Positions 1-64,000 of a DNA stretch of 64,000 bases are shown here, one piece after another. Positions within the stretch are counted from its first letter, which is position 1; every line of letters starts with the position of its first letter. Origin of the DNA: Saccharofermentanales bacterium (GTDB lineage Bacteria; Bacillota; Clostridia; Saccharofermentanales; DTU023); contig JBMNJV010000001.1 of assembly GCA_050951845.1 (NCBI GenBank), positions 510,179-574,178 on the forward strand, given 5' to 3'. The position numbers were made by a program, and so were the translations under genes. The notes beneath the pieces were generated by a model. That model saw only the letters and a list, made by a program, of their open reading frames with translations. It was not told the origin of the DNA and did not search any database.

Positions 1-410
1 GAAGCAATGCATCCGATAATTTTGCCGAACGTCCCGGAATGCGGGCTTTAACTGAATTCAAAGTCAAATCACCTTTACGTGAATGTGGTTTGACGAAAAA
101 TGATATTAGAAATTTATCGGCAAAAGCAGGCTTACCTACAGCTGATAAACCGTCATATTCATGTCTGGCCACCAGGATTCCTCAGGGCATGCAAATTACT
201 AAAGAAAAATTACAAGCCACTGAAAAAGCAGAAAATTTTTTATTTGAGCTGGGCTTTAACGATTTCAGAATAAGACATATGGGCGATTATGCAGGAATTC
301 AATTGGCTGCCGATGAATTTACTTTATTTTTTGAGCAAAAAGAATATATTTTATCAGAATTAAGGAAATATTATCCGAAAATTCTGTTAGATCCGGAACC
401 ACGTATTTGA
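1..410 (+). CDS. larE: LarE-like ATP-dependent sulfur transferase, C-terminal part (5' end outside window)
   Basis: Frame +3 is open from the window edge. Translated ...RPGMRALTEFKVKSPLRECGLTKNDIRNLS...PSYSCLATRIP... resembles the conserved C-terminal half of LarE/PP-loop ATPases. larB and larC follow directly. Confidence 0.7.
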   Translation, partial: SNASDNFAERPGMRALTEFKVKSPLRECGLTKNDIRNLSAKAGLPTADKPSYSCLATRIPQGMQITKEKLQATEKAENFLFELGFNDFRIRHMGDYAGIQLAADEFTLFFEQKEYILSELRKYYPKILLDPEPRI

Positions 411-485
411 ATGATAAATAATGTATAATTTTATAACATGATTGAGTAATTATCAGATGAACATTGTCTTTTCGGAGGAAAATCA

Positions 486-1247
486 ATGAATCAGGATATA
501 ATCAATATTTTGAATGCAGTAAAAAATCAGGAATTATCGGTCGAAGAAGCATTGCTGCAAATAAAACAAGAACCTTTTGTTGATATCGGATATGCAAAAG
601 TTGATTTACAGCGCAGTACACGACAGGGAGCGCCGGAGGTTATCTTCGGTGCAGGCAAAACTCCGGAACAAATTGATGGAATTATCAGAACAATGCTTGA
701 TCATGATCAGAATTCGATATTGATTACCAGACTCAAGCCGGAATCTGCGGAAATGATCGGTAAGAATTATAATTTGAGATATTATTCCGAAGCTCAACTG
801 GGAGTTGTAGGAGAGTCCGTAAAATCCGGCGACGAATCTTCCGGTATCGGTAATATTGTTGTTGCCACAGGCGGCACCAGTGATATTACGGTTGCCGAAG
901 AAGCAGCTCTGACCGCTGAGTTTTACGGTAATAATGTAATTAGACTATACGATGTCGGAGTTGCCGGTTTACATCGCTTGCTCTCGCATTTAGATGAAAT
1001 CATGAGTGCAAGTGTCATTATTGCTGTTGCAGGCATGGAGGGTGCTTTAGCTTCAGTGATCGGCGGCTTGGTTGCTTGTCCGGTAATAGCAGTTCCGACC
1101 AGCGTCGGCTACGGGGCATCTTTTTCCGGATTGACCGCATTATTGTCGATGTTGAATTCTTGTTCGAGCGGTGTTTCTGTTGTAAATATCGACAACGGGT
1201 TCGGAGCCGGATATCTTGCTAATATGATAAATCACATGGGGAAATAA
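486..1247 (+). CDS. larB: LarB, pyridinium-3,5-biscarboxylic acid mononucleotide synthase (PurE/AIR-carboxylase-like)
   Basis: 253 aa. The C-terminal PurE-like domain (VVATGGTSDITVAEEA...VAGMEGALASVIGGL...VIAVPTSVGYG) and the N-terminal LarB-type extension are present, in lar gene context. Confidence 0.8.
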   Translation: MNQDIINILNAVKNQELSVEEALLQIKQEPFVDIGYAKVDLQRSTRQGAPEVIFGAGKTPEQIDGIIRTMLDHDQNSILITRLKPESAEMIGKNYNLRYYSEAQLGVVGESVKSGDESSGIGNIVVATGGTSDITVAEEAALTAEFYGNNVIRLYDVGVAGLHRLLSHLDEIMSASVIIAVAGMEGALASVIGGLVACPVIAVPTSVGYGASFSGLTALLSMLNSCSSGVSVVNIDNGFGAGYLANMINHMGK

Positions 1248-1333
1248 TGTTTTTCCGGTAAAACCGTTCAACAGGTTTTTGCTGAAAAACATTGAAGAAC
1301 ATAGCTGAAACAGAGAAAACAAAGGAAGTAAAG

Positions 1334-2680
1334 ATGAGAATTTTATATTTTGATTGCGGTATGGGTGCTGCCGGTGACATGATAGCCGGTGCTTTATATG
1401 ATTTACTTAATGACGAACAGAGACAAGAATTCCTTGAAACTTTCAATCGTCTTAATTTGCCCGGTGTCGAAATAATTCCGGAAGTTGCATCAAAATGCGG
1501 AATTAACGGAATCAATTTTGTTGTGAAAGTTAATGGTGAAATCGAAGGTGAACATAAACACGAAAACGGACACGATTATGTTCACGAACAATCTCATCAA
1601 AATTGCGATCACCATCATCACGATCATCACCACGATCATCATCACCACGATCAAGACCATCACTATCATGATCATGACCACCACGATCACGATCATCACC
1701 AAGATTACCATCATCATGCTCATCGCAGTATGCAAGAAACAGAGAATATTATTGCAGGTTTTAATCTGCCTGAGGAAATAAAAAATGACATAATCAACGT
1801 CTACAAACTTATTGCGGAAGCTGAGAGTGAATCACATGGAGTTCCTGTAACGGATATTCATTTTCATGAAGTGGGAACCATGGATGCGATTGCGGATATT
1901 ACCGCAGCAAGCATTTTGTTCAAAATGCTTGCTGTTGATAAGATTATTGCATCTCCTATCCATGTCGGAAGCGGTTCGGTGCGTTGTGCTCATGGAATTT
2001 TGCCCGTACCGGCACCGGCAACGGCCAATATTCTGCGAGATGTGCCAATATACGGCGGAGAGATCAAAGGTGAATTATGCACACCGACCGGTGCAGCTCT
2101 GCTGAAATATTATGTCAATAATTTTGAAAACATGCCGATTTTAAAAATTATAAAAACCGGTTATGGTCATGGAAAAAAGAATTTTGCTGTCATGAATAGC
2201 CTGCGAGTTCTCTTGGCAGATTCGGAGAGCGATCCCGGTTCTGCTGAAAAAACCGATCCCAATGATTTGGTCTATGTGTTAAGTTGTAATGTTGACGATA
2301 TGACTGCTGAAGAAATTGCTTATGCGACGGACTGCTTTTTCTCAGCAGGTGCTCTGGATGTCTATACAATTTCACTAGTTATGAAAAAATCCCGTCCCGG
2401 TACTTTAATTTCAATAATTTGTGACAAAAAACTGAAAGATGAACTTATCAGATTAATGTTTAAACATACATCAACCATCGGTATTCGCGAAAATTTATGT
2501 AATCGCTATGTGTTAAACCGTTCATTCGAAACTTTGACAACACAATATGGTAATATTAGAAAAAAGATTACCGGAGGCTACGGTGTGAACAAGGAAAAGC
2601 TGGAACATGCCGATCTTGCCGCAATTGCCAAACAACATAATCTCAGCTTGACCGAGTTAAAAACTAAATTAAGCAAATAA
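1334..2680 (+). CDS. larC: LarC nickel-insertion (cyclometallase) protein with His/Asp-rich tract
   Basis: Start refined to the ATG at 1334 (MRILYFDCGMGAAGDM, a typical LarC N-terminus) with SD aaaggaag 6 nt upstream. An internal H/D-rich run (HDHHHDHHHHDQDHHYHDHDHH...) fits nickel binding. It is a single uninterrupted ORF. Confidence 0.8.
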   Translation: MRILYFDCGMGAAGDMIAGALYDLLNDEQRQEFLETFNRLNLPGVEIIPEVASKCGINGINFVVKVNGEIEGEHKHENGHDYVHEQSHQNCDHHHHDHHHDHHHHDQDHHYHDHDHHDHDHHQDYHHHAHRSMQETENIIAGFNLPEEIKNDIINVYKLIAEAESESHGVPVTDIHFHEVGTMDAIADITAASILFKMLAVDKIIASPIHVGSGSVRCAHGILPVPAPATANILRDVPIYGGEIKGELCTPTGAALLKYYVNNFENMPILKIIKTGYGHGKKNFAVMNSLRVLLADSESDPGSAEKTDPNDLVYVLSCNVDDMTAEEIAYATDCFFSAGALDVYTISLVMKKSRPGTLISIICDKKLKDELIRLMFKHTSTIGIRENLCNRYVLNRSFETLTTQYGNIRKKITGGYGVNKEKLEHADLAAIAKQHNLSLTELKTKLSK

Positions 2681-2786
2681 ATTTAATTTTAGCGAAAAAA
2701 TTATAAAAAACTAAATTAAATTATAAAAAAAGTGAATTATAGAATTGAATAATAAAAATTGAATTATAAAAAAGAAACAGAGCTAT

Positions 2787-3911
2787 ATGAAAAAAACACA
2801 CAACTTACAACTTCTGATCAAACCTGCTTCAAGTTCTTGCAATATCCGTTGCACTTATTGTTTTTATTATGATATTTGCAGCATACGAGAAGAAGAGAAT
2901 TATGGAATAATGACTGATCAAGTACTGGAAACCTTAATTCGAAAGAGTTTTGCTAATGCTGAGGGCCAGGTATCCATAGTTTTTCAAGGCGGTGAACCGA
3001 CACTGGCCGGACTCACTTTTTTTGAAAAATATATTAGTTTAATACAAAAATATAATAAAAATAATTTACCTGTGAATCATGGCATTCAAACTAACGGTAT
3101 GATTCTTAACCGGGAATGGGCAGAGTTTTTCAAAAGGCATTCATTTTTAGTCGGGGTATCTGTTGACGGAGTAAAAGAAAGTCATAATGCTTTCAGGCTG
3201 GATGCAAAGGGAGAAGGAACTTTCGATCAGGTCTGGGCATCAATTAAACTCTTACAAAAATATCAGGTGGATTTTAATGTTCTGACTGTAATTAATGCTG
3301 CAACAGCTGTCAGAGCCAAGGAAATCTATAATTTTTACAAGGAAAACGGGTTGCGGTATCAGCAGTATATTCCTTGTCTCAATCCTTTGGAGAATCCGGA
3401 TTTTGAATATCCGTTTACGCTGACAAATGATTTATATGCAAAATTTTTGTGTGAATTATTTGATGTTTGGTATCAGGATGTTATCTGCGGCAATCTGATT
3501 TATGTTTCGAATTTTGAAAATTATTTAGCCATGTTATTAGGTGTACCGCCCGGAACTTGCGGTATGACCGGTCACTGCACGCCACATATGGTCGTTGAGG
3601 CAGACGGAAGTTTTTACCCGTGTGATTTTTATGTTTTAGACGAGTACAAAATCGGAAACATCATGCAAGATGATTATGCTGAAATAGAGCAAAGATTGTA
3701 TTCTACTAAATTATTGGAAGAATCAAAACCTATTGCTGAACCATGTAAGAAATGCCGGTACTTTAAGATTTGCAGAGGTGGCTGCAGACGTCATCGCGAG
3801 CCGTTAATCGTTGATGGTTCTGTAAATCTCAATCGATTCTGCAAAGCATATAAACAGTTTTTTGATTATGCTGTACCGAGACTGAAACATTTAGGCTCGA
3901 AAATATTATAG
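2787..3911 (+). CDS. radical SAM/SPASM maturase, anaerobic sulfatase-maturating-enzyme-like
   Basis: CX3CX2C motif near the N-terminus (SSCNIRCTYCFY), GGEPTL, and a C-terminal Cys-rich SPASM-like region (CGMTGHC...PCDF...CKKCRYFKICRGGCRRHR). No sulfatase or precursor peptide ORF is nearby. Confidence 0.7.
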   Translation: MKKTHNLQLLIKPASSSCNIRCTYCFYYDICSIREEENYGIMTDQVLETLIRKSFANAEGQVSIVFQGGEPTLAGLTFFEKYISLIQKYNKNNLPVNHGIQTNGMILNREWAEFFKRHSFLVGVSVDGVKESHNAFRLDAKGEGTFDQVWASIKLLQKYQVDFNVLTVINAATAVRAKEIYNFYKENGLRYQQYIPCLNPLENPDFEYPFTLTNDLYAKFLCELFDVWYQDVICGNLIYVSNFENYLAMLLGVPPGTCGMTGHCTPHMVVEADGSFYPCDFYVLDEYKIGNIMQDDYAEIEQRLYSTKLLEESKPIAEPCKKCRYFKICRGGCRRHREPLIVDGSVNLNRFCKAYKQFFDYAVPRLKHLGSKIL

Positions 3912-3968
3912 AGATAGCCGGAATTGATAGCCGGAACAGAAAAGGCAAATATCTAAGTAAAGAATAAT

Positions 3969-4016
3969 AAAAAAACATCCAAAAGATAGAGACTTGGTTT
4001 TCTGGATGTTTTTTTG
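3969..4016. terminator. bidirectional intrinsic terminator between convergent genes
   Basis: Hairpin aacatcca...tggatgtt is flanked by an A-run upstream and a T-run downstream (aaaaaaacatccaaaag...ttttctggatgttttttt). Confidence 0.5.
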
Positions 4017-4035
4017 GTTGTTTATAGAATATTAT

Positions 4036-4296
4036 TTATTCAGTTTCAGCGGCTTCAGCTTGTTCAGCTTTCGCTTTGTCTAATTCCTGAAATCTCTGAT
4101 AATTGGTTCTTAATGCTTCAACGATGAAATCAACATCCTGTCCATGCACGGCACAGGCTTGTTCCACTGATTCGAATTGGGCAGCGGGACATCCGAGACA
4201 ATGCATTCCCATACTCATAAATATAGGCGCCAATCGGATATCTATTCTTAAAATATCACCGATTAACATATCTTTATTAATAATTTGCTCGCTCAT
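4036..4296 (-). CDS. DUF1858 / hybrid-cluster-protein-associated redox disulfide protein
   Basis: 86 aa with the family signature [24 protein letters not shown]. Confidence 0.6.
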
Positions 4297-4477
4297 ATCT
4301 TTACTCCTTTATTCTATCTGAAATTATTTATTTCTCTCCTGAATTTATTATATATAATATGTCGAATTGAGAAACGTTGCAAATGTAACATTTTCAGCTG
4401 TATACTAATTGCGGTTTCAATTAGCTGAGACAATAGTCGATTTTTACTATTAAACTAAGAAAAAGTTGGTTGTTTAA

Positions 4478-5371
4478 ATGTGGTTGGTTTTATCGTTGTT
4501 AGCCCTTTTTTTATGGAGCGGTTCGGATTTATTTTCCAAACTTGGCTGTCAGGATAAATCTGAAAAAAATTCTCCGTTAAAAATGGTGATGGCTGTCGGA
4601 CTGGTTATGGGACTGCATGCCGCATATGAGGTTATTTTTAACGATGTGATTTTTTCATGGCAGGTTGTTTGGGCATATTTGCCGATTTCTGCTTTATACA
4701 TTGTATCAATGGCAATCGGTTATTTCGGCTTAAGATATATTGAATTATCGATTTCTTCACCGATTTGTAATACTTCGGGCGCTTTAGTCGTTGTGTTTTA
4801 TCTGTTGACGGGAGTCAGACCCGAGGCAGCAATTCTTGTCGGAGCAGGATTTACCTTGATGGGCATTATCGGATTAGGTATTGCCGAGTATACGGAAGAT
4901 GAGTTGTTGAGAGCGGAACGTCAAAAAGCCTCGAACATGAAATATCATAAGAGTCTGCTGGCAATTGCTTTACCGATTATCTACAGTTTGATCGATGCCG
5001 GCGGAACTTTTGCCGACAGTCTGATCCTAGAAACACTGAATGAAGCCCAGGCGAATGTAGCTTATGAATTTACTTTTTTTATTACCGGTTTGATCGTATT
5101 TCTTGTACTTTTAATCCGGGGTGAATTTAAGCTGACAAAATCCGACAGACCGAAACTGATTGCTTCAATGTTTGAAACCGGCGGTCAGGTTGCTTATATT
5201 TATGCAATCGGTGCACACCCGATTGCGGCAGCACCGATCATTTCCTGTTATTGCTTGTTGACAGTAATCTGGGGCAGAATTTTTCTTAAAGAAAAATTAT
5301 CTTGGAAACACTATACTTCAATAGGTTTGGCAATTACCGGAATTATTATATTGGCAATCTTTGATCAGTAA
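4478..5371 (+). CDS. EamA/DMT-family membrane transporter
   Basis: 297 aa and highly hydrophobic, with about ten predicted TM segments in two halves, as in drug/metabolite transporters. Confidence 0.55.
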   Translation: MWLVLSLLALFLWSGSDLFSKLGCQDKSEKNSPLKMVMAVGLVMGLHAAYEVIFNDVIFSWQVVWAYLPISALYIVSMAIGYFGLRYIELSISSPICNTSGALVVVFYLLTGVRPEAAILVGAGFTLMGIIGLGIAEYTEDELLRAERQKASNMKYHKSLLAIALPIIYSLIDAGGTFADSLILETLNEAQANVAYEFTFFITGLIVFLVLLIRGEFKLTKSDRPKLIASMFETGGQVAYIYAIGAHPIAAAPIISCYCLLTVIWGRIFLKEKLSWKHYTSIGLAITGIIILAIFDQ

Positions 5372-5511
5372 ATAATTTACATGAATTTTATGTATTAATA
5401 TTTATTGCGGAGCATAATGAGGAATATATGCTAAAATAACCTGGGTGTGTAGCAGGAATAATTATTTGAAGTTCAGATAAGAGATTATTTACAATTTTTC
5501 AAAGGGATAAT

Positions 5512-6507
5512 ATGAAATTAAAATTAAATAATATTAATAAATCATTTGGCAAGGTTCACGTTTTACATGATGTTTCTTTTGAAGTAGATTCAGGGAGAGC
5601 GATGGGCTTTTTGGGACGTAACGGCTCGGGTAAAACAACCTCGATTCGCTGCATTATGGATATTTTCAAACCGGATAGCGGCGATATTTTGCTGGATGAT
5701 CAACCTTTCAAACCGCGTGAACTGAAAGTCGGTTATTTACCGGAAGAAAGAGGCATGTATGCCAAAGAGCCGATTCTGGAACAATTGATTTATTTCGGTC
5801 AGCTCAGAGGCGGCAGCAAAGCAGAGAGCAAGAAGTCGGCCGAAGCATGGCTTGAACGTTTTGACTTGTCAGAATATGCCAATAAAAAACTGGAAGTTTT
5901 ATCTAAGGGCAATCAGCAAAAGATTCAGATAATTCAGGCTTTTCTCAACGATCCGGAAATGATTATTTTGGATGAACCCTTCAGCGGATTGGATCCGGTC
6001 AATGCGGAACTGTTTAAGGATGCGATCAGAGATGCAATTAAGGCAAATAAATTAGTCATCTTTTCCTCGCATCAAATGGGATACGTTGAAGAGTTTTGTG
6101 ATGATATAACTTTAATCGATAAAGGTGATATTTTAATCAATGATTCATTAGCTGATGTTCAAGCTGAAATGAGTCAGGATAAGTATCGTTTAGAAGCAGT
6201 AAATATGAATCGGGAACAATTAAAGCAACGGCTCAAACAAATTGAGTCCGATCACAATTTCGGGCATGACCTGCTGGCGGCTGAAGATAAAATCTCTTTA
6301 ATTATCAACTTGAGCAATCTTGTACCTAATAATTTCTTGCAAAAAATCATTGCAGCAGAAATTCAGATAAAGAACTTTTCGGTATATTTACCGACTTTGA
6401 CCGATGTATTTTTACATTATGTAAAAGAACATGATGTATTAACTAATGGAATAAAAGGGCAAGATGATGAAAAAAACCGAGATGTTTCCTGCCGGGAGGA
6501 GAACTGA
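5512..6507 (+). CDS. ABC transporter ATP-binding protein (ABC-2 type)
   Basis: Walker A GRNGSGKTT, signature LSKGNQQK, Walker B IILDEPFSGLD. An ABC-2 permease follows. Confidence 0.8.
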   Translation: MKLKLNNINKSFGKVHVLHDVSFEVDSGRAMGFLGRNGSGKTTSIRCIMDIFKPDSGDILLDDQPFKPRELKVGYLPEERGMYAKEPILEQLIYFGQLRGGSKAESKKSAEAWLERFDLSEYANKKLEVLSKGNQQKIQIIQAFLNDPEMIILDEPFSGLDPVNAELFKDAIRDAIKANKLVIFSSHQMGYVEEFCDDITLIDKGDILINDSLADVQAEMSQDKYRLEAVNMNREQLKQRLKQIESDHNFGHDLLAAEDKISLIINLSNLVPNNFLQKIIAAEIQIKNFSVYLPTLTDVFLHYVKEHDVLTNGIKGQDDEKNRDVSCREEN

Positions 6508-6578
6508 GATGCGATATCTGACAGTAGTACCATGTTCTGAAATATTCCTCCACGTTACTGAAAAGAAGGAGAACTAAA

Positions 6579-7847
6579 ATGCGAAATAGCGGTCTGGTTT
6601 TCAGTTTTGAATTTAAATCTATTTTAAGAAAAAAATCTTATCTTGCGACAACGCTTATTCTGTGTTTAATAGTTGTTGCCGCTGTGATAATTCCAAGTTT
6701 TCTTGCAAAAAAAGAGGAATCAGCGGAAGACGCTTTAATAGTTGACGGTGATAACTTCTTTGTTGCATCTGAACATTTTACGGAAGAAGATGTCGCTGAT
6801 CTTATGTCTGACGGCGGCTATTATTGTGCGACCGGCGAATTAAAAGATTTTTCGTTGTTAAAAAACATCAAGCAAGAATATGCTGATGAAGATTCCTTAA
6901 AAACAGCTTTGGCAGAGGATGAAATTGCCTTCGGTGTTGTTTTTTACTCAGCAAGTGATTTTGTCTTCATGGTAAACGGAGAACAGAATCCAATTGCCGG
7001 TGCTTTTATTGAACAACAATTATTAAATTACAACAGATTGAATTACTTTGGAGCAAATAACATTGATCCTGCATTAATTCCCGGAATATATAATGTGCAA
7101 GTTAATGCGACCACTGTTGACATTTCACAAAAAGGCATCGGAAACTTCGTTTTAGCCATGATTTATACAATTCTTTTGTATATGTTGATAATCATGTACG
7201 GTACGACCGTATCATCTTCTGTAGCCAGAGAAAAAGATAATCGTACAATGGAATTGTTAATTGCGAATACCAAAGCAGATTATTTGATCATCGGAAAAAC
7301 TTTAGCTGCCGGATTAGCAGGAATTCTTCAAGTTTTAGCCATGATTATAACCTTACTCCTTTCGCTAAAATTCAGCGGTCAGGACATTGTAGAATTGATT
7401 GGCGGTTTTCTTGAATTGAATACAACAACGATCATTACCATGGTTTTATTCGGTTTGACCGGCTACATTTCATACTTGTTTATTTATGCAGCCTTGGGAG
7501 CATTGGTTTCCAAAATGGAAGATGTTAACTATGCGGTTACACCGGTGATGCTGATTTTTATTGCAGCATATTTAATCGCTATTTACGGAATGGGAAATCC
7601 GCATGGCCTTCTGTTAAAAGCAGCATCATATTTCCCCTTAACTTCGGTTCTGGCGATGCCGGTACGGACGATTTTGCTGAATATTTCTCTGATTGAAATT
7701 CTGATCAGTGCAGCGATTATGTTAGTCAGTATTGTTGTGTTTTCGTTTCTTGCCATTCGAATTTATCGTTTGGGTTCACTTAATTATGGTAACAGAATGA
7801 AATTCGGTAAAACGCTGAAAATGATTTTTCGTGGCGAAGACATTTAA
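6579..7847 (+). CDS. ABC-2 family permease
   Basis: 422 aa with an N-terminal TM segment, a large extracytoplasmic loop and a C-terminal multi-TM bundle. It is downstream of the ABC ATPase. Confidence 0.65.
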   Translation: MRNSGLVFSFEFKSILRKKSYLATTLILCLIVVAAVIIPSFLAKKEESAEDALIVDGDNFFVASEHFTEEDVADLMSDGGYYCATGELKDFSLLKNIKQEYADEDSLKTALAEDEIAFGVVFYSASDFVFMVNGEQNPIAGAFIEQQLLNYNRLNYFGANNIDPALIPGIYNVQVNATTVDISQKGIGNFVLAMIYTILLYMLIIMYGTTVSSSVAREKDNRTMELLIANTKADYLIIGKTLAAGLAGILQVLAMIITLLLSLKFSGQDIVELIGGFLELNTTTIITMVLFGLTGYISYLFIYAALGALVSKMEDVNYAVTPVMLIFIAAYLIAIYGMGNPHGLLLKAASYFPLTSVLAMPVRTILLNISLIEILISAAIMLVSIVVFSFLAIRIYRLGSLNYGNRMKFGKTLKMIFRGEDI

Positions 7848-7921
7848 AAAATCAAAAATAATTTTTGAAAAACTGATACCTGAATAAGTGCTGAAAAATC
7901 CATACCGGAAATTGAAAATAA

Positions 7922-8584
7922 TTACTTTTTCATATCAATTTCAGATTTTTTTCGGGAATAAGGCGGTAAAGCCCAGTTGACCAAATATGCAACGAAAATT
8001 CCGATAATTGTGTATAAGAAACGATAAGCAGCCACAATTAATGCGTATTCTCGCGGATCTGTTGCTTGATTTGAAGACTGGCTTAAAGCGATCAACATGA
8101 AAACAACAGCTGCGAGAGCGGTCATTTCAGTAGCTTTGATCAGGACGGTAATCCAAATAGTTAAAAATAAAAGGCTGGTTATAATTAAATAATATTGTAT
8201 ACAGTGATTTTCGAAATTGAAGCTGATTCTGATCTGGACAGCTAACAATCCCATCAATGCACCGAAAGCGGTTGAGCCTAATCGGTAAAGACCGGCTTTC
8301 CAGGTATGTTTTAATTTTGATTTCAATGTGATTATTACGGCAATACAAGCGTGAAGTGCGTGAAATATGCCGGAATTATCGCCGATATCAATCAGGGAAA
8401 TCATCAGACAGATAAAAACTGCAATTGTAGTTTTAAGGATGCGCCATCCCGGTTTCTGGAAATGAAACGATTCATCCGGAGTTAAATGCGGATTGTATGC
8501 TTTATTTTCATTACGCTGCTCAGCGTAATAATTTGTTAAATATTTATATTCTCCATAAAAAATATTCTCATTTTTATTAATCAT
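7922..8584 (-). CDS. integral membrane protein, FUSC/aromatic-acid-exporter-like
   Basis: 220 aa with 5-6 hydrophobic segments. The family call rests only on weak resemblance. Confidence 0.35.
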   Translation of the reverse strand: MINKNENIFYGEYKYLTNYYAEQRNENKAYNPHLTPDESFHFQKPGWRILKTTIAVFICLMISLIDIGDNSGIFHALHACIAVIITLKSKLKHTWKAGLYRLGSTAFGALMGLLAVQIRISFNFENHCIQYYLIITSLLFLTIWITVLIKATEMTALAAVVFMLIALSQSSNQATDPREYALIVAAYRFLYTIIGIFVAYLVNWALPPYSRKKSEIDMKK

Positions 8585-8836
8585 CTATAAACCTTTAAAT
8601 TAGTCCTTATTTAAATTTATTTATTATTTATTATTTCTTATTGTTTGCTCAATTATTTGCTTAATTATTTCATCTGTCCGATTGTAAAATCAGCTTATGC
8701 TCAGCTTGATTTTCACGAATGTAACATACGTAACTTACGTTTTACAAACAGATAATCAAGCAGTAAGATAAACATAATCAACATAAGAAGACATAGCAAA
8801 TGTCAGTAAATTAATTGTACATAACGGGAGGTTATT

Positions 8837-9253
8837 ATGAAAAAATTAGATACATATTTGGCGGATTTATTAGTAGGAAATGTTAAACTTCATAATTTGC
8901 ATTGGAATGTAGTAGGTCTTACTTTCAAAGCAGTTCATGAATATCTGGAAGATCTCTATGATTCATTTTTTGAAAAATTTGATGAAGTTGCTGAATATCA
9001 AAAACAAATCGGTGTATATCCGAAAAGTTCTGTAAAAGAATATATGAAATTAACAAATATTGAAGAATTGGGTGACAATGATATTTCTTCAACAGATGCG
9101 TTAGCCGTCGCTTTGGATCTTATTAAATATATGAAGGACAGTGCATTAAAGATTCAAGCAGAAGCAGAGGATTTTGTTCTTTCCAATATGATGGAAGATC
9201 ATGTAACAGAGTATAATAAGGAAATCTGGTTCATGGAATCAATGTTGCGATAA
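8837..9253 (+). CDS. dps: Dps-family DNA-protecting ferritin-like protein
   Basis: 138 aa. LADLLVGNVKLHNLHWNVVG..F..VHEYLEDLYD matches the Dps ferroxidase-site helices. Confidence 0.75.
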   Translation: MKKLDTYLADLLVGNVKLHNLHWNVVGLTFKAVHEYLEDLYDSFFEKFDEVAEYQKQIGVYPKSSVKEYMKLTNIEELGDNDISSTDALAVALDLIKYMKDSALKIQAEAEDFVLSNMMEDHVTEYNKEIWFMESMLR

Positions 9254-9301
9254 TTAATACTTAGCTTAACACAAAGCAAAAGGAGATGTTTCAAATAAAA
9301 C

Positions 9302-9338
9302 AAACCCCGAAATCCGGACACGGACGGAGGGGTTTTAT
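9302..9338 (+). terminator. intrinsic terminator of dps
   Basis: Stem aaacccc/ggggttt with an inner tccg/cgga stem, followed by tttt. Confidence 0.6.
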
Positions 9339-9565
9339 CATGTGGAAATTCCTGGTATTTTGCGGAATCTGCATTTTATCTGCGATAGTACGGAAGTATT
9401 AAACATATCTACCTGTTCAAGCAGGTCTTATCTGATCTTACGGTGATTGTGAAATATAACACCCGAGAAGATACTGTATTAAAAGGTGCAATATTTGATA
9501 ATTGGACGTACTTCAGGGTATGATAAATATAGAATAGTATTAATTTAATAGAAAGGGTGAGCGCA

Positions 9566-10042
9566 ATGACTAATACTTTAGAAATGAATTTTGGCATTAT
9601 TTCCATCAATGACGCTATCAACAAATTTTTCGAGCATTATCCGGGTGATATTCTGACAAAAATCCGGTTAGCTCACAAAGGTCCATTTTACAAATATTCC
9701 TTTGTAGGAAATGACGGCAAAAATCGTCATTCACTCAAACTAAACGCACAGACGGGAGATATTATTAAAAATACTGTTAAGGCTCTTAAGCCGAAAGACC
9801 AAAAGCCTGTAAGACGAGATGCAAAAAAATTAAACTTGGAGGATATGTTGTCATTCAGCGAGATCAACGCTATCGCTTTAAAAGTTGCTCCGGTATCTAC
9901 TCCTATACAGTGGAAGCTGGACAGGAAAAAAGAGCGCACCTTGTGGAAAGTAAAAATTACAGATGAGCACGGTGCAAATATGCATGAAGTAAAACTGGAT
10001 GCCCAAAACGGCAGTTTGTTACAGGTAAAATTAAAAGGTTAG
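9566..10042 (+). CDS. PepSY-domain protein
   Basis: Two PepSY-like repeats (..YSFVGNDGKNRHSLKLNAQTGDII.. and ..WKVKITDEHGANMHEVKLDAQNGSLL..). Start refined to the ATG at 9566 after SD-like aagggtgag. Confidence 0.5.
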   Translation: MTNTLEMNFGIISINDAINKFFEHYPGDILTKIRLAHKGPFYKYSFVGNDGKNRHSLKLNAQTGDIIKNTVKALKPKDQKPVRRDAKKLNLEDMLSFSEINAIALKVAPVSTPIQWKLDRKKERTLWKVKITDEHGANMHEVKLDAQNGSLLQVKLKG

Positions 10043-11166
10043 TTATAACGCGAGGCTCTTCCTCCGTCACCTCTGCCTTCTTCCATCATTCCGAATGTCT
10101 CGACAAAAAATGTCCGAGACCGTAGCTTGTATTTGTCCGCAATGGTATTGAGTGCATCTTCAACAATATCCGCCATGACATGCGAATCGGCGACCGCACG
10201 TGCATTGATGACGAGTGAAATTGCGCTGTAGGGCTGAGTCAATTTTCGGTCATACTCAACATCGTAGTCAATGCCGATCAGACTCGCTTTAACAAAATCG
10301 TCTCCCTCGCCTGCTGCGAACGCCTTCAAATGCGGAACGTTATTATTGCTTGCTTTCAAACCCTTGCGGACTTGATTGAAAATATCTTCAACAACTTTAT
10401 TAAAATCAATATTTTTATCATTCTTTTCTTCAAAGAACACACGGCGGTTGTACCAGCTCAACAAATTTTCGGCGGCGATAAATGCTTCCGAGCCGTAGCC
10501 GATTTCACGATGTACAGCCGCTGCTTTGTGGGTCATCAGGTAATCAACAACCTCTTCAACTCCTTCACCTGTCAGAGCGGACATCGTAAAGACCGGGGTA
10601 TCGGGGAATGAAGCCTTGATAAACTCCACACGCTTTGCCTTTTCCTCCTCACTGATCAAATCCACTTTATTCAGCACAATCAGATCGGCTTCGGCCATTT
10701 GTGCTTCAAGCAAAAAGCGCATCTCGGCAGGCAGATTGATTTGCTCCGCTTCAGGCATCAGCATACGCATCCGCTCGGGATCAACAATACAGGTAAAAGG
10801 CATCAGGTCGAACTCTCCGGGCCTGCGTTCCGCAAGCTGTAAATATACGTGTTCAAGCGCCCCGATACCACAGCCCGGAATATCGGACATGATAACCGTA
10901 GCACCTTTATCAACCAACTGATTAAGCTTATCGACGAGATTTTCATGCTGATAACAGATGCAGTCGCCTGCAATCTGTGTAGTCAGTATGCCGGTCGTTG
11001 CCGTAAAGCCGGCATCAACGATATTGTCGGCACCGAGGTCATTGACGAGAATAGCCGCTTTACCATAGCGTTTGTCAATTATATTCCCGAATGCAATCAT
11101 CGAAGTCGTTTTTCCCGCTCCCAGGAATCCGCTTGTTACCATATACTTGGCTTTTGCTTGTGACAT
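10039..11166 (-). CDS. G3E-family P-loop GTPase, COG0523/CobW-like N-terminal domain with a long divergent C-terminal domain
   Basis: Walker A GFLGAGKTT, LVNDLG, a degenerate metal motif GDCICY (canonical family motif is CxCC), and NKxD as LNKVDL. SD ggagg lies 7 nt upstream. The stop overlaps the convergent PepSY stop by 4 nt. Confidence 0.6.
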   Translation of the reverse strand: MSQAKAKYMVTSGFLGAGKTTSMIAFGNIIDKRYGKAAILVNDLGADNIVDAGFTATTGILTTQIAGDCICYQHENLVDKLNQLVDKGATVIMSDIPGCGIGALEHVYLQLAERRPGEFDLMPFTCIVDPERMRMLMPEAEQINLPAEMRFLLEAQMAEADLIVLNKVDLISEEEKAKRVEFIKASFPDTPVFTMSALTGEGVEEVVDYLMTHKAAAVHREIGYGSEAFIAAENLLSWYNRRVFFEEKNDKNIDFNKVVEDIFNQVRKGLKASNNNVPHLKAFAAGEGDDFVKASLIGIDYDVEYDRKLTQPYSAISLVINARAVADSHVMADIVEDALNTIADKYKLRSRTFFVETFGMMEEGRGDGGRASRYN

Positions 11167-11234
11167 ATTAATTCCTCCGTCCCATCAATTAGTTTTCTTC
11201 TGTTTTTATTCTCTGATTTTATCTTCTGCGCCGG

Positions 11235-12572
11235 CTATCGGTACAGGGTTTTTCCCGTATCTGAACTCAAGTTATAACTGCAAAACGGAATGAGTTTTCC
11301 TTCCGGAGAAACCACGTGAATAAAGCAACGGCGAAGTCTGTTTAAATCCATCGTATATGCATCTTGAAAAGCCATGCCGGAAATTGCCAGAGACATGTTT
11401 TGCCGTTCTGTTAAAAATTCATCCAAAAATGATACATCAAGCGACCTTGTTTTTTCTGACGGAACGATTTCTTCGGGAGCTGTCCATTTGTTGGCTACGG
11501 CTCTTCGGGCCTGATCACTCGAAATACCGCAGCTGCAATCTTCGCCGCTGCTCAGAAGTGTCCAGTTTCCGTCTTTCACCATATAATTGGCATGAAATCC
11601 GCAGAGCGGATGTTCGGCATTGGAGGGCAAAAAGTCAGTCCTTTTCAGCTTTCTGTCTGTCTGATGTTCAATTTTTTTAAATAACTCGGGGAATGTGATT
11701 CGCGCATCATCTCCTGCAGAATATCTGCCGAAAAGAGAAACCGGCTGGAAGTGAACTCCGCGCACAATGGGCATGTTGTCAGCTGCATAGCGCAGTATGT
11801 CTCCGAGTTCATCATCGTTTGCACCTTTCATCACTGTCGGCACAAGAACAACCCCGATATGAGCTTCTTTGCAACGTTGCACTGCACGGAGCTTGTCTTC
11901 GATGATACTGCGTCCCCGGAGCGCGAAGTTTGCTTTATCGGAGAAACCGTCAAATTGCAGGAACACGGTTGAAAGCCCGGCTTCTTTAAGTTTTTCAACA
12001 TATCCTGACTCATTAGCTATGCGCAGACCATTCGTATTAAGTTGAAAAAATGAAAATCCTTTTTCTCTGCCCAGGCGGATGATTTCCGGGAGGTCATCCC
12101 GCATTGTCGGTTCTCCGCCGGAGAGCTGAATATTGAACGGACCGCCTTTTTCCATCAGCATCTCGTACCAACCGGCAATCGTTGTCAGATCCGGATCATC
12201 GGCAGTCTGTTCGCCGCCGGAGGAGGCAAAGCAGATCGGACAGCCAAGATTACAGCGCTGCGTTACCTCAATTAACACACAACACGTAGCCTGCAAGTGG
12301 TTTGCACAGATACCGCAGCCGTACGGACAATTACTCTTGAAATCCGGTTCGTCGATAACACGTGTCTTCCATCTGAGAAAGTCAAGCGGATTGTCCCACA
12401 CCGGAACACAAAAATCCCCGTGATCGGGGCAGGTTTTTTCCAGAAAGACACCATCTGCGCCTGCCGTATAACGTGCTTCAATCCTCTCAAGGCAAACAGG
12501 GCAGACACTCTTTGTTTCAGACAAAAGAAGGCGGTTGCCTTTTCCGTATTTGCGATTCGGTGCAGTTTTCAT
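11235..12572 (-). CDS. radical SAM enzyme with N-terminal Cys4 knuckle and twin CX3CX2C motifs (COG1964-like architecture)
   Basis: CPVC...CPDHGDFC near the N-terminus, then CPYGCGIC, then the canonical CNLGCPICF, QLSGGEPT and NTNG. 445 aa, 68 nt upstream of the GTPase gene on the same strand. Confidence 0.65.
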   Translation of the reverse strand: MKTAPNRKYGKGNRLLLSETKSVCPVCLERIEARYTAGADGVFLEKTCPDHGDFCVPVWDNPLDFLRWKTRVIDEPDFKSNCPYGCGICANHLQATCCVLIEVTQRCNLGCPICFASSGGEQTADDPDLTTIAGWYEMLMEKGGPFNIQLSGGEPTMRDDLPEIIRLGREKGFSFFQLNTNGLRIANESGYVEKLKEAGLSTVFLQFDGFSDKANFALRGRSIIEDKLRAVQRCKEAHIGVVLVPTVMKGANDDELGDILRYAADNMPIVRGVHFQPVSLFGRYSAGDDARITFPELFKKIEHQTDRKLKRTDFLPSNAEHPLCGFHANYMVKDGNWTLLSSGEDCSCGISSDQARRAVANKWTAPEEIVPSEKTRSLDVSFLDEFLTERQNMSLAISGMAFQDAYTMDLNRLRRCFIHVVSPEGKLIPFCSYNLSSDTGKTLYR

Positions 12573-12928
12573 CTGTCAATACCTCTTTCAAAGTAAGCTG
12601 TGTATATCCGGTTTTAGATAGGAATGTCTTAGCGTTGAAGTGTATCCTGAGTATGTGCAAAAATGGTTTTCCGCAGCAATTGTACGAAAAATATTTTTTG
12701 TCCGTCCGGTTCTCTTGGTCTTGTTAATAATAATGCAATAAATTAAGGTATTCGTAAAGCGAGCCGGCACCGAGTAAATGAAGCTGAACCGGTTATCTGC
12801 AACCCGAGTGTTCAGCTCCTTCTGCGAAAAAGATGTTCTGTCTTTTCAATCTGCGGAAAAGACGTTCTGCTTCTTCGATCAATACCGATAATTTTTCCCT
12901 GCAGAAAACAGACTTTTGAAAATAAATG

Positions 12929-12971
12929 AAAAAAAAGCTGTTATTGATACAAGAAATTGTATCAATAACTG
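12929..12971 (-). terminator. intrinsic terminator of the SGNH hydrolase gene
   Basis: Perfect 13-bp stem gttattgatacaa/ttgtatcaataac with a 4-nt loop, followed on the minus strand by agctttttttt. Confidence 0.7.
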
Positions 12972-13050
12972 CGTCATAGGTTGGCTAAGGACTAAAAACG
13001 AATAAAATCCGCTTGCTCTGCAAACCGGAATTTTACAAATCAGTTTTAGT

Positions 13051-13755
13051 TCAAGTTTCTAATAATCTTCCATTAATCTCTTTTGCTAATAATTTTGCAG
13101 TATTTGAACTAAAATGGACTCCGTCAACCGTTTGAACTAACCCCCTTTTAGTTGCAATCCGATCTTTGCTTTTGAGAAATAAAGTCATTGCAATTGCATC
13201 AAGTATCCTGGTTAAAAAACTCCATTTCCAACTATATACTTTCATTTCTCGCGGCAACGTTTCAGTCTGCAGTTTATATATATCAATAAAATCAAATCCA
13301 TATTTCTCGCAAATCAGTTTAATTATTTGATTTCTCCTAATTGTTTTATCATTAGGAAATTCTATTAGATTAATATATGGAATCCCGAATATAATTGCTT
13401 TTTTGCCACTTGTATATACCATTTTAATTAATGTTTCAAACTTACTTGAAAACTCTAAATCATCCTCTGTATATTTTTTAATCTTGTAACGAAAAGACAT
13501 TTGTAATTTCCAGTAAAAATCTGCTTTTTTAAGATAAGGAAGTAGTATGTCATTTGTACCAATGCCTAAAACGACTAAGTCAAAATCATCTCTCCTATTA
13601 TTTAACATCTTCTTCAGACGATTGCTTACTCCATATAAGGTATCTCCATTTAAACCTTTATTAACTATTTGTAGATTTTCACTTAGAAAAGATATATATG
13701 AATATCCTACGTTACCATAGGTTAAGCTATCTCCAATACAAAGTAATTTCAACAT
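13051..13755 (-). CDS. SGNH/GDSL-family hydrolase
   Basis: N-terminal block I CIGDSLTYGN, GTND block, C-terminal DGVHFS block. Start refined to the ATG at 13755 (MLKLLCIGDS) after aggggtg. The longer ORF reaching 13824 is probably an artefactual extension. Confidence 0.6.
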   Translation of the reverse strand: MLKLLCIGDSLTYGNVGYSYISFLSENLQIVNKGLNGDTLYGVSNRLKKMLNNRRDDFDLVVLGIGTNDILLPYLKKADFYWKLQMSFRYKIKKYTEDDLEFSSKFETLIKMVYTSGKKAIIFGIPYINLIEFPNDKTIRRNQIIKLICEKYGFDFIDIYKLQTETLPREMKVYSWKWSFLTRILDAIAMTLFLKSKDRIATKRGLVQTVDGVHFSSNTAKLLAKEINGRLLET

Positions 13756-14016
13756 TATCACCCCTGCAAATTCTAATTTATCTGATTGGTAATTGGCTTT
13801 CCTATATTCATTACACGTCTCCATTCAGGTGCAACTCCATCATCACCCAATATTCGTCCATTTCAATATTTCATCTCCTTACTGCTAAAAGAGTTTCTGA
13901 TATCTATTTTAAAATATCTGCATAACTTTTTAAAATATAAAATATACATGAGCAGACACATCAAAACTCTTCAAAGATAATCAGGGATTAAAAACACACC
14001 ATCATCACGCTGATAA

Positions 14017-14388
14017 GCATATTGTGTTCCTGTTATAATTTATTTTCATAACAAAGAAATTATATCTGCTTTTGTCTTATGTAGTACAAATTCCGGAGAG
14101 GAATCAATCGAATGGGAAAACATCAATTCAAAGTCACTTTACTTGGATCGTTTTGCAGTTAATGTTAATTATTCCAAAAAAGGCATCGGTAGCTTGATGA
14201 TTTCCAAAGCAAAACAAATCGCGAAAGAATCAGGAGCAGAATATTTAATACTGTTTGTTGTTGAAATAAACAAACCGGCAATACAATTTTATGAAAAAAA
14301 TAGTTTCAGGAAAGCAATCGGCATATACACTGAAGTTTTTGCTGATGGCTTCAAGCTTCGTCAATTCGGCTATGAAATAAAACTATAA
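14017..14388 (+). pseudogene. GNAT acetyltransferase remnant, N-terminally truncated
   Basis: The frame is open only from 14017 and has no ATG or SD. It encodes only the GNAT acetyl-CoA-binding core (LYLDRFAVNVNYSKKGIGSLMISKAKQIAKESGAEYLILFV...NKPAIQFYEKNSF). About 40 N-terminal residues are missing. Confidence 0.45.
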
Positions 14389-14439
14389 GAGATTCTAAAC
14401 TATCTCTGAAACACCTGTCCTATCAACGTTTCAGGACAT

Positions 14440-14478
14440 AAAAAAAGACGACTCAGAATTGTATCCGTTTTGTCGTCC
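14440..14478 (-). terminator. intrinsic terminator downstream of tRNA-Val
   Basis: On the minus strand: gacgac-loop-gtcgtc followed by ttttttt. Confidence 0.55.
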
Positions 14479-14483
14479 TTCTA

Positions 14484-14560
14484 TGGTGGGTGGTAGTGGA
14501 CTTGAACCACCGACCCCCTGCATGTCACGCAGGTACTCTAACCAGCTGAGCTAACCACCC
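14484..14560 (-). tRNA. tRNA-Val (anticodon GAC), CCA encoded
   Basis: The reverse complement folds as a cloverleaf. Acceptor gggtggt/accaccc, D-arm gctcagctggttagagt, anticodon stem cctgc/gcagg with loop gtGACat, T-arm ggtggttcaagtccact, 3' ACCA. Confidence 0.9.
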
Positions 14561-14580
14561 TTGTCTTTTTATGCTTACAA

Positions 14581-14609
14581 AGCATACCCCAGTTAAATAT
14601 TTTCGTCAA
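14581..14609 (-). promoter_or_regulatory. candidate sigma-A promoter of tRNA-Val
   Basis: Minus strand ttgacg-17 nt-tatgct, about 20 nt upstream of the tRNA 5' end. Confidence 0.45.
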
Positions 14610-14830
14610 GCAAACTTATTAATTTCAGCATTAATTTTTAGACTGGAACTAAACTTTACACTCTAGCATTTCAGTATTATTTCAGTATTATTATTGTTTC
14701 GAAACTTACTATGCTCTTTAGTTTTTAATTTTATTCTGTACGAATTATCATACAGAGTTTTACTGAAACATCGGAATTTCACATTGTTTTTGAGTTTTTT
14801 AAAATTCTTTTAGTATTACATCATAAAGAT

Positions 14831-14861
14831 TGAATATTACATGTTAAACATGTAATATTCA
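14831..14861. promoter_or_regulatory. 31-bp perfect palindrome, candidate operator of the DUF2975/HTH operon
   Basis: tgaatattacatgtt-a-aacatgtaatattca has 15-bp perfect arms. It lies 65 nt upstream of the operon start codon. Confidence 0.5.
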
Positions 14862-14925
14862 TCTATAAACATTGATAATACATAAAAGATACAATTGTAT
14901 GTCAATAATATTTGGAGGTATTATT

Positions 14926-15426
14926 ATGCAGAATCATCTTTTAAAAACAAATAAATTATCTAAAGTATTGATAGCTTTTGTAGGTTTAGGAATGCTGGGA
15001 ATCGTGTTGATTACACTTCTCATCAGTTACAATTTAGTCTTTTTCAGTCATGCGGTGGCAAAAGAAAATCCGGAGGTAGCCTATATGAGAATTCCGGTAT
15101 TGATTATTTCTGAATTAATTATCGGATTATTCCTAATAGCTTGTATTTTATCCTTTGGAGTATTACTCAATTATTGGAAAAATCGCATTTTCAGCAAAAG
15201 CTCCGTAGTTCTATTACGAATAATGAGTCTTTGTTTTGCATTGATTATAATTCCCTGTGTAATATTAATAATTTACACAATGCAAAATGTTGGCGGTTCA
15301 ATAACTAATCTTTGGGTTAATTTCGGCATTATCATCAGCTTTATTGCTGCATGTATTTTTGCACTAATCTCAAATATTGTTGAACAGGGTCTCAATTATA
15401 AAGAAGAAAACGAGCTTACGATCTAG
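14926..15426 (+). CDS. DUF2975-like membrane protein
   Basis: Four hydrophobic segments. Start refined to the ATG at 14926 after ggagg. It pairs with a downstream short XRE-type HTH, as is typical for this family. Confidence 0.5.
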   Translation: MQNHLLKTNKLSKVLIAFVGLGMLGIVLITLLISYNLVFFSHAVAKENPEVAYMRIPVLIISELIIGLFLIACILSFGVLLNYWKNRIFSKSSVVLLRIMSLCFALIIIPCVILIIYTMQNVGGSITNLWVNFGIIISFIAACIFALISNIVEQGLNYKEENELTI

Positions 15427-15438
15427 AAAGGAATTTTT

Positions 15439-15645
15439 ATGTCTATTATTGTCAATTTAGATGTTATGCTTGCTAAGCGAAAAATGACTTTGACCGAGCT
15501 TTCGGAAAAAATAGATTTGAGCTTGAATAATCTGTCTATTCTAAAAACAGGCAAAGCCAAAGCTATAAGATTCTCAACTTTAGAAAAAATTTGTGAAGTT
15601 TTAGAATGTCAGCCGGGTGATATTTTGGAATATAAAACGCTATAA
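15439..15645 (+). CDS. XRE-family helix-turn-helix regulator (YozG-like)
   Basis: 68 aa. MTLTELSEKIDLSLNNLSILKTGKAKAIRFSTLEKICEVLECQPGDILEY is the canonical short HTH_26/YozG pattern. Confidence 0.7.
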   Translation: MSIIVNLDVMLAKRKMTLTELSEKIDLSLNNLSILKTGKAKAIRFSTLEKICEVLECQPGDILEYKTL

Positions 15646-15890
15646 CAGGGTTAAATAATAAAAGCTGTTGCTTAGCCTTGAATATAATTATTCACTTATC
15701 TGTTTATTCAAATATATTTTATAAATACTGCAAACGACTTGGATCAGAAGCAATGATATTCTGTTTTTTTTATGCTATAGTATATCCATAAAACAATCTA
15801 TCTGCTACTAACTGCCAGCCTTTCACTCACTAATTACCTCAATCCTGAAAGGCTGGCACGTACAATTTAAAAAGAAGCTTGGAGGTTTCA

Positions 15891-16433
15891 ATGAATCCTT
15901 GGAACAGTCTGCCAAAGGAAAGAATTTTACCTGATGATTTTCTTGCTGTAATCGAGATCCCGAAGGGAAGCAAACAAAAATATGAAGTTGATAATCAAAC
16001 CGGTCTTTTACGTCTTGACCGAATTCTCTATACATCAACTCACTATCCGCAAAACTACGGTTTTATCCCCCAGACAACTTCTGATGACGGAGATCCTTTA
16101 GACGTTTTAGTTTTATGTTCAGAGAGTTTGACTCCTTTGTGCATGGTTCGCTGTTATCCGATCGGTGCAATAAAAATGACCGACGATGATCATATTGACG
16201 AAAAAATTATTGCGGTGCCTTTTGATGATCCGCAGATGAGTTTTTATCAGGATCTGACAGATTTACCGGATCATGTTTATAATGAAATTATGCATTTTTT
16301 CGAAGTTTATAAAGATTTGGAAAACATTAAAACAGATATTTTACGAATAGACGGACGAGAAGTTGCAAATGAAATTATTGCCAATAGTCTTGTTGCATAT
16401 GAAAAATCTCTTGCCGGCAAAAACGATAAATAA
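15891..16433 (+). CDS. ppa: family I inorganic pyrophosphatase
   Basis: VIEIPKGSKQKYEVD, NYGFIPQT..DGDPLDVLV and IDEKIIAV motifs. Start refined to the ATG at 15891 after ggagg. Confidence 0.85.
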   Translation: MNPWNSLPKERILPDDFLAVIEIPKGSKQKYEVDNQTGLLRLDRILYTSTHYPQNYGFIPQTTSDDGDPLDVLVLCSESLTPLCMVRCYPIGAIKMTDDDHIDEKIIAVPFDDPQMSFYQDLTDLPDHVYNEIMHFFEVYKDLENIKTDILRIDGREVANEIIANSLVAYEKSLAGKNDK

Positions 16434-16492
16434 AAAAATTATCATTGACGTTACCGGTTTTATTGCTGCATGAATTCAGATATCAATTGTTA

Positions 16493-16584
16493 CGGCTTAT
16501 TAGAATTTACATATTATTCGGCTTATTAGAATTTACATATTATTCGGCTTATTAGAATTTACATATTATTCAATCGCTTATAGC
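16493..16584. repeat. 26-bp tandem repeat, three copies plus the ancestral copy overlapping the gene 3' end
   Basis: cggcttattagaatttacatattatt repeats at 16493, 16519 and 16545. A diverged copy spans the stop codon of the J-domain gene. Confidence 0.85.
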
Positions 16585-17374
16585 GATCGATATTTTCTTG
16601 CGACAAAAATTCATATGCACTGCTGACTTCCTGGAATTTTTGGGTGGCATCAGGTGATTTGTTGATGTCCGGATGATATTCTTTAGCTTTTTTACGATAG
16701 GCAAGCTTAACCTGATATTCATCCGTGTTATACGGAATTCCCAACACATCACAATGTTTGCGATACTGCTGATTGAAATCAGCCGCAGGATTATAATAAC
16801 GGCCCTGCCCATAGCCGCCAGAACCGGATCCATATCCGCCGAACGGACCATAGCTCCCGGCTTCACCGGTAAATCCGCCGAAGAATTGTTCGAAGATTCT
16901 TGCCCACTGTTCCTGTTGCTGCTGTCTTCTTTTTTCGCGTTCCGCTGCTTCTTCGGCATATTTTCTTCTGCGTTCCGCCTCCTCTTGTGCAGCTTTTTGT
17001 CTTTTGTATTTATCACCATAAGAACCGAAAATCTGACCTTTAGAAGTTCCTTTAATCAAATCTTCCGATTTATCATACAAAAATTCACAGAGGACGTATT
17101 TCCAATATTCAAGAAAAGACACAAAACCTGATCCCAAAAACGGGAAAATAAAGATTATCAGTAAGGGTATCCATAACCAAATCGGCATCAAGCGAAATAA
17201 AAACGGACTGAAAAATAAAATTCCGATCGCGATTGGAGCAAGTACTTTTCGTATACGTTTTGTAATGTTTACTAAAAAGGATATACCTTTATTTAATCCG
17301 CCTAAAACCACATCCAAAAACTTGGCAATTCCAAAAATTATATATCCCCATATTTTCTTGAAAAATCTTTTCAT
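16559..17374 (-). CDS. membrane protein with C-terminal J (DnaJ) domain
   Basis: N-terminal TM segments, a charged ERRRKYAEEAAEREKRRQQQQE linker, a G/Y-rich tract, and a C-terminal J domain (..YRKKAKEYHPDINKSPDATQKFQEVSSAYEFL). Confidence 0.6.
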   Translation of the reverse strand: MKRFFKKIWGYIIFGIAKFLDVVLGGLNKGISFLVNITKRIRKVLAPIAIGILFFSPFLFRLMPIWLWIPLLIIFIFPFLGSGFVSFLEYWKYVLCEFLYDKSEDLIKGTSKGQIFGSYGDKYKRQKAAQEEAERRRKYAEEAAEREKRRQQQQEQWARIFEQFFGGFTGEAGSYGPFGGYGSGSGGYGQGRYYNPAADFNQQYRKHCDVLGIPYNTDEYQVKLAYRKKAKEYHPDINKSPDATQKFQEVSSAYEFLSQENIDRYKRLNNM

Positions 17375-17840
17375 TGTGTTTATAAAAATCTCAATTCTGT
17401 ATCACTCTTTATTGCTTCTGTTTTGACAATGTATATTATAACTGATTCTTTAATATTATATATCTTAAAATATCCTGAAAAATTCGGCATGAAATTTAAA
17501 GATATGCATGAAATTTTCCTGAAGATTCAGAAAAAATATCTGTTTTAATAATTTGAACTTAACAAAACTTGATTTGCTTATATCAATTTGGCGCTGATTA
17601 CTTTTCTTTTTATGATGTAATTTATGTTATTTTTATTCTATAATAAATTTAGAATTTATTGATCAGAAAAATCAGTAAATAATTAAAAAGATAAAAAACA
17701 TTCAAGCAGATATGCTCTGAAAAATAGTATAGTAACATGATAGTAGAGTAATGGAAGACAAGCGTACATTCTTACGTAATAAAAACAATAGAATAAATGA
17801 ATAGTATAAAGACTTGAACAATAGGAAATAGGAGGCAATT

Positions 17841-18515
17841 ATGGTGTATACATTAAAACATGAAATACATGGAGGAAATTTACCGGTAGCAATTTGCTAT
17901 CCTGATGCAGGCCAAACAATTTATGCGGAGTCCGGATCAATGGGATGGATGTCACCCAATATGCAGATGGAAACTTCAGCGGGGGGTATCGGTAAAGCAT
18001 TTTCGAGGATGTTAACAAGTGAAAGTTTGTTTTTGAATTATTATACTCCGCAAAATGGTCCGGGTTTGTTGGCGATACCGACTAATTTTCCCGGTAGTAT
18101 AATTCCGATCGAATTGGACGGGACACGTGGTTTTGTTCTGCAAAAATCCAGTTTTCTGGCGGCAACAACAGGCGTAGAACATGAACTTTACTTACAGAAG
18201 AAATTGGGAGCCGGTTTCTTCGGTGGTGAAGGATTTATCTTACAACGTTTTTACGGCAGAGGAACTCTTTTGGTAGAAATTGACGGTTCTGCCTGGAATT
18301 ATTATCTGCAACCGGGTGAGGAAATGATCATTGATACAGGTTATATGGCAATGATGGACGATACCTGCAGAATGGATATAAGACAAGTACCGGGTCTGAA
18401 AAACAAACTTTTAGGCGGTGAGGGCTTGTTCAATACAGTTGTAACCGGACCGGGTAATGTAACGATTCAATCACATCCGATTAGCACAATAGCGGCAAGT
18501 TTAACATTCAAATAA
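17841..18515 (+). CDS. AIM24/TIGR00266-family protein
   Basis: 224 aa. ...IYAESGSMGWMSPNMQMETS...FFGGEGFILQRF.G.GTLLVE..G matches the family pattern. Confidence 0.6.
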   Translation: MVYTLKHEIHGGNLPVAICYPDAGQTIYAESGSMGWMSPNMQMETSAGGIGKAFSRMLTSESLFLNYYTPQNGPGLLAIPTNFPGSIIPIELDGTRGFVLQKSSFLAATTGVEHELYLQKKLGAGFFGGEGFILQRFYGRGTLLVEIDGSAWNYYLQPGEEMIIDTGYMAMMDDTCRMDIRQVPGLKNKLLGGEGLFNTVVTGPGNVTIQSHPISTIAASLTFK

Positions 18516-18560
18516 TTTAAGTATTAGTTTGAATCATGATGATTCAAGGATTTGTTATAA

Positions 18561-18664
18561 GGTTTAACAACCAATTATAATATTTAATAAATGTTAAATT
18601 GTAGCTTGTGTCTACAAGTGCAAATGGTTTAACAACCGATTATATTATTTAATAAATCTTAAAT
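18561..18664 (+). repeat. two 39-bp direct repeats flanking a short hairpin
   Basis: ggtttaacaacc[a/g]attata...atttaataaat[g/c]ttaaat at 18561-18599 and 18626-18664. The hairpin cttgt-gtct-acaag lies between them. Confidence 0.8.
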
Positions 18665-18668
18665 AGCA

Positions 18669-18726
18669 AAGATAACGCAGCAACTTGGTGAGAGAACTCC
18701 TAAAAAGCGGCGTTATCTTTTTTTTG
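18669..18726 (+). terminator. candidate intrinsic terminator after the AIM24-family gene
   Basis: Stem gataacgc/gcgttatc with a large ~31-nt loop, followed by tttttttt. Confidence 0.5.
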
Positions 18727-18758
18727 TCTTAAACTATATCTTATTCATTCAAGTACCT

Positions 18759-19002
18759 TGCACAGAATTTAAGGTTATACCGTAAATTTGTTGAATAAAC
18801 TTAAAAAGTGTGCAAGCCTAACCTGAAAAAGAGGTTTTTCTCAGAGTTCATGCACAGAATTTAAGGTTGTACCGTAAATTTGTTGAATAAACTTAAAAAG
18901 TGTGCAAACCCAACCTGAAAAAGAGGTTTTTCTCAGAGTTCATGCACAGAATTTAAGGTTGTACCGTAAATTTGTTGAATAAACTTAAAAAGTGTGCAAG
19001 CC
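18759..19002 (+). repeat. array A: three ~60-bp imperfect-palindrome units on a 92-bp period
   Basis: Units at 18759-18818, 18851-18910 and 18943-19002. Each reads tgcacagaatttaaggtt[a/g]taccgtaaatttgttgaataaacttaaaaagtgtgcaa[g/a]cc. The 32-bp linkers are near-identical to each other. Confidence 0.9.
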
Positions 19003-19200
19003 ATAAAGATTATTTATGTAAACAATTTCCAAAACGATTCTTATTTGATTTTCATATCTATTTTCATATCTTGGGTTTAATTAAATTTACTTGTTTTTTA
19101 ATATAATTAAAGTCTTATTTAATATAATTGAAATAAAAATGAATATTGACTTTAATAAAGTTAAATTATACTATGTATATCAAGTCGAGTGGAGATTTTT

Positions 19201-19500
19201 ATGAATACCGACCGTTTTCCGATCTGGCTAACCGAATTAAGTGCAGAGGATCTAGAGTTTATTAAATTATTTGTTCTGGCTTCCGGTTCATTAAAAGAGT
19301 TGGCTAAACATTATGAGATTACCTATCCGACTATCAGGCTCAAATTAGATCGGCTTATTCAGAAAATCGAGATTTCTGACCAACATCAACCTGACAGCCT
19401 GATCGACTTGATCAAAGAGCTGACTTTGCAAAACAAATTAGATCTCGACACTGCAAAAAAATTGATCGAGATGTATGAAAAAGAGGGAAGCAGCAAATGA
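19201..19500 (+). CDS. DUF2089-like HTH protein (no zinc ribbon)
   Basis: LSAEDLEFIKLFVLASGSLKELAKHYEITYPTIRLKLDRLIQKI resembles the DUF2089 HTH core. Start refined to the ATG at 19201. Confidence 0.45.
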   Translation: MNTDRFPIWLTELSAEDLEFIKLFVLASGSLKELAKHYEITYPTIRLKLDRLIQKIEISDQHQPDSLIDLIKELTLQNKLDLDTAKKLIEMYEKEGSSK

Positions 19501-19763
19501 TAACTATTTTCTATTTGATTTTATTGATTTCTTTTTTAGTTTTAGAAAAGATTGTATCGGAAAAAGAACAATATCACGGAATATTATTTGCTTTAGGGGT
19601 TGCTGTTTTAAGTTTTATCTTCAGTACAAAATTTATTTGGCTGGCTTTGATCTTGATATGTGTCAATGTCGGAAGATTTATTATTCAGGAATTGCAGTTA
19701 ATTAAGCTCACTGCTCTGAAAGATCGGTTAGCTGATGTCTTGGAATTTCAAACCAGATTTTGA
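19497..19763 (+). CDS. small membrane protein (two or three TM segments)
   Basis: 88 aa and hydrophobic. The start overlaps the upstream stop (ATGA), suggesting translational coupling. Confidence 0.35.
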   Translation: MITIFYLILLISFLVLEKIVSEKEQYHGILFALGVAVLSFIFSTKFIWLALILICVNVGRFIIQELQLIKLTALKDRLADVLEFQTRF

Positions 19764-19930
19764 AATAAAAATTATTGCAGAATAGCTTTCATCTTTATGT
19801 AATAACGAAATATTGAATTCAAATGAGTTCAAATATTGGAGAAAATAGATAGCTGACGGAAAATCAGATGATAAACCGCCAGCTATTATTTTATTCAGAC
19901 CACTCTTTATTTCGAAAATTATCGATGTTG

Positions 19931-21880
19931 TTAATCTTTAGCGAAAGTGTCTACTTCATGTTGCAGGCGTTCGATTAACTCTGCTTCACTCATTGTTCCG
20001 AGGTCACCGGCTTTTCGTTGACGCACAGAATAGTTTTGATTTTCGATTTCCTGATCGCCCATGACTAACATATAGGGAATTTTTTCCAATTGGGCATCGC
20101 GAATTTTTCGTCCTACTTTTTCATTTCTGCTATCGACTTTTACACGGAAACCTGCGGCAGTTAAACGACTGGCAGCATCTTTGGCGCCTTGGACATGTTT
20201 TTCAGCAATAGGCAAGATTATGATTTGTTCCGGTGCAACCCATAAGGGAAGAGCTCCGGCGTATTTTTCAATTAATAGAGCAAGAGTTCTTTCATAACAA
20301 CCGATCGAGGTTCTGTGAATGATATGAGGATGTTTTTTCTCACCGTTATTATCGATGTAAACCATATCAAAACGTTCTGCCAACTGGAAGTCGATTTGGA
20401 TTGTAATAAGTGTATCTTCTTTACCGAAGACATTTCTGATTTGAATATCTAATTTCGGACCGTAAAATGCTGCTTCACCGATACCGGTTTCGTATTCGAT
20501 TCCGGTTGAATCCAAAATGGCCTGCATTGAGTCTTGGGCATTTTGCCATTCATGAGGATCCCCGATGTATTTGTCTTTATTGTCCGGATCCCAAATTGAA
20601 AAACGATAGCTGACATCTTGATCCAAACCTAATGCTTCGAGCATGAAGTTTGCCAGATCAAATGCCCCGAGAAATTCCTCTTTCAATTGATCCGGAGTCA
20701 CCATTATATGCGCCTCGGAAATTGTGAATTGTCTAAGCCTGATTAATCCGTGCATTTCTCCGGAAGATTCATTGCGGAACAGAGTTGAAGTTTCATTCAA
20801 TCGGATAGGCAAATCGCGATAACTTCTGGTTTCAGCCTTATAAATCTGATATTGGAAAGGACAGGTCATCGGACGCAGAGCATAAGCCGTTTCACCATCT
20901 TTTTCTTCCGGATCGCCCATGATAAACATACCGTCACGGTAATGATCCCAATGACCGGAAATCTTAAACAAATCGGATTTGGCAATCAGCGGTGTTTTAG
21001 TAATTTGATAACCGCGTTTTTGCTCTTCATCTTCAACGAAACGTTCTAAGATTTGCAGAGTTTTTGCACCTTTGGGCATAAACAGGGGCAAGCCCTGACC
21101 GATAAAATCAATAGTTGTAAAGTAGCCGAGTTCACGCCCTAATTTATTATGGTCACGTTTTCTGGCCTCTTCCATTTGAACCAAATACTCTTTTAATTGT
21201 TTTTTATCCGGAAAACTGATTCCATAAATACGTTGCAGCATTTTATTTTTTTCATCGCCCCGCCAATAGGCACCGGAAACTTGCAGTAACTTGAAAGCTT
21301 TGACCATACCGGTATTCATTATGTGCGGACCGGCACATAAATCAATAAAATCACCTTGCTTATAAAATGAAATTGTTTCATCAAGCGGTAAATCTTCGAT
21401 CAATTCGACTTTATAGTCTTCATTAATATTTTTTGCCCATTGTAAAGCATCGTCACGTGACAGAGTATAAAATTCAAGCGGCAGATTTTCCTTTACGATA
21501 TTCTGCATTTCTTTTTCAATTTTTTCTAAATCATCATTCGTGAAATTTTGTTCCAAATCAATATCATAATAAAAACCGTTTTCAATTGCCGGACCGATCG
21601 CCAACATCGCATCAGGATATAAACGCTTAATCGCTTGCGCCATGATATGTGAAGTTGTATGCCAAAAAGCCTTTTTGCCTGCTTTTTGCTCAAATTTCAA
21701 TAATTCCAATGTGTCACCGTCATTGAGTATTGTTCTGAGATCAACATCAACCCCGTTAACTTTTGCCAGACAGACATTTCTTGCAAGATTTTCACTGATA
21801 GCCGTCGCCGCATCGAATGCAGAAGCATTCTTTTCCAATTGTAACTGCGAACCATCTTTTAATTTAATTTCTATACTCAT
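19931..21880 (-). CDS. thrS: threonine--tRNA ligase
   Basis: 649 aa with an N-terminal TGS domain, the editing-domain HTTSH motif, class II core motifs (FRNESSGEMHGLIRLRQFT) and an anticodon-binding domain. Confidence 0.92.
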   Translation of the reverse strand: MSIEIKLKDGSQLQLEKNASAFDAATAISENLARNVCLAKVNGVDVDLRTILNDGDTLELLKFEQKAGKKAFWHTTSHIMAQAIKRLYPDAMLAIGPAIENGFYYDIDLEQNFTNDDLEKIEKEMQNIVKENLPLEFYTLSRDDALQWAKNINEDYKVELIEDLPLDETISFYKQGDFIDLCAGPHIMNTGMVKAFKLLQVSGAYWRGDEKNKMLQRIYGISFPDKKQLKEYLVQMEEARKRDHNKLGRELGYFTTIDFIGQGLPLFMPKGAKTLQILERFVEDEEQKRGYQITKTPLIAKSDLFKISGHWDHYRDGMFIMGDPEEKDGETAYALRPMTCPFQYQIYKAETRSYRDLPIRLNETSTLFRNESSGEMHGLIRLRQFTISEAHIMVTPDQLKEEFLGAFDLANFMLEALGLDQDVSYRFSIWDPDNKDKYIGDPHEWQNAQDSMQAILDSTGIEYETGIGEAAFYGPKLDIQIRNVFGKEDTLITIQIDFQLAERFDMVYIDNNGEKKHPHIIHRTSIGCYERTLALLIEKYAGALPLWVAPEQIIILPIAEKHVQGAKDAASRLTAAGFRVKVDSRNEKVGRKIRDAQLEKIPYMLVMGDQEIENQNYSVRQRKAGDLGTMSEAELIERLQHEVDTFAKD

Positions 21881-22077
21881 TTCTTTCTCCTGTTATCTGA
21901 ACTTGTTATGTTAATTTTTTATTACCCAAATTATTCCTTTTTTACTACTCAAACAATTTCTTTTTTATAACCCGAATTATTTCTAACATTATTATCTTAA
22001 CTTATTTACTCTATAACTTATTATTCTCAAAATCATCCGAATAAAAATTTTATTCCCGAGATGTATTATCTTAAAAT

Positions 22078-22312
22078 AAAAAACACCGTTGAGCCTCGCC
22101 CAAGGGTGCATCACACGTTTCCACCTTGTATTTAACTTAATTCTATCCTTGACGCAGATTCACGGTACTACTTAGTCTTAGTAACAAGAGTTCGTAGACG
22201 GCTCCGGAGTGGTTTTCATTGAGGATCAGATAAAAAGACTTACAGCCACGATCTTTTCTCTCTTAAACTGAATTTCCCAATTACTCGTTCCATCAATGCC
22301 TTTATTTAACTG
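22078..22312 (-). promoter_or_regulatory. T-box leader (Thr specifier ACC) of thrS
   Basis: The minus strand carries an AGAGAG element and a specifier-loop-like gaaaACCActccgg (ACC at 22213-22211). The T-box-like sequence ggtggaaacgtgtga lies at 22125-22111. A terminator hairpin cacccttgggc-gag-gctcaacggtg is followed by tttttt. Confidence 0.7.
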
Positions 22313-22318
22313 AATAAT

Positions 22319-22347
22319 ATCTTACAACTGCGTAAATTTATCGTCAA
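22319..22347 (-). promoter_or_regulatory. candidate sigma-A promoter of the thrS leader
   Basis: Minus strand ttgacg-17 nt-taagat, immediately upstream of the T-box leader. Confidence 0.45.
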
Positions 22348-22383
22348 GTAAAAACATATTGCAATTGGAAAATTCTGAAAAAA

Positions 22384-22625
22384 GCTTGCACACTTTTTAA
22401 GCTTATTCAGCAATCTGTCGGTACAACCTTAAATTCTGTGCTGATTCTTCAATAAAGCCTTGCTTTTGTGCGGTGCTTGCACACTTTTTAAGCTTATTCA
22501 GCAATCTGTCGGTACAACCTTAAATTCTGTGCCGATTCTTCCAATAAAGCTTCGTTTTTGTGTGGTGCATGCACACTTTTTAAGCTTATTCAGCAATCCG
22601 CCGGTACAACCTTAAATTCTGTGCA
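22384..22625 (-). repeat. array B: three ~58-bp units of the same palindrome family on a 91-92-bp period, inverted relative to array A
   Basis: Units at 22384-22441, 22475-22532 and 22567-22625. The reverse complement reads (t)gcacagaatttaaggttgtaccgacagattgctgaataagcttaaaaagtgtgcaagc. Confidence 0.9.
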
Positions 22626-22913
22626 GATTATAAAATTAATTTGTATAATAGAAAATCATAAATAACGATCTACTTTAAGGAAACGATTCTGATAAAACTC
22701 GTTTAACAAAATATTACGATGGTGTTTATCACTATTTGAAATCAATTGGTCTAAGCGAAATATAGATTATGGCGAACGTTTAATTTAAAAGAAAATGGAT
22801 ATAAGAGAAAGTGTGTTTCGCTTGTAAATTCCAAAACATGAAATAAGCGCACTTTTTGACTGAACGCTCTGAACCCGCAGGCACGTAATTTTTGGCACAT
22901 CTATCGTTCTATC

Positions 22914-23573
22914 TTACGATTTCGGAGGTTTGATTTTGAATTTCGGTAAGCTCAATTTGAACTTTGCAGAAACAAACCTGATCAGAACTATTGCTGCTGC
23001 CGAAATCATCATGGCAACATTGCCGGCAAGATATTGGCGTAATACGAAATAAATTAAGGCACCGATGATTGAGGCTAATCCATAGACATGTTTTGTAAAA
23101 ATGTAAGGTTTTTTTGTGGTAAAGATATCGCGCAGAACACCGCCGCCACATCCTGTTAAAAAACCGACAAATACAATTAAGAGTAGATTATCACTATGTC
23201 CTGAGTTAATTGCCACATTAGCACCTGTCATAGTAAAAGCTCCTAAACCGATTGCATCGGAGATGTTGAACAGAGTTTTTAAATGTGAAGTAATCACTTC
23301 CGGAATAGGTCTGAAATGATTCCAAATCTTGATTCCGATTAGAAAAATAATAATCGTAATAAAAGCTACCGTAACATAAATCGGTTGACGAAATGCATTT
23401 GGCGGAACGACACCTAATGTGACATCGCGCATAATTCCTCCGCCGACAGCTGTAGTGATGCCTAGCATAGTGATACCTAAAAGATCCATGTTGCTGTCAA
23501 TTGCCGCCACAGCACCGGAAATTGAAAAGGCGATTGTGCCAAGCATCTCTAATATGAAAAAAGTTAACTCCAT
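22914..23573 (-). CDS. TRIC/UPF0126-family membrane protein (YadS/YicG-like)
   Basis: 219 aa with two UPF0126 repeats (GTIAFSISGAVAAI... and GLGAFTMTGANVAI...). Confidence 0.7.
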   Translation of the reverse strand: MELTFFILEMLGTIAFSISGAVAAIDSNMDLLGITMLGITTAVGGGIMRDVTLGVVPPNAFRQPIYVTVAFITIIIFLIGIKIWNHFRPIPEVITSHLKTLFNISDAIGLGAFTMTGANVAINSGHSDNLLLIVFVGFLTGCGGGVLRDIFTTKKPYIFTKHVYGLASIIGALIYFVLRQYLAGNVAMMISAAAIVLIRFVSAKFKLSLPKFKIKPPKS

Positions 23574-23740
23574 GAAACCTCCAATTCGTGAAAAATGACA
23601 TAATCATTGATAATATGACCATATTTTCATTGCCCAAAGGATAGCCCTTTTAACTATAACTGTAAAGATTCATTTATTTCGCGATTTTATATTACAATAA
23701 TCTAAGATAATGATAATATGTTCGCCAAGGAGGTTGCATT

Positions 23741-24940
23741 ATGTTAAAGAATAAATTATTTGAAATGTTGGATTTTAAAAAAGCAGATATGTTGAGAGAT
23801 CGTCGTTGGTTACACCGACATCCCGAACTATCTTATGAAGAAGAAAAAACAAGTAATTACATTCTGCAACATTATGCCGGAAAAGATGTCAAGGTTGAGT
23901 CCAATATTGGAGGCTACGGTATTAAAGTAACGATAGATTCGGGGAAACCGGGTAAGACGCTTGCTTTGCGGGCAGACTTTGATGCATTGCCGTTAGAAGA
24001 ACAAACCGGACTTCCTTTCGCTTCCGAAAATCCCGGTGTAATGCATGCCTGCGGACATGATGCACATACTGCCTACATGATGGCAATGACAGATTGTCTG
24101 ATTGAATTAAAAGACGAATTGGTCGGAAAGATTGTTATAATTCACCAACCGGCAGAGGAAATGCCTCCCGGCGGAGCATTGATGATGATCAGAGACGGTG
24201 TACTCGAAGGTGTGGATAATGTTGTCGGTTGTCATGTTATGAGTCAGATGGATTGCGGAAATGTTTATTACCATGTCGGACCAACCCAGCAGTCAAGAGC
24301 AAAATTCACGATCAGAGTTCAAGGCAAAGGCGGGCACGGTTCTTCGCCGCATGAAGCCAACGATTCGATTGTCATAGCAAGTCAATTGGTTGTCAATCTT
24401 CAGACGATTATCAGTCGTCGTCTTAATCCTTTTGAACCAGGTGTGATTACGATCGGTTCCTTTGACGGAAAAGGTCAGTTTAATATAATCAAAGATTCGG
24501 TTGAACTGATTGGCGATGTGCGTTGTATGTCGGATCAGACAAAGCAATTGTTTGAATCGGAAATCAGAAATATCTGTCGCGGATTCGAAATTGCTTATTC
24601 ATGCAAAATTGATCTCGACTACAAAAATGACTATCCTGTACTGGTCAATGATGAAAAAATGACAATGTTCGTTGTAGATGCGATAGAATCTGCAAATATT
24701 GAAGGGATGAATGATGTGCTGGATTGTGGTCCGTTACCGTCATCGGAAGATTTTGCATATTATACGGAAATAGTGCCAAGCTGTTTCTTTTTTATCGGAG
24801 CAAAACCGCAAGGAGAAAGCTACCCTCATCATCATCCAAAATTCGATATTGATGAAAAATCAATGTTGTATGCTGCAAAAGCGATGGCGGCAGTAGTAGA
24901 TAAATATATGGAAGAACAAAAACAAATAATTACGTTTTAA
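23741..24940 (+). CDS. M20-family amidohydrolase (N-acyl-L-amino acid amidohydrolase type)
   Basis: MHACGHDAHTA, HQPAEE and GGHGSSPH motifs. Confidence 0.75.
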   Translation: MLKNKLFEMLDFKKADMLRDRRWLHRHPELSYEEEKTSNYILQHYAGKDVKVESNIGGYGIKVTIDSGKPGKTLALRADFDALPLEEQTGLPFASENPGVMHACGHDAHTAYMMAMTDCLIELKDELVGKIVIIHQPAEEMPPGGALMMIRDGVLEGVDNVVGCHVMSQMDCGNVYYHVGPTQQSRAKFTIRVQGKGGHGSSPHEANDSIVIASQLVVNLQTIISRRLNPFEPGVITIGSFDGKGQFNIIKDSVELIGDVRCMSDQTKQLFESEIRNICRGFEIAYSCKIDLDYKNDYPVLVNDEKMTMFVVDAIESANIEGMNDVLDCGPLPSSEDFAYYTEIVPSCFFFIGAKPQGESYPHHHPKFDIDEKSMLYAAKAMAAVVDKYMEEQKQIITF

Positions 24941-25038
24941 GAGAAATATCGTATTCAATTAATTACGTGTTCAACAAATTTAGAGAAATATTGTGTTTAA
25001 CAAATATTAATGATTAGAAATTAGAGTTAAGGGAAAAA

Positions 25039-25950
25039 ATGGAAACAAATAACGCTCAACAATTGAATGTCAATGATAAAACAAAACATCCGCTTGCAGA
25101 TTGGTTTATTCGGCTATTAAAAGGATTTATGATCGGTTTTGGGGCGATTGTACCCGGTTTGTCAGGTGGTGTACTCTCGGTAATCTTGGGTATATATGAT
25201 CGCATGATGAGCTTTTTGGGTAATATTCGTAAAGACTTTTTGAAAAATGTCAGATTTTTCTTTCCGATCGGTATTGGCGGAATTCTCGGAATTGTATTTT
25301 TTGCCGGGATTATTGAAGCGGCTTTCGGGACCTATGCAGCATTGTTTACCGCATTGTTCATCGGTTTTGTTGCCGGAACATTTCCTTCTGTTTTTCGCAC
25401 AGCCGGCAAACAGGGCAGAGCAGGTTCTGATTGGCTGACACTCATTATAGCAGCTACATTTGTCTTTGCTTTGATGATGCTGGGTGAACAAAACTTTACT
25501 CAAATTGAACCGAATCTCATTTCTTGGCTCTTGTCCGGTGCAGTCGTCGCTCTGGGATTTATTGTTCCGGGACTTAGTCCGTCTAACTTTTTGATCTATT
25601 TCGGCTTATATGACAAAATGGCATCAGGTATTAAAAACTTTGATTTTATGATGTTGATTCCATTTATAATCGGAGCTGTGCTCAGCATAATTCTGTTTGC
25701 AAAATTTGTGAATTTCCTTTTCGCAAAACACTATAGCAAGATGTATCATATTATTCTCGGTTTAATCATTGGTTCGACACTGGGAATTTTCCCGACAGTC
25801 ATTTTTCCGGCCTTCACCGCAGAAAATTTAACGGCAATGAAAATGTCATTTGTGATTGCGGTAACGGTTAGTCTTGTAATGTTTGTTATCGGAATTATCA
25901 TATCCTACTTTTTCGGCAAGCTGGAAGAAAAATACAGCCCGGAAGATTAG
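25039..25950 (+). CDS. DUF368-family membrane protein
   Basis: GFGAIVPGLSGGVLSVILGIYD and a second VPGLSPSNFLIYFGLYD repeat are characteristic of DUF368. Confidence 0.7.
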   Translation: METNNAQQLNVNDKTKHPLADWFIRLLKGFMIGFGAIVPGLSGGVLSVILGIYDRMMSFLGNIRKDFLKNVRFFFPIGIGGILGIVFFAGIIEAAFGTYAALFTALFIGFVAGTFPSVFRTAGKQGRAGSDWLTLIIAATFVFALMMLGEQNFTQIEPNLISWLLSGAVVALGFIVPGLSPSNFLIYFGLYDKMASGIKNFDFMMLIPFIIGAVLSIILFAKFVNFLFAKHYSKMYHIILGLIIGSTLGIFPTVIFPAFTAENLTAMKMSFVIAVTVSLVMFVIGIIISYFFGKLEEKYSPED

Positions 25951-25952
25951 AG

Positions 25953-27386
25953 CTACTCTTTCGGTGCAAATGTGCCGGGAGGATATGAAGGATTAACATT
26001 CCAGAGAATCCATTCATCGAATCCCGAATCATAGACGGCTTCCATTTGTTTGCGAATTTCCGGTGCATTATATTCCATCCAATATCCGGAAGGTAAGTAA
26101 CTGGCGGTAAAAGCTTGCAAATACGGTCTGACATGGGCATAGTTTGTCTGATTAATTGCTTCCCGACCGTCGATGATTGCATCGGTTACCACACCGTAAG
26201 GTTCTAAATCAGGTGCCGTATAGCGATTACCGCCTAAATCGGTGCCGACTCCGTTCGCCATACTATAGCCTACCGGTGCACCATTAGCATAATGTGACGG
26301 GTAGATCATCGGACAAATATTGTTGATTCCGGTTAGACCTATACTGGTCCAGTCCTGACCGATTGCATGCCCGTCTAAATCACTGGTCATAACGATAGAA
26401 AAAAGGTCTGCACCAACCGGTACATTGTCTTTGTTCTGAATTTGAATTGCCGCAGTTTGCAGAAAACGATTGATTGCACTATATTTTTTAGGTACAGCAT
26501 CAGGCTCACCGTAATAAGCAGCTGAACCGTCTAATGAACCACCTGCCGGAAATCGAATATAATCAAATTGAATTTCGTCGACTCCTAAGTCAATAACTTC
26601 TTCCGCAACATCGATTAAATATTGCCAGACTTCTTTATTATAGGGGTTAGCCCATGTTGCATTGCCCTCGTGGGGAAATTGGATCGGTGTTCCGGCTTCG
26701 TTCAGGATGCATAAATCCGGTCTGACCTTGGCAAAAGTTTCATCCTTAAAACAAACAATCCGTGCGATTACTCGAATTCCGTTAGCATGACATTTCTCGG
26801 TTATTCCTTTAATATCGCGCTGCGTAATAATACAATCTAATTCTTGGACTAATGGGATTTTACTGTCATATAAAACTCCGTAGCTTTCTTTGACATCGAT
26901 TACAAATGCATTAACTTCAGTTCCTTTAACTTCTTCCAAAAGTGAATCCAGATATTGTATGTCATAAATATAAACACCGCGGATCTTTTGATGTTTAAAA
27001 TTAGCTTCATGCTCGTACTCCGGCAGAGGACCGAAGTATTCCTCAACTTTTTCATTTTCTTCCGGATCAAAATCTTCAGTTACTTCGTGGACAACGCCTT
27101 GTTTGTCGATATAGGTTGGCAGAGTAGTTTCATAAATGAATGCATAGGGGTCGGTTTTTTCTGTAGTTGTTTCTTTGGTAACCTGTGTAGTGGACGTAGA
27201 TTCAGCCTTTTTAACGCTTTTTTCCGATTCGGATTTTTGCTGCTGATAATAAAAAAACACAAAACCGATCAATAAGAGAACAATAATTATAGATAAAATA
27301 ATGATTGTTTTCTTCTGCTTGTCTTTTTTACTGCGATCCAATTTGATCAGAATCGGTTGTGGCTTTTTATTTTGCTCATTATCCAT
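25953..27386 (-). CDS. membrane-anchored putative glycoside hydrolase (COG1306/DUF4015-like)
   Basis: N-terminal TM anchor followed by a TIM-barrel-like region with ..VIDVKESYG.., GIRVIARIVCFKD and VDEIQFDYIRFP. Confidence 0.5.
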   Translation of the reverse strand: MDNEQNKKPQPILIKLDRSKKDKQKKTIIILSIIIVLLLIGFVFFYYQQQKSESEKSVKKAESTSTTQVTKETTTEKTDPYAFIYETTLPTYIDKQGVVHEVTEDFDPEENEKVEEYFGPLPEYEHEANFKHQKIRGVYIYDIQYLDSLLEEVKGTEVNAFVIDVKESYGVLYDSKIPLVQELDCIITQRDIKGITEKCHANGIRVIARIVCFKDETFAKVRPDLCILNEAGTPIQFPHEGNATWANPYNKEVWQYLIDVAEEVIDLGVDEIQFDYIRFPAGGSLDGSAAYYGEPDAVPKKYSAINRFLQTAAIQIQNKDNVPVGADLFSIVMTSDLDGHAIGQDWTSIGLTGINNICPMIYPSHYANGAPVGYSMANGVGTDLGGNRYTAPDLEPYGVVTDAIIDGREAINQTNYAHVRPYLQAFTASYLPSGYWMEYNAPEIRKQMEAVYDSGFDEWILWNVNPSYPPGTFAPKE

Positions 27387-27452
27387 AAAACAGGTTTACC
27401 ATTTTTGTTGTAAATGATCCTTATTGTTATAAATTAATCTTTATGTTGTAAA

Positions 27453-28964
27453 TTAATCCTTAGCCTTTTGATTATAATCAGAAACCAGCTTTGATGCTAC
27501 ATCAACATCGGAATTAATCGGTACGGGAGTATTGCCGATCATCTGATAATGTTCGGAACCCTTGCCGGCAATAAACAGCAAAGTTTTTTGGTTGTTTGAC
27601 TTTGCTGCCAGCTCAAAAGCTTCTTTGATACCGGCTTCTCTTTCCTCGACAATTTTATAAGGACAATCGGCTTCAATCAAATACTTGGCCATTGCGGCAG
27701 CGATTTCCGAATGTTCACGAAATCCCGGGTCATCCGGAATTAAATAGACAAAATCTGTATGCTTGGCGGCAGATTTAGGCAAATCTTCAATTCGATTAAG
27801 TCCTTTGCTGCCGCTGGCTCCGAACAAAGCAATCAATTGATAATCAGGAAAATGTTGCTCGATCGTTTCGAAACTTTTGTCAAAACTTAAACTGGTATGA
27901 GCATAACTGACATGGCAGATAATCTTATTGTCATGTGTGATATAAAGATTGTCTCGTCCCAGAGTTTCAATATTTTTCAGCGCTGCGGCAGAATCCGGTT
28001 TGGGAATTCCGAAATATTCCGTTAGTGCTATAGCACAGAGTGCATTTTCAATATTATATGATCCGATGCCCGGTAAAGAGTATTGAGTAGTGTTGACAGT
28101 GAAATGATTGCTGTCAGAATAAAAATCGATATTGGCGGCATAATAATCACAATTGTCCGATTTAGTCGAATAAGAAACAGCTTGAATTCCCAATTTATCA
28201 ATTTCCTGCTCAACTATTTCAAGATTATCCATATCTTTAGAAAATACGGCGATATCTGACATTTGAAAAATGCGCAATTTGGACTCAACATAATCCTGAT
28301 AGCTGGGATGTTCCAGAGGACTGATATGATCACGTCCCAAATTGAGCAGACTGACAATATCAAATTCGATTCCGGTAACACGATCGTATTTCAAAGCTTG
28401 CGAAGACACTTCGATCACCATGTATTCAAGACCTGATTGAACGGCATTTGCTAAATGGCTGAATAAATCCAAAGCTTCCGGTGTAGTGATGGTTGATTCC
28501 GTATTAATTATTCCGTCAAAGGTTTCAATCGTAGAAATAATGCCGCAGGGTTGCTTATGTTGCTTTGCCAGCCAATAATCAAGAATAGCTTTAACATAAG
28601 AAACTGTAGTGGATTTTCCTTTTGACCCGGTGACGCCGATTAATTTCAACTTGCGATCCGGTTGATTGTAGAATTCTTTACCGAGGCAGGACATTGCTAA
28701 GCGGATATTCTTGACAATTATGCACGGCAGATCAATTTTATAATCAACTTCGGAAATATAAGCTGAAGCACCTTTAGCCTGTGCATCAAGCAAATACTGT
28801 TTTTTGAAATTAGCACCCTTACAGAAAAAAAGAGTACCCGGTTCAACCTGACGTGAATCAAAGGTAATTTTTCGGATTGGAATATTTGGGATATTTGAAT
28901 TAATTAACAATTGTTTAGCCGTTAAAACATTCAATAAATCATTTATGTTTTTTGTATTCAGCAT
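27453..28964 (-). CDS. murE: UDP-N-acetylmuramoyl-L-alanyl-D-glutamate--L-lysine/2,6-diaminopimelate ligase (MurE)
   Basis: Mur ligase P-loop GVTGSKGKSTT and central and C-terminal Mur ligase domains. Amino-acid specificity cannot be decided by eye. Confidence 0.8.
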   Translation of the reverse strand: MLNTKNINDLLNVLTAKQLLINSNIPNIPIRKITFDSRQVEPGTLFFCKGANFKKQYLLDAQAKGASAYISEVDYKIDLPCIIVKNIRLAMSCLGKEFYNQPDRKLKLIGVTGSKGKSTTVSYVKAILDYWLAKQHKQPCGIISTIETFDGIINTESTITTPEALDLFSHLANAVQSGLEYMVIEVSSQALKYDRVTGIEFDIVSLLNLGRDHISPLEHPSYQDYVESKLRIFQMSDIAVFSKDMDNLEIVEQEIDKLGIQAVSYSTKSDNCDYYAANIDFYSDSNHFTVNTTQYSLPGIGSYNIENALCAIALTEYFGIPKPDSAAALKNIETLGRDNLYITHDNKIICHVSYAHTSLSFDKSFETIEQHFPDYQLIALFGASGSKGLNRIEDLPKSAAKHTDFVYLIPDDPGFREHSEIAAAMAKYLIEADCPYKIVEEREAGIKEAFELAAKSNNQKTLLFIAGKGSEHYQMIGNTPVPINSDVDVASKLVSDYNQKAKD

Positions 28965-29130
28965 ACAGTTTCCTTTACTTAAAATATCAATCAGTGTAAT
29001 CTGTGGACTTCGGATATTTTGACAATCTGATAACTCTCAATGGTTAGCAATCAGTGAAATCTTAATATTTAAAATCAGCAAATTATTAATATTATATAGT
29101 TTCGTCTTTTGTTGTTTCAGTGTATTCTGA

Positions 29131-30030
29131 TTGAATGATAACCAAAATAAAGCTCGAAAAGCAAATAGAAAGCGAATTATGAAAACAATATATTTTGTGA
29201 ACAATTATTCCGGCGTACATGTTCCGGGATTGAAAGATAGTGTTCATCTATTGCGTGAAAAACTGAATTCGGACGGTATCGTCTTGGAAGAAAATGATTT
29301 TATGACCGGTCAATTTACGGCAGATCAATATAAAACAATGAATAATTATGCTGCTATTTTTGATATATGTGCACGCTGCAAAGCATATGCCGGTGAAATT
29401 TTCGCACAAGGCAACACTCCGGTAATGATTGCCGGTGATCATAGTATCGGGATGGGCAGTGTAGCTGCCACGGCAGCAAAATTCAGCAATTTGGGTTTGG
29501 TCTGGGTTGATGCCCATTCCGATATTAATACAGATGCAACCAGCATTACAGGCAATATTCACGGGATGCCGGTTGCTTCGTTGCTCGGTCTGGGTTCCCG
29601 GGAACTGACTAATCTTTCAGGTGATAAAGCATGTCTCAGACCGGAAAATATACTATATCTCGGTTTGCGGGATTTAGATCCGGCAGAAACGGATTTTATA
29701 AATAACTTAGCAATCAAAGCATATTATTATGATGAAATTGCAGCACGAGGTTTAAACGATGTGCTGTCGGAAATCAAAAAAACTTGGCAACCAGAAGATA
29801 TTCATCTCAGTTTTGATTTTGATTCAATGGATCCTCAGCTGATGCCCGGAGTTTCAGTTCCGGTGCCCGGCGGTTTTACCGAAGCCGATGCATTGGTTAT
29901 ACTTGATTTTTTCAAAAGTAATTTTAAATGTCGTGCTTTTGATTTTGTTGAATATAACAAGACAAAAGATGTTGCTGAAAAATCTTTGCTGACTTGTCTT
30001 AAACTTATAAAATCTATCTTAGATGACTGA
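29131..30030 (+). CDS. arginase-family (ureohydrolase) enzyme
   Basis: Mn-binding motifs GDHSIGMG, VWVDAHSDINT and SFDFDSMDP. The true start may be the ATG at 29179 (MKTIYF...). Confidence 0.7.
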   Translation: MNDNQNKARKANRKRIMKTIYFVNNYSGVHVPGLKDSVHLLREKLNSDGIVLEENDFMTGQFTADQYKTMNNYAAIFDICARCKAYAGEIFAQGNTPVMIAGDHSIGMGSVAATAAKFSNLGLVWVDAHSDINTDATSITGNIHGMPVASLLGLGSRELTNLSGDKACLRPENILYLGLRDLDPAETDFINNLAIKAYYYDEIAARGLNDVLSEIKKTWQPEDIHLSFDFDSMDPQLMPGVSVPVPGGFTEADALVILDFFKSNFKCRAFDFVEYNKTKDVAEKSLLTCLKLIKSILDD

Positions 30031-30100
30031 TATCTGTTAGAATAATATAACAGAAATGTAATATTTGCTAATTATATTAGCACTGAATGGAAGTATTTTT

Positions 30101-30532
30101 ATGTTAATTCGAGACTGTTCAGGCGGCATAGTTTTTTGTAAAGATCAAGTTTTATTGATTCAAAATGAAAAAAAAGAATGGAGCTTTCCCAAAGGTGTTA
30201 TTCGCGGTGATAATGAAGCGGATGATATTGCAATCTGGCGTGTCAAAGACGAAAGCGGAGTAGATGCGAGAATCATTGCTCTGGCCGGAAAAACCAGTTA
30301 TGAATTTTATTCCGTAACCAGAAAAAAACCGGTTGCCAATCGAATCAAATGGTACATCATGGTTTGTGATGATATGAAGGCTTCGCCGAATACGGAACAA
30401 GGGTTTCTGGCTGCCAAATTCTTTCCGGTCGATGAAGCGATCAAAACCATAACCTATAGCCAAGACAGATCTTTGTTAATCTTAGCCAATCAAAAATACA
30501 AAGAACTGAACGAGGGTTTTGATGAGTTCTGA
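30101..30532 (+). CDS. NUDIX hydrolase
   Basis: Nudix-box-like W.FPKGVIRGDNEADDIAIWRVKDESG. Start refined to the ATG at 30101. Confidence 0.55.
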   Translation: MLIRDCSGGIVFCKDQVLLIQNEKKEWSFPKGVIRGDNEADDIAIWRVKDESGVDARIIALAGKTSYEFYSVTRKKPVANRIKWYIMVCDDMKASPNTEQGFLAAKFFPVDEAIKTITYSQDRSLLILANQKYKELNEGFDEF

Positions 30533-31163
30533 TTATCAATCAATTAAGCGATGTGCAGAGATCGAATTTGAAGAGAAGAGATCACGTTTTATCGGAATTG
30601 CCAAACCGCTGGAAAATTCTGCGCAAGCGGAAGAGTTTATTGCAGAACAAAGATCTCGGTTTCCGGATGCCACACATCATGTGTATGCCTGGATTCTCAA
30701 TAAGCCTCAACATTTGCAACGTTATTCCGATGACGGTGAACCTCAGGGCACAGCCGGTTTGCCGGTATTAGACGTTTTACAAAAACAAAATCTGGTTCAG
30801 GCCGGTATAGTTGTGATTCGTTATTTCGGCGGAGTAAAACTCGGTACAGGCGGGCTGGTCAGGGCATACAGTAAAGCGGCGTCTTTGGCGGTAGAGATGG
30901 CGGAGCCGATAATTTGGCTGACCCATCGTGTGTATAACTTAAGATGTGATTACTCAAATGCGGAAAGAGTGCGGTTTCAATTAAATCAATTGAAATACAA
31001 TCAAACCGAACCGGAATATACGGTGGATGTAAGCTGGAAAGTTGCCGTCAGGCCGGAGAATGAAGATAATTTTATTACTATTTTGAAAGACTTAACCAGC
31101 GATAACATTGATTATCAAAGAGGAGAACTGCAATTATTTCCCTCGGCAATTAAAGCAAAATAA
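30519..31163 (+). CDS. yigZ: YigZ/IMPACT-family protein
   Basis: KRSRFIG..., ATHHVYAW, DDGEPQGTAG.P and RYFGGVKLGTGGLVRAY motifs. Confidence 0.7.
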   Translation: MMSSDYQSIKRCAEIEFEEKRSRFIGIAKPLENSAQAEEFIAEQRSRFPDATHHVYAWILNKPQHLQRYSDDGEPQGTAGLPVLDVLQKQNLVQAGIVVIRYFGGVKLGTGGLVRAYSKAASLAVEMAEPIIWLTHRVYNLRCDYSNAERVRFQLNQLKYNQTEPEYTVDVSWKVAVRPENEDNFITILKDLTSDNIDYQRGELQLFPSAIKAK

Positions 31164-31188
31164 AAAAGGATATATAAGTGGAGGATAT

Positions 31189-31920
31189 ATGGCAGGTCAT
31201 TCTAAGTGGAACAACATTAAACGCAGAAAAGAAGCAGTAGATGCAAAAAGAGGTAAAATTTTCACTAAAATCGGACGTGAAATATCGGTAGCAGTTAAAG
31301 AAGGCGGTCCGGATCCTGAAATGAATTTTGCTCTGCAGTCTGCAATTGAGCGGGCTCGTGCCTATAATATGCCGAATGATAATATTAAACGTTCAATAGA
31401 CAATGCTTTGGGTGTCAGCGACAGTTCGAATTTTGCAGATATTACATATGAAGGATATGGAGCGGGCGGAGTTGCCGTTATGGTCAGAGCTTTAACTGAT
31501 AATCGAAATCGCACAGCCGGTGAAGTGCGTCATCTCTTTGAAAAATTTGGCGGCAATTTGGGTAAGGACGGTAGTGTTGCTTTTCAATTTGAAACAAAAG
31601 GCAGTTTGATTTTAGCCAAAGATAAATATCCCGATGAAGATCAAGTGATGATGGATGCTTTAGATGCAGGTTGTGAAGATGTGGAAATTTCAGACGATTT
31701 TTATGAAGTGGTAACTGCACCGAACAATTATCATCAGGTTATGAAGACTTTATCCAAAGCAGGTTATCATTTTGCAGATGTTTCTCTGGGACCTGAGCCG
31801 ATAACATTTGTAACTTTAACCGATTCAGAACAAATTGAAAAAGTAGAGAAATTAATTGAAAATCTGGAAGACATCGATGATGTCCAGGATGTATATCATA
31901 ATATGGCGGAAACAGAATAA
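31189..31920 (+). CDS. yebC: YebC/PmpR-family transcriptional regulator
   Basis: Begins MAGHSKWNNIKRRKEAVDAKRGKIFTK, the canonical family N-terminus. Start refined to 31189. Confidence 0.85.
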   Translation: MAGHSKWNNIKRRKEAVDAKRGKIFTKIGREISVAVKEGGPDPEMNFALQSAIERARAYNMPNDNIKRSIDNALGVSDSSNFADITYEGYGAGGVAVMVRALTDNRNRTAGEVRHLFEKFGGNLGKDGSVAFQFETKGSLILAKDKYPDEDQVMMDALDAGCEDVEISDDFYEVVTAPNNYHQVMKTLSKAGYHFADVSLGPEPITFVTLTDSEQIEKVEKLIENLEDIDDVQDVYHNMAETE

Positions 31921-32012
31921 GCCATGGCGGAAACAGAATAAGCGGAATAAATTGAATTTGGATTGAGATAGAATTTCAGGATTACTTTTATTATATTTCG
32001 GCAAAAATTGAG

Positions 32013-33086
32013 ATGTTTGATTTTTTATTTGGAAAACGCAGAAAAAATCGGGAAGAAAGAAAAGCCGAACGCGAAACTAAGCGGAGGCGTGTTTCCGAGA
32101 TTCCGAAACCTGACGGTGATGTGCCGCTCCGTCCCGGTAAACTGATTTTTAATCCTTTCGGACGCTTTGCGGATGCTGTGAAAACAACGGTACAAGAAGC
32201 AAGTTTAAGAGAAAAAATCGAAACCGAACAGGATGAACGGGAATTTTTATCTCAAATTGCGATTGTTGCTTTTATCGGAACATCAGGCACGGGGAAAAGT
32301 ACCAGAGCTTTGTCGATAGCAGCTGAACATAAGATTCAATATATTATCGATGACGGATTATTAATTCATGGCAGTAATATTGTTGCCGGAACTTCTGCTA
32401 AAACAGCGGATACGCAATTGGAATCGGTCCGTCAAGCTTTATTTATGGATCCGACCAGAGCTGCCAATATGCGGCGGGCACTGTTAGATGAAAATCCGCC
32501 GATTTTGATGATTCTCGGTACATCGGACAGAATGTTGAAAAAAATATGTAACAATTTGTGGTTAAATAAACCGGCAATGTTAATCAGGATTGAAGATGTA
32601 ACTACTGAAGAAGAAAGACAGATTGCCAGAACTACCAGGTTGTCTGCCGGTACACATACGATTCCTGTGCCGAGTATGGAGATTAAGCATGATTTTTCCG
32701 GTTATTTTCTGCAACCGTGGAAGAAATTAAAAAGACGCTGGGATCGTTCTGCAGACCGTATCGATTATTCGCTCGACGGAGAGAAAACAGTTGTCAGACC
32801 GACCTTTTCCACGATCGGAAATTACTCCATTTCGGATGAAGCTCTGGCGATGTTAGTTGAGCAAATCTTGATTCGTTTAACCGGGATTTCAGACCTGACA
32901 GAGTTCATGGTATATAAAGAAACTTATGGAGCAATTTTCAATTTGGGAGTTTCATTGTATTATGGATATAATGCCCAAGAAATATTAAGCAAAGCGCAGA
33001 GCAGTTTGAATAAAGATGTGGAGCACTACACAGCGATAAATGTCTTGTCAATCAATATTCGTGCTACACGCTTGGTACATAAATAA
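32013..33086 (+). CDS. fusion protein: basic N-terminus, P-loop NTPase domain and C-terminal Asp23/Gls24-like domain
   Basis: Walker A GTSGTGKST followed by IIDDGLLI. The C-terminal ..YSISDEALAMLVEQIL...YGYNAQEILSKAQSSLNKDVEHYTAINVLSINIRA fits the Asp23-family pattern. Confidence 0.5.
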   Translation: MFDFLFGKRRKNREERKAERETKRRRVSEIPKPDGDVPLRPGKLIFNPFGRFADAVKTTVQEASLREKIETEQDEREFLSQIAIVAFIGTSGTGKSTRALSIAAEHKIQYIIDDGLLIHGSNIVAGTSAKTADTQLESVRQALFMDPTRAANMRRALLDENPPILMILGTSDRMLKKICNNLWLNKPAMLIRIEDVTTEEERQIARTTRLSAGTHTIPVPSMEIKHDFSGYFLQPWKKLKRRWDRSADRIDYSLDGEKTVVRPTFSTIGNYSISDEALAMLVEQILIRLTGISDLTEFMVYKETYGAIFNLGVSLYYGYNAQEILSKAQSSLNKDVEHYTAINVLSINIRATRLVHK

Positions 33087-33102
33087 GAGGGGGGCTCAAA
33101 AA

Positions 33103-34125
33103 ATGACCAACTACACCTTTGATCGAAACTCAAACAATTATTCCGATGAGTATCAGTCAGACAAAAAAACATCTGATCAGTATGCCGAGGCTGCCAGACA
33201 AGCAAGTTTGCAGAATCAAATCAATTTTGATTCCGATTATCGTAAAGTTGAATTTGAACAGACTGATTATAAAGAACAAAACGAAGAAATTCTGGCAAGA
33301 GAAGAGGCTTTCCGGGCCAGTCTTGCCGGGGCGGGTTATCAAAGTCAAAGATCCGCTCAAAATCAAGATTCTCTGGATTTAGATGAATTAGATGACATGG
33401 AACAAACAAATCCTCAGCGTTCCGGAGAAAGTATTGAGCGTGCAGGCAGATCCGCACCGTTGCAACCGAAACGAACATCGGGTCCCTTATCTGCTCGTGA
33501 TCGCAGACCTCAGCGCACAGGTCCCAATCCGGCTCGTGATATTATCAGCGGTTTATTACAGGCCTTGATTCTCTCTTTTTCCAAAAGACCGATGCAAGCC
33601 TTCCATCTGAATTTACATTGGGGCAGCTTGGGAGTTTTGGCTTTGCTCAATGTTTTATTGGTGGCCGGATTAAATGCGGTGGTGATCAGTAAACTATTGA
33701 AAGCAGTTTTTGGCGGTGTCGGCACGCTTGTTTCAGGAACTGCCGGTTTCGGTGCCGGAAAAGTCTTCTTTATGACATTATTAAGTCAATTGGCTACGCT
33801 GATTGCAGTTGTGTTGATGATCCTTTTCCTGACTCTGATTTTAGGCAGTGAGAAAAAGCCCTTTAAGCAATATGTACAGACAGCGACTCTCTCAACTCTG
33901 CCGTACTCTTTTGTTCTGTTCATTGCATTGATTACTTCTTTCTTCCTGCCGCAAGTAGGAATTATTCTGGCTTTAACCGGAAAAATCCATGCTTTTATCT
34001 ATTTGTATGCCGGATTCCAAAAAGGGCATCCGACCAAGAGAAATAGTCCGTTCTGGTTTTTTATTTTGCTGATAGCTGTTGTATTGGTTATCCAATATTT
34101 ATTTCTCGGATGGACTTTGTCTTAA
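33103..34125 (+). CDS. polytopic membrane protein with a Q/D/R-rich cytoplasmic N-terminal region
   Basis: Start refined to the ATG at 33103 (SD gagggggg). About 170 aa of low-complexity polar sequence precedes five hydrophobic segments. Confidence 0.45.
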   Translation: MTNYTFDRNSNNYSDEYQSDKKTSDQYAEAARQASLQNQINFDSDYRKVEFEQTDYKEQNEEILAREEAFRASLAGAGYQSQRSAQNQDSLDLDELDDMEQTNPQRSGESIERAGRSAPLQPKRTSGPLSARDRRPQRTGPNPARDIISGLLQALILSFSKRPMQAFHLNLHWGSLGVLALLNVLLVAGLNAVVISKLLKAVFGGVGTLVSGTAGFGAGKVFFMTLLSQLATLIAVVLMILFLTLILGSEKKPFKQYVQTATLSTLPYSFVLFIALITSFFLPQVGIILALTGKIHAFIYLYAGFQKGHPTKRNSPFWFFILLIAVVLVIQYLFLGWTLS

Positions 34126-34137
34126 TCCAAAGAAGAT

Positions 34138-35265
34138 ATGAAGTTTTTTCATTTAGCAGATTTACATTTGGGGAGAACCTTACATAAATATTCTTTGATT
34201 GAAGATCAAAAATTTTATCTGGATTTTGTGATAGAACAAACGGATCAACATAATCCCGATGCGATAGTGATTGCAGGCGATATTTATGACCGGGCGATTC
34301 CTTCTGCTGAAGCAACACAATTATTTGATTATTTTTTGACTGAATTGAGTAAGCGTAATTGTCTGACGCTGATTATTTCCGGTAATCATGACTCGGCAAC
34401 CAGACTGAGCTATGCCGGGAATTTTTTCCGGGAATTTGGCATCTATATTGTAACCGAACCGAAGGAACAGGTGGAAACAATCGTTTTGACTTTGGATCAG
34501 ACGTATTATTTTCATCTGGTTCCTTTTTTTAAACCGGCAACTATCAAAAACGTATATCCTGAAGTGGAGATAGATACTTATCCGCAAGCTTTGGAACAAA
34601 TAATCAGCTCAATTGATTTGTCTTTGTCCGGCAGACATATTCTGATAGCACATCAATTCTTTGTTAATCAATCCGGTGAAGCGATTGTATCAGATTCGGA
34701 ACAATTGTTTGTCGGCGGTTTGGATCGGATTCCGGCTGAACTGGTCAAAGATTTTGACTATGTGGCATTAGGTCATTTACACCAGCCTCATCATGTGCAG
34801 TATGAAAATATAAGATATAGCGGATCACCTCTGGTATATTCAGCGTCTGAATTAGCTCGTCCCAAATTTTTAAGTATGATCGAAATGAACAATCAACCGG
34901 GATTTAAACTACACAAAATTTCTTTTGAACCGCTGTATCCTGTACATTTAATTGAAGGAGAATTTGCTGATTTAATTAATCGGGCCAGAGAAAATCCGAG
35001 TGAAGATTATTTTTATATCAGCTTATCAGACGATGAACCGATTCCGGATTTGGCAATTCGCTTCAAGAGATTCTATCCCAGGCTTTTGGAAATCAGAACT
35101 CCGCATTTTAATTATTCAGTCGAAAAATTTGATGCTTTGACGGCAGCTCCCGATGAATTGAGCATCGGACAGCTTTTTGCCTTATTTCATGAAGAAGAAA
35201 CCGGCAGAACCATCTCAGATGCCGATCGGAAAATGATTGAGGAACTTGCAGAAAAGGTGAATTAA
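34138..35265 (+). CDS. sbcD: exonuclease SbcD (Mre11-like nuclease subunit)
   Basis: Calcineurin-like phosphoesterase motifs FHLADLHLG, AGDIYD, SGNHD and GHLH. Confidence 0.8.
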   Translation: MKFFHLADLHLGRTLHKYSLIEDQKFYLDFVIEQTDQHNPDAIVIAGDIYDRAIPSAEATQLFDYFLTELSKRNCLTLIISGNHDSATRLSYAGNFFREFGIYIVTEPKEQVETIVLTLDQTYYFHLVPFFKPATIKNVYPEVEIDTYPQALEQIISSIDLSLSGRHILIAHQFFVNQSGEAIVSDSEQLFVGGLDRIPAELVKDFDYVALGHLHQPHHVQYENIRYSGSPLVYSASELARPKFLSMIEMNNQPGFKLHKISFEPLYPVHLIEGEFADLINRARENPSEDYFYISLSDDEPIPDLAIRFKRFYPRLLEIRTPHFNYSVEKFDALTAAPDELSIGQLFALFHEEETGRTISDADRKMIEELAEKVN

Positions 35266-35266
35266 C

Positions 35267-38200
35267 ATGAAACCGGTCAGACTTTGTTTAGCTGCATTCG
35301 GACCTTTTGCAGCAGAAATTGAAATTGATTTTCAACCGTACCAAAACGGTTTATTTTTAATTTCCGGTGACACCGGTTCCGGTAAAACTACTATCTTTGA
35401 TGCGTATATGTTTGCTCTTTATGGAGAAACAACCCAGACTGAACGTGATGCCGGACAAATGCGCAGTGATTTTGCCACTCCCGCCACCAAGACTTTTGTG
35501 GAATTAGAATTTAAGGTTAAAGATCAAATTTATAAAATAAGACGTGAACCATCCTACTTACGTCCGAAAATGCGCGGGGAGGGTATGGTTTCCAATCCGA
35601 GCCGGGTAGAGCTGACTTTACCGGGTGGTAAGATTTTGACTTTACAAAAAGAAGTCAAAGATAAAGTTGAATCACTTTTGGGTTTGGATGCGGATCAGTT
35701 CAAACAAACCGGACTTTTACCGCAAGGTGATTTCAAACAATTATTATCTTCAGATCAATCACAACGGGAACAAATTTTTCGTAAAATTTTCAATACGAAG
35801 AATATTATCGCATTCCAAGAATTGCTGAAACAAGAAGTCGCAAACTTGTCCCGAATCAGAGATCTTAAGCAAAGAGATTTGGTACAAGCGATTCATCATA
35901 TAGAGTGGTTTACCGACATAGAAAAACTGCATTTACAGGAGAACCCGGATCTGCCGAATACAATCGAGAACCCGGACCTGCCGAATATAATCGAGTACCC
36001 GGATTCACCGAATACAATCGAGAACCCGGACTCACCGGAATTAATCGAAAACTTAGACCCGCCGAATATAATGAAAAAACCGGATTTAAACGAGTTAAGA
36101 GAATTGGCGGAACATATCAATAACGGTGAACTGAGTTTTTTAAAGCAATTTTTTGAACTGTTTGAAACATACATCGGAGATTTAAAGACTTATCACAATC
36201 AACTTGGTTTAAAAGATCAAAAACTTAGTACTGCCAGAGACAAGAAGCAAGTAATATATCAGAAAGCACTTGATATCAGCAGGATTTTTAATGAACTGGA
36301 GATTAAAAACAAAGAATTGGCTGATTTGGAGACGGTATTGACTGAAATGCAAGTCAGAAAAAAATCCTTTGATATTTATAAATTTGTCGCATTAAATATT
36401 GCCGGAACATTCAGACAGTGGACGCACAATCAAAAATCTTTGACGGACAAAGCAAGTTCACTGGAAAACAATTTGCATAATCTGGATCAAGTTACCAACA
36501 ATTTAGCAGAGGCTGAAAAACAATATCTGACTTGGCAAAACCGGTCAGCAGAAATTGAGAGGGATGCGATATCACTGAACAAATTAAAAGAAGAATTGTC
36601 TGCTTATGCTCAACATGAAAAAATGAAGCTTGATTTGAATAATTTGGATAATGAGCAAGCGAAACTTGAAAAACAAAAAGCGGAATTGGAGCAGATAAAA
36701 CAAGGTTTAGCTGAGCAAAACCGGAAGTTGGAACAACAAATTGCAGATTTGAAACAAGTTGAATTTGACAATAATAAGTTAATTATCGAACAAAATAATC
36801 TGAATACGGTTTACGCTAAACAGGCCAATAATCTGGAAAGTTGGCAATTTTTGCGCAATCAAGCAGCAGAAATAAACAGTTTGACAATTCAATATGAAGA
36901 TGTTGCTGAAAAGCTTGAGCAGGCCGAATCGGAACTTACCTCGTATCGTGTATCGGAAAAACAACAAACCGCAGCTTTTCTGGCCAAAGATTTAATGCAA
37001 GGGACTCCGTGTCCGGTTTGCGGTCAAACGCATCATCTGAAATTAGCCGAATTTGACCAAAATTTTTCTGAAGAAATTCTTCGCGAAAAAGAGCAATTAT
37101 TCAATAAACTTCAAAAGCAGGCAACTGATCTGAAAATTGAACTTGGCGGTATCAAAACCGGTCACACTCAACTTTTGACAACACTGGAAAAAAGTTTTGC
37201 CAATGAAAAACAAGAAATAAACCGAAAATCAAATCAAAAAACAGATCAGAAAACAGATCAGAAAACAGATCCGAAAACAAGTTTCGACTTGACATCTGAC
37301 ATTAAATATACAGAATTCCAAGCGGCTGCGGATGAGTTGTTTAATCGTATTTCGGAAATCTCGGAAATCATTGCGACACAAACAGAGCAACTGAAAGCAC
37401 TTCCTCAATTACAAGAAGCACTTGCAAATAATGAAGCTCAAACATTGAACAACTTGTCTGATTTACAAAAAATTGAGGAAAAATTAAATGCCGCTTTATT
37501 AGACAGAACCAAGCTCGGTACAAAACTGGAAAACTTAGAGCAAAATCTGCAATATGAAAACTTGCAACAAGCAGAGCAAGCTTTTGACCGATTGAATTCT
37601 GCGTATAAAGCAAAAATTAAAGCCGGACAAGTTGCTGCGGACTATTATAATCAACTCTTACGTGAAAAAAGCAGTTTCGATTCAACAATCAAACAGATCA
37701 AAAGCGATATGGATGCTTTGGCGATACAACAAACTGAATTGGTGGCGGAAATTACTGAGAAATCAGCTCAGGTCGGGATACAGTTTTCTGATCTCGATCA
37801 ATATATTTGGTCACCGGATCGGTTAAATCAAGAAGAAAATGCGATTAACAGATATTTCACACAATTGGATAATTTACGTCAAGCTGTAAATGAATTAACT
37901 GCGAAAATCCAAGGTAAAAGCAAACCGGATTTGGAAGAAATCAGTGCTGAATTGCAGCAAGCGGAACAGGTTCTGCAAGAATTAAGAACGCAGCTGACAT
38001 CGCTCGGTCTCATAATTGAAAAAAATGTTTCCTTAGCCGAAATCTTTGCTGCAGATATGCAAGATTATCAAAACTACGCCAAAAAAGCTGCTGAGCTTTC
38101 ATACTTATCCGGACTGGCCAACGGTTTAACCGGTGCGGGCAGAAGAACATTTGAGGCTTTTGTCCAATCATATTATTTTCAGAGAATGCTTGAAGCGAGT

Positions 38201-38629
38201 AATATACGTCTGACGACAATGAGTCATGGCAGATACTATTTGAATCGTAAAGAAGAAATATCTGACAGGCGCAAAAGAGGCGGTCTTGAATTTGAAGTAT
38301 TCGACACTTATACCGGTAAAGCCAGACCTGCAACAACTCTTTCCGGCGGTGAAAGTTTTCTGACTTCTTTAGCACTGGCTTTAGGCTTATCCGATACGGT
38401 TCAAAAAATGCAGGGCGGTGTTGAAATAGAAACATTATTCATTGATGAAGGTTTCGGTTCTTTGGATAGTGATGCTCTTGAACAAGCGATACGTGTTTTA
38501 GAAGAATTAAGCGAGGGAGATCGTATGATCGGTATTATTTCTCATGTGCCTGATTTGCAAGAAAGAATCGATCCGCAAATTCAAGTCAAGAGCAGTGACC
38601 AGGGCAGCACTATCATTTGTTTAAAATAA
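35267..38629 (+). CDS. sbcC: exonuclease SbcC (Rad50-like ATPase subunit)
   Basis: N-terminal Walker A GDTGSGKTT, long coiled coils, zinc hook CPVCGQ, C-terminal signature LSGGESF and Walker B LFIDEGFGSLD. Confidence 0.85.
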   Translation: MKPVRLCLAAFGPFAAEIEIDFQPYQNGLFLISGDTGSGKTTIFDAYMFALYGETTQTERDAGQMRSDFATPATKTFVELEFKVKDQIYKIRREPSYLRPKMRGEGMVSNPSRVELTLPGGKILTLQKEVKDKVESLLGLDADQFKQTGLLPQGDFKQLLSSDQSQREQIFRKIFNTKNIIAFQELLKQEVANLSRIRDLKQRDLVQAIHHIEWFTDIEKLHLQENPDLPNTIENPDLPNIIEYPDSPNTIENPDSPELIENLDPPNIMKKPDLNELRELAEHINNGELSFLKQFFELFETYIGDLKTYHNQLGLKDQKLSTARDKKQVIYQKALDISRIFNELEIKNKELADLETVLTEMQVRKKSFDIYKFVALNIAGTFRQWTHNQKSLTDKASSLENNLHNLDQVTNNLAEAEKQYLTWQNRSAEIERDAISLNKLKEELSAYAQHEKMKLDLNNLDNEQAKLEKQKAELEQIKQGLAEQNRKLEQQIADLKQVEFDNNKLIIEQNNLNTVYAKQANNLESWQFLRNQAAEINSLTIQYEDVAEKLEQAESELTSYRVSEKQQTAAFLAKDLMQGTPCPVCGQTHHLKLAEFDQNFSEEILREKEQLFNKLQKQATDLKIELGGIKTGHTQLLTTLEKSFANEKQEINRKSNQKTDQKTDQKTDPKTSFDLTSDIKYTEFQAAADELFNRISEISEIIATQTEQLKALPQLQEALANNEAQTLNNLSDLQKIEEKLNAALLDRTKLGTKLENLEQNLQYENLQQAEQAFDRLNSAYKAKIKAGQVAADYYNQLLREKSSFDSTIKQIKSDMDALAIQQTELVAEITEKSAQVGIQFSDLDQYIWSPDRLNQEENAINRYFTQLDNLRQAVNELTAKIQGKSKPDLEEISAELQQAEQVLQELRTQLTSLGLIIEKNVSLAEIFAADMQDYQNYAKKAAELSYLSGLANGLTGAGRRTFEAFVQSYYFQRMLEASNIRLTTMSHGRYYLNRKEEISDRRKRGGLEFEVFDTYTGKARPATTLSGGESFLTSLALALGLSDTVQKMQGGVEIETLFIDEGFGSLDSDALEQAIRVLEELSEGDRMIGIISHVPDLQERIDPQIQVKSSDQGSTIICLK
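35939..36073 (+). repeat. in-frame 27-nt tandem repeat (five copies) inside sbcC
   Basis: gagaacccggatctgccgaatacaatc and variants encode ENPDLPNTI/ENPDLPNII/EYPDSPNTI/ENPDSPELI/ENLDPPNIM. Confidence 0.85.
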
Positions 38630-38656
38630 TCTGCTGATTTAATAAATATCTCTGTC

Positions 38657-38736
38657 CGGCACTTTTAAGAAAGATTCGGCACTTTTGAGAAAGGTCCGGC
38701 ACTTTTGAGAAAGGTTCGGCACTTTTGAGAAAGTTG
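38657..38736. repeat. four tandem 20-bp direct repeats in a convergent intergenic region
   Basis: [c/t]cggcactttt[a/g]agaaag[a/g/t]t repeats at 38657, 38677, 38697 and 38717. Confidence 0.85.
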
Positions 38737-38783
38737 CTTGTCCTTTTATAATAATGACTTTTAACAACTAATATTAAAGATAT

Positions 38784-39452
38784 TTATTCTTCCGTGCCTT
38801 GCATACTATTTTTTAATTTTGTGATTTCCTGCAAGGTGCAGTCAATACCCTCCTGATCTTCAGCTAATTTGAAATTTTCATAGCTTTTGCGTAAATAGCC
38901 GAGAGCTTCTTTATGATGATTGACAGTAATGCTTAATCTCGCTAAAGCCTTGGCAGCTAAACCGACACCGTGATAATTAGCTTCAGTTTCGGCAAATACC
39001 AATGCATGATTGAAATACATTTTGGCATCGAGAAAATCACCTGCCAGCATTTTTACGTCACCTTGTTCATAAAAATTATAAGATAGATCGGAATAATATG
39101 AAGGCATTAAAGAACTGCATTTTCTCAACTCTTCCCGGAATAATTCCGTAGCATAATCGTAGTTGCCTCTTAACTTTGCAAGAATCCCCAACTGATGTAA
39201 AGCCCGAGCCTGTTTATATAAATCTTCAGCTTTTTCACCAATCTGCAAAGCACTCTCCATATCATACTGTGCTTCATCATAATTATTCAAATTCATTTTA
39301 ATGATGCCCTTATTCAATGCAATTTGAAATTTGCTACTATTACTCAGTCTTTTCTCTTCACCGAGTGCATTGAATTCCGCAAGGGCTTCTTCAAAATTCT
39401 TCTCCACATATAGTTGATGGGCAGCTTCAATTCTTTCCTTAATACTTTTCAT
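38784..39452 (-). CDS. tetratricopeptide-repeat (TPR) protein
   Basis: 222 aa with a repeated A..Y....A......G.Y..A helical-hairpin pattern throughout. Confidence 0.6.
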   Translation of the reverse strand: MKSIKERIEAAHQLYVEKNFEEALAEFNALGEEKRLSNSSKFQIALNKGIIKMNLNNYDEAQYDMESALQIGEKAEDLYKQARALHQLGILAKLRGNYDYATELFREELRKCSSLMPSYYSDLSYNFYEQGDVKMLAGDFLDAKMYFNHALVFAETEANYHGVGLAAKALARLSITVNHHKEALGYLRKSYENFKLAEDQEGIDCTLQEITKLKNSMQGTEE

Positions 39453-39748
39453 AACAATCTTCCTTGAACTTTATTTATTTCAACTTCTTTAACTTCTCGG
39501 TCCGGAAATTAATTTCAGTTTGTATTGCAAAAACTCATCTTCTTTTTTCTTGATATTTCCTTATATTTAAGTAAAATTATCTGAAAACTTTTAACTCAAA
39601 ATTAAATACCTCAAATGATACCTTAAGTTTACAAAATCCTCTTCTCACAAGCAAACATTATTCTAAATAAGATTTTAAATAATGTTATACTATATGTCGT
39701 GAATACTGATATACAAATAATTGTTTGAAGGATTAGAGGAAATTTGAA

Positions 39749-40309
39749 ATGGAAGATTTTGCAATCAATAATATAAAATCAGAATGGACAGATGCTTTGG
39801 CAGAATTCTTTGAACAAGCAGACTTAAAAGAGAATTCTTTGGTGGTTATCGGATGTTCAACCAGTGAAGTGCGTGGCTTGGAGATCGGTGCAGATTCCAA
39901 TCAGGAAATCGGTAATTTGTTATTTTCTTTATTAGCCGAGGCAGCGCAAAAAAACAAAATTAATCTTGCAGTTCAGTGTTGTGAACATTTGAATCGAGCT
40001 TTGATTATTGAACGTAATATCGCGGATAAATTAAGGTATCCGGAAGTCAATGCAAAGCCCGCACTGCATGCCGGTGGTGCTTTTTCTGTTGCAGCTTTTA
40101 CGAATATGACTGATCCTGTTTTAGTAGAAAACGTTCAAGCCGATGCCGGAATCGATATCGGTGATACATTTATCGGAATGCATCTTAAACCGGTTGCAGT
40201 TCCTTTAAGGTTAAAAATAAAACAAATAGGCTATGCTCATTTAACCTCTGCCGTAACCAGACCGAAGCTGATAGGCGGTGCCAGAGCGGAATATCGTACG
40301 GATATATAA
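39749..40309 (+). CDS. TIGR01440/UPF0340-family protein (YwlG-like)
   Basis: ..LVVIGCSTSEVRGLEIG....EIG... and ..VQCCEHLNRALIIER.. match the family pattern. Confidence 0.6.
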   Translation: MEDFAINNIKSEWTDALAEFFEQADLKENSLVVIGCSTSEVRGLEIGADSNQEIGNLLFSLLAEAAQKNKINLAVQCCEHLNRALIIERNIADKLRYPEVNAKPALHAGGAFSVAAFTNMTDPVLVENVQADAGIDIGDTFIGMHLKPVAVPLRLKIKQIGYAHLTSAVTRPKLIGGARAEYRTDI

Positions 40310-40403
40310 TCTAATATCCAGTAAGGCAATATATAATTGTAAAATTAATTATAATAAAAAAGGGGTTGTCACAAAAATTTAAGTTTTGCAAATATTAATT
40401 CAG

Positions 40404-40670
40404 AAATAGGAAATCCAAGAATTCTTTGCACATTATTTAAGATTGTACACGAAAAAGCTTGCACACCCTTAGAAAGTGTGCAAGTTTAGTTTTGGAAATA
40501 GGAAATCCAAGAATTCTTTGCACATTATTTAAGATTGTACACGAAAAAACTTGCACATCCTTAAAAAGTGTGCAAGTTCAGTGCTAAAAATAAGGAATAT
40601 AAGAAATATTCGCACATTATTTAAAGTTGTACACGATTAAACTTGCACATCCTTAAAAAGTGTGCAAGTT
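40404..40670 (+). repeat. array C: three ~59-bp units of the palindrome family on a 92-bp period
   Basis: Units at 40426-40484, 40518-40576 and 40610-40668. Unit 1 reads ttgcacattatttaagattgtacacgaaaaagcttgcacacccttagaaagtgtgcaag. The linkers are related to each other. Confidence 0.9.
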
Positions 40671-40719
40671 CATGGTTGTTGAGTTGTGAGCGTCAAACCT
40701 ATCGGCGTTCCAATCAGAT

Positions 40720-42273
40720 TTATCCGAGATTTTTAAAATATGCGGGCGTCAGTTCGGCAATTTTCTCGAATTCATCGGTATCACGTAGTTTTGCTGCTTC
40801 TGTCAGGGTATAAACCAAGTAACTGTAAGGATCAACTCCCGTCTCTTTGGCTGTCTCAACGAGAGAGTAGAGAATGGCACTGGCAGTAGCTCCTCTGGGT
40901 GTGTTGGCGAATAGAAAATTCTTCCTGCCGATTACGAATGGTTTTATGCTTCGCTCCGCACGGTTGTTGTTTAACTCAAGTCGTCCATCCAGGTAGACAT
41001 TGAGAATATAATCCTTCTGCCCTAAGGCATACTTTCTGGCAATGCCTAAAGCTGACTTCTCTGACACAACAATATCTTCCAGCCATTCAAAGAATTTTTC
41101 CATGAGTGGTTTTTGTTTTGCAAGTCGTTTCTCGTAGCGTTCCTCAGCGGACATCTTGGCACAGAAGTCTTCCCAAGCGAATATTTGACGGATATCTTCA
41201 ACTGCCTTGCCGGCAAGGTTAAGGCTGCCTTTGTTTTTCGAGGCAGTTTCTGCTGCTTCAACAAACTTTCTTCTGACATGGACAAAGCATCCCACTGACC
41301 TGACATTTTCTAATTTATGGTAGGCTTCGTAACCATCACTGTGCAGATATCCCTGAAATCCTTCCAGGAATTCTTGTGGACGGCAATGCCTGCGGTCACG
41401 CTCGTAATGAAAGAGAACAATCGGATTGGCAGCTGTTACTCCTGTACGGTACAGCCACATGTAACTTTTGCTTTGCGGACTTTTCCCTTCTTCTTGCAGA
41501 ACCTGTAATTCTGTTTCATCAGCGTGCAGGATGTCTTCTTGAAGTAGATCTTGGTGAAGTTTATCGTAAATATATCTCAAGTAATGTTCTACTGAGTACA
41601 TCAGCCAGTTTGACATCGTCTGTCTGGAGAGCATCACACCGACTCGTTGCCAATACTGTTCCTGGCGGTAGAGTGGTGTTCCCTGAACAAATTTGTCATT
41701 GATCACATTAGCAATTGCTTCCGGACTAGCTATACCACCAGGGATCACAGCAGCAGGAAAGGTTGCTTTACGAACCGTCACCGGTTCTGCTTCTTTGTCA
41801 CAAGCTTTACAAGCATAAACATGACAAATATCGCGGATCTCAAATACTTTAGCTGGTGCCATACCAAGAGTACTTCTTGTTTCTGTACCTATTTCTTCCA
41901 TCTCTGCAGAACAATGAGGGCAGGTACGTCCCTCTGCATCTACATAGTGGTGACGTTCAACGACAGGGATATCTTCAGGAAGACGTTCTATGACAGATTT
42001 TTTCTTACGGGTATGAGCCGGAACATTTATTACTTCTTCAAATTTAGGTTCTTCTTGTTCAGGATCACTGAAGACTTCTGCCTCATCAAAAAGATTATCG
42101 ATGCTTAATTGTTTGAGATATGTAGCACGTTCACTCTTAGAGCCAAACTGAGCTTTTTTCAGCAAAAGGATCTGTTCCTTGAGCCATTTTTCTCGTTGTT
42201 CAAGCTCACTAATATATTGCTCTTGCGCCTTGAATTTGTTGTATTCTTCCTGGGAAATAGTGACTGTTTTCAT
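40720..42273 (-). CDS. tnpC: IS66-family transposase TnpC
   Basis: 517 aa with an N-terminal leucine-zipper-like region (..LKKAQFGSKSER..), a zinc-finger region (CPHC...CKAC) and the DDE domain pattern of IS66 transposases. Confidence 0.9.
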   Translation of the reverse strand: MKTVTISQEEYNKFKAQEQYISELEQREKWLKEQILLLKKAQFGSKSERATYLKQLSIDNLFDEAEVFSDPEQEEPKFEEVINVPAHTRKKKSVIERLPEDIPVVERHHYVDAEGRTCPHCSAEMEEIGTETRSTLGMAPAKVFEIRDICHVYACKACDKEAEPVTVRKATFPAAVIPGGIASPEAIANVINDKFVQGTPLYRQEQYWQRVGVMLSRQTMSNWLMYSVEHYLRYIYDKLHQDLLQEDILHADETELQVLQEEGKSPQSKSYMWLYRTGVTAANPIVLFHYERDRRHCRPQEFLEGFQGYLHSDGYEAYHKLENVRSVGCFVHVRRKFVEAAETASKNKGSLNLAGKAVEDIRQIFAWEDFCAKMSAEERYEKRLAKQKPLMEKFFEWLEDIVVSEKSALGIARKYALGQKDYILNVYLDGRLELNNNRAERSIKPFVIGRKNFLFANTPRGATASAILYSLVETAKETGVDPYSYLVYTLTEAAKLRDTDEFEKIAELTPAYFKNLG

Positions 42274-42334
42274 GCCTTTATTTTACCATTTCAGGGAAAA
42301 TAAAACAAGCTGAAAAGCCTTTATCTCAGTGCTT

Positions 42335-42691
42335 TCAGACGATTTTAGGTGCTGTTTTTCGTTGTGGGATTTTAGGGGCGATTACCTGCATACCACGCAT
42401 CAGAAAGTTGTATTGTTCTGGCGTAATCTCTGATAATTCTGTCGGGGTTCTTGGCCATTGGAAACGACCGGCTTCCAAACGTTTGTACAGCAGAAGAAAA
42501 CCGTCCCCTTCCCACAATAATCCTTTAATCCGATCAGTGCGCCGACCACAAAATAAAAACAGATCATGAGTCTTCAGGTCTTTGCCATAGTTTTCTTGGA
42601 CGAGAGCACATAGACCATCTATACCTTTGCGAAGATCTGTATAACCTAAGGCCAGATAAATTTTCCCTTTTGTCCGGTAATCTTTTAACAT
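42335..42691 (-). CDS. tnpB: IS66 Orf2 (TnpB accessory protein)
   Basis: 118 aa. ..DLRKGIDGLCALVQE...LFLFCGRRTDRIKGLLWEGDGFLLLYKRLE.GRFQWP is the canonical IS66 Orf2 signature. Confidence 0.9.
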   Translation of the reverse strand: MLKDYRTKGKIYLALGYTDLRKGIDGLCALVQENYGKDLKTHDLFLFCGRRTDRIKGLLWEGDGFLLLYKRLEAGRFQWPRTPTELSEITPEQYNFLMRGMQVIAPKIPQRKTAPKIV

Positions 42692-43035
42692 TTCAATGCC
42701 TCGATTACAGCTTGAATATTCTCTGAGCTGGCTCCGGATGGTATCTCTACTTCCAGATCACCGAGCCGGATGCGGATGCTTTCTTCCTTAGATTCATTAA
42801 CAGGAGCAGGAGCCGGTAAAGCTTCGAACTGAACTGTTTTGCCTGCTTCAGCAGCGAGACGATTTTCTAATGCTTTCATCACTATTTTGTAACGATAGTA
42901 ATAAGTGGAACGAGTCATTCCGGCTTCCTCACACCACTCGTCTACGGTTAAACCGCTCTGTTTTTGTGATTGGATATCCATATACCAACTGTTTAATTTG
43001 GCATTGGTTTTTAGCTCTACAAGTTTACCACCCAT
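42685..43035 (-). CDS. tnpA: IS66 Orf1 (TnpA accessory protein, HTH)
   Basis: 116 aa. It overlaps tnpB by 7 nt and holds the first position in the IS66 operon. Confidence 0.8.
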   Translation of the reverse strand: MGGKLVELKTNAKLNSWYMDIQSQKQSGLTVDEWCEEAGMTRSTYYYRYKIVMKALENRLAAEAGKTVQFEALPAPAPVNESKEESIRIRLGDLEVEIPSGASSENIQAVIEALKC

Positions 43036-43338
43036 TTCAAGACACTCCTATACTATTCATTTTTAGACGTCTTAAGACATCCAGTTTTGGATAGTCTAAC
43101 TGGGTTGTGCTCCGGTGACTAGACGCCGATAGGTTTGACGCTTACGTTGAGTTGGTTTCTGCTCAAAATTTTGAGCTATGCAAATTTTGATTTATGGAAC
43201 ATAGGTTTTTGAGATAATTTCTAAGACAAAAAAAGTGACTGTCTCTTTTGAGAAAGCCACTTTTTAAATTTTACTTTCGATTTTGAATATAATATTAGTT
43301 TTTGATAATTCTAAATAGCTGACTTGAGTTTGCTCATC

Positions 43339-45144
43339 TTAAGCATTATCCAGACGTTCAATTAAAGCATCAAGTTGATCATAGAGTTCTTGTGGCATTT
43401 TCCCGCCACGAGCATCGTAATCTTCATAGTGAGCACGGATAGATTCGGTTTCAGCTTTCCAACCGTCTACGTCAACACTCAAAAGATCTGCCATATCTTC
43501 ATGATTAATATCCAAACCTTCTAAATACAAATCATCTTCAGAAGGCATATAACCGATCGCAGTTTCTTGGGCATCAACCTTGCCGGCACAACGTTCAACA
43601 ATCCATTTCAGGACACGGCTATTATCTCCGAAACCGGGCCAGAGCCATCTGCCGTCATCGGATTTACGGAACCAGTTAACATAGAAAAGTTTCGGTAATT
43701 TATCAGCATCGCCTGCTTCGCCGATTTCAAACCAGTGTTTCAAATAATTGCCGACATTGTAGCCGATGAACGGTAACATAGCGAACGGGTCACGACGAAC
43801 TTGACCGATTTTATCGGAAATAACAGCTGCCGTAATTTCTGAACCCATAATTGAACCTAAAAATACTCCATGATCCCAGTCAAAGCTTTGATGAACTAAA
43901 GGAATGACGGAAGCGCGACGTCCGCCGATTAAAATTGCATCAATCGGTACACCTGCCGGATCTTCCCAGTTAGATGCAATGCTCGGGCATTGACCGGCCG
44001 GAGTTGTGAAACGTGAATTAGGATGAGCAGCGAGTTTTCCTGAATCAGGTGTCCAGTCATTACCCTGCCAGTCGATCAGGTGATCAGGTTTTTCACCATC
44101 AATTCCTTCCCACCAAACGTCGCCGTCATCAGTTAAAGCAACATTTGTGAAAATGGTATTTGATTTAATTGTATCCATAGCATTCGGATTTGAAGAATAT
44201 GAGGTACCGGGAGCAACACCGAAGAAACCGGCTTCAGGATTGATTGCGTAAAGGCGACCGTCTTCACCGAACTTGAGCCAGGCAATATCGTCACCGATCG
44301 TTTCAACTTTCCAGCCCGGAATAGTCGGAACCAACATGGCCAGATTTGTCTTACCGCATGCTGAAGGGAATGCACCGGTAACGTATCTGACGTCACCGTC
44401 GGGACTTGTCAATTTCAAAATCAGCATATGTTCTGCCATCCAGCCTTCGTCTTTAGCCTGAGCGGAAGCAATACGCAAAGCAAAACATTTTTTACCCAAG
44501 AGAGCATTTCCGCCATAGCCTGAACCATATGACCAGATCAATCTTTCTTCCGGGAAATGGCTGATATATTTTTCTTCCATCGGTGCACATGGCCACATAA
44601 CATCTTCTTCGCCTTCTTCTAAAGGTGCTCCGACCGAATGTAAGCATTTAACATATTCGCCGTCTGTTCCTAACAGATCCAGCACTTCACTGCCTACACG
44701 AGTCATAATTCTCATATTAACTACAACATAAGGACTGTCGGTAATTTCAACACCGATTTTGGCAATCGGCGAACCGATCGGACCCATTGAGAAAGGAATA
44801 ACATACAAGGTACGACCTTTCATACAACCGGTATAAAGATCGGTCATTGTAGCCTTCAGTTGTACAGGATCTATCCAGTTATTGGTCGGGCCGGCATCCT
44901 CCTCTTTAACCGTTGCAATATATGTACGATCTTCAACACGTGCAACATCGGAAGGGTCACTGCGGAATAAATAACAACCGGGACGTTTTTCCTCGTTCAA
45001 TTTAATTGCCGCTCCGCTTTCAACCATCTCATCCAAGAGTTGTTGATTTTGTTCTTCGCTGCCATCAATCCAGACGATATTGTCGGGTTGACACAAAGCT
45101 GCGACTTCATCAATCCATGCCTGTAATTCTTTATGTTTTGTCAT
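43339..45144 (-). CDS. pckG: phosphoenolpyruvate carboxykinase (GTP)
   Basis: 601 aa with kinase-1a motif [13 protein letters not shown] and GTP-PEPCK-specific blocks ([36 protein letters not shown]). Confidence 0.9.
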
Positions 45145-45425
45145 AATATTTCCTTTCGCTATTAAGATATAAACATCTCAATATGTAACATAAATTATAT
45201 ATCTAAACAATTTGATTAATACATCAGAAATTGCCTTAGCATAATTTACCAAAAAACAATTGTGATTACAAACGGATTGGGTAATTATGACGGATTTTTG
45301 CTCAGAATTGTTATGAAACATTAAACGTTTACAAGAATCGTTGTTAATATGCTAAAATTATATCTATACTTGTTTAGAAAATTGTAATCTATTAAAATTT
45401 AGGAAAAAGAGATGGAGGTTAGTAG

Positions 45426-46616
45426 ATGGAAGCAAAAGACATGAAAAAAATAGCAATTGAAAAACATCTTGAATGGGGCGGCAAAATAGAGGTTATCGGT
45501 AAAGCACCGGTCGGAACAAGTGAGGAATTATCAATCGCTTATACGCCGGGTGTTGCAGAGCCTTGTTTAGAAATATCTGCAGACGTAGATAAATCATATA
45601 TCTACACAAGACGCCACAATCTTTGCCTTGTTGTAACAGACGGTTCGGCTGTTCTAGGTTTGGGCGATATCGGTCCTGAAGCCGGAATGCCGGTTATGGA
45701 AGGCAAATGTGCTTTGTTCAAAGCTTTTGGTGATGTTGATGCATTTCCGCTTTGCATAAAATCACAAGATGTTGATGTGATTGTTGATACGATCTACAAC
45801 ATCTCCGGCAGTTTCGGCGGTGTTAATTTAGAAGACATTGCAGCACCTCGTTGTTTTGAAATTGAAGCAAAACTTAAAGAAAGATGTGATATTCCGATTT
45901 TCCATGACGATCAACACGGAACAGCAGTAGTAACTTTGGCCGGTTTACTCAATGCATTGAAAGTTGTTAAAAAAGATATTTCCGATGTAAAAATAGTTAT
46001 GAACGGGGCAGGTGCTGCTTCTATAGCGATTACCAAACTATTGATTTCCGCAGGAGCCAAAGGCGAAAATGTTTTAATATGTGACAGCCGCGGTATTATT
46101 TATGCCGGACGTCCTGAAGGAATGAACAAATATAAAAATGAGTTATGTGAAATTGTCAATTTAGAACATAAATCAGGTACATTAGCAGATGCTTTGATCG
46201 GTGCGGATGTTTTTGTCGGAGTTTCAGCTCCCGGTACAGTGACTACTGAAATGGTGGCAACAATGGCTGATGATGCAATCGTATTTGCCTGTGCCAATCC
46301 GGTTCCTGAAATTTTCCCCGATGAAGCAAAAGCGGGTGGTGCCAAAGTTGTAGCAACCGGTCGTTCCGACTTCCCGAATCAAATCAATAACGTGTTGGCT
46401 TTCCCGGGTATTTTCCGCGGAGCTTTCGATGTGCGTGCTTCAGATATTAATCAGGAGATGAATGTTGCGGCAGCACACGCAATTGCCGGACTTGTTTCTG
46501 ATGAAGAATTAAATGAAGAAAACATCATGCCTCACGCATTTGATGAAAGAGTTGCTGCTACAGTTTCAAAAGCTGTTGCGGCAGCAGCACGCAAAACCGG
46601 TGTTGCCAGAATCTGA
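45426..46616 (+). CDS. NAD(P)-dependent malic enzyme (short, MaeB N-terminal type)
   Basis: ..YTPGVAEPC.., VVTDGSAVLGLGDIGPEAGMPVMEGKCALFK, FHDDQHGTAVV and NGAGAA motifs. The start may be at 45441. Confidence 0.85.
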   Translation: MEAKDMKKIAIEKHLEWGGKIEVIGKAPVGTSEELSIAYTPGVAEPCLEISADVDKSYIYTRRHNLCLVVTDGSAVLGLGDIGPEAGMPVMEGKCALFKAFGDVDAFPLCIKSQDVDVIVDTIYNISGSFGGVNLEDIAAPRCFEIEAKLKERCDIPIFHDDQHGTAVVTLAGLLNALKVVKKDISDVKIVMNGAGAASIAITKLLISAGAKGENVLICDSRGIIYAGRPEGMNKYKNELCEIVNLEHKSGTLADALIGADVFVGVSAPGTVTTEMVATMADDAIVFACANPVPEIFPDEAKAGGAKVVATGRSDFPNQINNVLAFPGIFRGAFDVRASDINQEMNVAAAHAIAGLVSDEELNEENIMPHAFDERVAATVSKAVAAAARKTGVARI

Positions 46617-46704
46617 TTCTAAAGCTTTATCGTAGGGGTATTGTTAATAATAAGAATTTTTAAGCTTTCTTATTTACAATAATTATACTGTCAATAAACA
46701 ATTA

Positions 46705-46740
46705 AGAGGGATGTCTTGTATGATGAGATATCCCTTTTTA
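46705..46740 (+). terminator. intrinsic terminator of the malic enzyme gene
   Basis: Stem of about 11 bp (agggatgtctt/gagatatccct, with G.U pairs) followed by ttttt. Confidence 0.6.
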
Positions 46741-46992
46741 ATATTTGTCTTAATAAACGGGAAACAATAACTACATTCTTCGAAGAGTGTAAAAATTGTT
46801 CAAACCGAGTAAAATAAAAAACTTTTACGGTATTCAGCACATTTTTATGATATTATCATACATAATAATTTTAAAGATACTTAATCCTATATAGAATATT
46901 TTAGTTTTATTTAACTGGTTTTTCTTTAATTTAGAATATTTTTAGTACAAGTGAATCGGACATACAAATGAGCATAATAAAAGCTATTCAAA

Positions 46993-47529
46993 GTGCATGA
47001 GGAGGTTTCTTTGTACACTAAACATACGGATTTTTTTAATGAATTTATTGTAAAACGTAAATGGGGTTCTCCTGAGTACATTAAAATTACTACTATAATC
47101 TTAATAGCTCTGGCTTTGATTTTGGTTTCAGTATATTTTTTCTCTTATATTTTCTTTATTTTTCCGGTGCTGATTCCTCTGATTGTTGTTCTTGCTATTT
47201 TTCTTATTAAACGCCTAGATGTTGAATATGAGTATATTGTAACGAATGGAAATCTTGAGATTGCGCGTATTGTTAACAAAAAGAGACGTAAAGTTGTTGT
47301 TAATCTGACAACGGAAGATATTCTGAAAGTAGAAAAATTTGACGAGTTTAATTGGCAAAAAGCAGATTCGTTGAAAATAATAGATTGCACTTCCAAAACG
47401 ACGAATAGTGTTTGGTGTATTTTGTGTATTGATTCTAATCGAAAGATCGTTGTTTTAATTGATGGCATTGACAATATATTAGAAGGAATTCGGAAATACA
47501 ACAGGAGTAAATTTTCATCTGGAATTTGA
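46993..47529 (+). CDS. hypothetical two-TM membrane protein
   Basis: Two adjacent TM helices followed by a domain beginning VEYEYIVTNGNLEIARI. The true start is probably the TTG at 47011, just after gaggagg. I do not assign a family. Confidence 0.4.
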   Translation: MHEEVSLYTKHTDFFNEFIVKRKWGSPEYIKITTIILIALALILVSVYFFSYIFFIFPVLIPLIVVLAIFLIKRLDVEYEYIVTNGNLEIARIVNKKRRKVVVNLTTEDILKVEKFDEFNWQKADSLKIIDCTSKTTNSVWCILCIDSNRKIVVLIDGIDNILEGIRKYNRSKFSSGI

Positions 47530-47759
47530 TATAGACTTACCGTACTTCTCTAAAAACAAACTATTTATATATCCCGTTCAACAAAGAAATTCTTATATAA
47601 TTAAAACGAAAACGAAATAATTATGCGTTTTATACAAAATTAAATAGTCATATTATCTAAAAGAACGAATTTTTCTAGATGTATTGTTAGAAATTACCAC
47701 ATGGAGTAAAATTAATTAAATCGAAAAAGAAATAAATATTTAGTGAGGAGATCTTCAGA

Positions 47760-49196
47760 GTGAGTGATGTCTCGGTTTTAGGTGTGGATCTGGGCGCCAG
47801 CTCAGTCAAAATTGGTTTGGCAACTTATGATGGTAGTAAATTATCTCTGGTTGATGAGCAGGTTTTTAGAAATAGACCGATTCATTTACCGACTGTATCT
47901 TATTGGGATGTATTTTCTTTTTATAATGCAATAAAAGATGCTCTCTCCTATTTCTCAGCGGACTATAATATTGATTCAATTGCAGTGGTTTCGTGGGGAT
48001 CAACGTATGGTTTATTGGATGAAAAAAGCCGCTTAATTGAGCCTGTATACCATTATCGTGATAAAAGATCAGAAAAATCAATGGATGAAATCTACAAAAT
48101 TATTACACCGGAAGATTTATTCAAATTGACAGCATGTCAACCAAATCGTACGTATGCTTTAGCTCAATTGTTTGCATATATCGAACATGGTGATAGAGAA
48201 ATATTAGAAAGAGCAGAAACATTATTGTTTTTGCCTGATTTACTTTCATATTTCTTATCAGGAACCAAAGGAACTGAAATTACTATAACCGGTACGACAG
48301 GTCTTCTGAATGCTGAATTGAATAACTGGTCTTATGAACTATTTGATTTGCTTAACATACCGAGGCATATGATTAAAGATTTGATTAAACCCGGAGAAAT
48401 CAGGGGTCCTTTATTGTCCGCTATTAAGAAAGAAACCGGAGCAAAAGATTGCCTGGTTACGACAGGTGTTGGTCATGATACTTTTTCCGGAACATTGGCA
48501 ATTCCCGATTATGGTAAAAACAAGCTATATCTCAGTATGGGAACAAATACGAATATGGGTTTGGAATTAGATGACGTAATAATATCCGAGTTTGCCTTTG
48601 AAAGTGGATTCAAATATTCAGTAGGTTTTGATAATCAAGTATACGCATATAGAGATTTTGCCGGTTTTTGGTTAATAGATCAGCTATTGATCTCATTTGC
48701 CGGAGACGGAAGAAGCTACACTTATGATGATATTTTAGAATTAACAAAAAATCCGAATTACAGTGGAGAAATTTTTGACGTAGAAAGTCCGGAGTTTGCT
48801 GATATACATGGTGATATCAGAGTAAAAATCAATGAACAGTTAAAAAGCAAAGGTTTGAAGACTTTAGAAGAAGATTATGAGTTTGCATGTTGTATTTTCA
48901 GAAGCATTGCAGCAAGAATTTCGCATTACAAAGAAAAGTATTGTGAACTCATAGGCCAAAATGTAGAGGGCATTTATGCCATTAATGGCGGAAGTAGGAA
49001 TACTTCTTTAATGCAAATGATAGCAGATGCGGTAGATATGCCGGTATATGCCGGCCTGCCTCAAGGAACGTTAATTGGGAATCTCCTTTCTCAGTTATAC
49101 GCACTGGGACATTTAAATAATGTCTCGGAAATCAGGGAATTATCCGCGAATTCGTTTGAAATGAAAGAATATCTCCCCGGAGATCCAATCATCTAG
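47760..49196 (+). CDS. FGGY-family sugar kinase, rhamnulokinase-like
   Basis: N-terminal GVDLGASSVKIGLA, ..WGSTYGLLD..., YRD.R. Length and block order resemble RhaB-type kinases. GTG start after gaggag. Confidence 0.7.
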   Translation: MSDVSVLGVDLGASSVKIGLATYDGSKLSLVDEQVFRNRPIHLPTVSYWDVFSFYNAIKDALSYFSADYNIDSIAVVSWGSTYGLLDEKSRLIEPVYHYRDKRSEKSMDEIYKIITPEDLFKLTACQPNRTYALAQLFAYIEHGDREILERAETLLFLPDLLSYFLSGTKGTEITITGTTGLLNAELNNWSYELFDLLNIPRHMIKDLIKPGEIRGPLLSAIKKETGAKDCLVTTGVGHDTFSGTLAIPDYGKNKLYLSMGTNTNMGLELDDVIISEFAFESGFKYSVGFDNQVYAYRDFAGFWLIDQLLISFAGDGRSYTYDDILELTKNPNYSGEIFDVESPEFADIHGDIRVKINEQLKSKGLKTLEEDYEFACCIFRSIAARISHYKEKYCELIGQNVEGIYAINGGSRNTSLMQMIADAVDMPVYAGLPQGTLIGNLLSQLYALGHLNNVSEIRELSANSFEMKEYLPGDPII

Positions 49197-49266
49197 AAGT
49201 ATGTTAATAAGTCAATAATTTTTTATAACATATTAATTTAATAATAAAGTTAGAAGGAAAAAAACA

Positions 49267-49929
49267 ATGAAACGAAAAGAACTCGATTTTGATGCAATTG
49301 CAGAGGTAATGGCAGTAGCAAAACGCCTTGACGACAAAGGTATGGTTAATGCTTTTGAAGGGAACATTTCAGTTAAGTCAAAAAAGGATGGATGCCTGTA
49401 TGTTACACCAACAGGCAAGAATAAAGCCTTATATACATGGGATCAAATTGCTGTAATTGATGAAAACGGAGAATGGATAGGCGGCAGTTGTAAGCCTACT
49501 TCTGAGTTACCGATGCACTTTAATACTTATAAAATGCGTGATGGTAAAAGTATTGGAGGTATTGTACATGCTCATCCAACATTTATCACAGCCTATTCTA
49601 TATGTTTAAAATCGATTAGAAGTCACGCTTATCCTGAATTAATGGGTAATTTCAAAGAAATCCAGGTTTGTCCTTATGGCAGACCGGGCGAGCCGGGAAT
49701 TTATAAAGAGGCAGAACCTTATATCAATGCCGGGCAAGACATAGTTATTTTGGGAAATCATGGAGTTTTGGTTGTTGGTGAAACTGCGACCGATGCAATG
49801 AATAAACTGGAAGCTGCAGAGTCTATTGCCAGAATTCTATACTATGCAGATAAAATTGGTGAACAACAAAATTTAGATAAAGATGAAATAGAAATGTTTT
49901 TCAACAAAAACGATATTACTTTATTATAA
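49267..49929 (+). CDS. class II aldolase/adducin-family protein (FucA/RhaD/AraD-like)
   Basis: GNISVKS, YVTPTG, PTSELPMH, VHAHP and LGNHGVLVVGE motifs of zinc-dependent class II aldolases. Confidence 0.75.
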   Translation: MKRKELDFDAIAEVMAVAKRLDDKGMVNAFEGNISVKSKKDGCLYVTPTGKNKALYTWDQIAVIDENGEWIGGSCKPTSELPMHFNTYKMRDGKSIGGIVHAHPTFITAYSICLKSIRSHAYPELMGNFKEIQVCPYGRPGEPGIYKEAEPYINAGQDIVILGNHGVLVVGETATDAMNKLEAAESIARILYYADKIGEQQNLDKDEIEMFFNKNDITLL

Positions 49930-49979
49930 AGTACTTGTGCGCACCGGGGTACCACTAAAGAAAGATTGCAGCAGAATAT

Positions 49980-51203
49980 ATGAGAGAGAAAGTTTCTATA
50001 GTTCAAAATCGTAAGAGAAATCAGAGAAATAAGATTATAAGTTTGATATTTCAAGAGACAGATGTTTCCAGGAATGATTTACGCAGGAAAACTTCCTATA
50101 GCATGACAACAATTACGAATACGGTTTCTGAATTAATAGAAGAAGGTCTGATTTATGAAGAAGAAAGCGACATTTCTCAGGTTGGAAGGCGACCGGTATG
50201 GTTAAGAATAAATCCGGATGGTGCTTACTTTATAGGTGTTGAGTTTAATGCACGCGCATTGCATGTTTGTGTATTAGATTTATCGGGGAAAACTGTTTTC
50301 CTCAGAAAACAAGATATTAAATACTTCATAGAAGCAGATGAAGTTATTAAATTAATTGTTGAACATGTAGAAGAAGCGATAAATTTTCTAAAAGAGAAAG
50401 AGAAAAAAATAGCAGGTGTAGGTGTTGGCATTCCCGGATATTTAGACACTGAGGAAGGTATTGCTAAAAGTTATAATCTATTTAAAAACTGGGAGAATAT
50501 CTCAGTTAAGGAAATCTTGGAAAAGAAAGTTCAGAAAAAGGTATATGTAGAAAATAATGTTAATAACATGGTGTATGCATATAAGTGGTTATATAGAGAA
50601 TATGCCGAACAAGATTTCGTTTTTATCTCGATGAGGACCGGTATCCGGATGGTACCGGTCATTGATGAAAGGGTAGTTATAGCAAAAAGCGGTTCATTCG
50701 GAGAATTGGGACATATTAAATTGGGACAAAACAATAGAATTTGTTCATGTGGTGATCTGGGATGTCTTAATGCCGAAATATCCGAAATAGCGATTGAAAA
50801 TCGAATAAAGGAAGGAATAAATTTAGGAAGATTTGCTGAAATTGCAAAATTGGCAGAAGAAAAATCGGAATCAGTTTCAATTAAGCATTTTATTGAATCT
50901 GTACATGCAGGAGATAGGGATTCACTTATTTTAGTAAACGATATTATTAATACGCTTAGCAAAATAGTAGCAATTGTAGTAAACATATTTGCACCGCGAA
51001 AAATAATTTTGTATGGAAATTTAGTGAAATTAGGATCAACTTTTTTGGAAGAATTACAAGCAAAAGCCAGAGATTCTATCGTGTATTTTAATAAAGATAT
51101 TTTTAAGATAGAAGCGGCTAAAGGTGGAGATGAATTAGGAGCAATAGGAGCAGCTTCAAGAGTTATGCAGAAAGAATTTGAATTTATCAAATCGAGAATC
51201 TGA
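49980..51203 (+). CDS. ROK-family transcriptional regulator
   Basis: N-terminal winged-helix region followed by a ROK domain with GELGH and Zn motif CSCGDLGCLNAE. Confidence 0.7.
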   Translation: MREKVSIVQNRKRNQRNKIISLIFQETDVSRNDLRRKTSYSMTTITNTVSELIEEGLIYEEESDISQVGRRPVWLRINPDGAYFIGVEFNARALHVCVLDLSGKTVFLRKQDIKYFIEADEVIKLIVEHVEEAINFLKEKEKKIAGVGVGIPGYLDTEEGIAKSYNLFKNWENISVKEILEKKVQKKVYVENNVNNMVYAYKWLYREYAEQDFVFISMRTGIRMVPVIDERVVIAKSGSFGELGHIKLGQNNRICSCGDLGCLNAEISEIAIENRIKEGINLGRFAEIAKLAEEKSESVSIKHFIESVHAGDRDSLILVNDIINTLSKIVAIVVNIFAPRKIILYGNLVKLGSTFLEELQAKARDSIVYFNKDIFKIEAAKGGDELGAIGAASRVMQKEFEFIKSRI

Positions 51204-51280
51204 TTTCTGCATGAATTCTGGATGAATTATGTATTGGATAGGGTATATACCTATATTAATTAAAAAAAGGAGGAAAAGAA

Positions 51281-52759
51281 ATGAAAAGAGTGCTGAGTAT
51301 TTTTATAGTACTGGCAATGTTATTTGCAGTAGTTGCTTGTGGAAGTAGTTCTGACAAAAAAACAGATGAGAGTGAAGCTAAAGAAGAGGTAAAGGAGAAA
51401 GCAGAAGATTCAGCAGACAAGGCAGAAGATTCAGCAGACAAGGCAGAAGATTCAGCAGACAAGGCAGAAGATTCAGCAGACAAAGCAGAAGATTCAGCAG
51501 ATAAAGCAGAAGATTCAGCAGAATCAGATGGTGAAGTTACGATTTCGCTTTGGACTTGGTCACCGATTACGAGAACAGCTGAAAAAATGATAGCGGCATT
51601 TGAAGCTGAAAATCCGAATATTAAAATTGAGTATACAAACTACAATTACAATCCGGAGTATCTGGCAGCAATATCAGCAGCGGCAGCTTCCGATAATTTA
51701 CCCGATATTATGGGCTTACAACCGGGATCATTAACACAAACTTACTCAAATTATTTAATTGACTTAAATGAATATGCAGCAGCCGATTGGGGTGATGATT
51801 GGGCAAGTGTCTATGACAATGTAACTCAAAGTCAACTTCAATTAGGAAACGTAGAGGGTGATGAGTCCTACTATATTATGCCTATCGAAAGCCAAGTCAT
51901 ACTTATTGAGTACAATAAAACCTTATTTAACCAATTAGGACTGGAAAAACCGACAACTTATGATGAATTGGTAAATGCAGCTCAAGAATTGAGAGATAAT
52001 GGATATGCTCCGTTATTCTTCGGTGGCGCTGACGGATGGCAACATGTCAATTTATTAATCATGTGCACATCCCAAATTGATCCGGAATTGTTTGATAAAG
52101 CTCAAAATGGTGAAATTCCCTGGACTTCAGATGAAATGAAGCAAGCGATGACCAATTATCAAAAATTATTTGATGATGGCGTAATCCAAGATGGTTCATT
52201 ATCTTCAACAAGCTATTCTGACGGCACAACCTTATTCTTAGCCGGTCAGGCAGGCATGATGGCATTAGGTTCATGGTGGGCACAAGAGTACACAGGCGAA
52301 GATGTATCAGACGCAGTAGCAAATTGGGACTATGATTATTTCTATTTGCCGGCAATTGAAGAAGGTGTATCTGATTCCTTGCCAATTGGCGGAATGGATT
52401 TCGGTTATGGTATTACAAAGAATTGTGAGAATCCCGAAGCAGCATGGAAAGCTTTAGCAAGCTTTGCAGCAGGTGCCGGTGCTCAAGCAATTGCCAATGA
52501 TATGAATAACCATTTGTCCTATCCCGACATTATTCCTGACAAAGCACAAATGCCTGACAGACCTGGTCTGGATGCAGCTGTTGATGAATTTGTACGTACA
52601 GGTGAAGATATCGCAGGCGGCTTAGTCAATCAAAGAATTGCAAATGCTGAAATTGAAACAGCAGTCCAAACTGCAATGCAAGGTCTGATTGGCGGAACTT
52701 ACGATGTTGACCAGGCAGCACAGTATATCCAAGACGTACAGGATACATTAGGAGACTAA
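51281..52759 (+). CDS. ABC sugar-binding lipoprotein (family 1 solute-binding protein)
   Basis: Signal peptide with lipobox LFAVVAC, an acidic repeat linker, then SBP_bac_1-like sequence (ISLWTW....AFEAENPNIKIEY). Confidence 0.75.
   Translation: MKRVLSIFIVLAMLFAVVACGSSSDKKTDESEAKEEVKEKAEDSADKAEDSADKAEDSADKAEDSADKAEDSADKAEDSAESDGEVTISLWTWSPITRTAEKMIAAFEAENPNIKIEYTNYNYNPEYLAAISAAAASDNLPDIMGLQPGSLTQTYSNYLIDLNEYAAADWGDDWASVYDNVTQSQLQLGNVEGDESYYIMPIESQVILIEYNKTLFNQLGLEKPTTYDELVNAAQELRDNGYAPLFFGGADGWQHVNLLIMCTSQIDPELFDKAQNGEIPWTSDEMKQAMTNYQKLFDDGVIQDGSLSSTSYSDGTTLFLAGQAGMMALGSWWAQEYTGEDVSDAVANWDYDYFYLPAIEEGVSDSLPIGGMDFGYGITKNCENPEAAWKALASFAAGAGAQAIANDMNNHLSYPDIIPDKAQMPDRPGLDAAVDEFVRTGEDIAGGLVNQRIANAEIETAVQTAMQGLIGGTYDVDQAAQYIQDVQDTLGD
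51401..51523 (+). repeat. in-frame 21-nt tandem repeat (~5.9 copies) in the lipoprotein linker
   Basis: gcagaagattcagcagacaag repeated, encoding (AEDSADK)n directly after the lipobox. Confidence 0.9.
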
Positions 52760-52816
52760 GTAAGAAACATTCGGAGACTAACAAGGTAAATTATTAATTA
52801 ATTTGGCCTCGTAAGT

Positions 52817-52850
52817 AAAAAAGGGAGCCGTCTATAAGCTCCCTTTTTTA
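52817..52850 (+). terminator. intrinsic terminator/attenuator after the binding-protein gene
   Basis: Stem gggagc/gctccc with flanking a/t extension (aaaagggagc...gctcccttttttt). Confidence 0.65.
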
Positions 52851-52877
52851 CAACTTACTGAAAGTAGGTGAGGAATT

Positions 52878-53825
52878 TTGTCTAATTCATTATTGTTAAA
52901 AACAAAAAGAACAAAGAGAATGGGGTATGTTTTTATCCTTCCCGCATTAACATTTTTTGCGGTTTACGTTTTATATCCGATAATTTTTATTACGCGTAAC
53001 AGCGTTTTTAAATGGTCAACCCTCAATGATCAAGTATTTGTCGGATTTGAGAACTTTAAAACATTGTTAACTGACGACATTTTTTGGAAAACAGTGAAAA
53101 ATTCGCTGGTTTGGATTGTTGTAACAGTGCCGGTGCAGGCAATTATCGGGTTTTTCCTTGCGTATGCAATAGAAGAAGTAATAAGAAAAAAACATTTTAG
53201 AGGTACTCAAAAATCTCAAAGTTTTTACAGAACACTGTATTTTATTCCGGTAGTAATTTCTGTCACTGTTGTGGCAATTATTTTCAGTAAAATTTTTCAG
53301 CCGTATCAAGGGATTATAGGCTATTATTTAAATAAATTTTTTGGGGCATCGCCTACCATTAATGTGTTGGGAGATCCTAATAAAGCATTGTTCGGCGTTA
53401 TGCTAGCCAATATTTGGGAATGGACCGGTTGGTCTATGCTTATGTACATTGGCGGTATGTCGCAAATATCCGCAGATCTTATAGAAGCTTCAGAAATTGA
53501 TGGAGCGAGCACATGGCAGAAAATTCGGTATATCTATATTCCCAGTCTGGCATCAGTTCATAAAGCATTATTGATGCTGGGTGTTATCGGATCATTACAA
53601 ACATATGCCCTGGTAAATGTTATGACTAATGGCGGTCCTAATCATGCAACTGAAATGCCGGGAACATATATTTTCTTAAAAGGATTTACACAGACACAAA
53701 TGGGATATGCTTGTACGATTTCCGTCGCCATCCTGTTATTTGCACTTGTATTAACTGCTATTCAAATCAGATTCTTAGGGTCTGGTGACTTTATGAAGAC
53801 TGGAGGTGGAAGAAATGGCAAATAA
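52878..53825 (+). CDS. ABC sugar transporter permease (MalF/UgpA type)
   Basis: Six TM segments and an EAA-like loop (IEASEIDGASTWQKIRYIYIP). TTG start after aggtgagg. Confidence 0.75.
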   Translation: MSNSLLLKTKRTKRMGYVFILPALTFFAVYVLYPIIFITRNSVFKWSTLNDQVFVGFENFKTLLTDDIFWKTVKNSLVWIVVTVPVQAIIGFFLAYAIEEVIRKKHFRGTQKSQSFYRTLYFIPVVISVTVVAIIFSKIFQPYQGIIGYYLNKFFGASPTINVLGDPNKALFGVMLANIWEWTGWSMLMYIGGMSQISADLIEASEIDGASTWQKIRYIYIPSLASVHKALLMLGVIGSLQTYALVNVMTNGGPNHATEMPGTYIFLKGFTQTQMGYACTISVAILLFALVLTAIQIRFLGSGDFMKTGGGRNGK

Positions 53826-54666
53826 GGTGAAACTTTCCTCAAAGAAAAAAGCGAAATTACCTTGGTTAATATTTTTAGTCATATCCGCTGTTATTTTTAT
53901 GATCCCTCTTATCTATGCATTTAGTCTTTCTTTAAGGGATCAGAACAGTATCTTCGATCCCAGATTATTTGTAGAGACGGACGGACTTACATTTAATAAC
54001 TATAAGAACGCAATTCAAAACAATCCAACCTTGCTTTATAATTTCTTAGCCAGTTTTGTAATATCTTCTGTAAGTACTATTGCAGTTGTATTCATTGCCA
54101 GCATGGCAGTATTCGGCTTTTCCAGGAAATACGTCAAAGGCAGAGTGGTTATGTATAATATGATTCTTTCAACCTTGATGATTCCGATCAGTGCTTTAGT
54201 TATTCCGATAACACAGCTTAATAGTCGTTTTGGTTTGTTAGATAATTATTTCGGATTGATACTTCCGTATATTGCCTTGAATATTCCGTATGCGGTTACA
54301 ATTCTCCAAGGTTTTTATTTAGGAATTCCTAAATCCCTGGAAGAAGCAGCAATAATAGATGGTTGTAGTGAATTCAAATTATATTGGAGAATTATTTTTC
54401 CTCTGTTAAAACCGGGCATAGTTGTTATAGCCATTTGGACATTCTTACAATGTTGGAATGAATTCTTCCTGGCTTTATGCACGATGACAGAAGCAACAAC
54501 AAAAACATTACCTTTGATCGCTCAACAGTATAAGGGTGTATACAATAGTCAACCGGGAATTCTGTTTGCAATTTTGATTCTGATTTCTATTCCGATGATT
54601 ATCTTCTATATTGCGGTACAAAAACAGTTTGTTAAAGGTATGACTAGTGGTGCGGTAAAACAATAG
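53815..54666 (+). CDS. ABC sugar transporter permease (MalG/UgpE type)
   Basis: EAA loop LEEAAIIDGCSEFKLYWRIIFPLLKP. Start refined to the ATG at 53815, 8 nt after tggagg. Confidence 0.75.
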   Translation: MANKVKLSSKKKAKLPWLIFLVISAVIFMIPLIYAFSLSLRDQNSIFDPRLFVETDGLTFNNYKNAIQNNPTLLYNFLASFVISSVSTIAVVFIASMAVFGFSRKYVKGRVVMYNMILSTLMIPISALVIPITQLNSRFGLLDNYFGLILPYIALNIPYAVTILQGFYLGIPKSLEEAAIIDGCSEFKLYWRIIFPLLKPGIVVIAIWTFLQCWNEFFLALCTMTEATTKTLPLIAQQYKGVYNSQPGILFAILILISIPMIIFYIAVQKQFVKGMTSGAVKQ

Positions 54667-54696
54667 TGGTATAAGTTTAGGTGAGGATCCAATGAT

Positions 54697-55551
54697 ATGT
54701 CGTTAGTAAGAGTTAAAGATATTTTAAGAATGGCAGACGAAGCAAAAACATCTGTCATAGCTTACATTTGTATTGACTATAACATGATTTATTCAGTTAT
54801 TAAAACAGCTGAAAAATTAAATACACCTGCATTATGCATGTTGTTGCCCGAACATGTTGAGCAATACAATACAATTGACTTTGAAAGTTTTGCAGTTAAC
54901 GTAAAAAACTTGGCGAAAACAGTAAAAGTTCCCATCGGCCTGCATCTGGACCATAGTTTTGATTATAAAAGTATTGTACTGAATATAAAAAATGGTTTTC
55001 CTTCTGTCATGATTGACGGTTCAGAATTATCTTTTGAAGATAACATCTGTTTAACTAAAAAAGTGGTTGACATTGCACATTGTTTTGATGTTGATGTAGA
55101 AGGTGAAGTAGGTCATGTAGCATCCTCGGAAATTTCGGATGAAGAAATGGAACAATTATTTACGGATCCAAGCCTTGCAGCAGAGTTTTGTGAAAGAACC
55201 GGTGTAGATTCATTAGCGATTTCAATAGGAAATGCACATGGAGTTTATAGAAAAGAGCCTAGATTAGATATTTCAAGGCTGGAAGAAATTAATGCTGCCA
55301 CAGATACGCCATTGGTCTTACATGGCGGAAGCGGAATACCTGATGAACAATTAAAGGAAGCTTTTAGAAAAGGCATTAACAAATTTAATGTCGGCACTGA
55401 ATTTTTGGGTCATTATCTGGAAGCGTTATCTCAATTTACCAATGAGTTTGGTGATGCAGGTGATCCATTAAAAATGTTGGATATTCCGATGTATGTTCAA
55501 GAAAAATTACAAGATTATTTAGTGAAAAAATTCCAGCTTTGTAAATTTTAG
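54697..55551 (+). CDS. class II ketose-bisphosphate aldolase family (FbaA/GatY/KbaY-like)
   Basis: LHLDHS, MIDGS, EGEVG, IGNAHG and LVLHGGSG motifs. Confidence 0.75.
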
Positions 55552-55570
55552 GAGAAAAGAGGGAAATACA

Positions 55571-56686
55571 ATGAGTAATGTAAAATTTGAAAATGTTTAT
55601 AAAATATATGATGGAGATGTAGTTGCAGTTACCGACTTTAATCTCGATATAGAAAATAAAGAATTTATTATTTTAGTAGGACCGTCAGGATGCGGCAAAT
55701 CAACAACTTTGCGTATGATAGCAGGTTTGGAAGATATTTCTAAAGGTACAATTTCTATCGATGGTGAAGTCGTTAATGATATAGGTCCTAAAGATAGAGA
55801 TATTAGTATGGTTTTTCAAAACTATGCATTATATCCGCATATGACAGTTTATGAAAATATGGCATTTGGTCTGAAATTAAGAAAAATTCCAAAAGAAGAG
55901 ATAGATCAAAGAGTTATGGCAGCTGCTAAAATATTAGAATTAGAACCGTATTTAGACAGGAAACCCAGAGCTTTATCCGGTGGTCAGCAGCAACGTGTAG
56001 CGTTAGGAAGGTCAATTGTTCGAAAACCGAAAGTGTTTTTAATGGACGAACCTTTATCTAATTTGGATGCAAAATTGAGGGTACAGATGCGTGTTAGTAT
56101 TTCGAGATTGCATCAGCAATTAGGAGCTACGATCGTTTATGTTACCCATGATCAAACAGAAGCTATGACAATGGGAACGCGTATAGTAGTTATGAAAGAT
56201 GGATTAGTACAGCAAGTTGCATCGCCCAGCGAATTATACTACCATCCCACAAATCTATTTGTCGCCGGCTTTATCGGCATGCCTCCAATGAACTTCCTTG
56301 ATGCAGTTATTGAGGAGAAAAATGGTAAGATAATTGCAAACTTTGATGATTTTGAAATAGAATTAGATAAAGAAAAATATGATGTTCCCGAAGTCCGTGA
56401 ATATTTTGGCAAAGAAGTTATTTTAGGTGTGAGACCTGAAGCTATAAGTGACAGACCTGATATTCAAGAAGAGTTTCCTAATTCGACTTTTGAAGGTGAT
56501 ATTGAAGTTGTGGAGATGCTTGGTGCAGAATGTTATATCTATTTAATAGTAAACGGACATCGCTTGACGGCTCGTGTGGACTCAAGTACTTGGGAAGGTA
56601 AAACAGGAGAATCTTTGAATTTTACAATAGATGCGAAACGTGTTGCATTATTTGATAAAGAAACAGAAAAAGCAATTATCACATAA
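55571..56686 (+). CDS. ABC sugar transporter ATP-binding protein (MsmK/MalK/UgpC type)
   Basis: Walker [28 protein letters not shown] and a C-terminal TOBE-like domain. Confidence 0.85.
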
Positions 56687-56993
56687 AATTTTAAGATTGT
56701 AATAGCGCAAAGAAGAAGTCTTAATGCGTAGTATGTACTGACCCTCGAAAGTTGAACCAAAAGTTCAGCAATTAGGAGGTCAGTATTATTATGTCAAAGA
56801 AATTTTAAATATTAAAGAAACATCTATCCAAAAGAACAAATATGATTAAACATTTTTTGGATAGATATCCTTGGAATTGTATTATAATTTACATGCGAAG
56901 GAAGATCGTACATAGTACTACGTACTGAAATAAATGTTTTTTACATTTTTTTACATATAGAACATACGGGAAAGATAATCTTAGGAAAATAGA

Positions 56994-57788
56994 ATGATTT
57001 ATAATTTGATTAATGGTGCAGCTGTTCTGGTTGGCGGTTTGCTGGGTATGCTAATCGGCAGATTTTTACCGGAAAAGATTAGTAATACACTAATGAAAGC
57101 AATTGCATTAGGTGTAATGTATATCGGAATTTCAACTATGCTGACAGATGCAAATTCCTTAATAGTTTTACTTTGTTTAACTGCAGGTGTAGTTATCGGA
57201 GAGTTGCTCAAAATAGAAGATGGTATCAATAAACTCGGTCAATACATTGAAAACCGGGTTCGAAAAAATGAACAAGAACAATTGAGAAAGCCTGAAACAG
57301 AAAAAGAGCAAATCAATACTTCTTTTGATGTCTCCTCAGAAGTTCTTTTGACTGATGATTATCCAAAGTCCGGGCGACAAATAAAACCGGACATAGCAAC
57401 CGGATTTGTTTCATCAATTATTCTGTTCTGTTCAGGCAGTATGGCTATTGTAGGTTCGATCCAGGCGGGATTGCTCAACGACGGTTCGACGTTGTTGGCA
57501 AAATCGGTTCTGGACGGTGTTGTCGGCATGATTTATGCCACAACAATGGGGTTCGGCGTATTGTTATCGGCAATACCGCTGGTCCTTTATCAAGGATTAT
57601 TTGTATTATTGGCATCAAGTATCAGCGGTTTGTTGAGTGCTGCAGCCATAACTCTTATCTCTACGGTTGGTGGTATAATTATCTTAGGTATCGGGATAAA
57701 TTTGATGTTTGATACTAAAATTCGTATCGGCAGTTTTATACCCGCAGTTTTTATTCCGATTGTCTTATCAGCTTTAAATTTAATTTAA
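56994..57788 (+). CDS. DUF554-family membrane protein
   Basis: N-terminal LINGAAVLVGGLLGMLIGRFLPEKI and overall topology typical of DUF554. Confidence 0.55.
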   Translation: MIYNLINGAAVLVGGLLGMLIGRFLPEKISNTLMKAIALGVMYIGISTMLTDANSLIVLLCLTAGVVIGELLKIEDGINKLGQYIENRVRKNEQEQLRKPETEKEQINTSFDVSSEVLLTDDYPKSGRQIKPDIATGFVSSIILFCSGSMAIVGSIQAGLLNDGSTLLAKSVLDGVVGMIYATTMGFGVLLSAIPLVLYQGLFVLLASSISGLLSAAAITLISTVGGIIILGIGINLMFDTKIRIGSFIPAVFIPIVLSALNLI

Positions 57789-57946
57789 TGTTAATATCGG
57801 AAAATAATGCCTGGAATATAATGTTAATGTTGAAAAGATTTGGCTTGAAGAAAAATAAGTACAAACAAATAATACCGGATAGTTTTCAAAAAACAAATAC
57901 TTGAAAAAATGTGGACGGAAACTGTATAAATTGCAGAGGTATACAC

Positions 57947-59422
57947 ATGAAAAACGGATTAGCTATACAGTATTTTGAATGGTATTTGCCGAATGACGGT
58001 AAGCTTTGGCAACGTATACGTGAAGACATACCCCAGCTCAGGGAAATGGGCGTTACAGCTGTATGGATTCCACCTTGTTATAAAGGTCAAAGTTCAAATG
58101 ATGTCGGTTACGGTGCTTATGATTTATATGATTTAGGTGAATTTAATCAAAAAGGTACCGTGCGCACAAAATATGGAACTTTGGGGGAATTACAAGAAAC
58201 AATAGCTGCTTTACACGATAATGGCATTCAAGTTTATGCAGATACTGTATTGAATCATAAAGCGGGTGCTGATCAAACGGAAATTTTTCGAATTGTGGAA
58301 GTGGATCCGGAAGAACGCGAAACAGAAATTTCCGAACCATATGACATTGAAGGCTGGACGCGATTTTTCTTTTCGGGACGAGCAGGAAAATATTCTCAAT
58401 TTGAATGGTATCATCAACATTTCACAGCAGTTGACTTTGATCAAAGAACCGGAAATAAAGGGATTTTCAAAATTCTCGGTGAAATTCAGGGGGAGTCAAA
58501 GGATTTTTCAGAGAATGTTACCGAGGAAGAAAAAGGCAACTACGATTATTTGATGCATGCTGATGTGGATTACAATAATCCTGATGTGATTGAAGAAATC
58601 AAACGCTGGGGTTCCTGGTTTATTAAAAAATTAAATCTGGACGGTTTGCGTCTGGATGCTTTGAAGCATATTGATTTAGAGTTTATTAATGACTGGACTA
58701 ATCATGTCCGAGAAGAAAGCGGCCGTGAGCTATATGTTGTCGGTGAATATTGGAACGGTGACTATGATGTTTTACGCGAAGTCTTGGATAAAGTAGGAGA
58801 AAAACTCGCATTGTTCGATGTGCCTTTGCATTTTCGATTTTTTGATGCTGCCAAACAGGGAAAAACTTATGATTTGAGCAAAATTTTTGAAAAGACTCTT
58901 GTTAATGATGATCCGGATCATGTGATGACGTTCGTCGATAATCATGATTCTCAATTGGGACAATCTCTGGAATCTTGGGTTGACGATTGGTTCAAACCAC
59001 TGGCCTATGCATTAATTCTTTTGCGCAAAAACGGATATCCTTGTCTGTTTTACGGAGATTACTTCGGTTGTGGCGGTGAAACTCCGGTAGAAAGTAAAAA
59101 AGCTATGCTGGATCCTCTGCTCAGAGCAAGGAAGTATTATGCATATGGTGAGCAAATTGACTATTTCGATCATCCGAATTGTATCGCTTTTCAAAGAATG
59201 GGCGAAGCGGATAATCCTGATTCAGGTTTATTATGTATCATGAGTAACGGCGAAGCGGGCTATAAAGATATAACCTTTAGTCAGGAGTTTGCCGCCAGAG
59301 TATTTTACGACATTACAGGTAACAGAGAGGAAATGATTACTTTGGATAAGCAAGGACAAGGTCGTTTCTTCTGTGACGGAGGTTCCGTATCAGTTTGGGT
59401 ACTGCAACCGCAAAAAGAATAA
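57947..59422 (+). CDS. cytoplasmic alpha-amylase (GH13)
   Basis: No signal peptide. GH13 conserved regions DTVLNH, GLRLDALKH, VGEYW and FVDNHD. Start refined to the ATG at 57947. Confidence 0.8.
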   Translation: MKNGLAIQYFEWYLPNDGKLWQRIREDIPQLREMGVTAVWIPPCYKGQSSNDVGYGAYDLYDLGEFNQKGTVRTKYGTLGELQETIAALHDNGIQVYADTVLNHKAGADQTEIFRIVEVDPEERETEISEPYDIEGWTRFFFSGRAGKYSQFEWYHQHFTAVDFDQRTGNKGIFKILGEIQGESKDFSENVTEEEKGNYDYLMHADVDYNNPDVIEEIKRWGSWFIKKLNLDGLRLDALKHIDLEFINDWTNHVREESGRELYVVGEYWNGDYDVLREVLDKVGEKLALFDVPLHFRFFDAAKQGKTYDLSKIFEKTLVNDDPDHVMTFVDNHDSQLGQSLESWVDDWFKPLAYALILLRKNGYPCLFYGDYFGCGGETPVESKKAMLDPLLRARKYYAYGEQIDYFDHPNCIAFQRMGEADNPDSGLLCIMSNGEAGYKDITFSQEFAARVFYDITGNREEMITLDKQGQGRFFCDGGSVSVWVLQPQKE

Positions 59423-59525
59423 CCTGATTATTGTCTGATACTTTAATCGGAAATGGTTTCAGAAGATCTCTGGCGACTATCTCGGAAAAGCGACTATTGA
59501 CTATTTCGGAAAGGGGATTAGGAAA

Positions 59526-59789
59526 ATGAAAAATATTAAAATGTTTATGTTTGATTCATGTCCGCATTGCCAATTGGCCTTAAGATATTTGAGAGAATTA
59601 CAAAGTCAGGACAAATATAAAGATCTTGAAGTCGAGATGATCAATGAGCGCAAACAACCGGAAATCGCCGGTCAATATGATTATTACTATGTTCCGACAT
59701 TTTATGTTGATGAAGAAAAAATCCATGAAGGCAGTGTCAAAATAGAAGATATCCGACGAGTTTTAGATTTTGCTTTAAACTCACAATAA
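59526..59789 (+). CDS. glutaredoxin-like/thioredoxin-fold protein (CPHC)
   Basis: 87 aa. An N-terminal beta-strand is followed by the CPHC redox motif, with VPTFYVD later. Confidence 0.5.
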   Translation: MKNIKMFMFDSCPHCQLALRYLRELQSQDKYKDLEVEMINERKQPEIAGQYDYYYVPTFYVDEEKIHEGSVKIEDIRRVLDFALNSQ

Positions 59790-59925
59790 AGATATGCCCG
59801 AAAACAGATATACATACATTTCCGGATTTAGTGCTACACCATCGGTAAAAAGTATACTAAATCACATAAATTCAATTCCGTAAGGAAGTTGTCCCGATTC
59901 CATAGTAAAATTGGCTTTACAACAC

Positions 59926-59954
59926 CATTTTTTACTGATAGAATAAATTGCTGT
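59926..59954 (+). promoter_or_regulatory. candidate sigma-A promoter of the str operon
   Basis: tttaca-17 nt-tagaat, about 90 nt upstream of rpsL. Confidence 0.4.
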
Positions 59955-60040
59955 ATTTTCGGACAATGGCTTTCAGTTATTGTTTTTATGCCGATTGTTA
60001 AGAAAAAACAGGTTAAAAATTAATGAAAGGGGGAAAATAG

Positions 60041-60460
60041 ATGCCTACATTTAACCAGCTGGTCAAAAAAGGTCGCTCATCCAAAAAAGACAAGTCGGAT
60101 TCACCTGCCTTGGGTTACGGAATGAACTCATTGCGCGGTCGTGCTTCGAGATACAATTCACCGCAAAAACGCGGAGTTTGTACTTCAGTAAAAACGACCA
60201 CACCGAAAAAACCGAATTCGGCATTGCGTAAAGTTGCCAGAGTACGTCTGACCAATCAGATGGAAGTATCAGCGTATATTCCGGGTATCGGTCACAATTT
60301 ACAAGAACATAGTGTTGTTTTGATTCGTGGTGGTCGTGTTAAGGATTTACCGGGTGTTCGTTATCACGTAATTCGTGGAACATTGGATACAGCAGGCGTA
60401 TCAGATCGCAAACAGGGTCGCTCAAAATATGGAGCGAAGAGACCAAGATCCGTCACGTAA
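60041..60460 (+). CDS. rpsL: 30S ribosomal protein S12
   Basis: [12 protein letters not shown]...PQKRGVCT...[17 protein letters not shown]. Confidence 0.95.
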
Positions 60461-60610
60461 TCAGACGGAATCGATCGGTTGGACAATCTATGTCGCAGAA
60501 AGCCTCTATTTTTCCTTATGAAATATCCGGGTCTTTCTGGCCTGACACGATCCAAACCGTGAGTACCTATGATTTCGGTAGTACCGTATAATCATGAAAG
60601 GAGGGAAGAA

Positions 60611-61081
60611 ATGCCAAGAAAAGGCCATGTTCCAAAGAGAGAAATATTACCTGATCCGCAATACCATGACTTAAAGGTCGCAAAATTAATCAATATGGTA
60701 ATGTTGGACGGTAAAAAAACTTTGGCTCAAAGAATTGTTTACGGTGCATTTGATATTATCAAAGAACGCACGGAACAAGAGCCGATAGAAGTTTATTATC
60801 AAGCTTTAGAGAATGTTATGCCTATGCTGGAAGTTAAAGCCAGACGTGTCGGCGGTTCAAACTATCAAGTTCCGATTGAAGTCAGACCTGAAAGACGTCA
60901 AACTTTAGCTTTGCGTTGGATTGTCGGCGCTGCTCGTGCACGTCATGAACGTAGTATGAAGCAACGTTTAGCCAATGAAATTTTAGATGCAAACAACAGC
61001 ACCGGTTCAGCATTCAGAAAAAAAGAAGAAATGCATCGTATGGCAGAAGCAAATCGTGCTTTCGCCCACTACAGATGGTAA
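60611..61081 (+). CDS. rpsG: 30S ribosomal protein S7
   Basis: Starts [16 protein letters not shown] after aaaggaggg. The upstream in-frame extension is rejected. Confidence 0.95.
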
Positions 61082-61135
61082 GTTAAGCCATCAGAAGGTA
61101 TGTTATGAGTTTATTAATGGAAGGAGTTTACCCGC

Positions 61136-63205
61136 ATGCCTAGAGAATTTTCATTAGAAAATACAAGAAATATAGGCATAATGGCGCATATTGATGCCGG
61201 CAAAACTACTACGACCGAAAGAATTCTGTATTATACAGGAAAAATTCATCGTTTAGGAGAAACCCATGAGGGTGCTGCCACCATGGATTGGATGGAGCAA
61301 GAGCAGGAACGCGGTATTACAATCACTTCAGCTGCTACTACAGCCCAGTGGAAAGAGCGGAGAATCAATATTATCGACACACCCGGACACGTCGACTTCA
61401 CTGTTGAGGTGGAGCGTTCTTTGCGTGTTCTGGACGGTGCCGTAACGGTATTTTGTGCCAAAAGCGGTGTTGAACCCCAAACTGAAACTGTTTGGCGTCA
61501 GGCAGACACTTATGGTGTTCCCAGAATGGCCTATATTAATAAAATGGATATTTTGGGTGCCGACTTTTTCAATGTTGTCAAAATGATCAGAGATCGTCTG
61601 GGTGCTAATCCGGTCCCGATTCAATTGCCGATCGGCAAGGAAGAAAATTTTACAGGTATTATAGATTTAATGACTATGAAAGCTGTAATTTATAAAAATG
61701 ACGAAGGTACCGAGATTGAAGAATCGGATGTTCCTGCAGAATTGATGGATGAAGCCAAGCTTTATCGTGATCAAATGGTTACAGCCATTGCCGAAACAGA
61801 TGATGATCTGGCAGAAAAATTCCTGATGGAAGAAGAAATTTCTGTTGAAGAATTGAAAAAGGCTTTACGCAAAGCAACAATCAGTACGGAAATTGTGCCG
61901 GTTGTCTGCGGTACATCATATAAGAATAAAGGTGTGCAATTGCTCTTAGACGCAGTTGTTGATTACATGCCATCTCCGTTGGATATTCCTGCGATTGACG
62001 GCATTAATCCCGTAACCGGTGAAGAAGACAAACGTCATGCCGATGACAGTGAACCTTTCTCAGCCTTAGCATTTAAAATTATGACTGACCCGTATGTCGG
62101 TAAATTGTGTTTTTTCAGAGTTTATTCCGGCACATTGGAATCGGGATCATATGTTTATAATTCGATCAAAGAACAGCGAGAACGTATCGGACGTATTCTG
62201 CTGATGCACTCTAACCATCGGGAAGAGACCGACAAGGTATATTCCGGTGACATAGCGGCTGCAGTAGGTTTAAAAAACACATCAACCGGTGAAACTCTAT
62301 GTGATGAGAAAAATCCGATAGTATTGGAATCCATGGATTTTCCTGAACCTGTTCTTTCGGTTGCAATTGAACCTAAATCCAAAGCTTCACAGGAAAAACT
62401 GATTATAGCTTTGGCAAAATTGGCGGAAGAAGATCCGACTTTTAAGACCAGAACAGACAGTGAAACCGGACAAACCTTGATTTCAGGTATGGGCGAATTA
62501 CATTTAGACATTATTGTCGATCGTTTATTCCGGGAATTTAAGGTTGAAGCCAATGTCGGCGAACCGCAGGTTGCATACAGAGAAACCATTACGAAAGCGG
62601 TTGAAGCGGAAGGCAGATTTGTCCGGCAAACAGGCGGCCGCGGTCAATACGGACACTGTGTTGTTCAATTTGAGCCGTTACCTGCCGATCAGGCATATGA
62701 GTTTGTGGATAAAGTTGTCGGCGGATCTGTTCCCAGAGAATACATCGGCTCGGTAGATGAAGGAATTCGCGAAGCGTTGCTTTCCGGTGAAATTGCCGGT
62801 TATCCTGTAGTAGGTGTCAAAGCAACTCTGATTGACGGTTCATATCACGATGTTGATTCGTCTGAACTGGCTTTCAAAATTGCCGGCTCAATGGCTTTAA
62901 AAGAAGCTATGCGCAAAGGCAATTCAGTATTGTTGGAACCCATGATGAAAGTGGACGTGGTTATACCGGAGGAATATATGGGTGATGTTATGGGTGACTT
63001 AAGTTCACGTCGCGGGCAGATTTTGGGTAATGAACCTCGCGGCAATACCGTAGTCATTTCAGCTTATGTACCATTATCCGAAATGTTCGGTTATGCAACC
63101 AATTTGCGTTCCAGAACCCAGGGCCGCGGTACATTCGTAATGCAAATTGATCATTATGAAAGAGTACCGGGTAATATAACAGAGAGCTTTTCAGCTCGTT
63201 ATTAA
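61136..63205 (+). CDS. fusA: elongation factor G
   Basis: [23 protein letters not shown] and NKMD, with full five-domain length (689 aa). Confidence 0.95.
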
Positions 63206-63342
63206 TTAACAAAACAGTCCATTAATTGAATGAACTGTTGAATGATTGCCAAAGTGCAATAAATGTGTAAAATATAAAAGAGATAATTAAAGAAAGAAAT
63301 AATGATCAGTACAATGCTGTATCAATAAGGAGGATCTTTTTA

Positions 63343-64000
63343 ATGGCTAAAGCAACGTTTGAAAGAAACAAGCCGCACGTTAACGTAGGAACATTAGGAC
63401 ACGTTGACCATGGTAAGACAACACTTACCGCCGCGATTACAAAAGTACTTGCTATGCAAGGCGGTGCAGATTTTACAGATTATGCAAATATCGATAAAGC
63501 ACCCGAAGAAAGACAACGTGGTATTACAATCAGTACATCACACGTAGAGTATGAAACAGAAAATCGTCACTATGCTCACGTAGACTGTCCGGGACATGCT
63601 GACTATATCAAAAATATGATTACCGGCGCTGCCCAAATGGACGGTGCTATCTTAGTAGTATCAGCTGCTGACGGTCCGATGCCGCAAACTCGTGAACACA
63701 TCTTGTTAGCCCGCCAAGTAGGCGTTCCGACAATTGTTGTTTACATGAATAAAACAGACCAAGTTGATGATGAAGAATTATTAGAATTAGTTGAAATGGA
63801 AGTCCGTGAACTCTTAAGCGAATACGAATATGACGGAGACAACACACCTGTAGTTCGCGGTTCAGCCTTAAAAGCTCTGGAAAGCACAAGCGATGACATC
63901 AATGCACCTGAATATGCATCAATTCTTGAACTGATGGCAGAAGTTGACGAATTCATTCCGACACCTGACCGTGCAACCGATTTACCGTTTGCTATGCCGG
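63343..64000 (+). CDS. tuf: elongation factor Tu (3' end outside window)
   Basis: ATG at 63343, 8 nt after aaggagg. [27 protein letters not shown]...DCPGHADY...NKTD. The frame is open to the window end, so it is absent from the ORF track. Confidence 0.95.

Follow-up and report, generated by a model that had tools for sequence, protein, structure and literature searches.

Three places in the 64,000-nucleotide stretch of clostridial DNA analysed here (hereafter, the window) carry a short array of a palindromic repeat, and the question they raise is whether these arrays do something for the host, as structured RNA or as binding sites, or are copies of a dispersed element that the genome tolerates. 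An earlier note on this DNA had described them as an unclassified family and had preferred an RNA-level or transcription-coupled role to selfish insertion. Tandem Repeats Finder identified period-92 arrays at 18759-18999 (2.6 copies, 97% matches, score 461), 22384-22629 (2.7 copies, 93% matches, score 422), and 40402-40672 (2.9 copies, 88% matches, score 409). The pattern of the 5' arm has nine true matches in the window, vs 0.16 expected from shuffles of the same sequence, and that of the 3' arm has nine vs 0.36; the observed number was reached in 0 of 100 shuffles. A covariance model run with no filters found exactly nine units in the 64 kb and no other credible one. The units score 55-83 bits in the sense orientation (43 bits for a unit truncated by an insertion sequence) and 33-44 bits in antisense, so that sense is better by 20-40 bits. 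The model also has a marginal match at 15780-15892, where an ordinary hairpin resembling a terminator, and no unit, is present. The three arrays lie on the strands given in the earlier note (+, -, and +), and the distances between unit starts (92/92, 91/92, and 92/92 bp in arrays A, B, and C) agree with the fixed period of 91-92 bp that it had reported. The arrays and their units, all arranged head-to-tail, are as follows.

18758-19002, plus strand: array A (Tandem Repeats Finder, nhmmer, and covariance model, 62-83 bits)
18758-18849 and 18850-18941, plus strand: first two units of array A, each a palindrome and its linker; the last palindrome is at 18942-19002
22384-22626, minus strand: array B (Tandem Repeats Finder and covariance model)
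22535-22626 and 22444-22534, minus strand: first two units of array B; the last palindrome is at 22384-22443
40426-40685, plus strand: array C (Tandem Repeats Finder and covariance model)
40426-40517, 40518-40609, and 40610-40685, plus strand: the three units of array C, the last linker being cut by the insertion of an IS66-family element

The edges of the arrays are less regular. Linker-like sequence extends for about 15 nt 5' of the first unit of array A, and the leading edge of array C shows a linker-like stretch (40387-40425) and a degenerate arm-like stretch (around 40368-40392).

We aligned one unit from each of 47 arrays and found that the repeat unit is the entire 92 bp. It is made of a 57-bp imperfect palindrome (columns 2-57) and a 35-bp linker (columns 58-92). 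The arms of the palindrome read TGCACAC-TA-TTTAAGG... and ...CCTTAAA-AA-GTGTGCA, and the commonest stem, which is also that of the family consensus, pairs GCACACTATTTAAGG with CCTTAAAAAGTGTGC over 15 bp with one conserved A.A mismatch. The units of arrays A and B are a variant of this stem with a 3x3 internal loop: their predicted fold has 6 bp, the internal loop, and then at least 6 bp, and that of the units of array C has 15 pairs and one mismatch. These predicted minimum-energy folds are the hairpin geometry that had been proposed at the outset. The folds of the units of A and B are only marginally better than those of shuffled sequence (z-scores of -1.1 to -1.9), and array C units reach -3.2 and -3.5. 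The linker has a family consensus of its own (..CAnCCCGgnAAAGCCGGTTTTAnCAAAG..), with several positions conserved in at least 90% of the units. The linkers of the window are diverged forms of this consensus and for that reason had been taken as unrelated between loci, a view that does not hold. A coding repeat was rejected by inspection, the period of 92 bp not being a multiple of 3 and the arms containing stop codons.

To place the family, we scanned 185,579 species genomes with one pattern. The scan returned 70 loci, a handful of which are single, chance-like matches. The remaining ones come from three MAGs of anaerobic digesters labelled 'Clostridiaceae bacterium' (JAAYRL, JAAYNE, and DUPV), together with two contigs from a MAG of the same sample. 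The window and JAAYRL share about 92% identity in their proteins, the three MAGs share 88-91% with one another, and the whole set spans 88-92%, so the repeat-bearing genomes make up one genus-level clade. Judged by its sequence, the window is that of a sister species lying outside the scanned genome collection. A scan of metagenomes recovered the family almost exclusively from one JGI sample series, and viral contigs, plasmids, and phages gave no match to it. The claim of an unclassified family is upheld. At the gathering threshold, Rfam identified only tRNA in the whole window, and a permissive search of each array gave noise below the threshold, for instance plant miRNA models with scores of about 20 bits. 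Searches of the literature for the names of the MAGs and for REP/RAYT in Firmicutes found nothing. The family is previously undescribed and lineage-restricted.

A profile HMM run over 719 kb, including the relatives' loci, counted 364 units in 109 arrays. The spacing of neighbours is exactly 92 bp in 200 of the 249 pairs and 91-93 bp in 91% of them, with minor classes at 71 bp (a deletion in the linker) and 102 bp (an insertion in the linker). The size of complete arrays ranges from 1 to 10 units, and three is the most frequent number (23 out of 71). The statement that each array has exactly three units thus stands for the window and fails for the family, and is best seen as a coincidence of the window given this range. 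The MAG JAAYRL alone has about 40 array-bearing loci. The family is extragenic: 65 out of 68 arrays show no overlap with any predicted ORF.

Comparisons between close relatives show that the arrays change by whole units and come and go. Array A has three units in the window and in three other contigs, and two in one conspecific JGI contig, the AIM24 protein being identical; two short-read contigs stop exactly at its start. It is absent from the orthologous site of JAAYRL, where an unrelated 12-bp microsatellite takes its place. Conversely, JAAYRL carries an array just after a terminator, in antisense (L061), and another right at a stop codon (L019), and the counterparts of both sites in the window lack an array. 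The JAAYRL orthologue of array B (L029) has six units with alternating periods of 92 and 71 bp. At four sets of orthologous loci, all three MAGs have arrays, which differ in the number of units. The distribution of the family is a dispersed one, with changes in copy number by whole units and gain or loss between close relatives.

The patterns of identity are in line with this turnover. Within an array, the mean pairwise identity is 96% in the arms, 83% in the loop, and 70% in the linker, as expected from the within-locus homogeneity noted earlier. Between orthologous arrays of different species it is 90%, 63%, and 50%, respectively, and between non-orthologous arrays of the same genome 92%, 62%, and 53%. 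Orthologous arrays are thus no more alike than unrelated ones, which implies that local amplification and homogenisation outpace speciation, while the arms are constant across the clade. The copies at a locus are nearly identical because each locus amplifies and contracts head-to-tail in steps of 92 bp, and loops and linkers drift apart from one locus to the next. The conservation of the palindromic arms that had been claimed from the window alone extends across species, at about 90% identity.

Arrays are also interrupted by insertion sequences, one of which lies in the window. The features at the end of array C are the following.

40686-43145, minus strand: IS66-family element (Pfam DDE_Tnp_IS66, E 3e-85, and TnpB_IS66, E 2e-35)
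43154-43190, plus strand: terminal degenerate half-unit, or 'cap', of array C (GGTTTCTGCTCAAAATTTTGAGCTATGCAAATTTTGATT), an exact match to the cap motif

The IS66-family element has 23-bp terminal inverted repeats and is flanked by an 8-bp target duplication (GTTGAGTT, at 40678-40685 and 43146-43153). It lies inside the last linker of array C, is separate from the repeat family, and splits the 'cap' from the rest of the array. In a relative (locus L066), the 5' arm of a unit is interrupted by an IS110-family element, which lies exactly after ...CACACTATTTAAG. The ends of both elements are unrelated to the arms of the repeat. The target of the IS110-family insertion reads ...CTATTTAAG|GTTG....

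A 'cap' (TTTCTGCTCAGAATTT...) was found at no more than about 50 nt from the end of the array in approximately 28 cases, around a quarter of the arrays in the related genomes, on either side of the array and in either orientation. It looks like a decayed terminal unit and not like a separate module. We searched the surroundings of the arrays for a gene that recurs with them. An all-against-all BLAST of 498 flanking ORFs gave no recurrent neighbour or transposase, the only groups being ABC-ATPase-type paralogues and sets of orthologues. A tblastn search for a Y1/IS200-like gene with a TnpA sequence of IS608 as the query gave no match at E<1 in the 719 kb, which is weak evidence. Six solitary units show no visible target-site duplication.

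The genes and signals around the arrays bear on whether they are part of transcripts. The relevant features of the window are these.

18671-18727, plus strand: terminator-like hairpin (GATAACGC...GCGTTATC, then a T run), read from the sequence
22347-22319, minus strand: promoter-like site of thrS, from the promoter scan
22099-22305, minus strand: T-box leader of thrS (Rfam, 74 bits, E 5e-16, the gathering score of 93 not being reached)
19931-21880: ThrRS domains, from the domain search

The terminator-like hairpin at 18671-18727 is directly upstream of array A and is kept in the sister species; it is missing from the list of the consensus scan because its loop is long. The -35 hexamer of the thrS promoter follows 37 bp after the end of array B. 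The sister species JAAYRL has an array at the same place upstream of this promoter and lacks the TRIC gene there, so the position of array B downstream of a TRIC-family gene, to which the earlier note had given weight, is coincidental. Once the IS66-family element is removed, array C is found between a DUF436 gene and a bidirectional terminator (43230-43265). A simple consensus scan gave no convincing sigma-70-type match in the units, as had been stated for sigma-A promoters; arrays A and B had none, and the only one in array C was weak and in antisense. The scan for terminator-like sites found none on the sense strand of the three arrays, and all it listed were antisense sites, each particular to array B or C. 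The main hairpin has an A+T-rich composition, and GTCCAGCC follows it in place of a T run. A Rho-independent terminator, which has a G+C-rich stem with a U run directly after it, is thus ruled out by the composition of the stem, the lack of a sense-strand site, and the lack of a T run.

We analysed the placement of the arrays family-wide, with genes called crudely as long ORFs and with three arrays re-oriented by the orientation of their linkers. Spacers between convergent genes account for 15 of the 42 array-bearing spacers (36%) vs 31 of the 350 other spacers (9%), and those between divergent genes for only 3 of the 42. This bias between the classes of spacers is significant (chi-square, p=2e-6). 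In spacers between genes of the same strand, 16 arrays are co-oriented with the genes and 11 are anti-oriented (p=0.44). The elements therefore favour the 3' ends of genes and avoid promoter regions, with no preferred strand. The copies are in tolerant intergenic DNA, mostly near gene 3' ends and sometimes just after terminators.

One functional reading is that the arrays are strand-specific structured RNA, either tandem small RNAs or a cis-element of the 3' UTR, co-transcribed with the upstream gene. The three arrays of the window are indeed co-oriented with their upstream genes, as had been observed, and family-wide 40 out of 57 arrays share the strand of their upstream gene. Many arrays start 10-30 nt past a stop codon and fill the whole of a convergent spacer, so that some transcription of these is unavoidable. 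Two positions of the stem often show T:G wobbles, and a short hairpin in the linker is followed by a T run. However, the only spacers that are informative on orientation, those between same-strand genes, show the near-even split given above, and array A follows a terminator-like hairpin, as the antisense JAAYRL array at L061 follows a terminator. The structural evidence also argues against an RNA. RNAalifold retains only the two invariant 5-bp stems, with compensatory changes in 0 of 10 pairs, and no measure of covariation exceeded column shuffles, either for the full hairpin or for the candidate hairpin of the linker. The latter was an idea of our own (AACCT/AGGTT, AAAGC/GCTTT, and TTGGA/TCCAA); it pairs in only 59% of the cells, its covariation is not above that of shuffles, and it was rejected. 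G:U pairs are about as numerous as A:C ones (331 vs 294), an asymmetry too small to signal a strand-specific structure, and in 47 representatives the mean folding z is -3.2 in sense and -3.45 in antisense (p=0.36). Together with the lack of promoter-like sites in arrays A and B, the single weak antisense one in C, and the lack of an Rfam match, these results make an RNA role quite improbable. The earlier note had itself named random orientation, variable unit number, and the absence of covariation in the arms as evidence for a selfish palindrome, and the data show all three, so its preference for a transcription-coupled role is not retained.

The other explanations dispense with RNA. If the arrays were clustered double-stranded sites of a host protein, involved in nucleoid organisation, insulation, or termination at gene ends, they would be selected by the host and immobile. 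Both arms are invariant, with 22 invariant columns among 47 arrays of four species, and remain about 90% identical between species while loops and linkers decay; this strong conservation of the arms and of part of the linker, where several positions are at least 90% conserved, fits a DNA-binding protein equally well. The retention of arrays at orthologous loci in three species, the lack of orientation bias, and the negative searches for a transposase beside the arrays and for a Y1/IS200-like one in the 719 kb also go in this direction. However, sister species and strains differ freely in whether an array is present and in its copy number, insertion sequences interrupt the arrays, and the edges carry decayed half-units. 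The avoidance of divergent, promoter-bearing spacers is expected of sequences that are tolerated rather than needed, and 92 bp would not be a whole number of helical turns. We regard such sites as unlikely. Plain neutral minisatellites, arising by independent local duplications with neither mobilisation nor constraint, would explain the VNTR-like copy numbers, and also the alternation of 92- and 71-bp units in L029 and of two subtypes in L012, which looks like unequal crossing-over. But one 92-bp unit is present at about 100 unrelated loci, which independent origin cannot explain, and the arms are about 90% identical across species when the loops and linkers of orthologous arrays are at background similarity. 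This makes neutral minisatellites very improbable. Finally, palindromic elements at regular spacing evoke degenerate or orphan CRISPR-like arrays, and there is a weak, non-significant match to CRISPR-DR44 (E 1.6) at 18637-18664, outside array A. Against this, the repeated unit is the whole 92 bp, the arrays are 88-97% conserved including their 'spacers', which share a family consensus, and the palindrome has 57 bp compared with the 24-48 bp of CRISPR repeats (PMC3733652). There are also about 40 arrays per genome, and no Cas family was identified in the ten proteins adjoining the three arrays. The arrays are almost certainly not of CRISPR origin, in agreement with the initial description.

We conclude that the family, which is non-coding and lineage-specific, probably belongs to the REP/BIME kind of interspersed repeats and is not a dedicated regulatory RNA. 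The arms are under constraint, neither strand nor covariation leaves a signal in the arrays, and insertion sequences land in them. In such a repeat, the arms may be held constant because a trans-acting protein, by which the element is mobilised or amplified, recognises them as a hairpin or as a site, by analogy with TnpA-REP and BIMEs; alternatively, copies with damaged arms may simply be lost. Local changes in copy number could arise by replication slippage, unequal recombination, or enzyme-mediated strand transfer. Effects on the host would be side effects: hairpins in read-through transcripts of either strand, substrates of rearrangements, and places where insertion sequences land. Several results speak against this reading: no recurrent gene or transposase next to the arrays and no Y1/IS200-like gene in the 719 kb were found, the GTAG/CGTC tag is absent, the halves of the palindrome do not fold by themselves as E. 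coli REPs do, and the units of A and B fold only marginally better than shuffles. The element is only putatively mobile, as its solitary units show no target-site duplication. A more specific proposal, which we make tentatively and think rather doubtful, is that of a REPIN/BIME analogue in Clostridia, independent of GTAG and RAYT. A putative single-copy enzyme, HUH-type or other, would excise, re-insert, and amplify the element in steps of 92 bp, with the invariant 15-nt arms and the semi-conserved linker as its substrate.

The arrays have practical consequences. They break short-read assemblies of these anaerobic-digester Clostridia, provide strain markers of the VNTR type, and mark sites of rearrangement and of IS insertion. 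Their broader interest depends on how they relate to known repeats. Most descriptions of REP/BIME-type systems come from outside Firmicutes, and the defining features of these systems are a GTAG tag and a RAYT partner. A family of Clostridia that behaves alike in populations and has neither hallmark would extend the REP/BIME phenomenon. A partner enzyme, should there be one, would make for a second, independent example. If that enzyme amplifies the element as proposed above, a partnership of 'domesticated transposase plus hairpin repeat' would have evolved separately in Firmicutes. In the absence of such an enzyme, the family would be one more lineage-specific selfish or neutral repeat.

Several classes of repeats share part of these traits. 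MITEs are also short, non-coding, intergenic, restricted to one lineage, and ended by inverted repeats, and the arms of the present family could be such terminal inverted repeats. However, the six solitary units show no visible duplication, no parent insertion sequence with matching ends was found in the DNA examined, and the head-to-tail array is the dominant form, which is unusual for MITEs. MIRU-VNTRs are intergenic minisatellites of 40-100 bp that are scattered over tens of loci and differ in copy number from strain to strain; the MIRUs are oriented with operons, contain short overlapping reading frames, and are not long palindromes. By description, our family resembles them in its dispersal between genes at tens of loci and in the variation of copy number between strains. 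It differs in being palindromic, in having a period that is not a multiple of 3, and in its unbiased orientation. The BOX elements of pneumococci have the structure boxA-boxB(n)-boxC, with distinct end modules A and C and a repeated boxB module of 45 nt. The likeness, again by description, includes the Firmicute host, the intergenic location, the modularity with variable internal repeats, the stem-loops, and the lack of a transposase of their own. In contrast to BOX, the 92-bp unit of our family itself contains the hairpin, and in place of end modules only around a quarter of the arrays show the degenerate 'cap' at an edge.

The closest comparison is with REP systems, in which a single-copy Y1 transposase gene (RAYT/TnpA-REP) is flanked by the repeats. 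The differences concern the unit and its partner. REP units have 20-40 nt and are themselves imperfect palindromes, a BIME being the combination of a REP and an inverted REP (PMC3333891). One end of the REP carries a conserved tetranucleotide, GTAG or CGTC (PMC3733652, PMC3333891), and the main text of a survey of GTAG repeats mentions Firmicutes or Clostridia nowhere (PMC3733652). The clostridial family lacks GTAG and CGTC in its consensus and in the invariant columns of the 47 representatives; GTAG is present in only 3 of the 47 rows, at the variable 3' end of the linker. Its palindrome is predicted to form a single 57-bp hairpin, the halves of which pair with each other and not within themselves, and its linker is long (35 bp), nearly fixed in length, and has a consensus of its own, unlike those of BIMEs. 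The host is a Clostridia-like Firmicute, and the search of the 719 kb examined turned up no RAYT gene. The likeness is one of genomic behaviour. In BIME-2 clusters, multiple copies stand in tandem and differ little within one locus, the linkers change from locus to locus, and strains differ in the number of copies; REPs are also known targets of insertion sequences (PMC3333891). As in the BIME-2 and atypical BIME clusters of Escherichia coli (PMC3333891, PMC3116915), the clostridial repeats are palindromic, intergenic, present in high copy number, and in tandem at each locus. Their copies at one locus are conserved, the linkers of different loci diverge, and the number of copies changes from locus to locus and from strain to strain. 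They share with E. coli BIME clusters a preference for the 3' ends of genes, the role of targets for insertion sequences, and a unit size of the same order.

Gene order within 9259-17400 of the window is not the same as in the sister species, the anaerobic-digester MAG JAAYRL. Each of the three JAAYRL junctions examined, at loci L012, L019 and L020, carries an array of the 92-bp unit (10, 4 and 3 units, respectively), and the corresponding junctions of the window have no such array. This pattern suggests a role for the arrays as mediators or markers of rearrangement. The spacer that holds array A has itself changed between the two species. Between the AIM24-family gene and the terminator upstream of array A, there is a 39-bp direct duplication (18561-18599 and 18626-18664; 92% identity, copies 65 bp apart), and the stretch with its first copy is missing from the sister species. 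At the orthologous site (about 5480-5640 of the JAAYRL locus L029), the latter has, where the window has array A, another short tandem repeat of 12 bp (AAGATTCTCAAA-like). Hypervariability of this spacer thus takes more than one form.

Arrays are also found interrupted by insertion sequences. The last linker of array C holds a complete IS66-family element bounded by 23-bp terminal inverted repeats, which encodes TnpC and TnpB and has a further ORF region upstream:

40686-43145, complete IS66-family element
40720-42273, TnpC
42335-42691, TnpB
40678-40685 and 43146-43153, 8-bp target duplication (GTTGAGTT)

In a relative, an array of locus L066 is split by an IS110-family element (1557-3159 of L066; also L117), inserted exactly after ...CACACTATTTAAG in the 5' arm of a unit. 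Its transposase (409 aa, with the domains DEDD_Tnp_IS110 and Transposase_20) is followed on the 3' side of the gene by a non-coding stretch of approximately 330 nt.

The neighbourhood of array B includes the thrS gene and its leader, which a default Rfam search does not return because its 74 bits fall below the gathering score of 93:

19931-21880, minus strand, thrS gene
22099-22305, minus strand, T-box leader of thrS (74 bits, E-value 5e-16)
22347-22319, minus strand, promoter-like site of thrS

The window contains other tandem repeats. The intergenic ones, with periods of 26, 20 and 23 bp, bear no relation to the 92-bp family:

16493-16571, 26 bp x 3, 100% identical
38657-38733, 20 bp x 3.8, 92% identical
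21915-21984, 23 bp x 3, 76% identical

A further set, with short periods of 9-27 bp (1569-1731, 35912-36086 and 51361-51528), appears to be coding. Among them are CAT/CAC/GAT-rich triplet repeats, a repeat of 27 bp within an ORF of 1120 aa, and one of 21 bp with 98% identity.

A variant of the unit with a 102-bp period, owing to 10 additional linker bases, occurs on a contig of 44.7% G+C binned as Bacteroidales (L055, 3895-4156; L064), with a 16-bp tandem repeat ahead of it. The tetranucleotide profile of a second contig of this bin is that of the Clostridiaceae clade (r=0.97), and this contig has probably been placed in the wrong bin. Finally, a degenerate half-unit, or cap, with a small palindrome of its own (e.g., GCTCAAAATTTTGAGC), recurs at array ends in either orientation, both in the window (43154-43190) and at the array edges of L001, L009, L013, L014, L019, L023, L027, L033, and L047. 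The cap may be a terminal copy that has decayed, or else the progenitor from which the 92-bp family arose.
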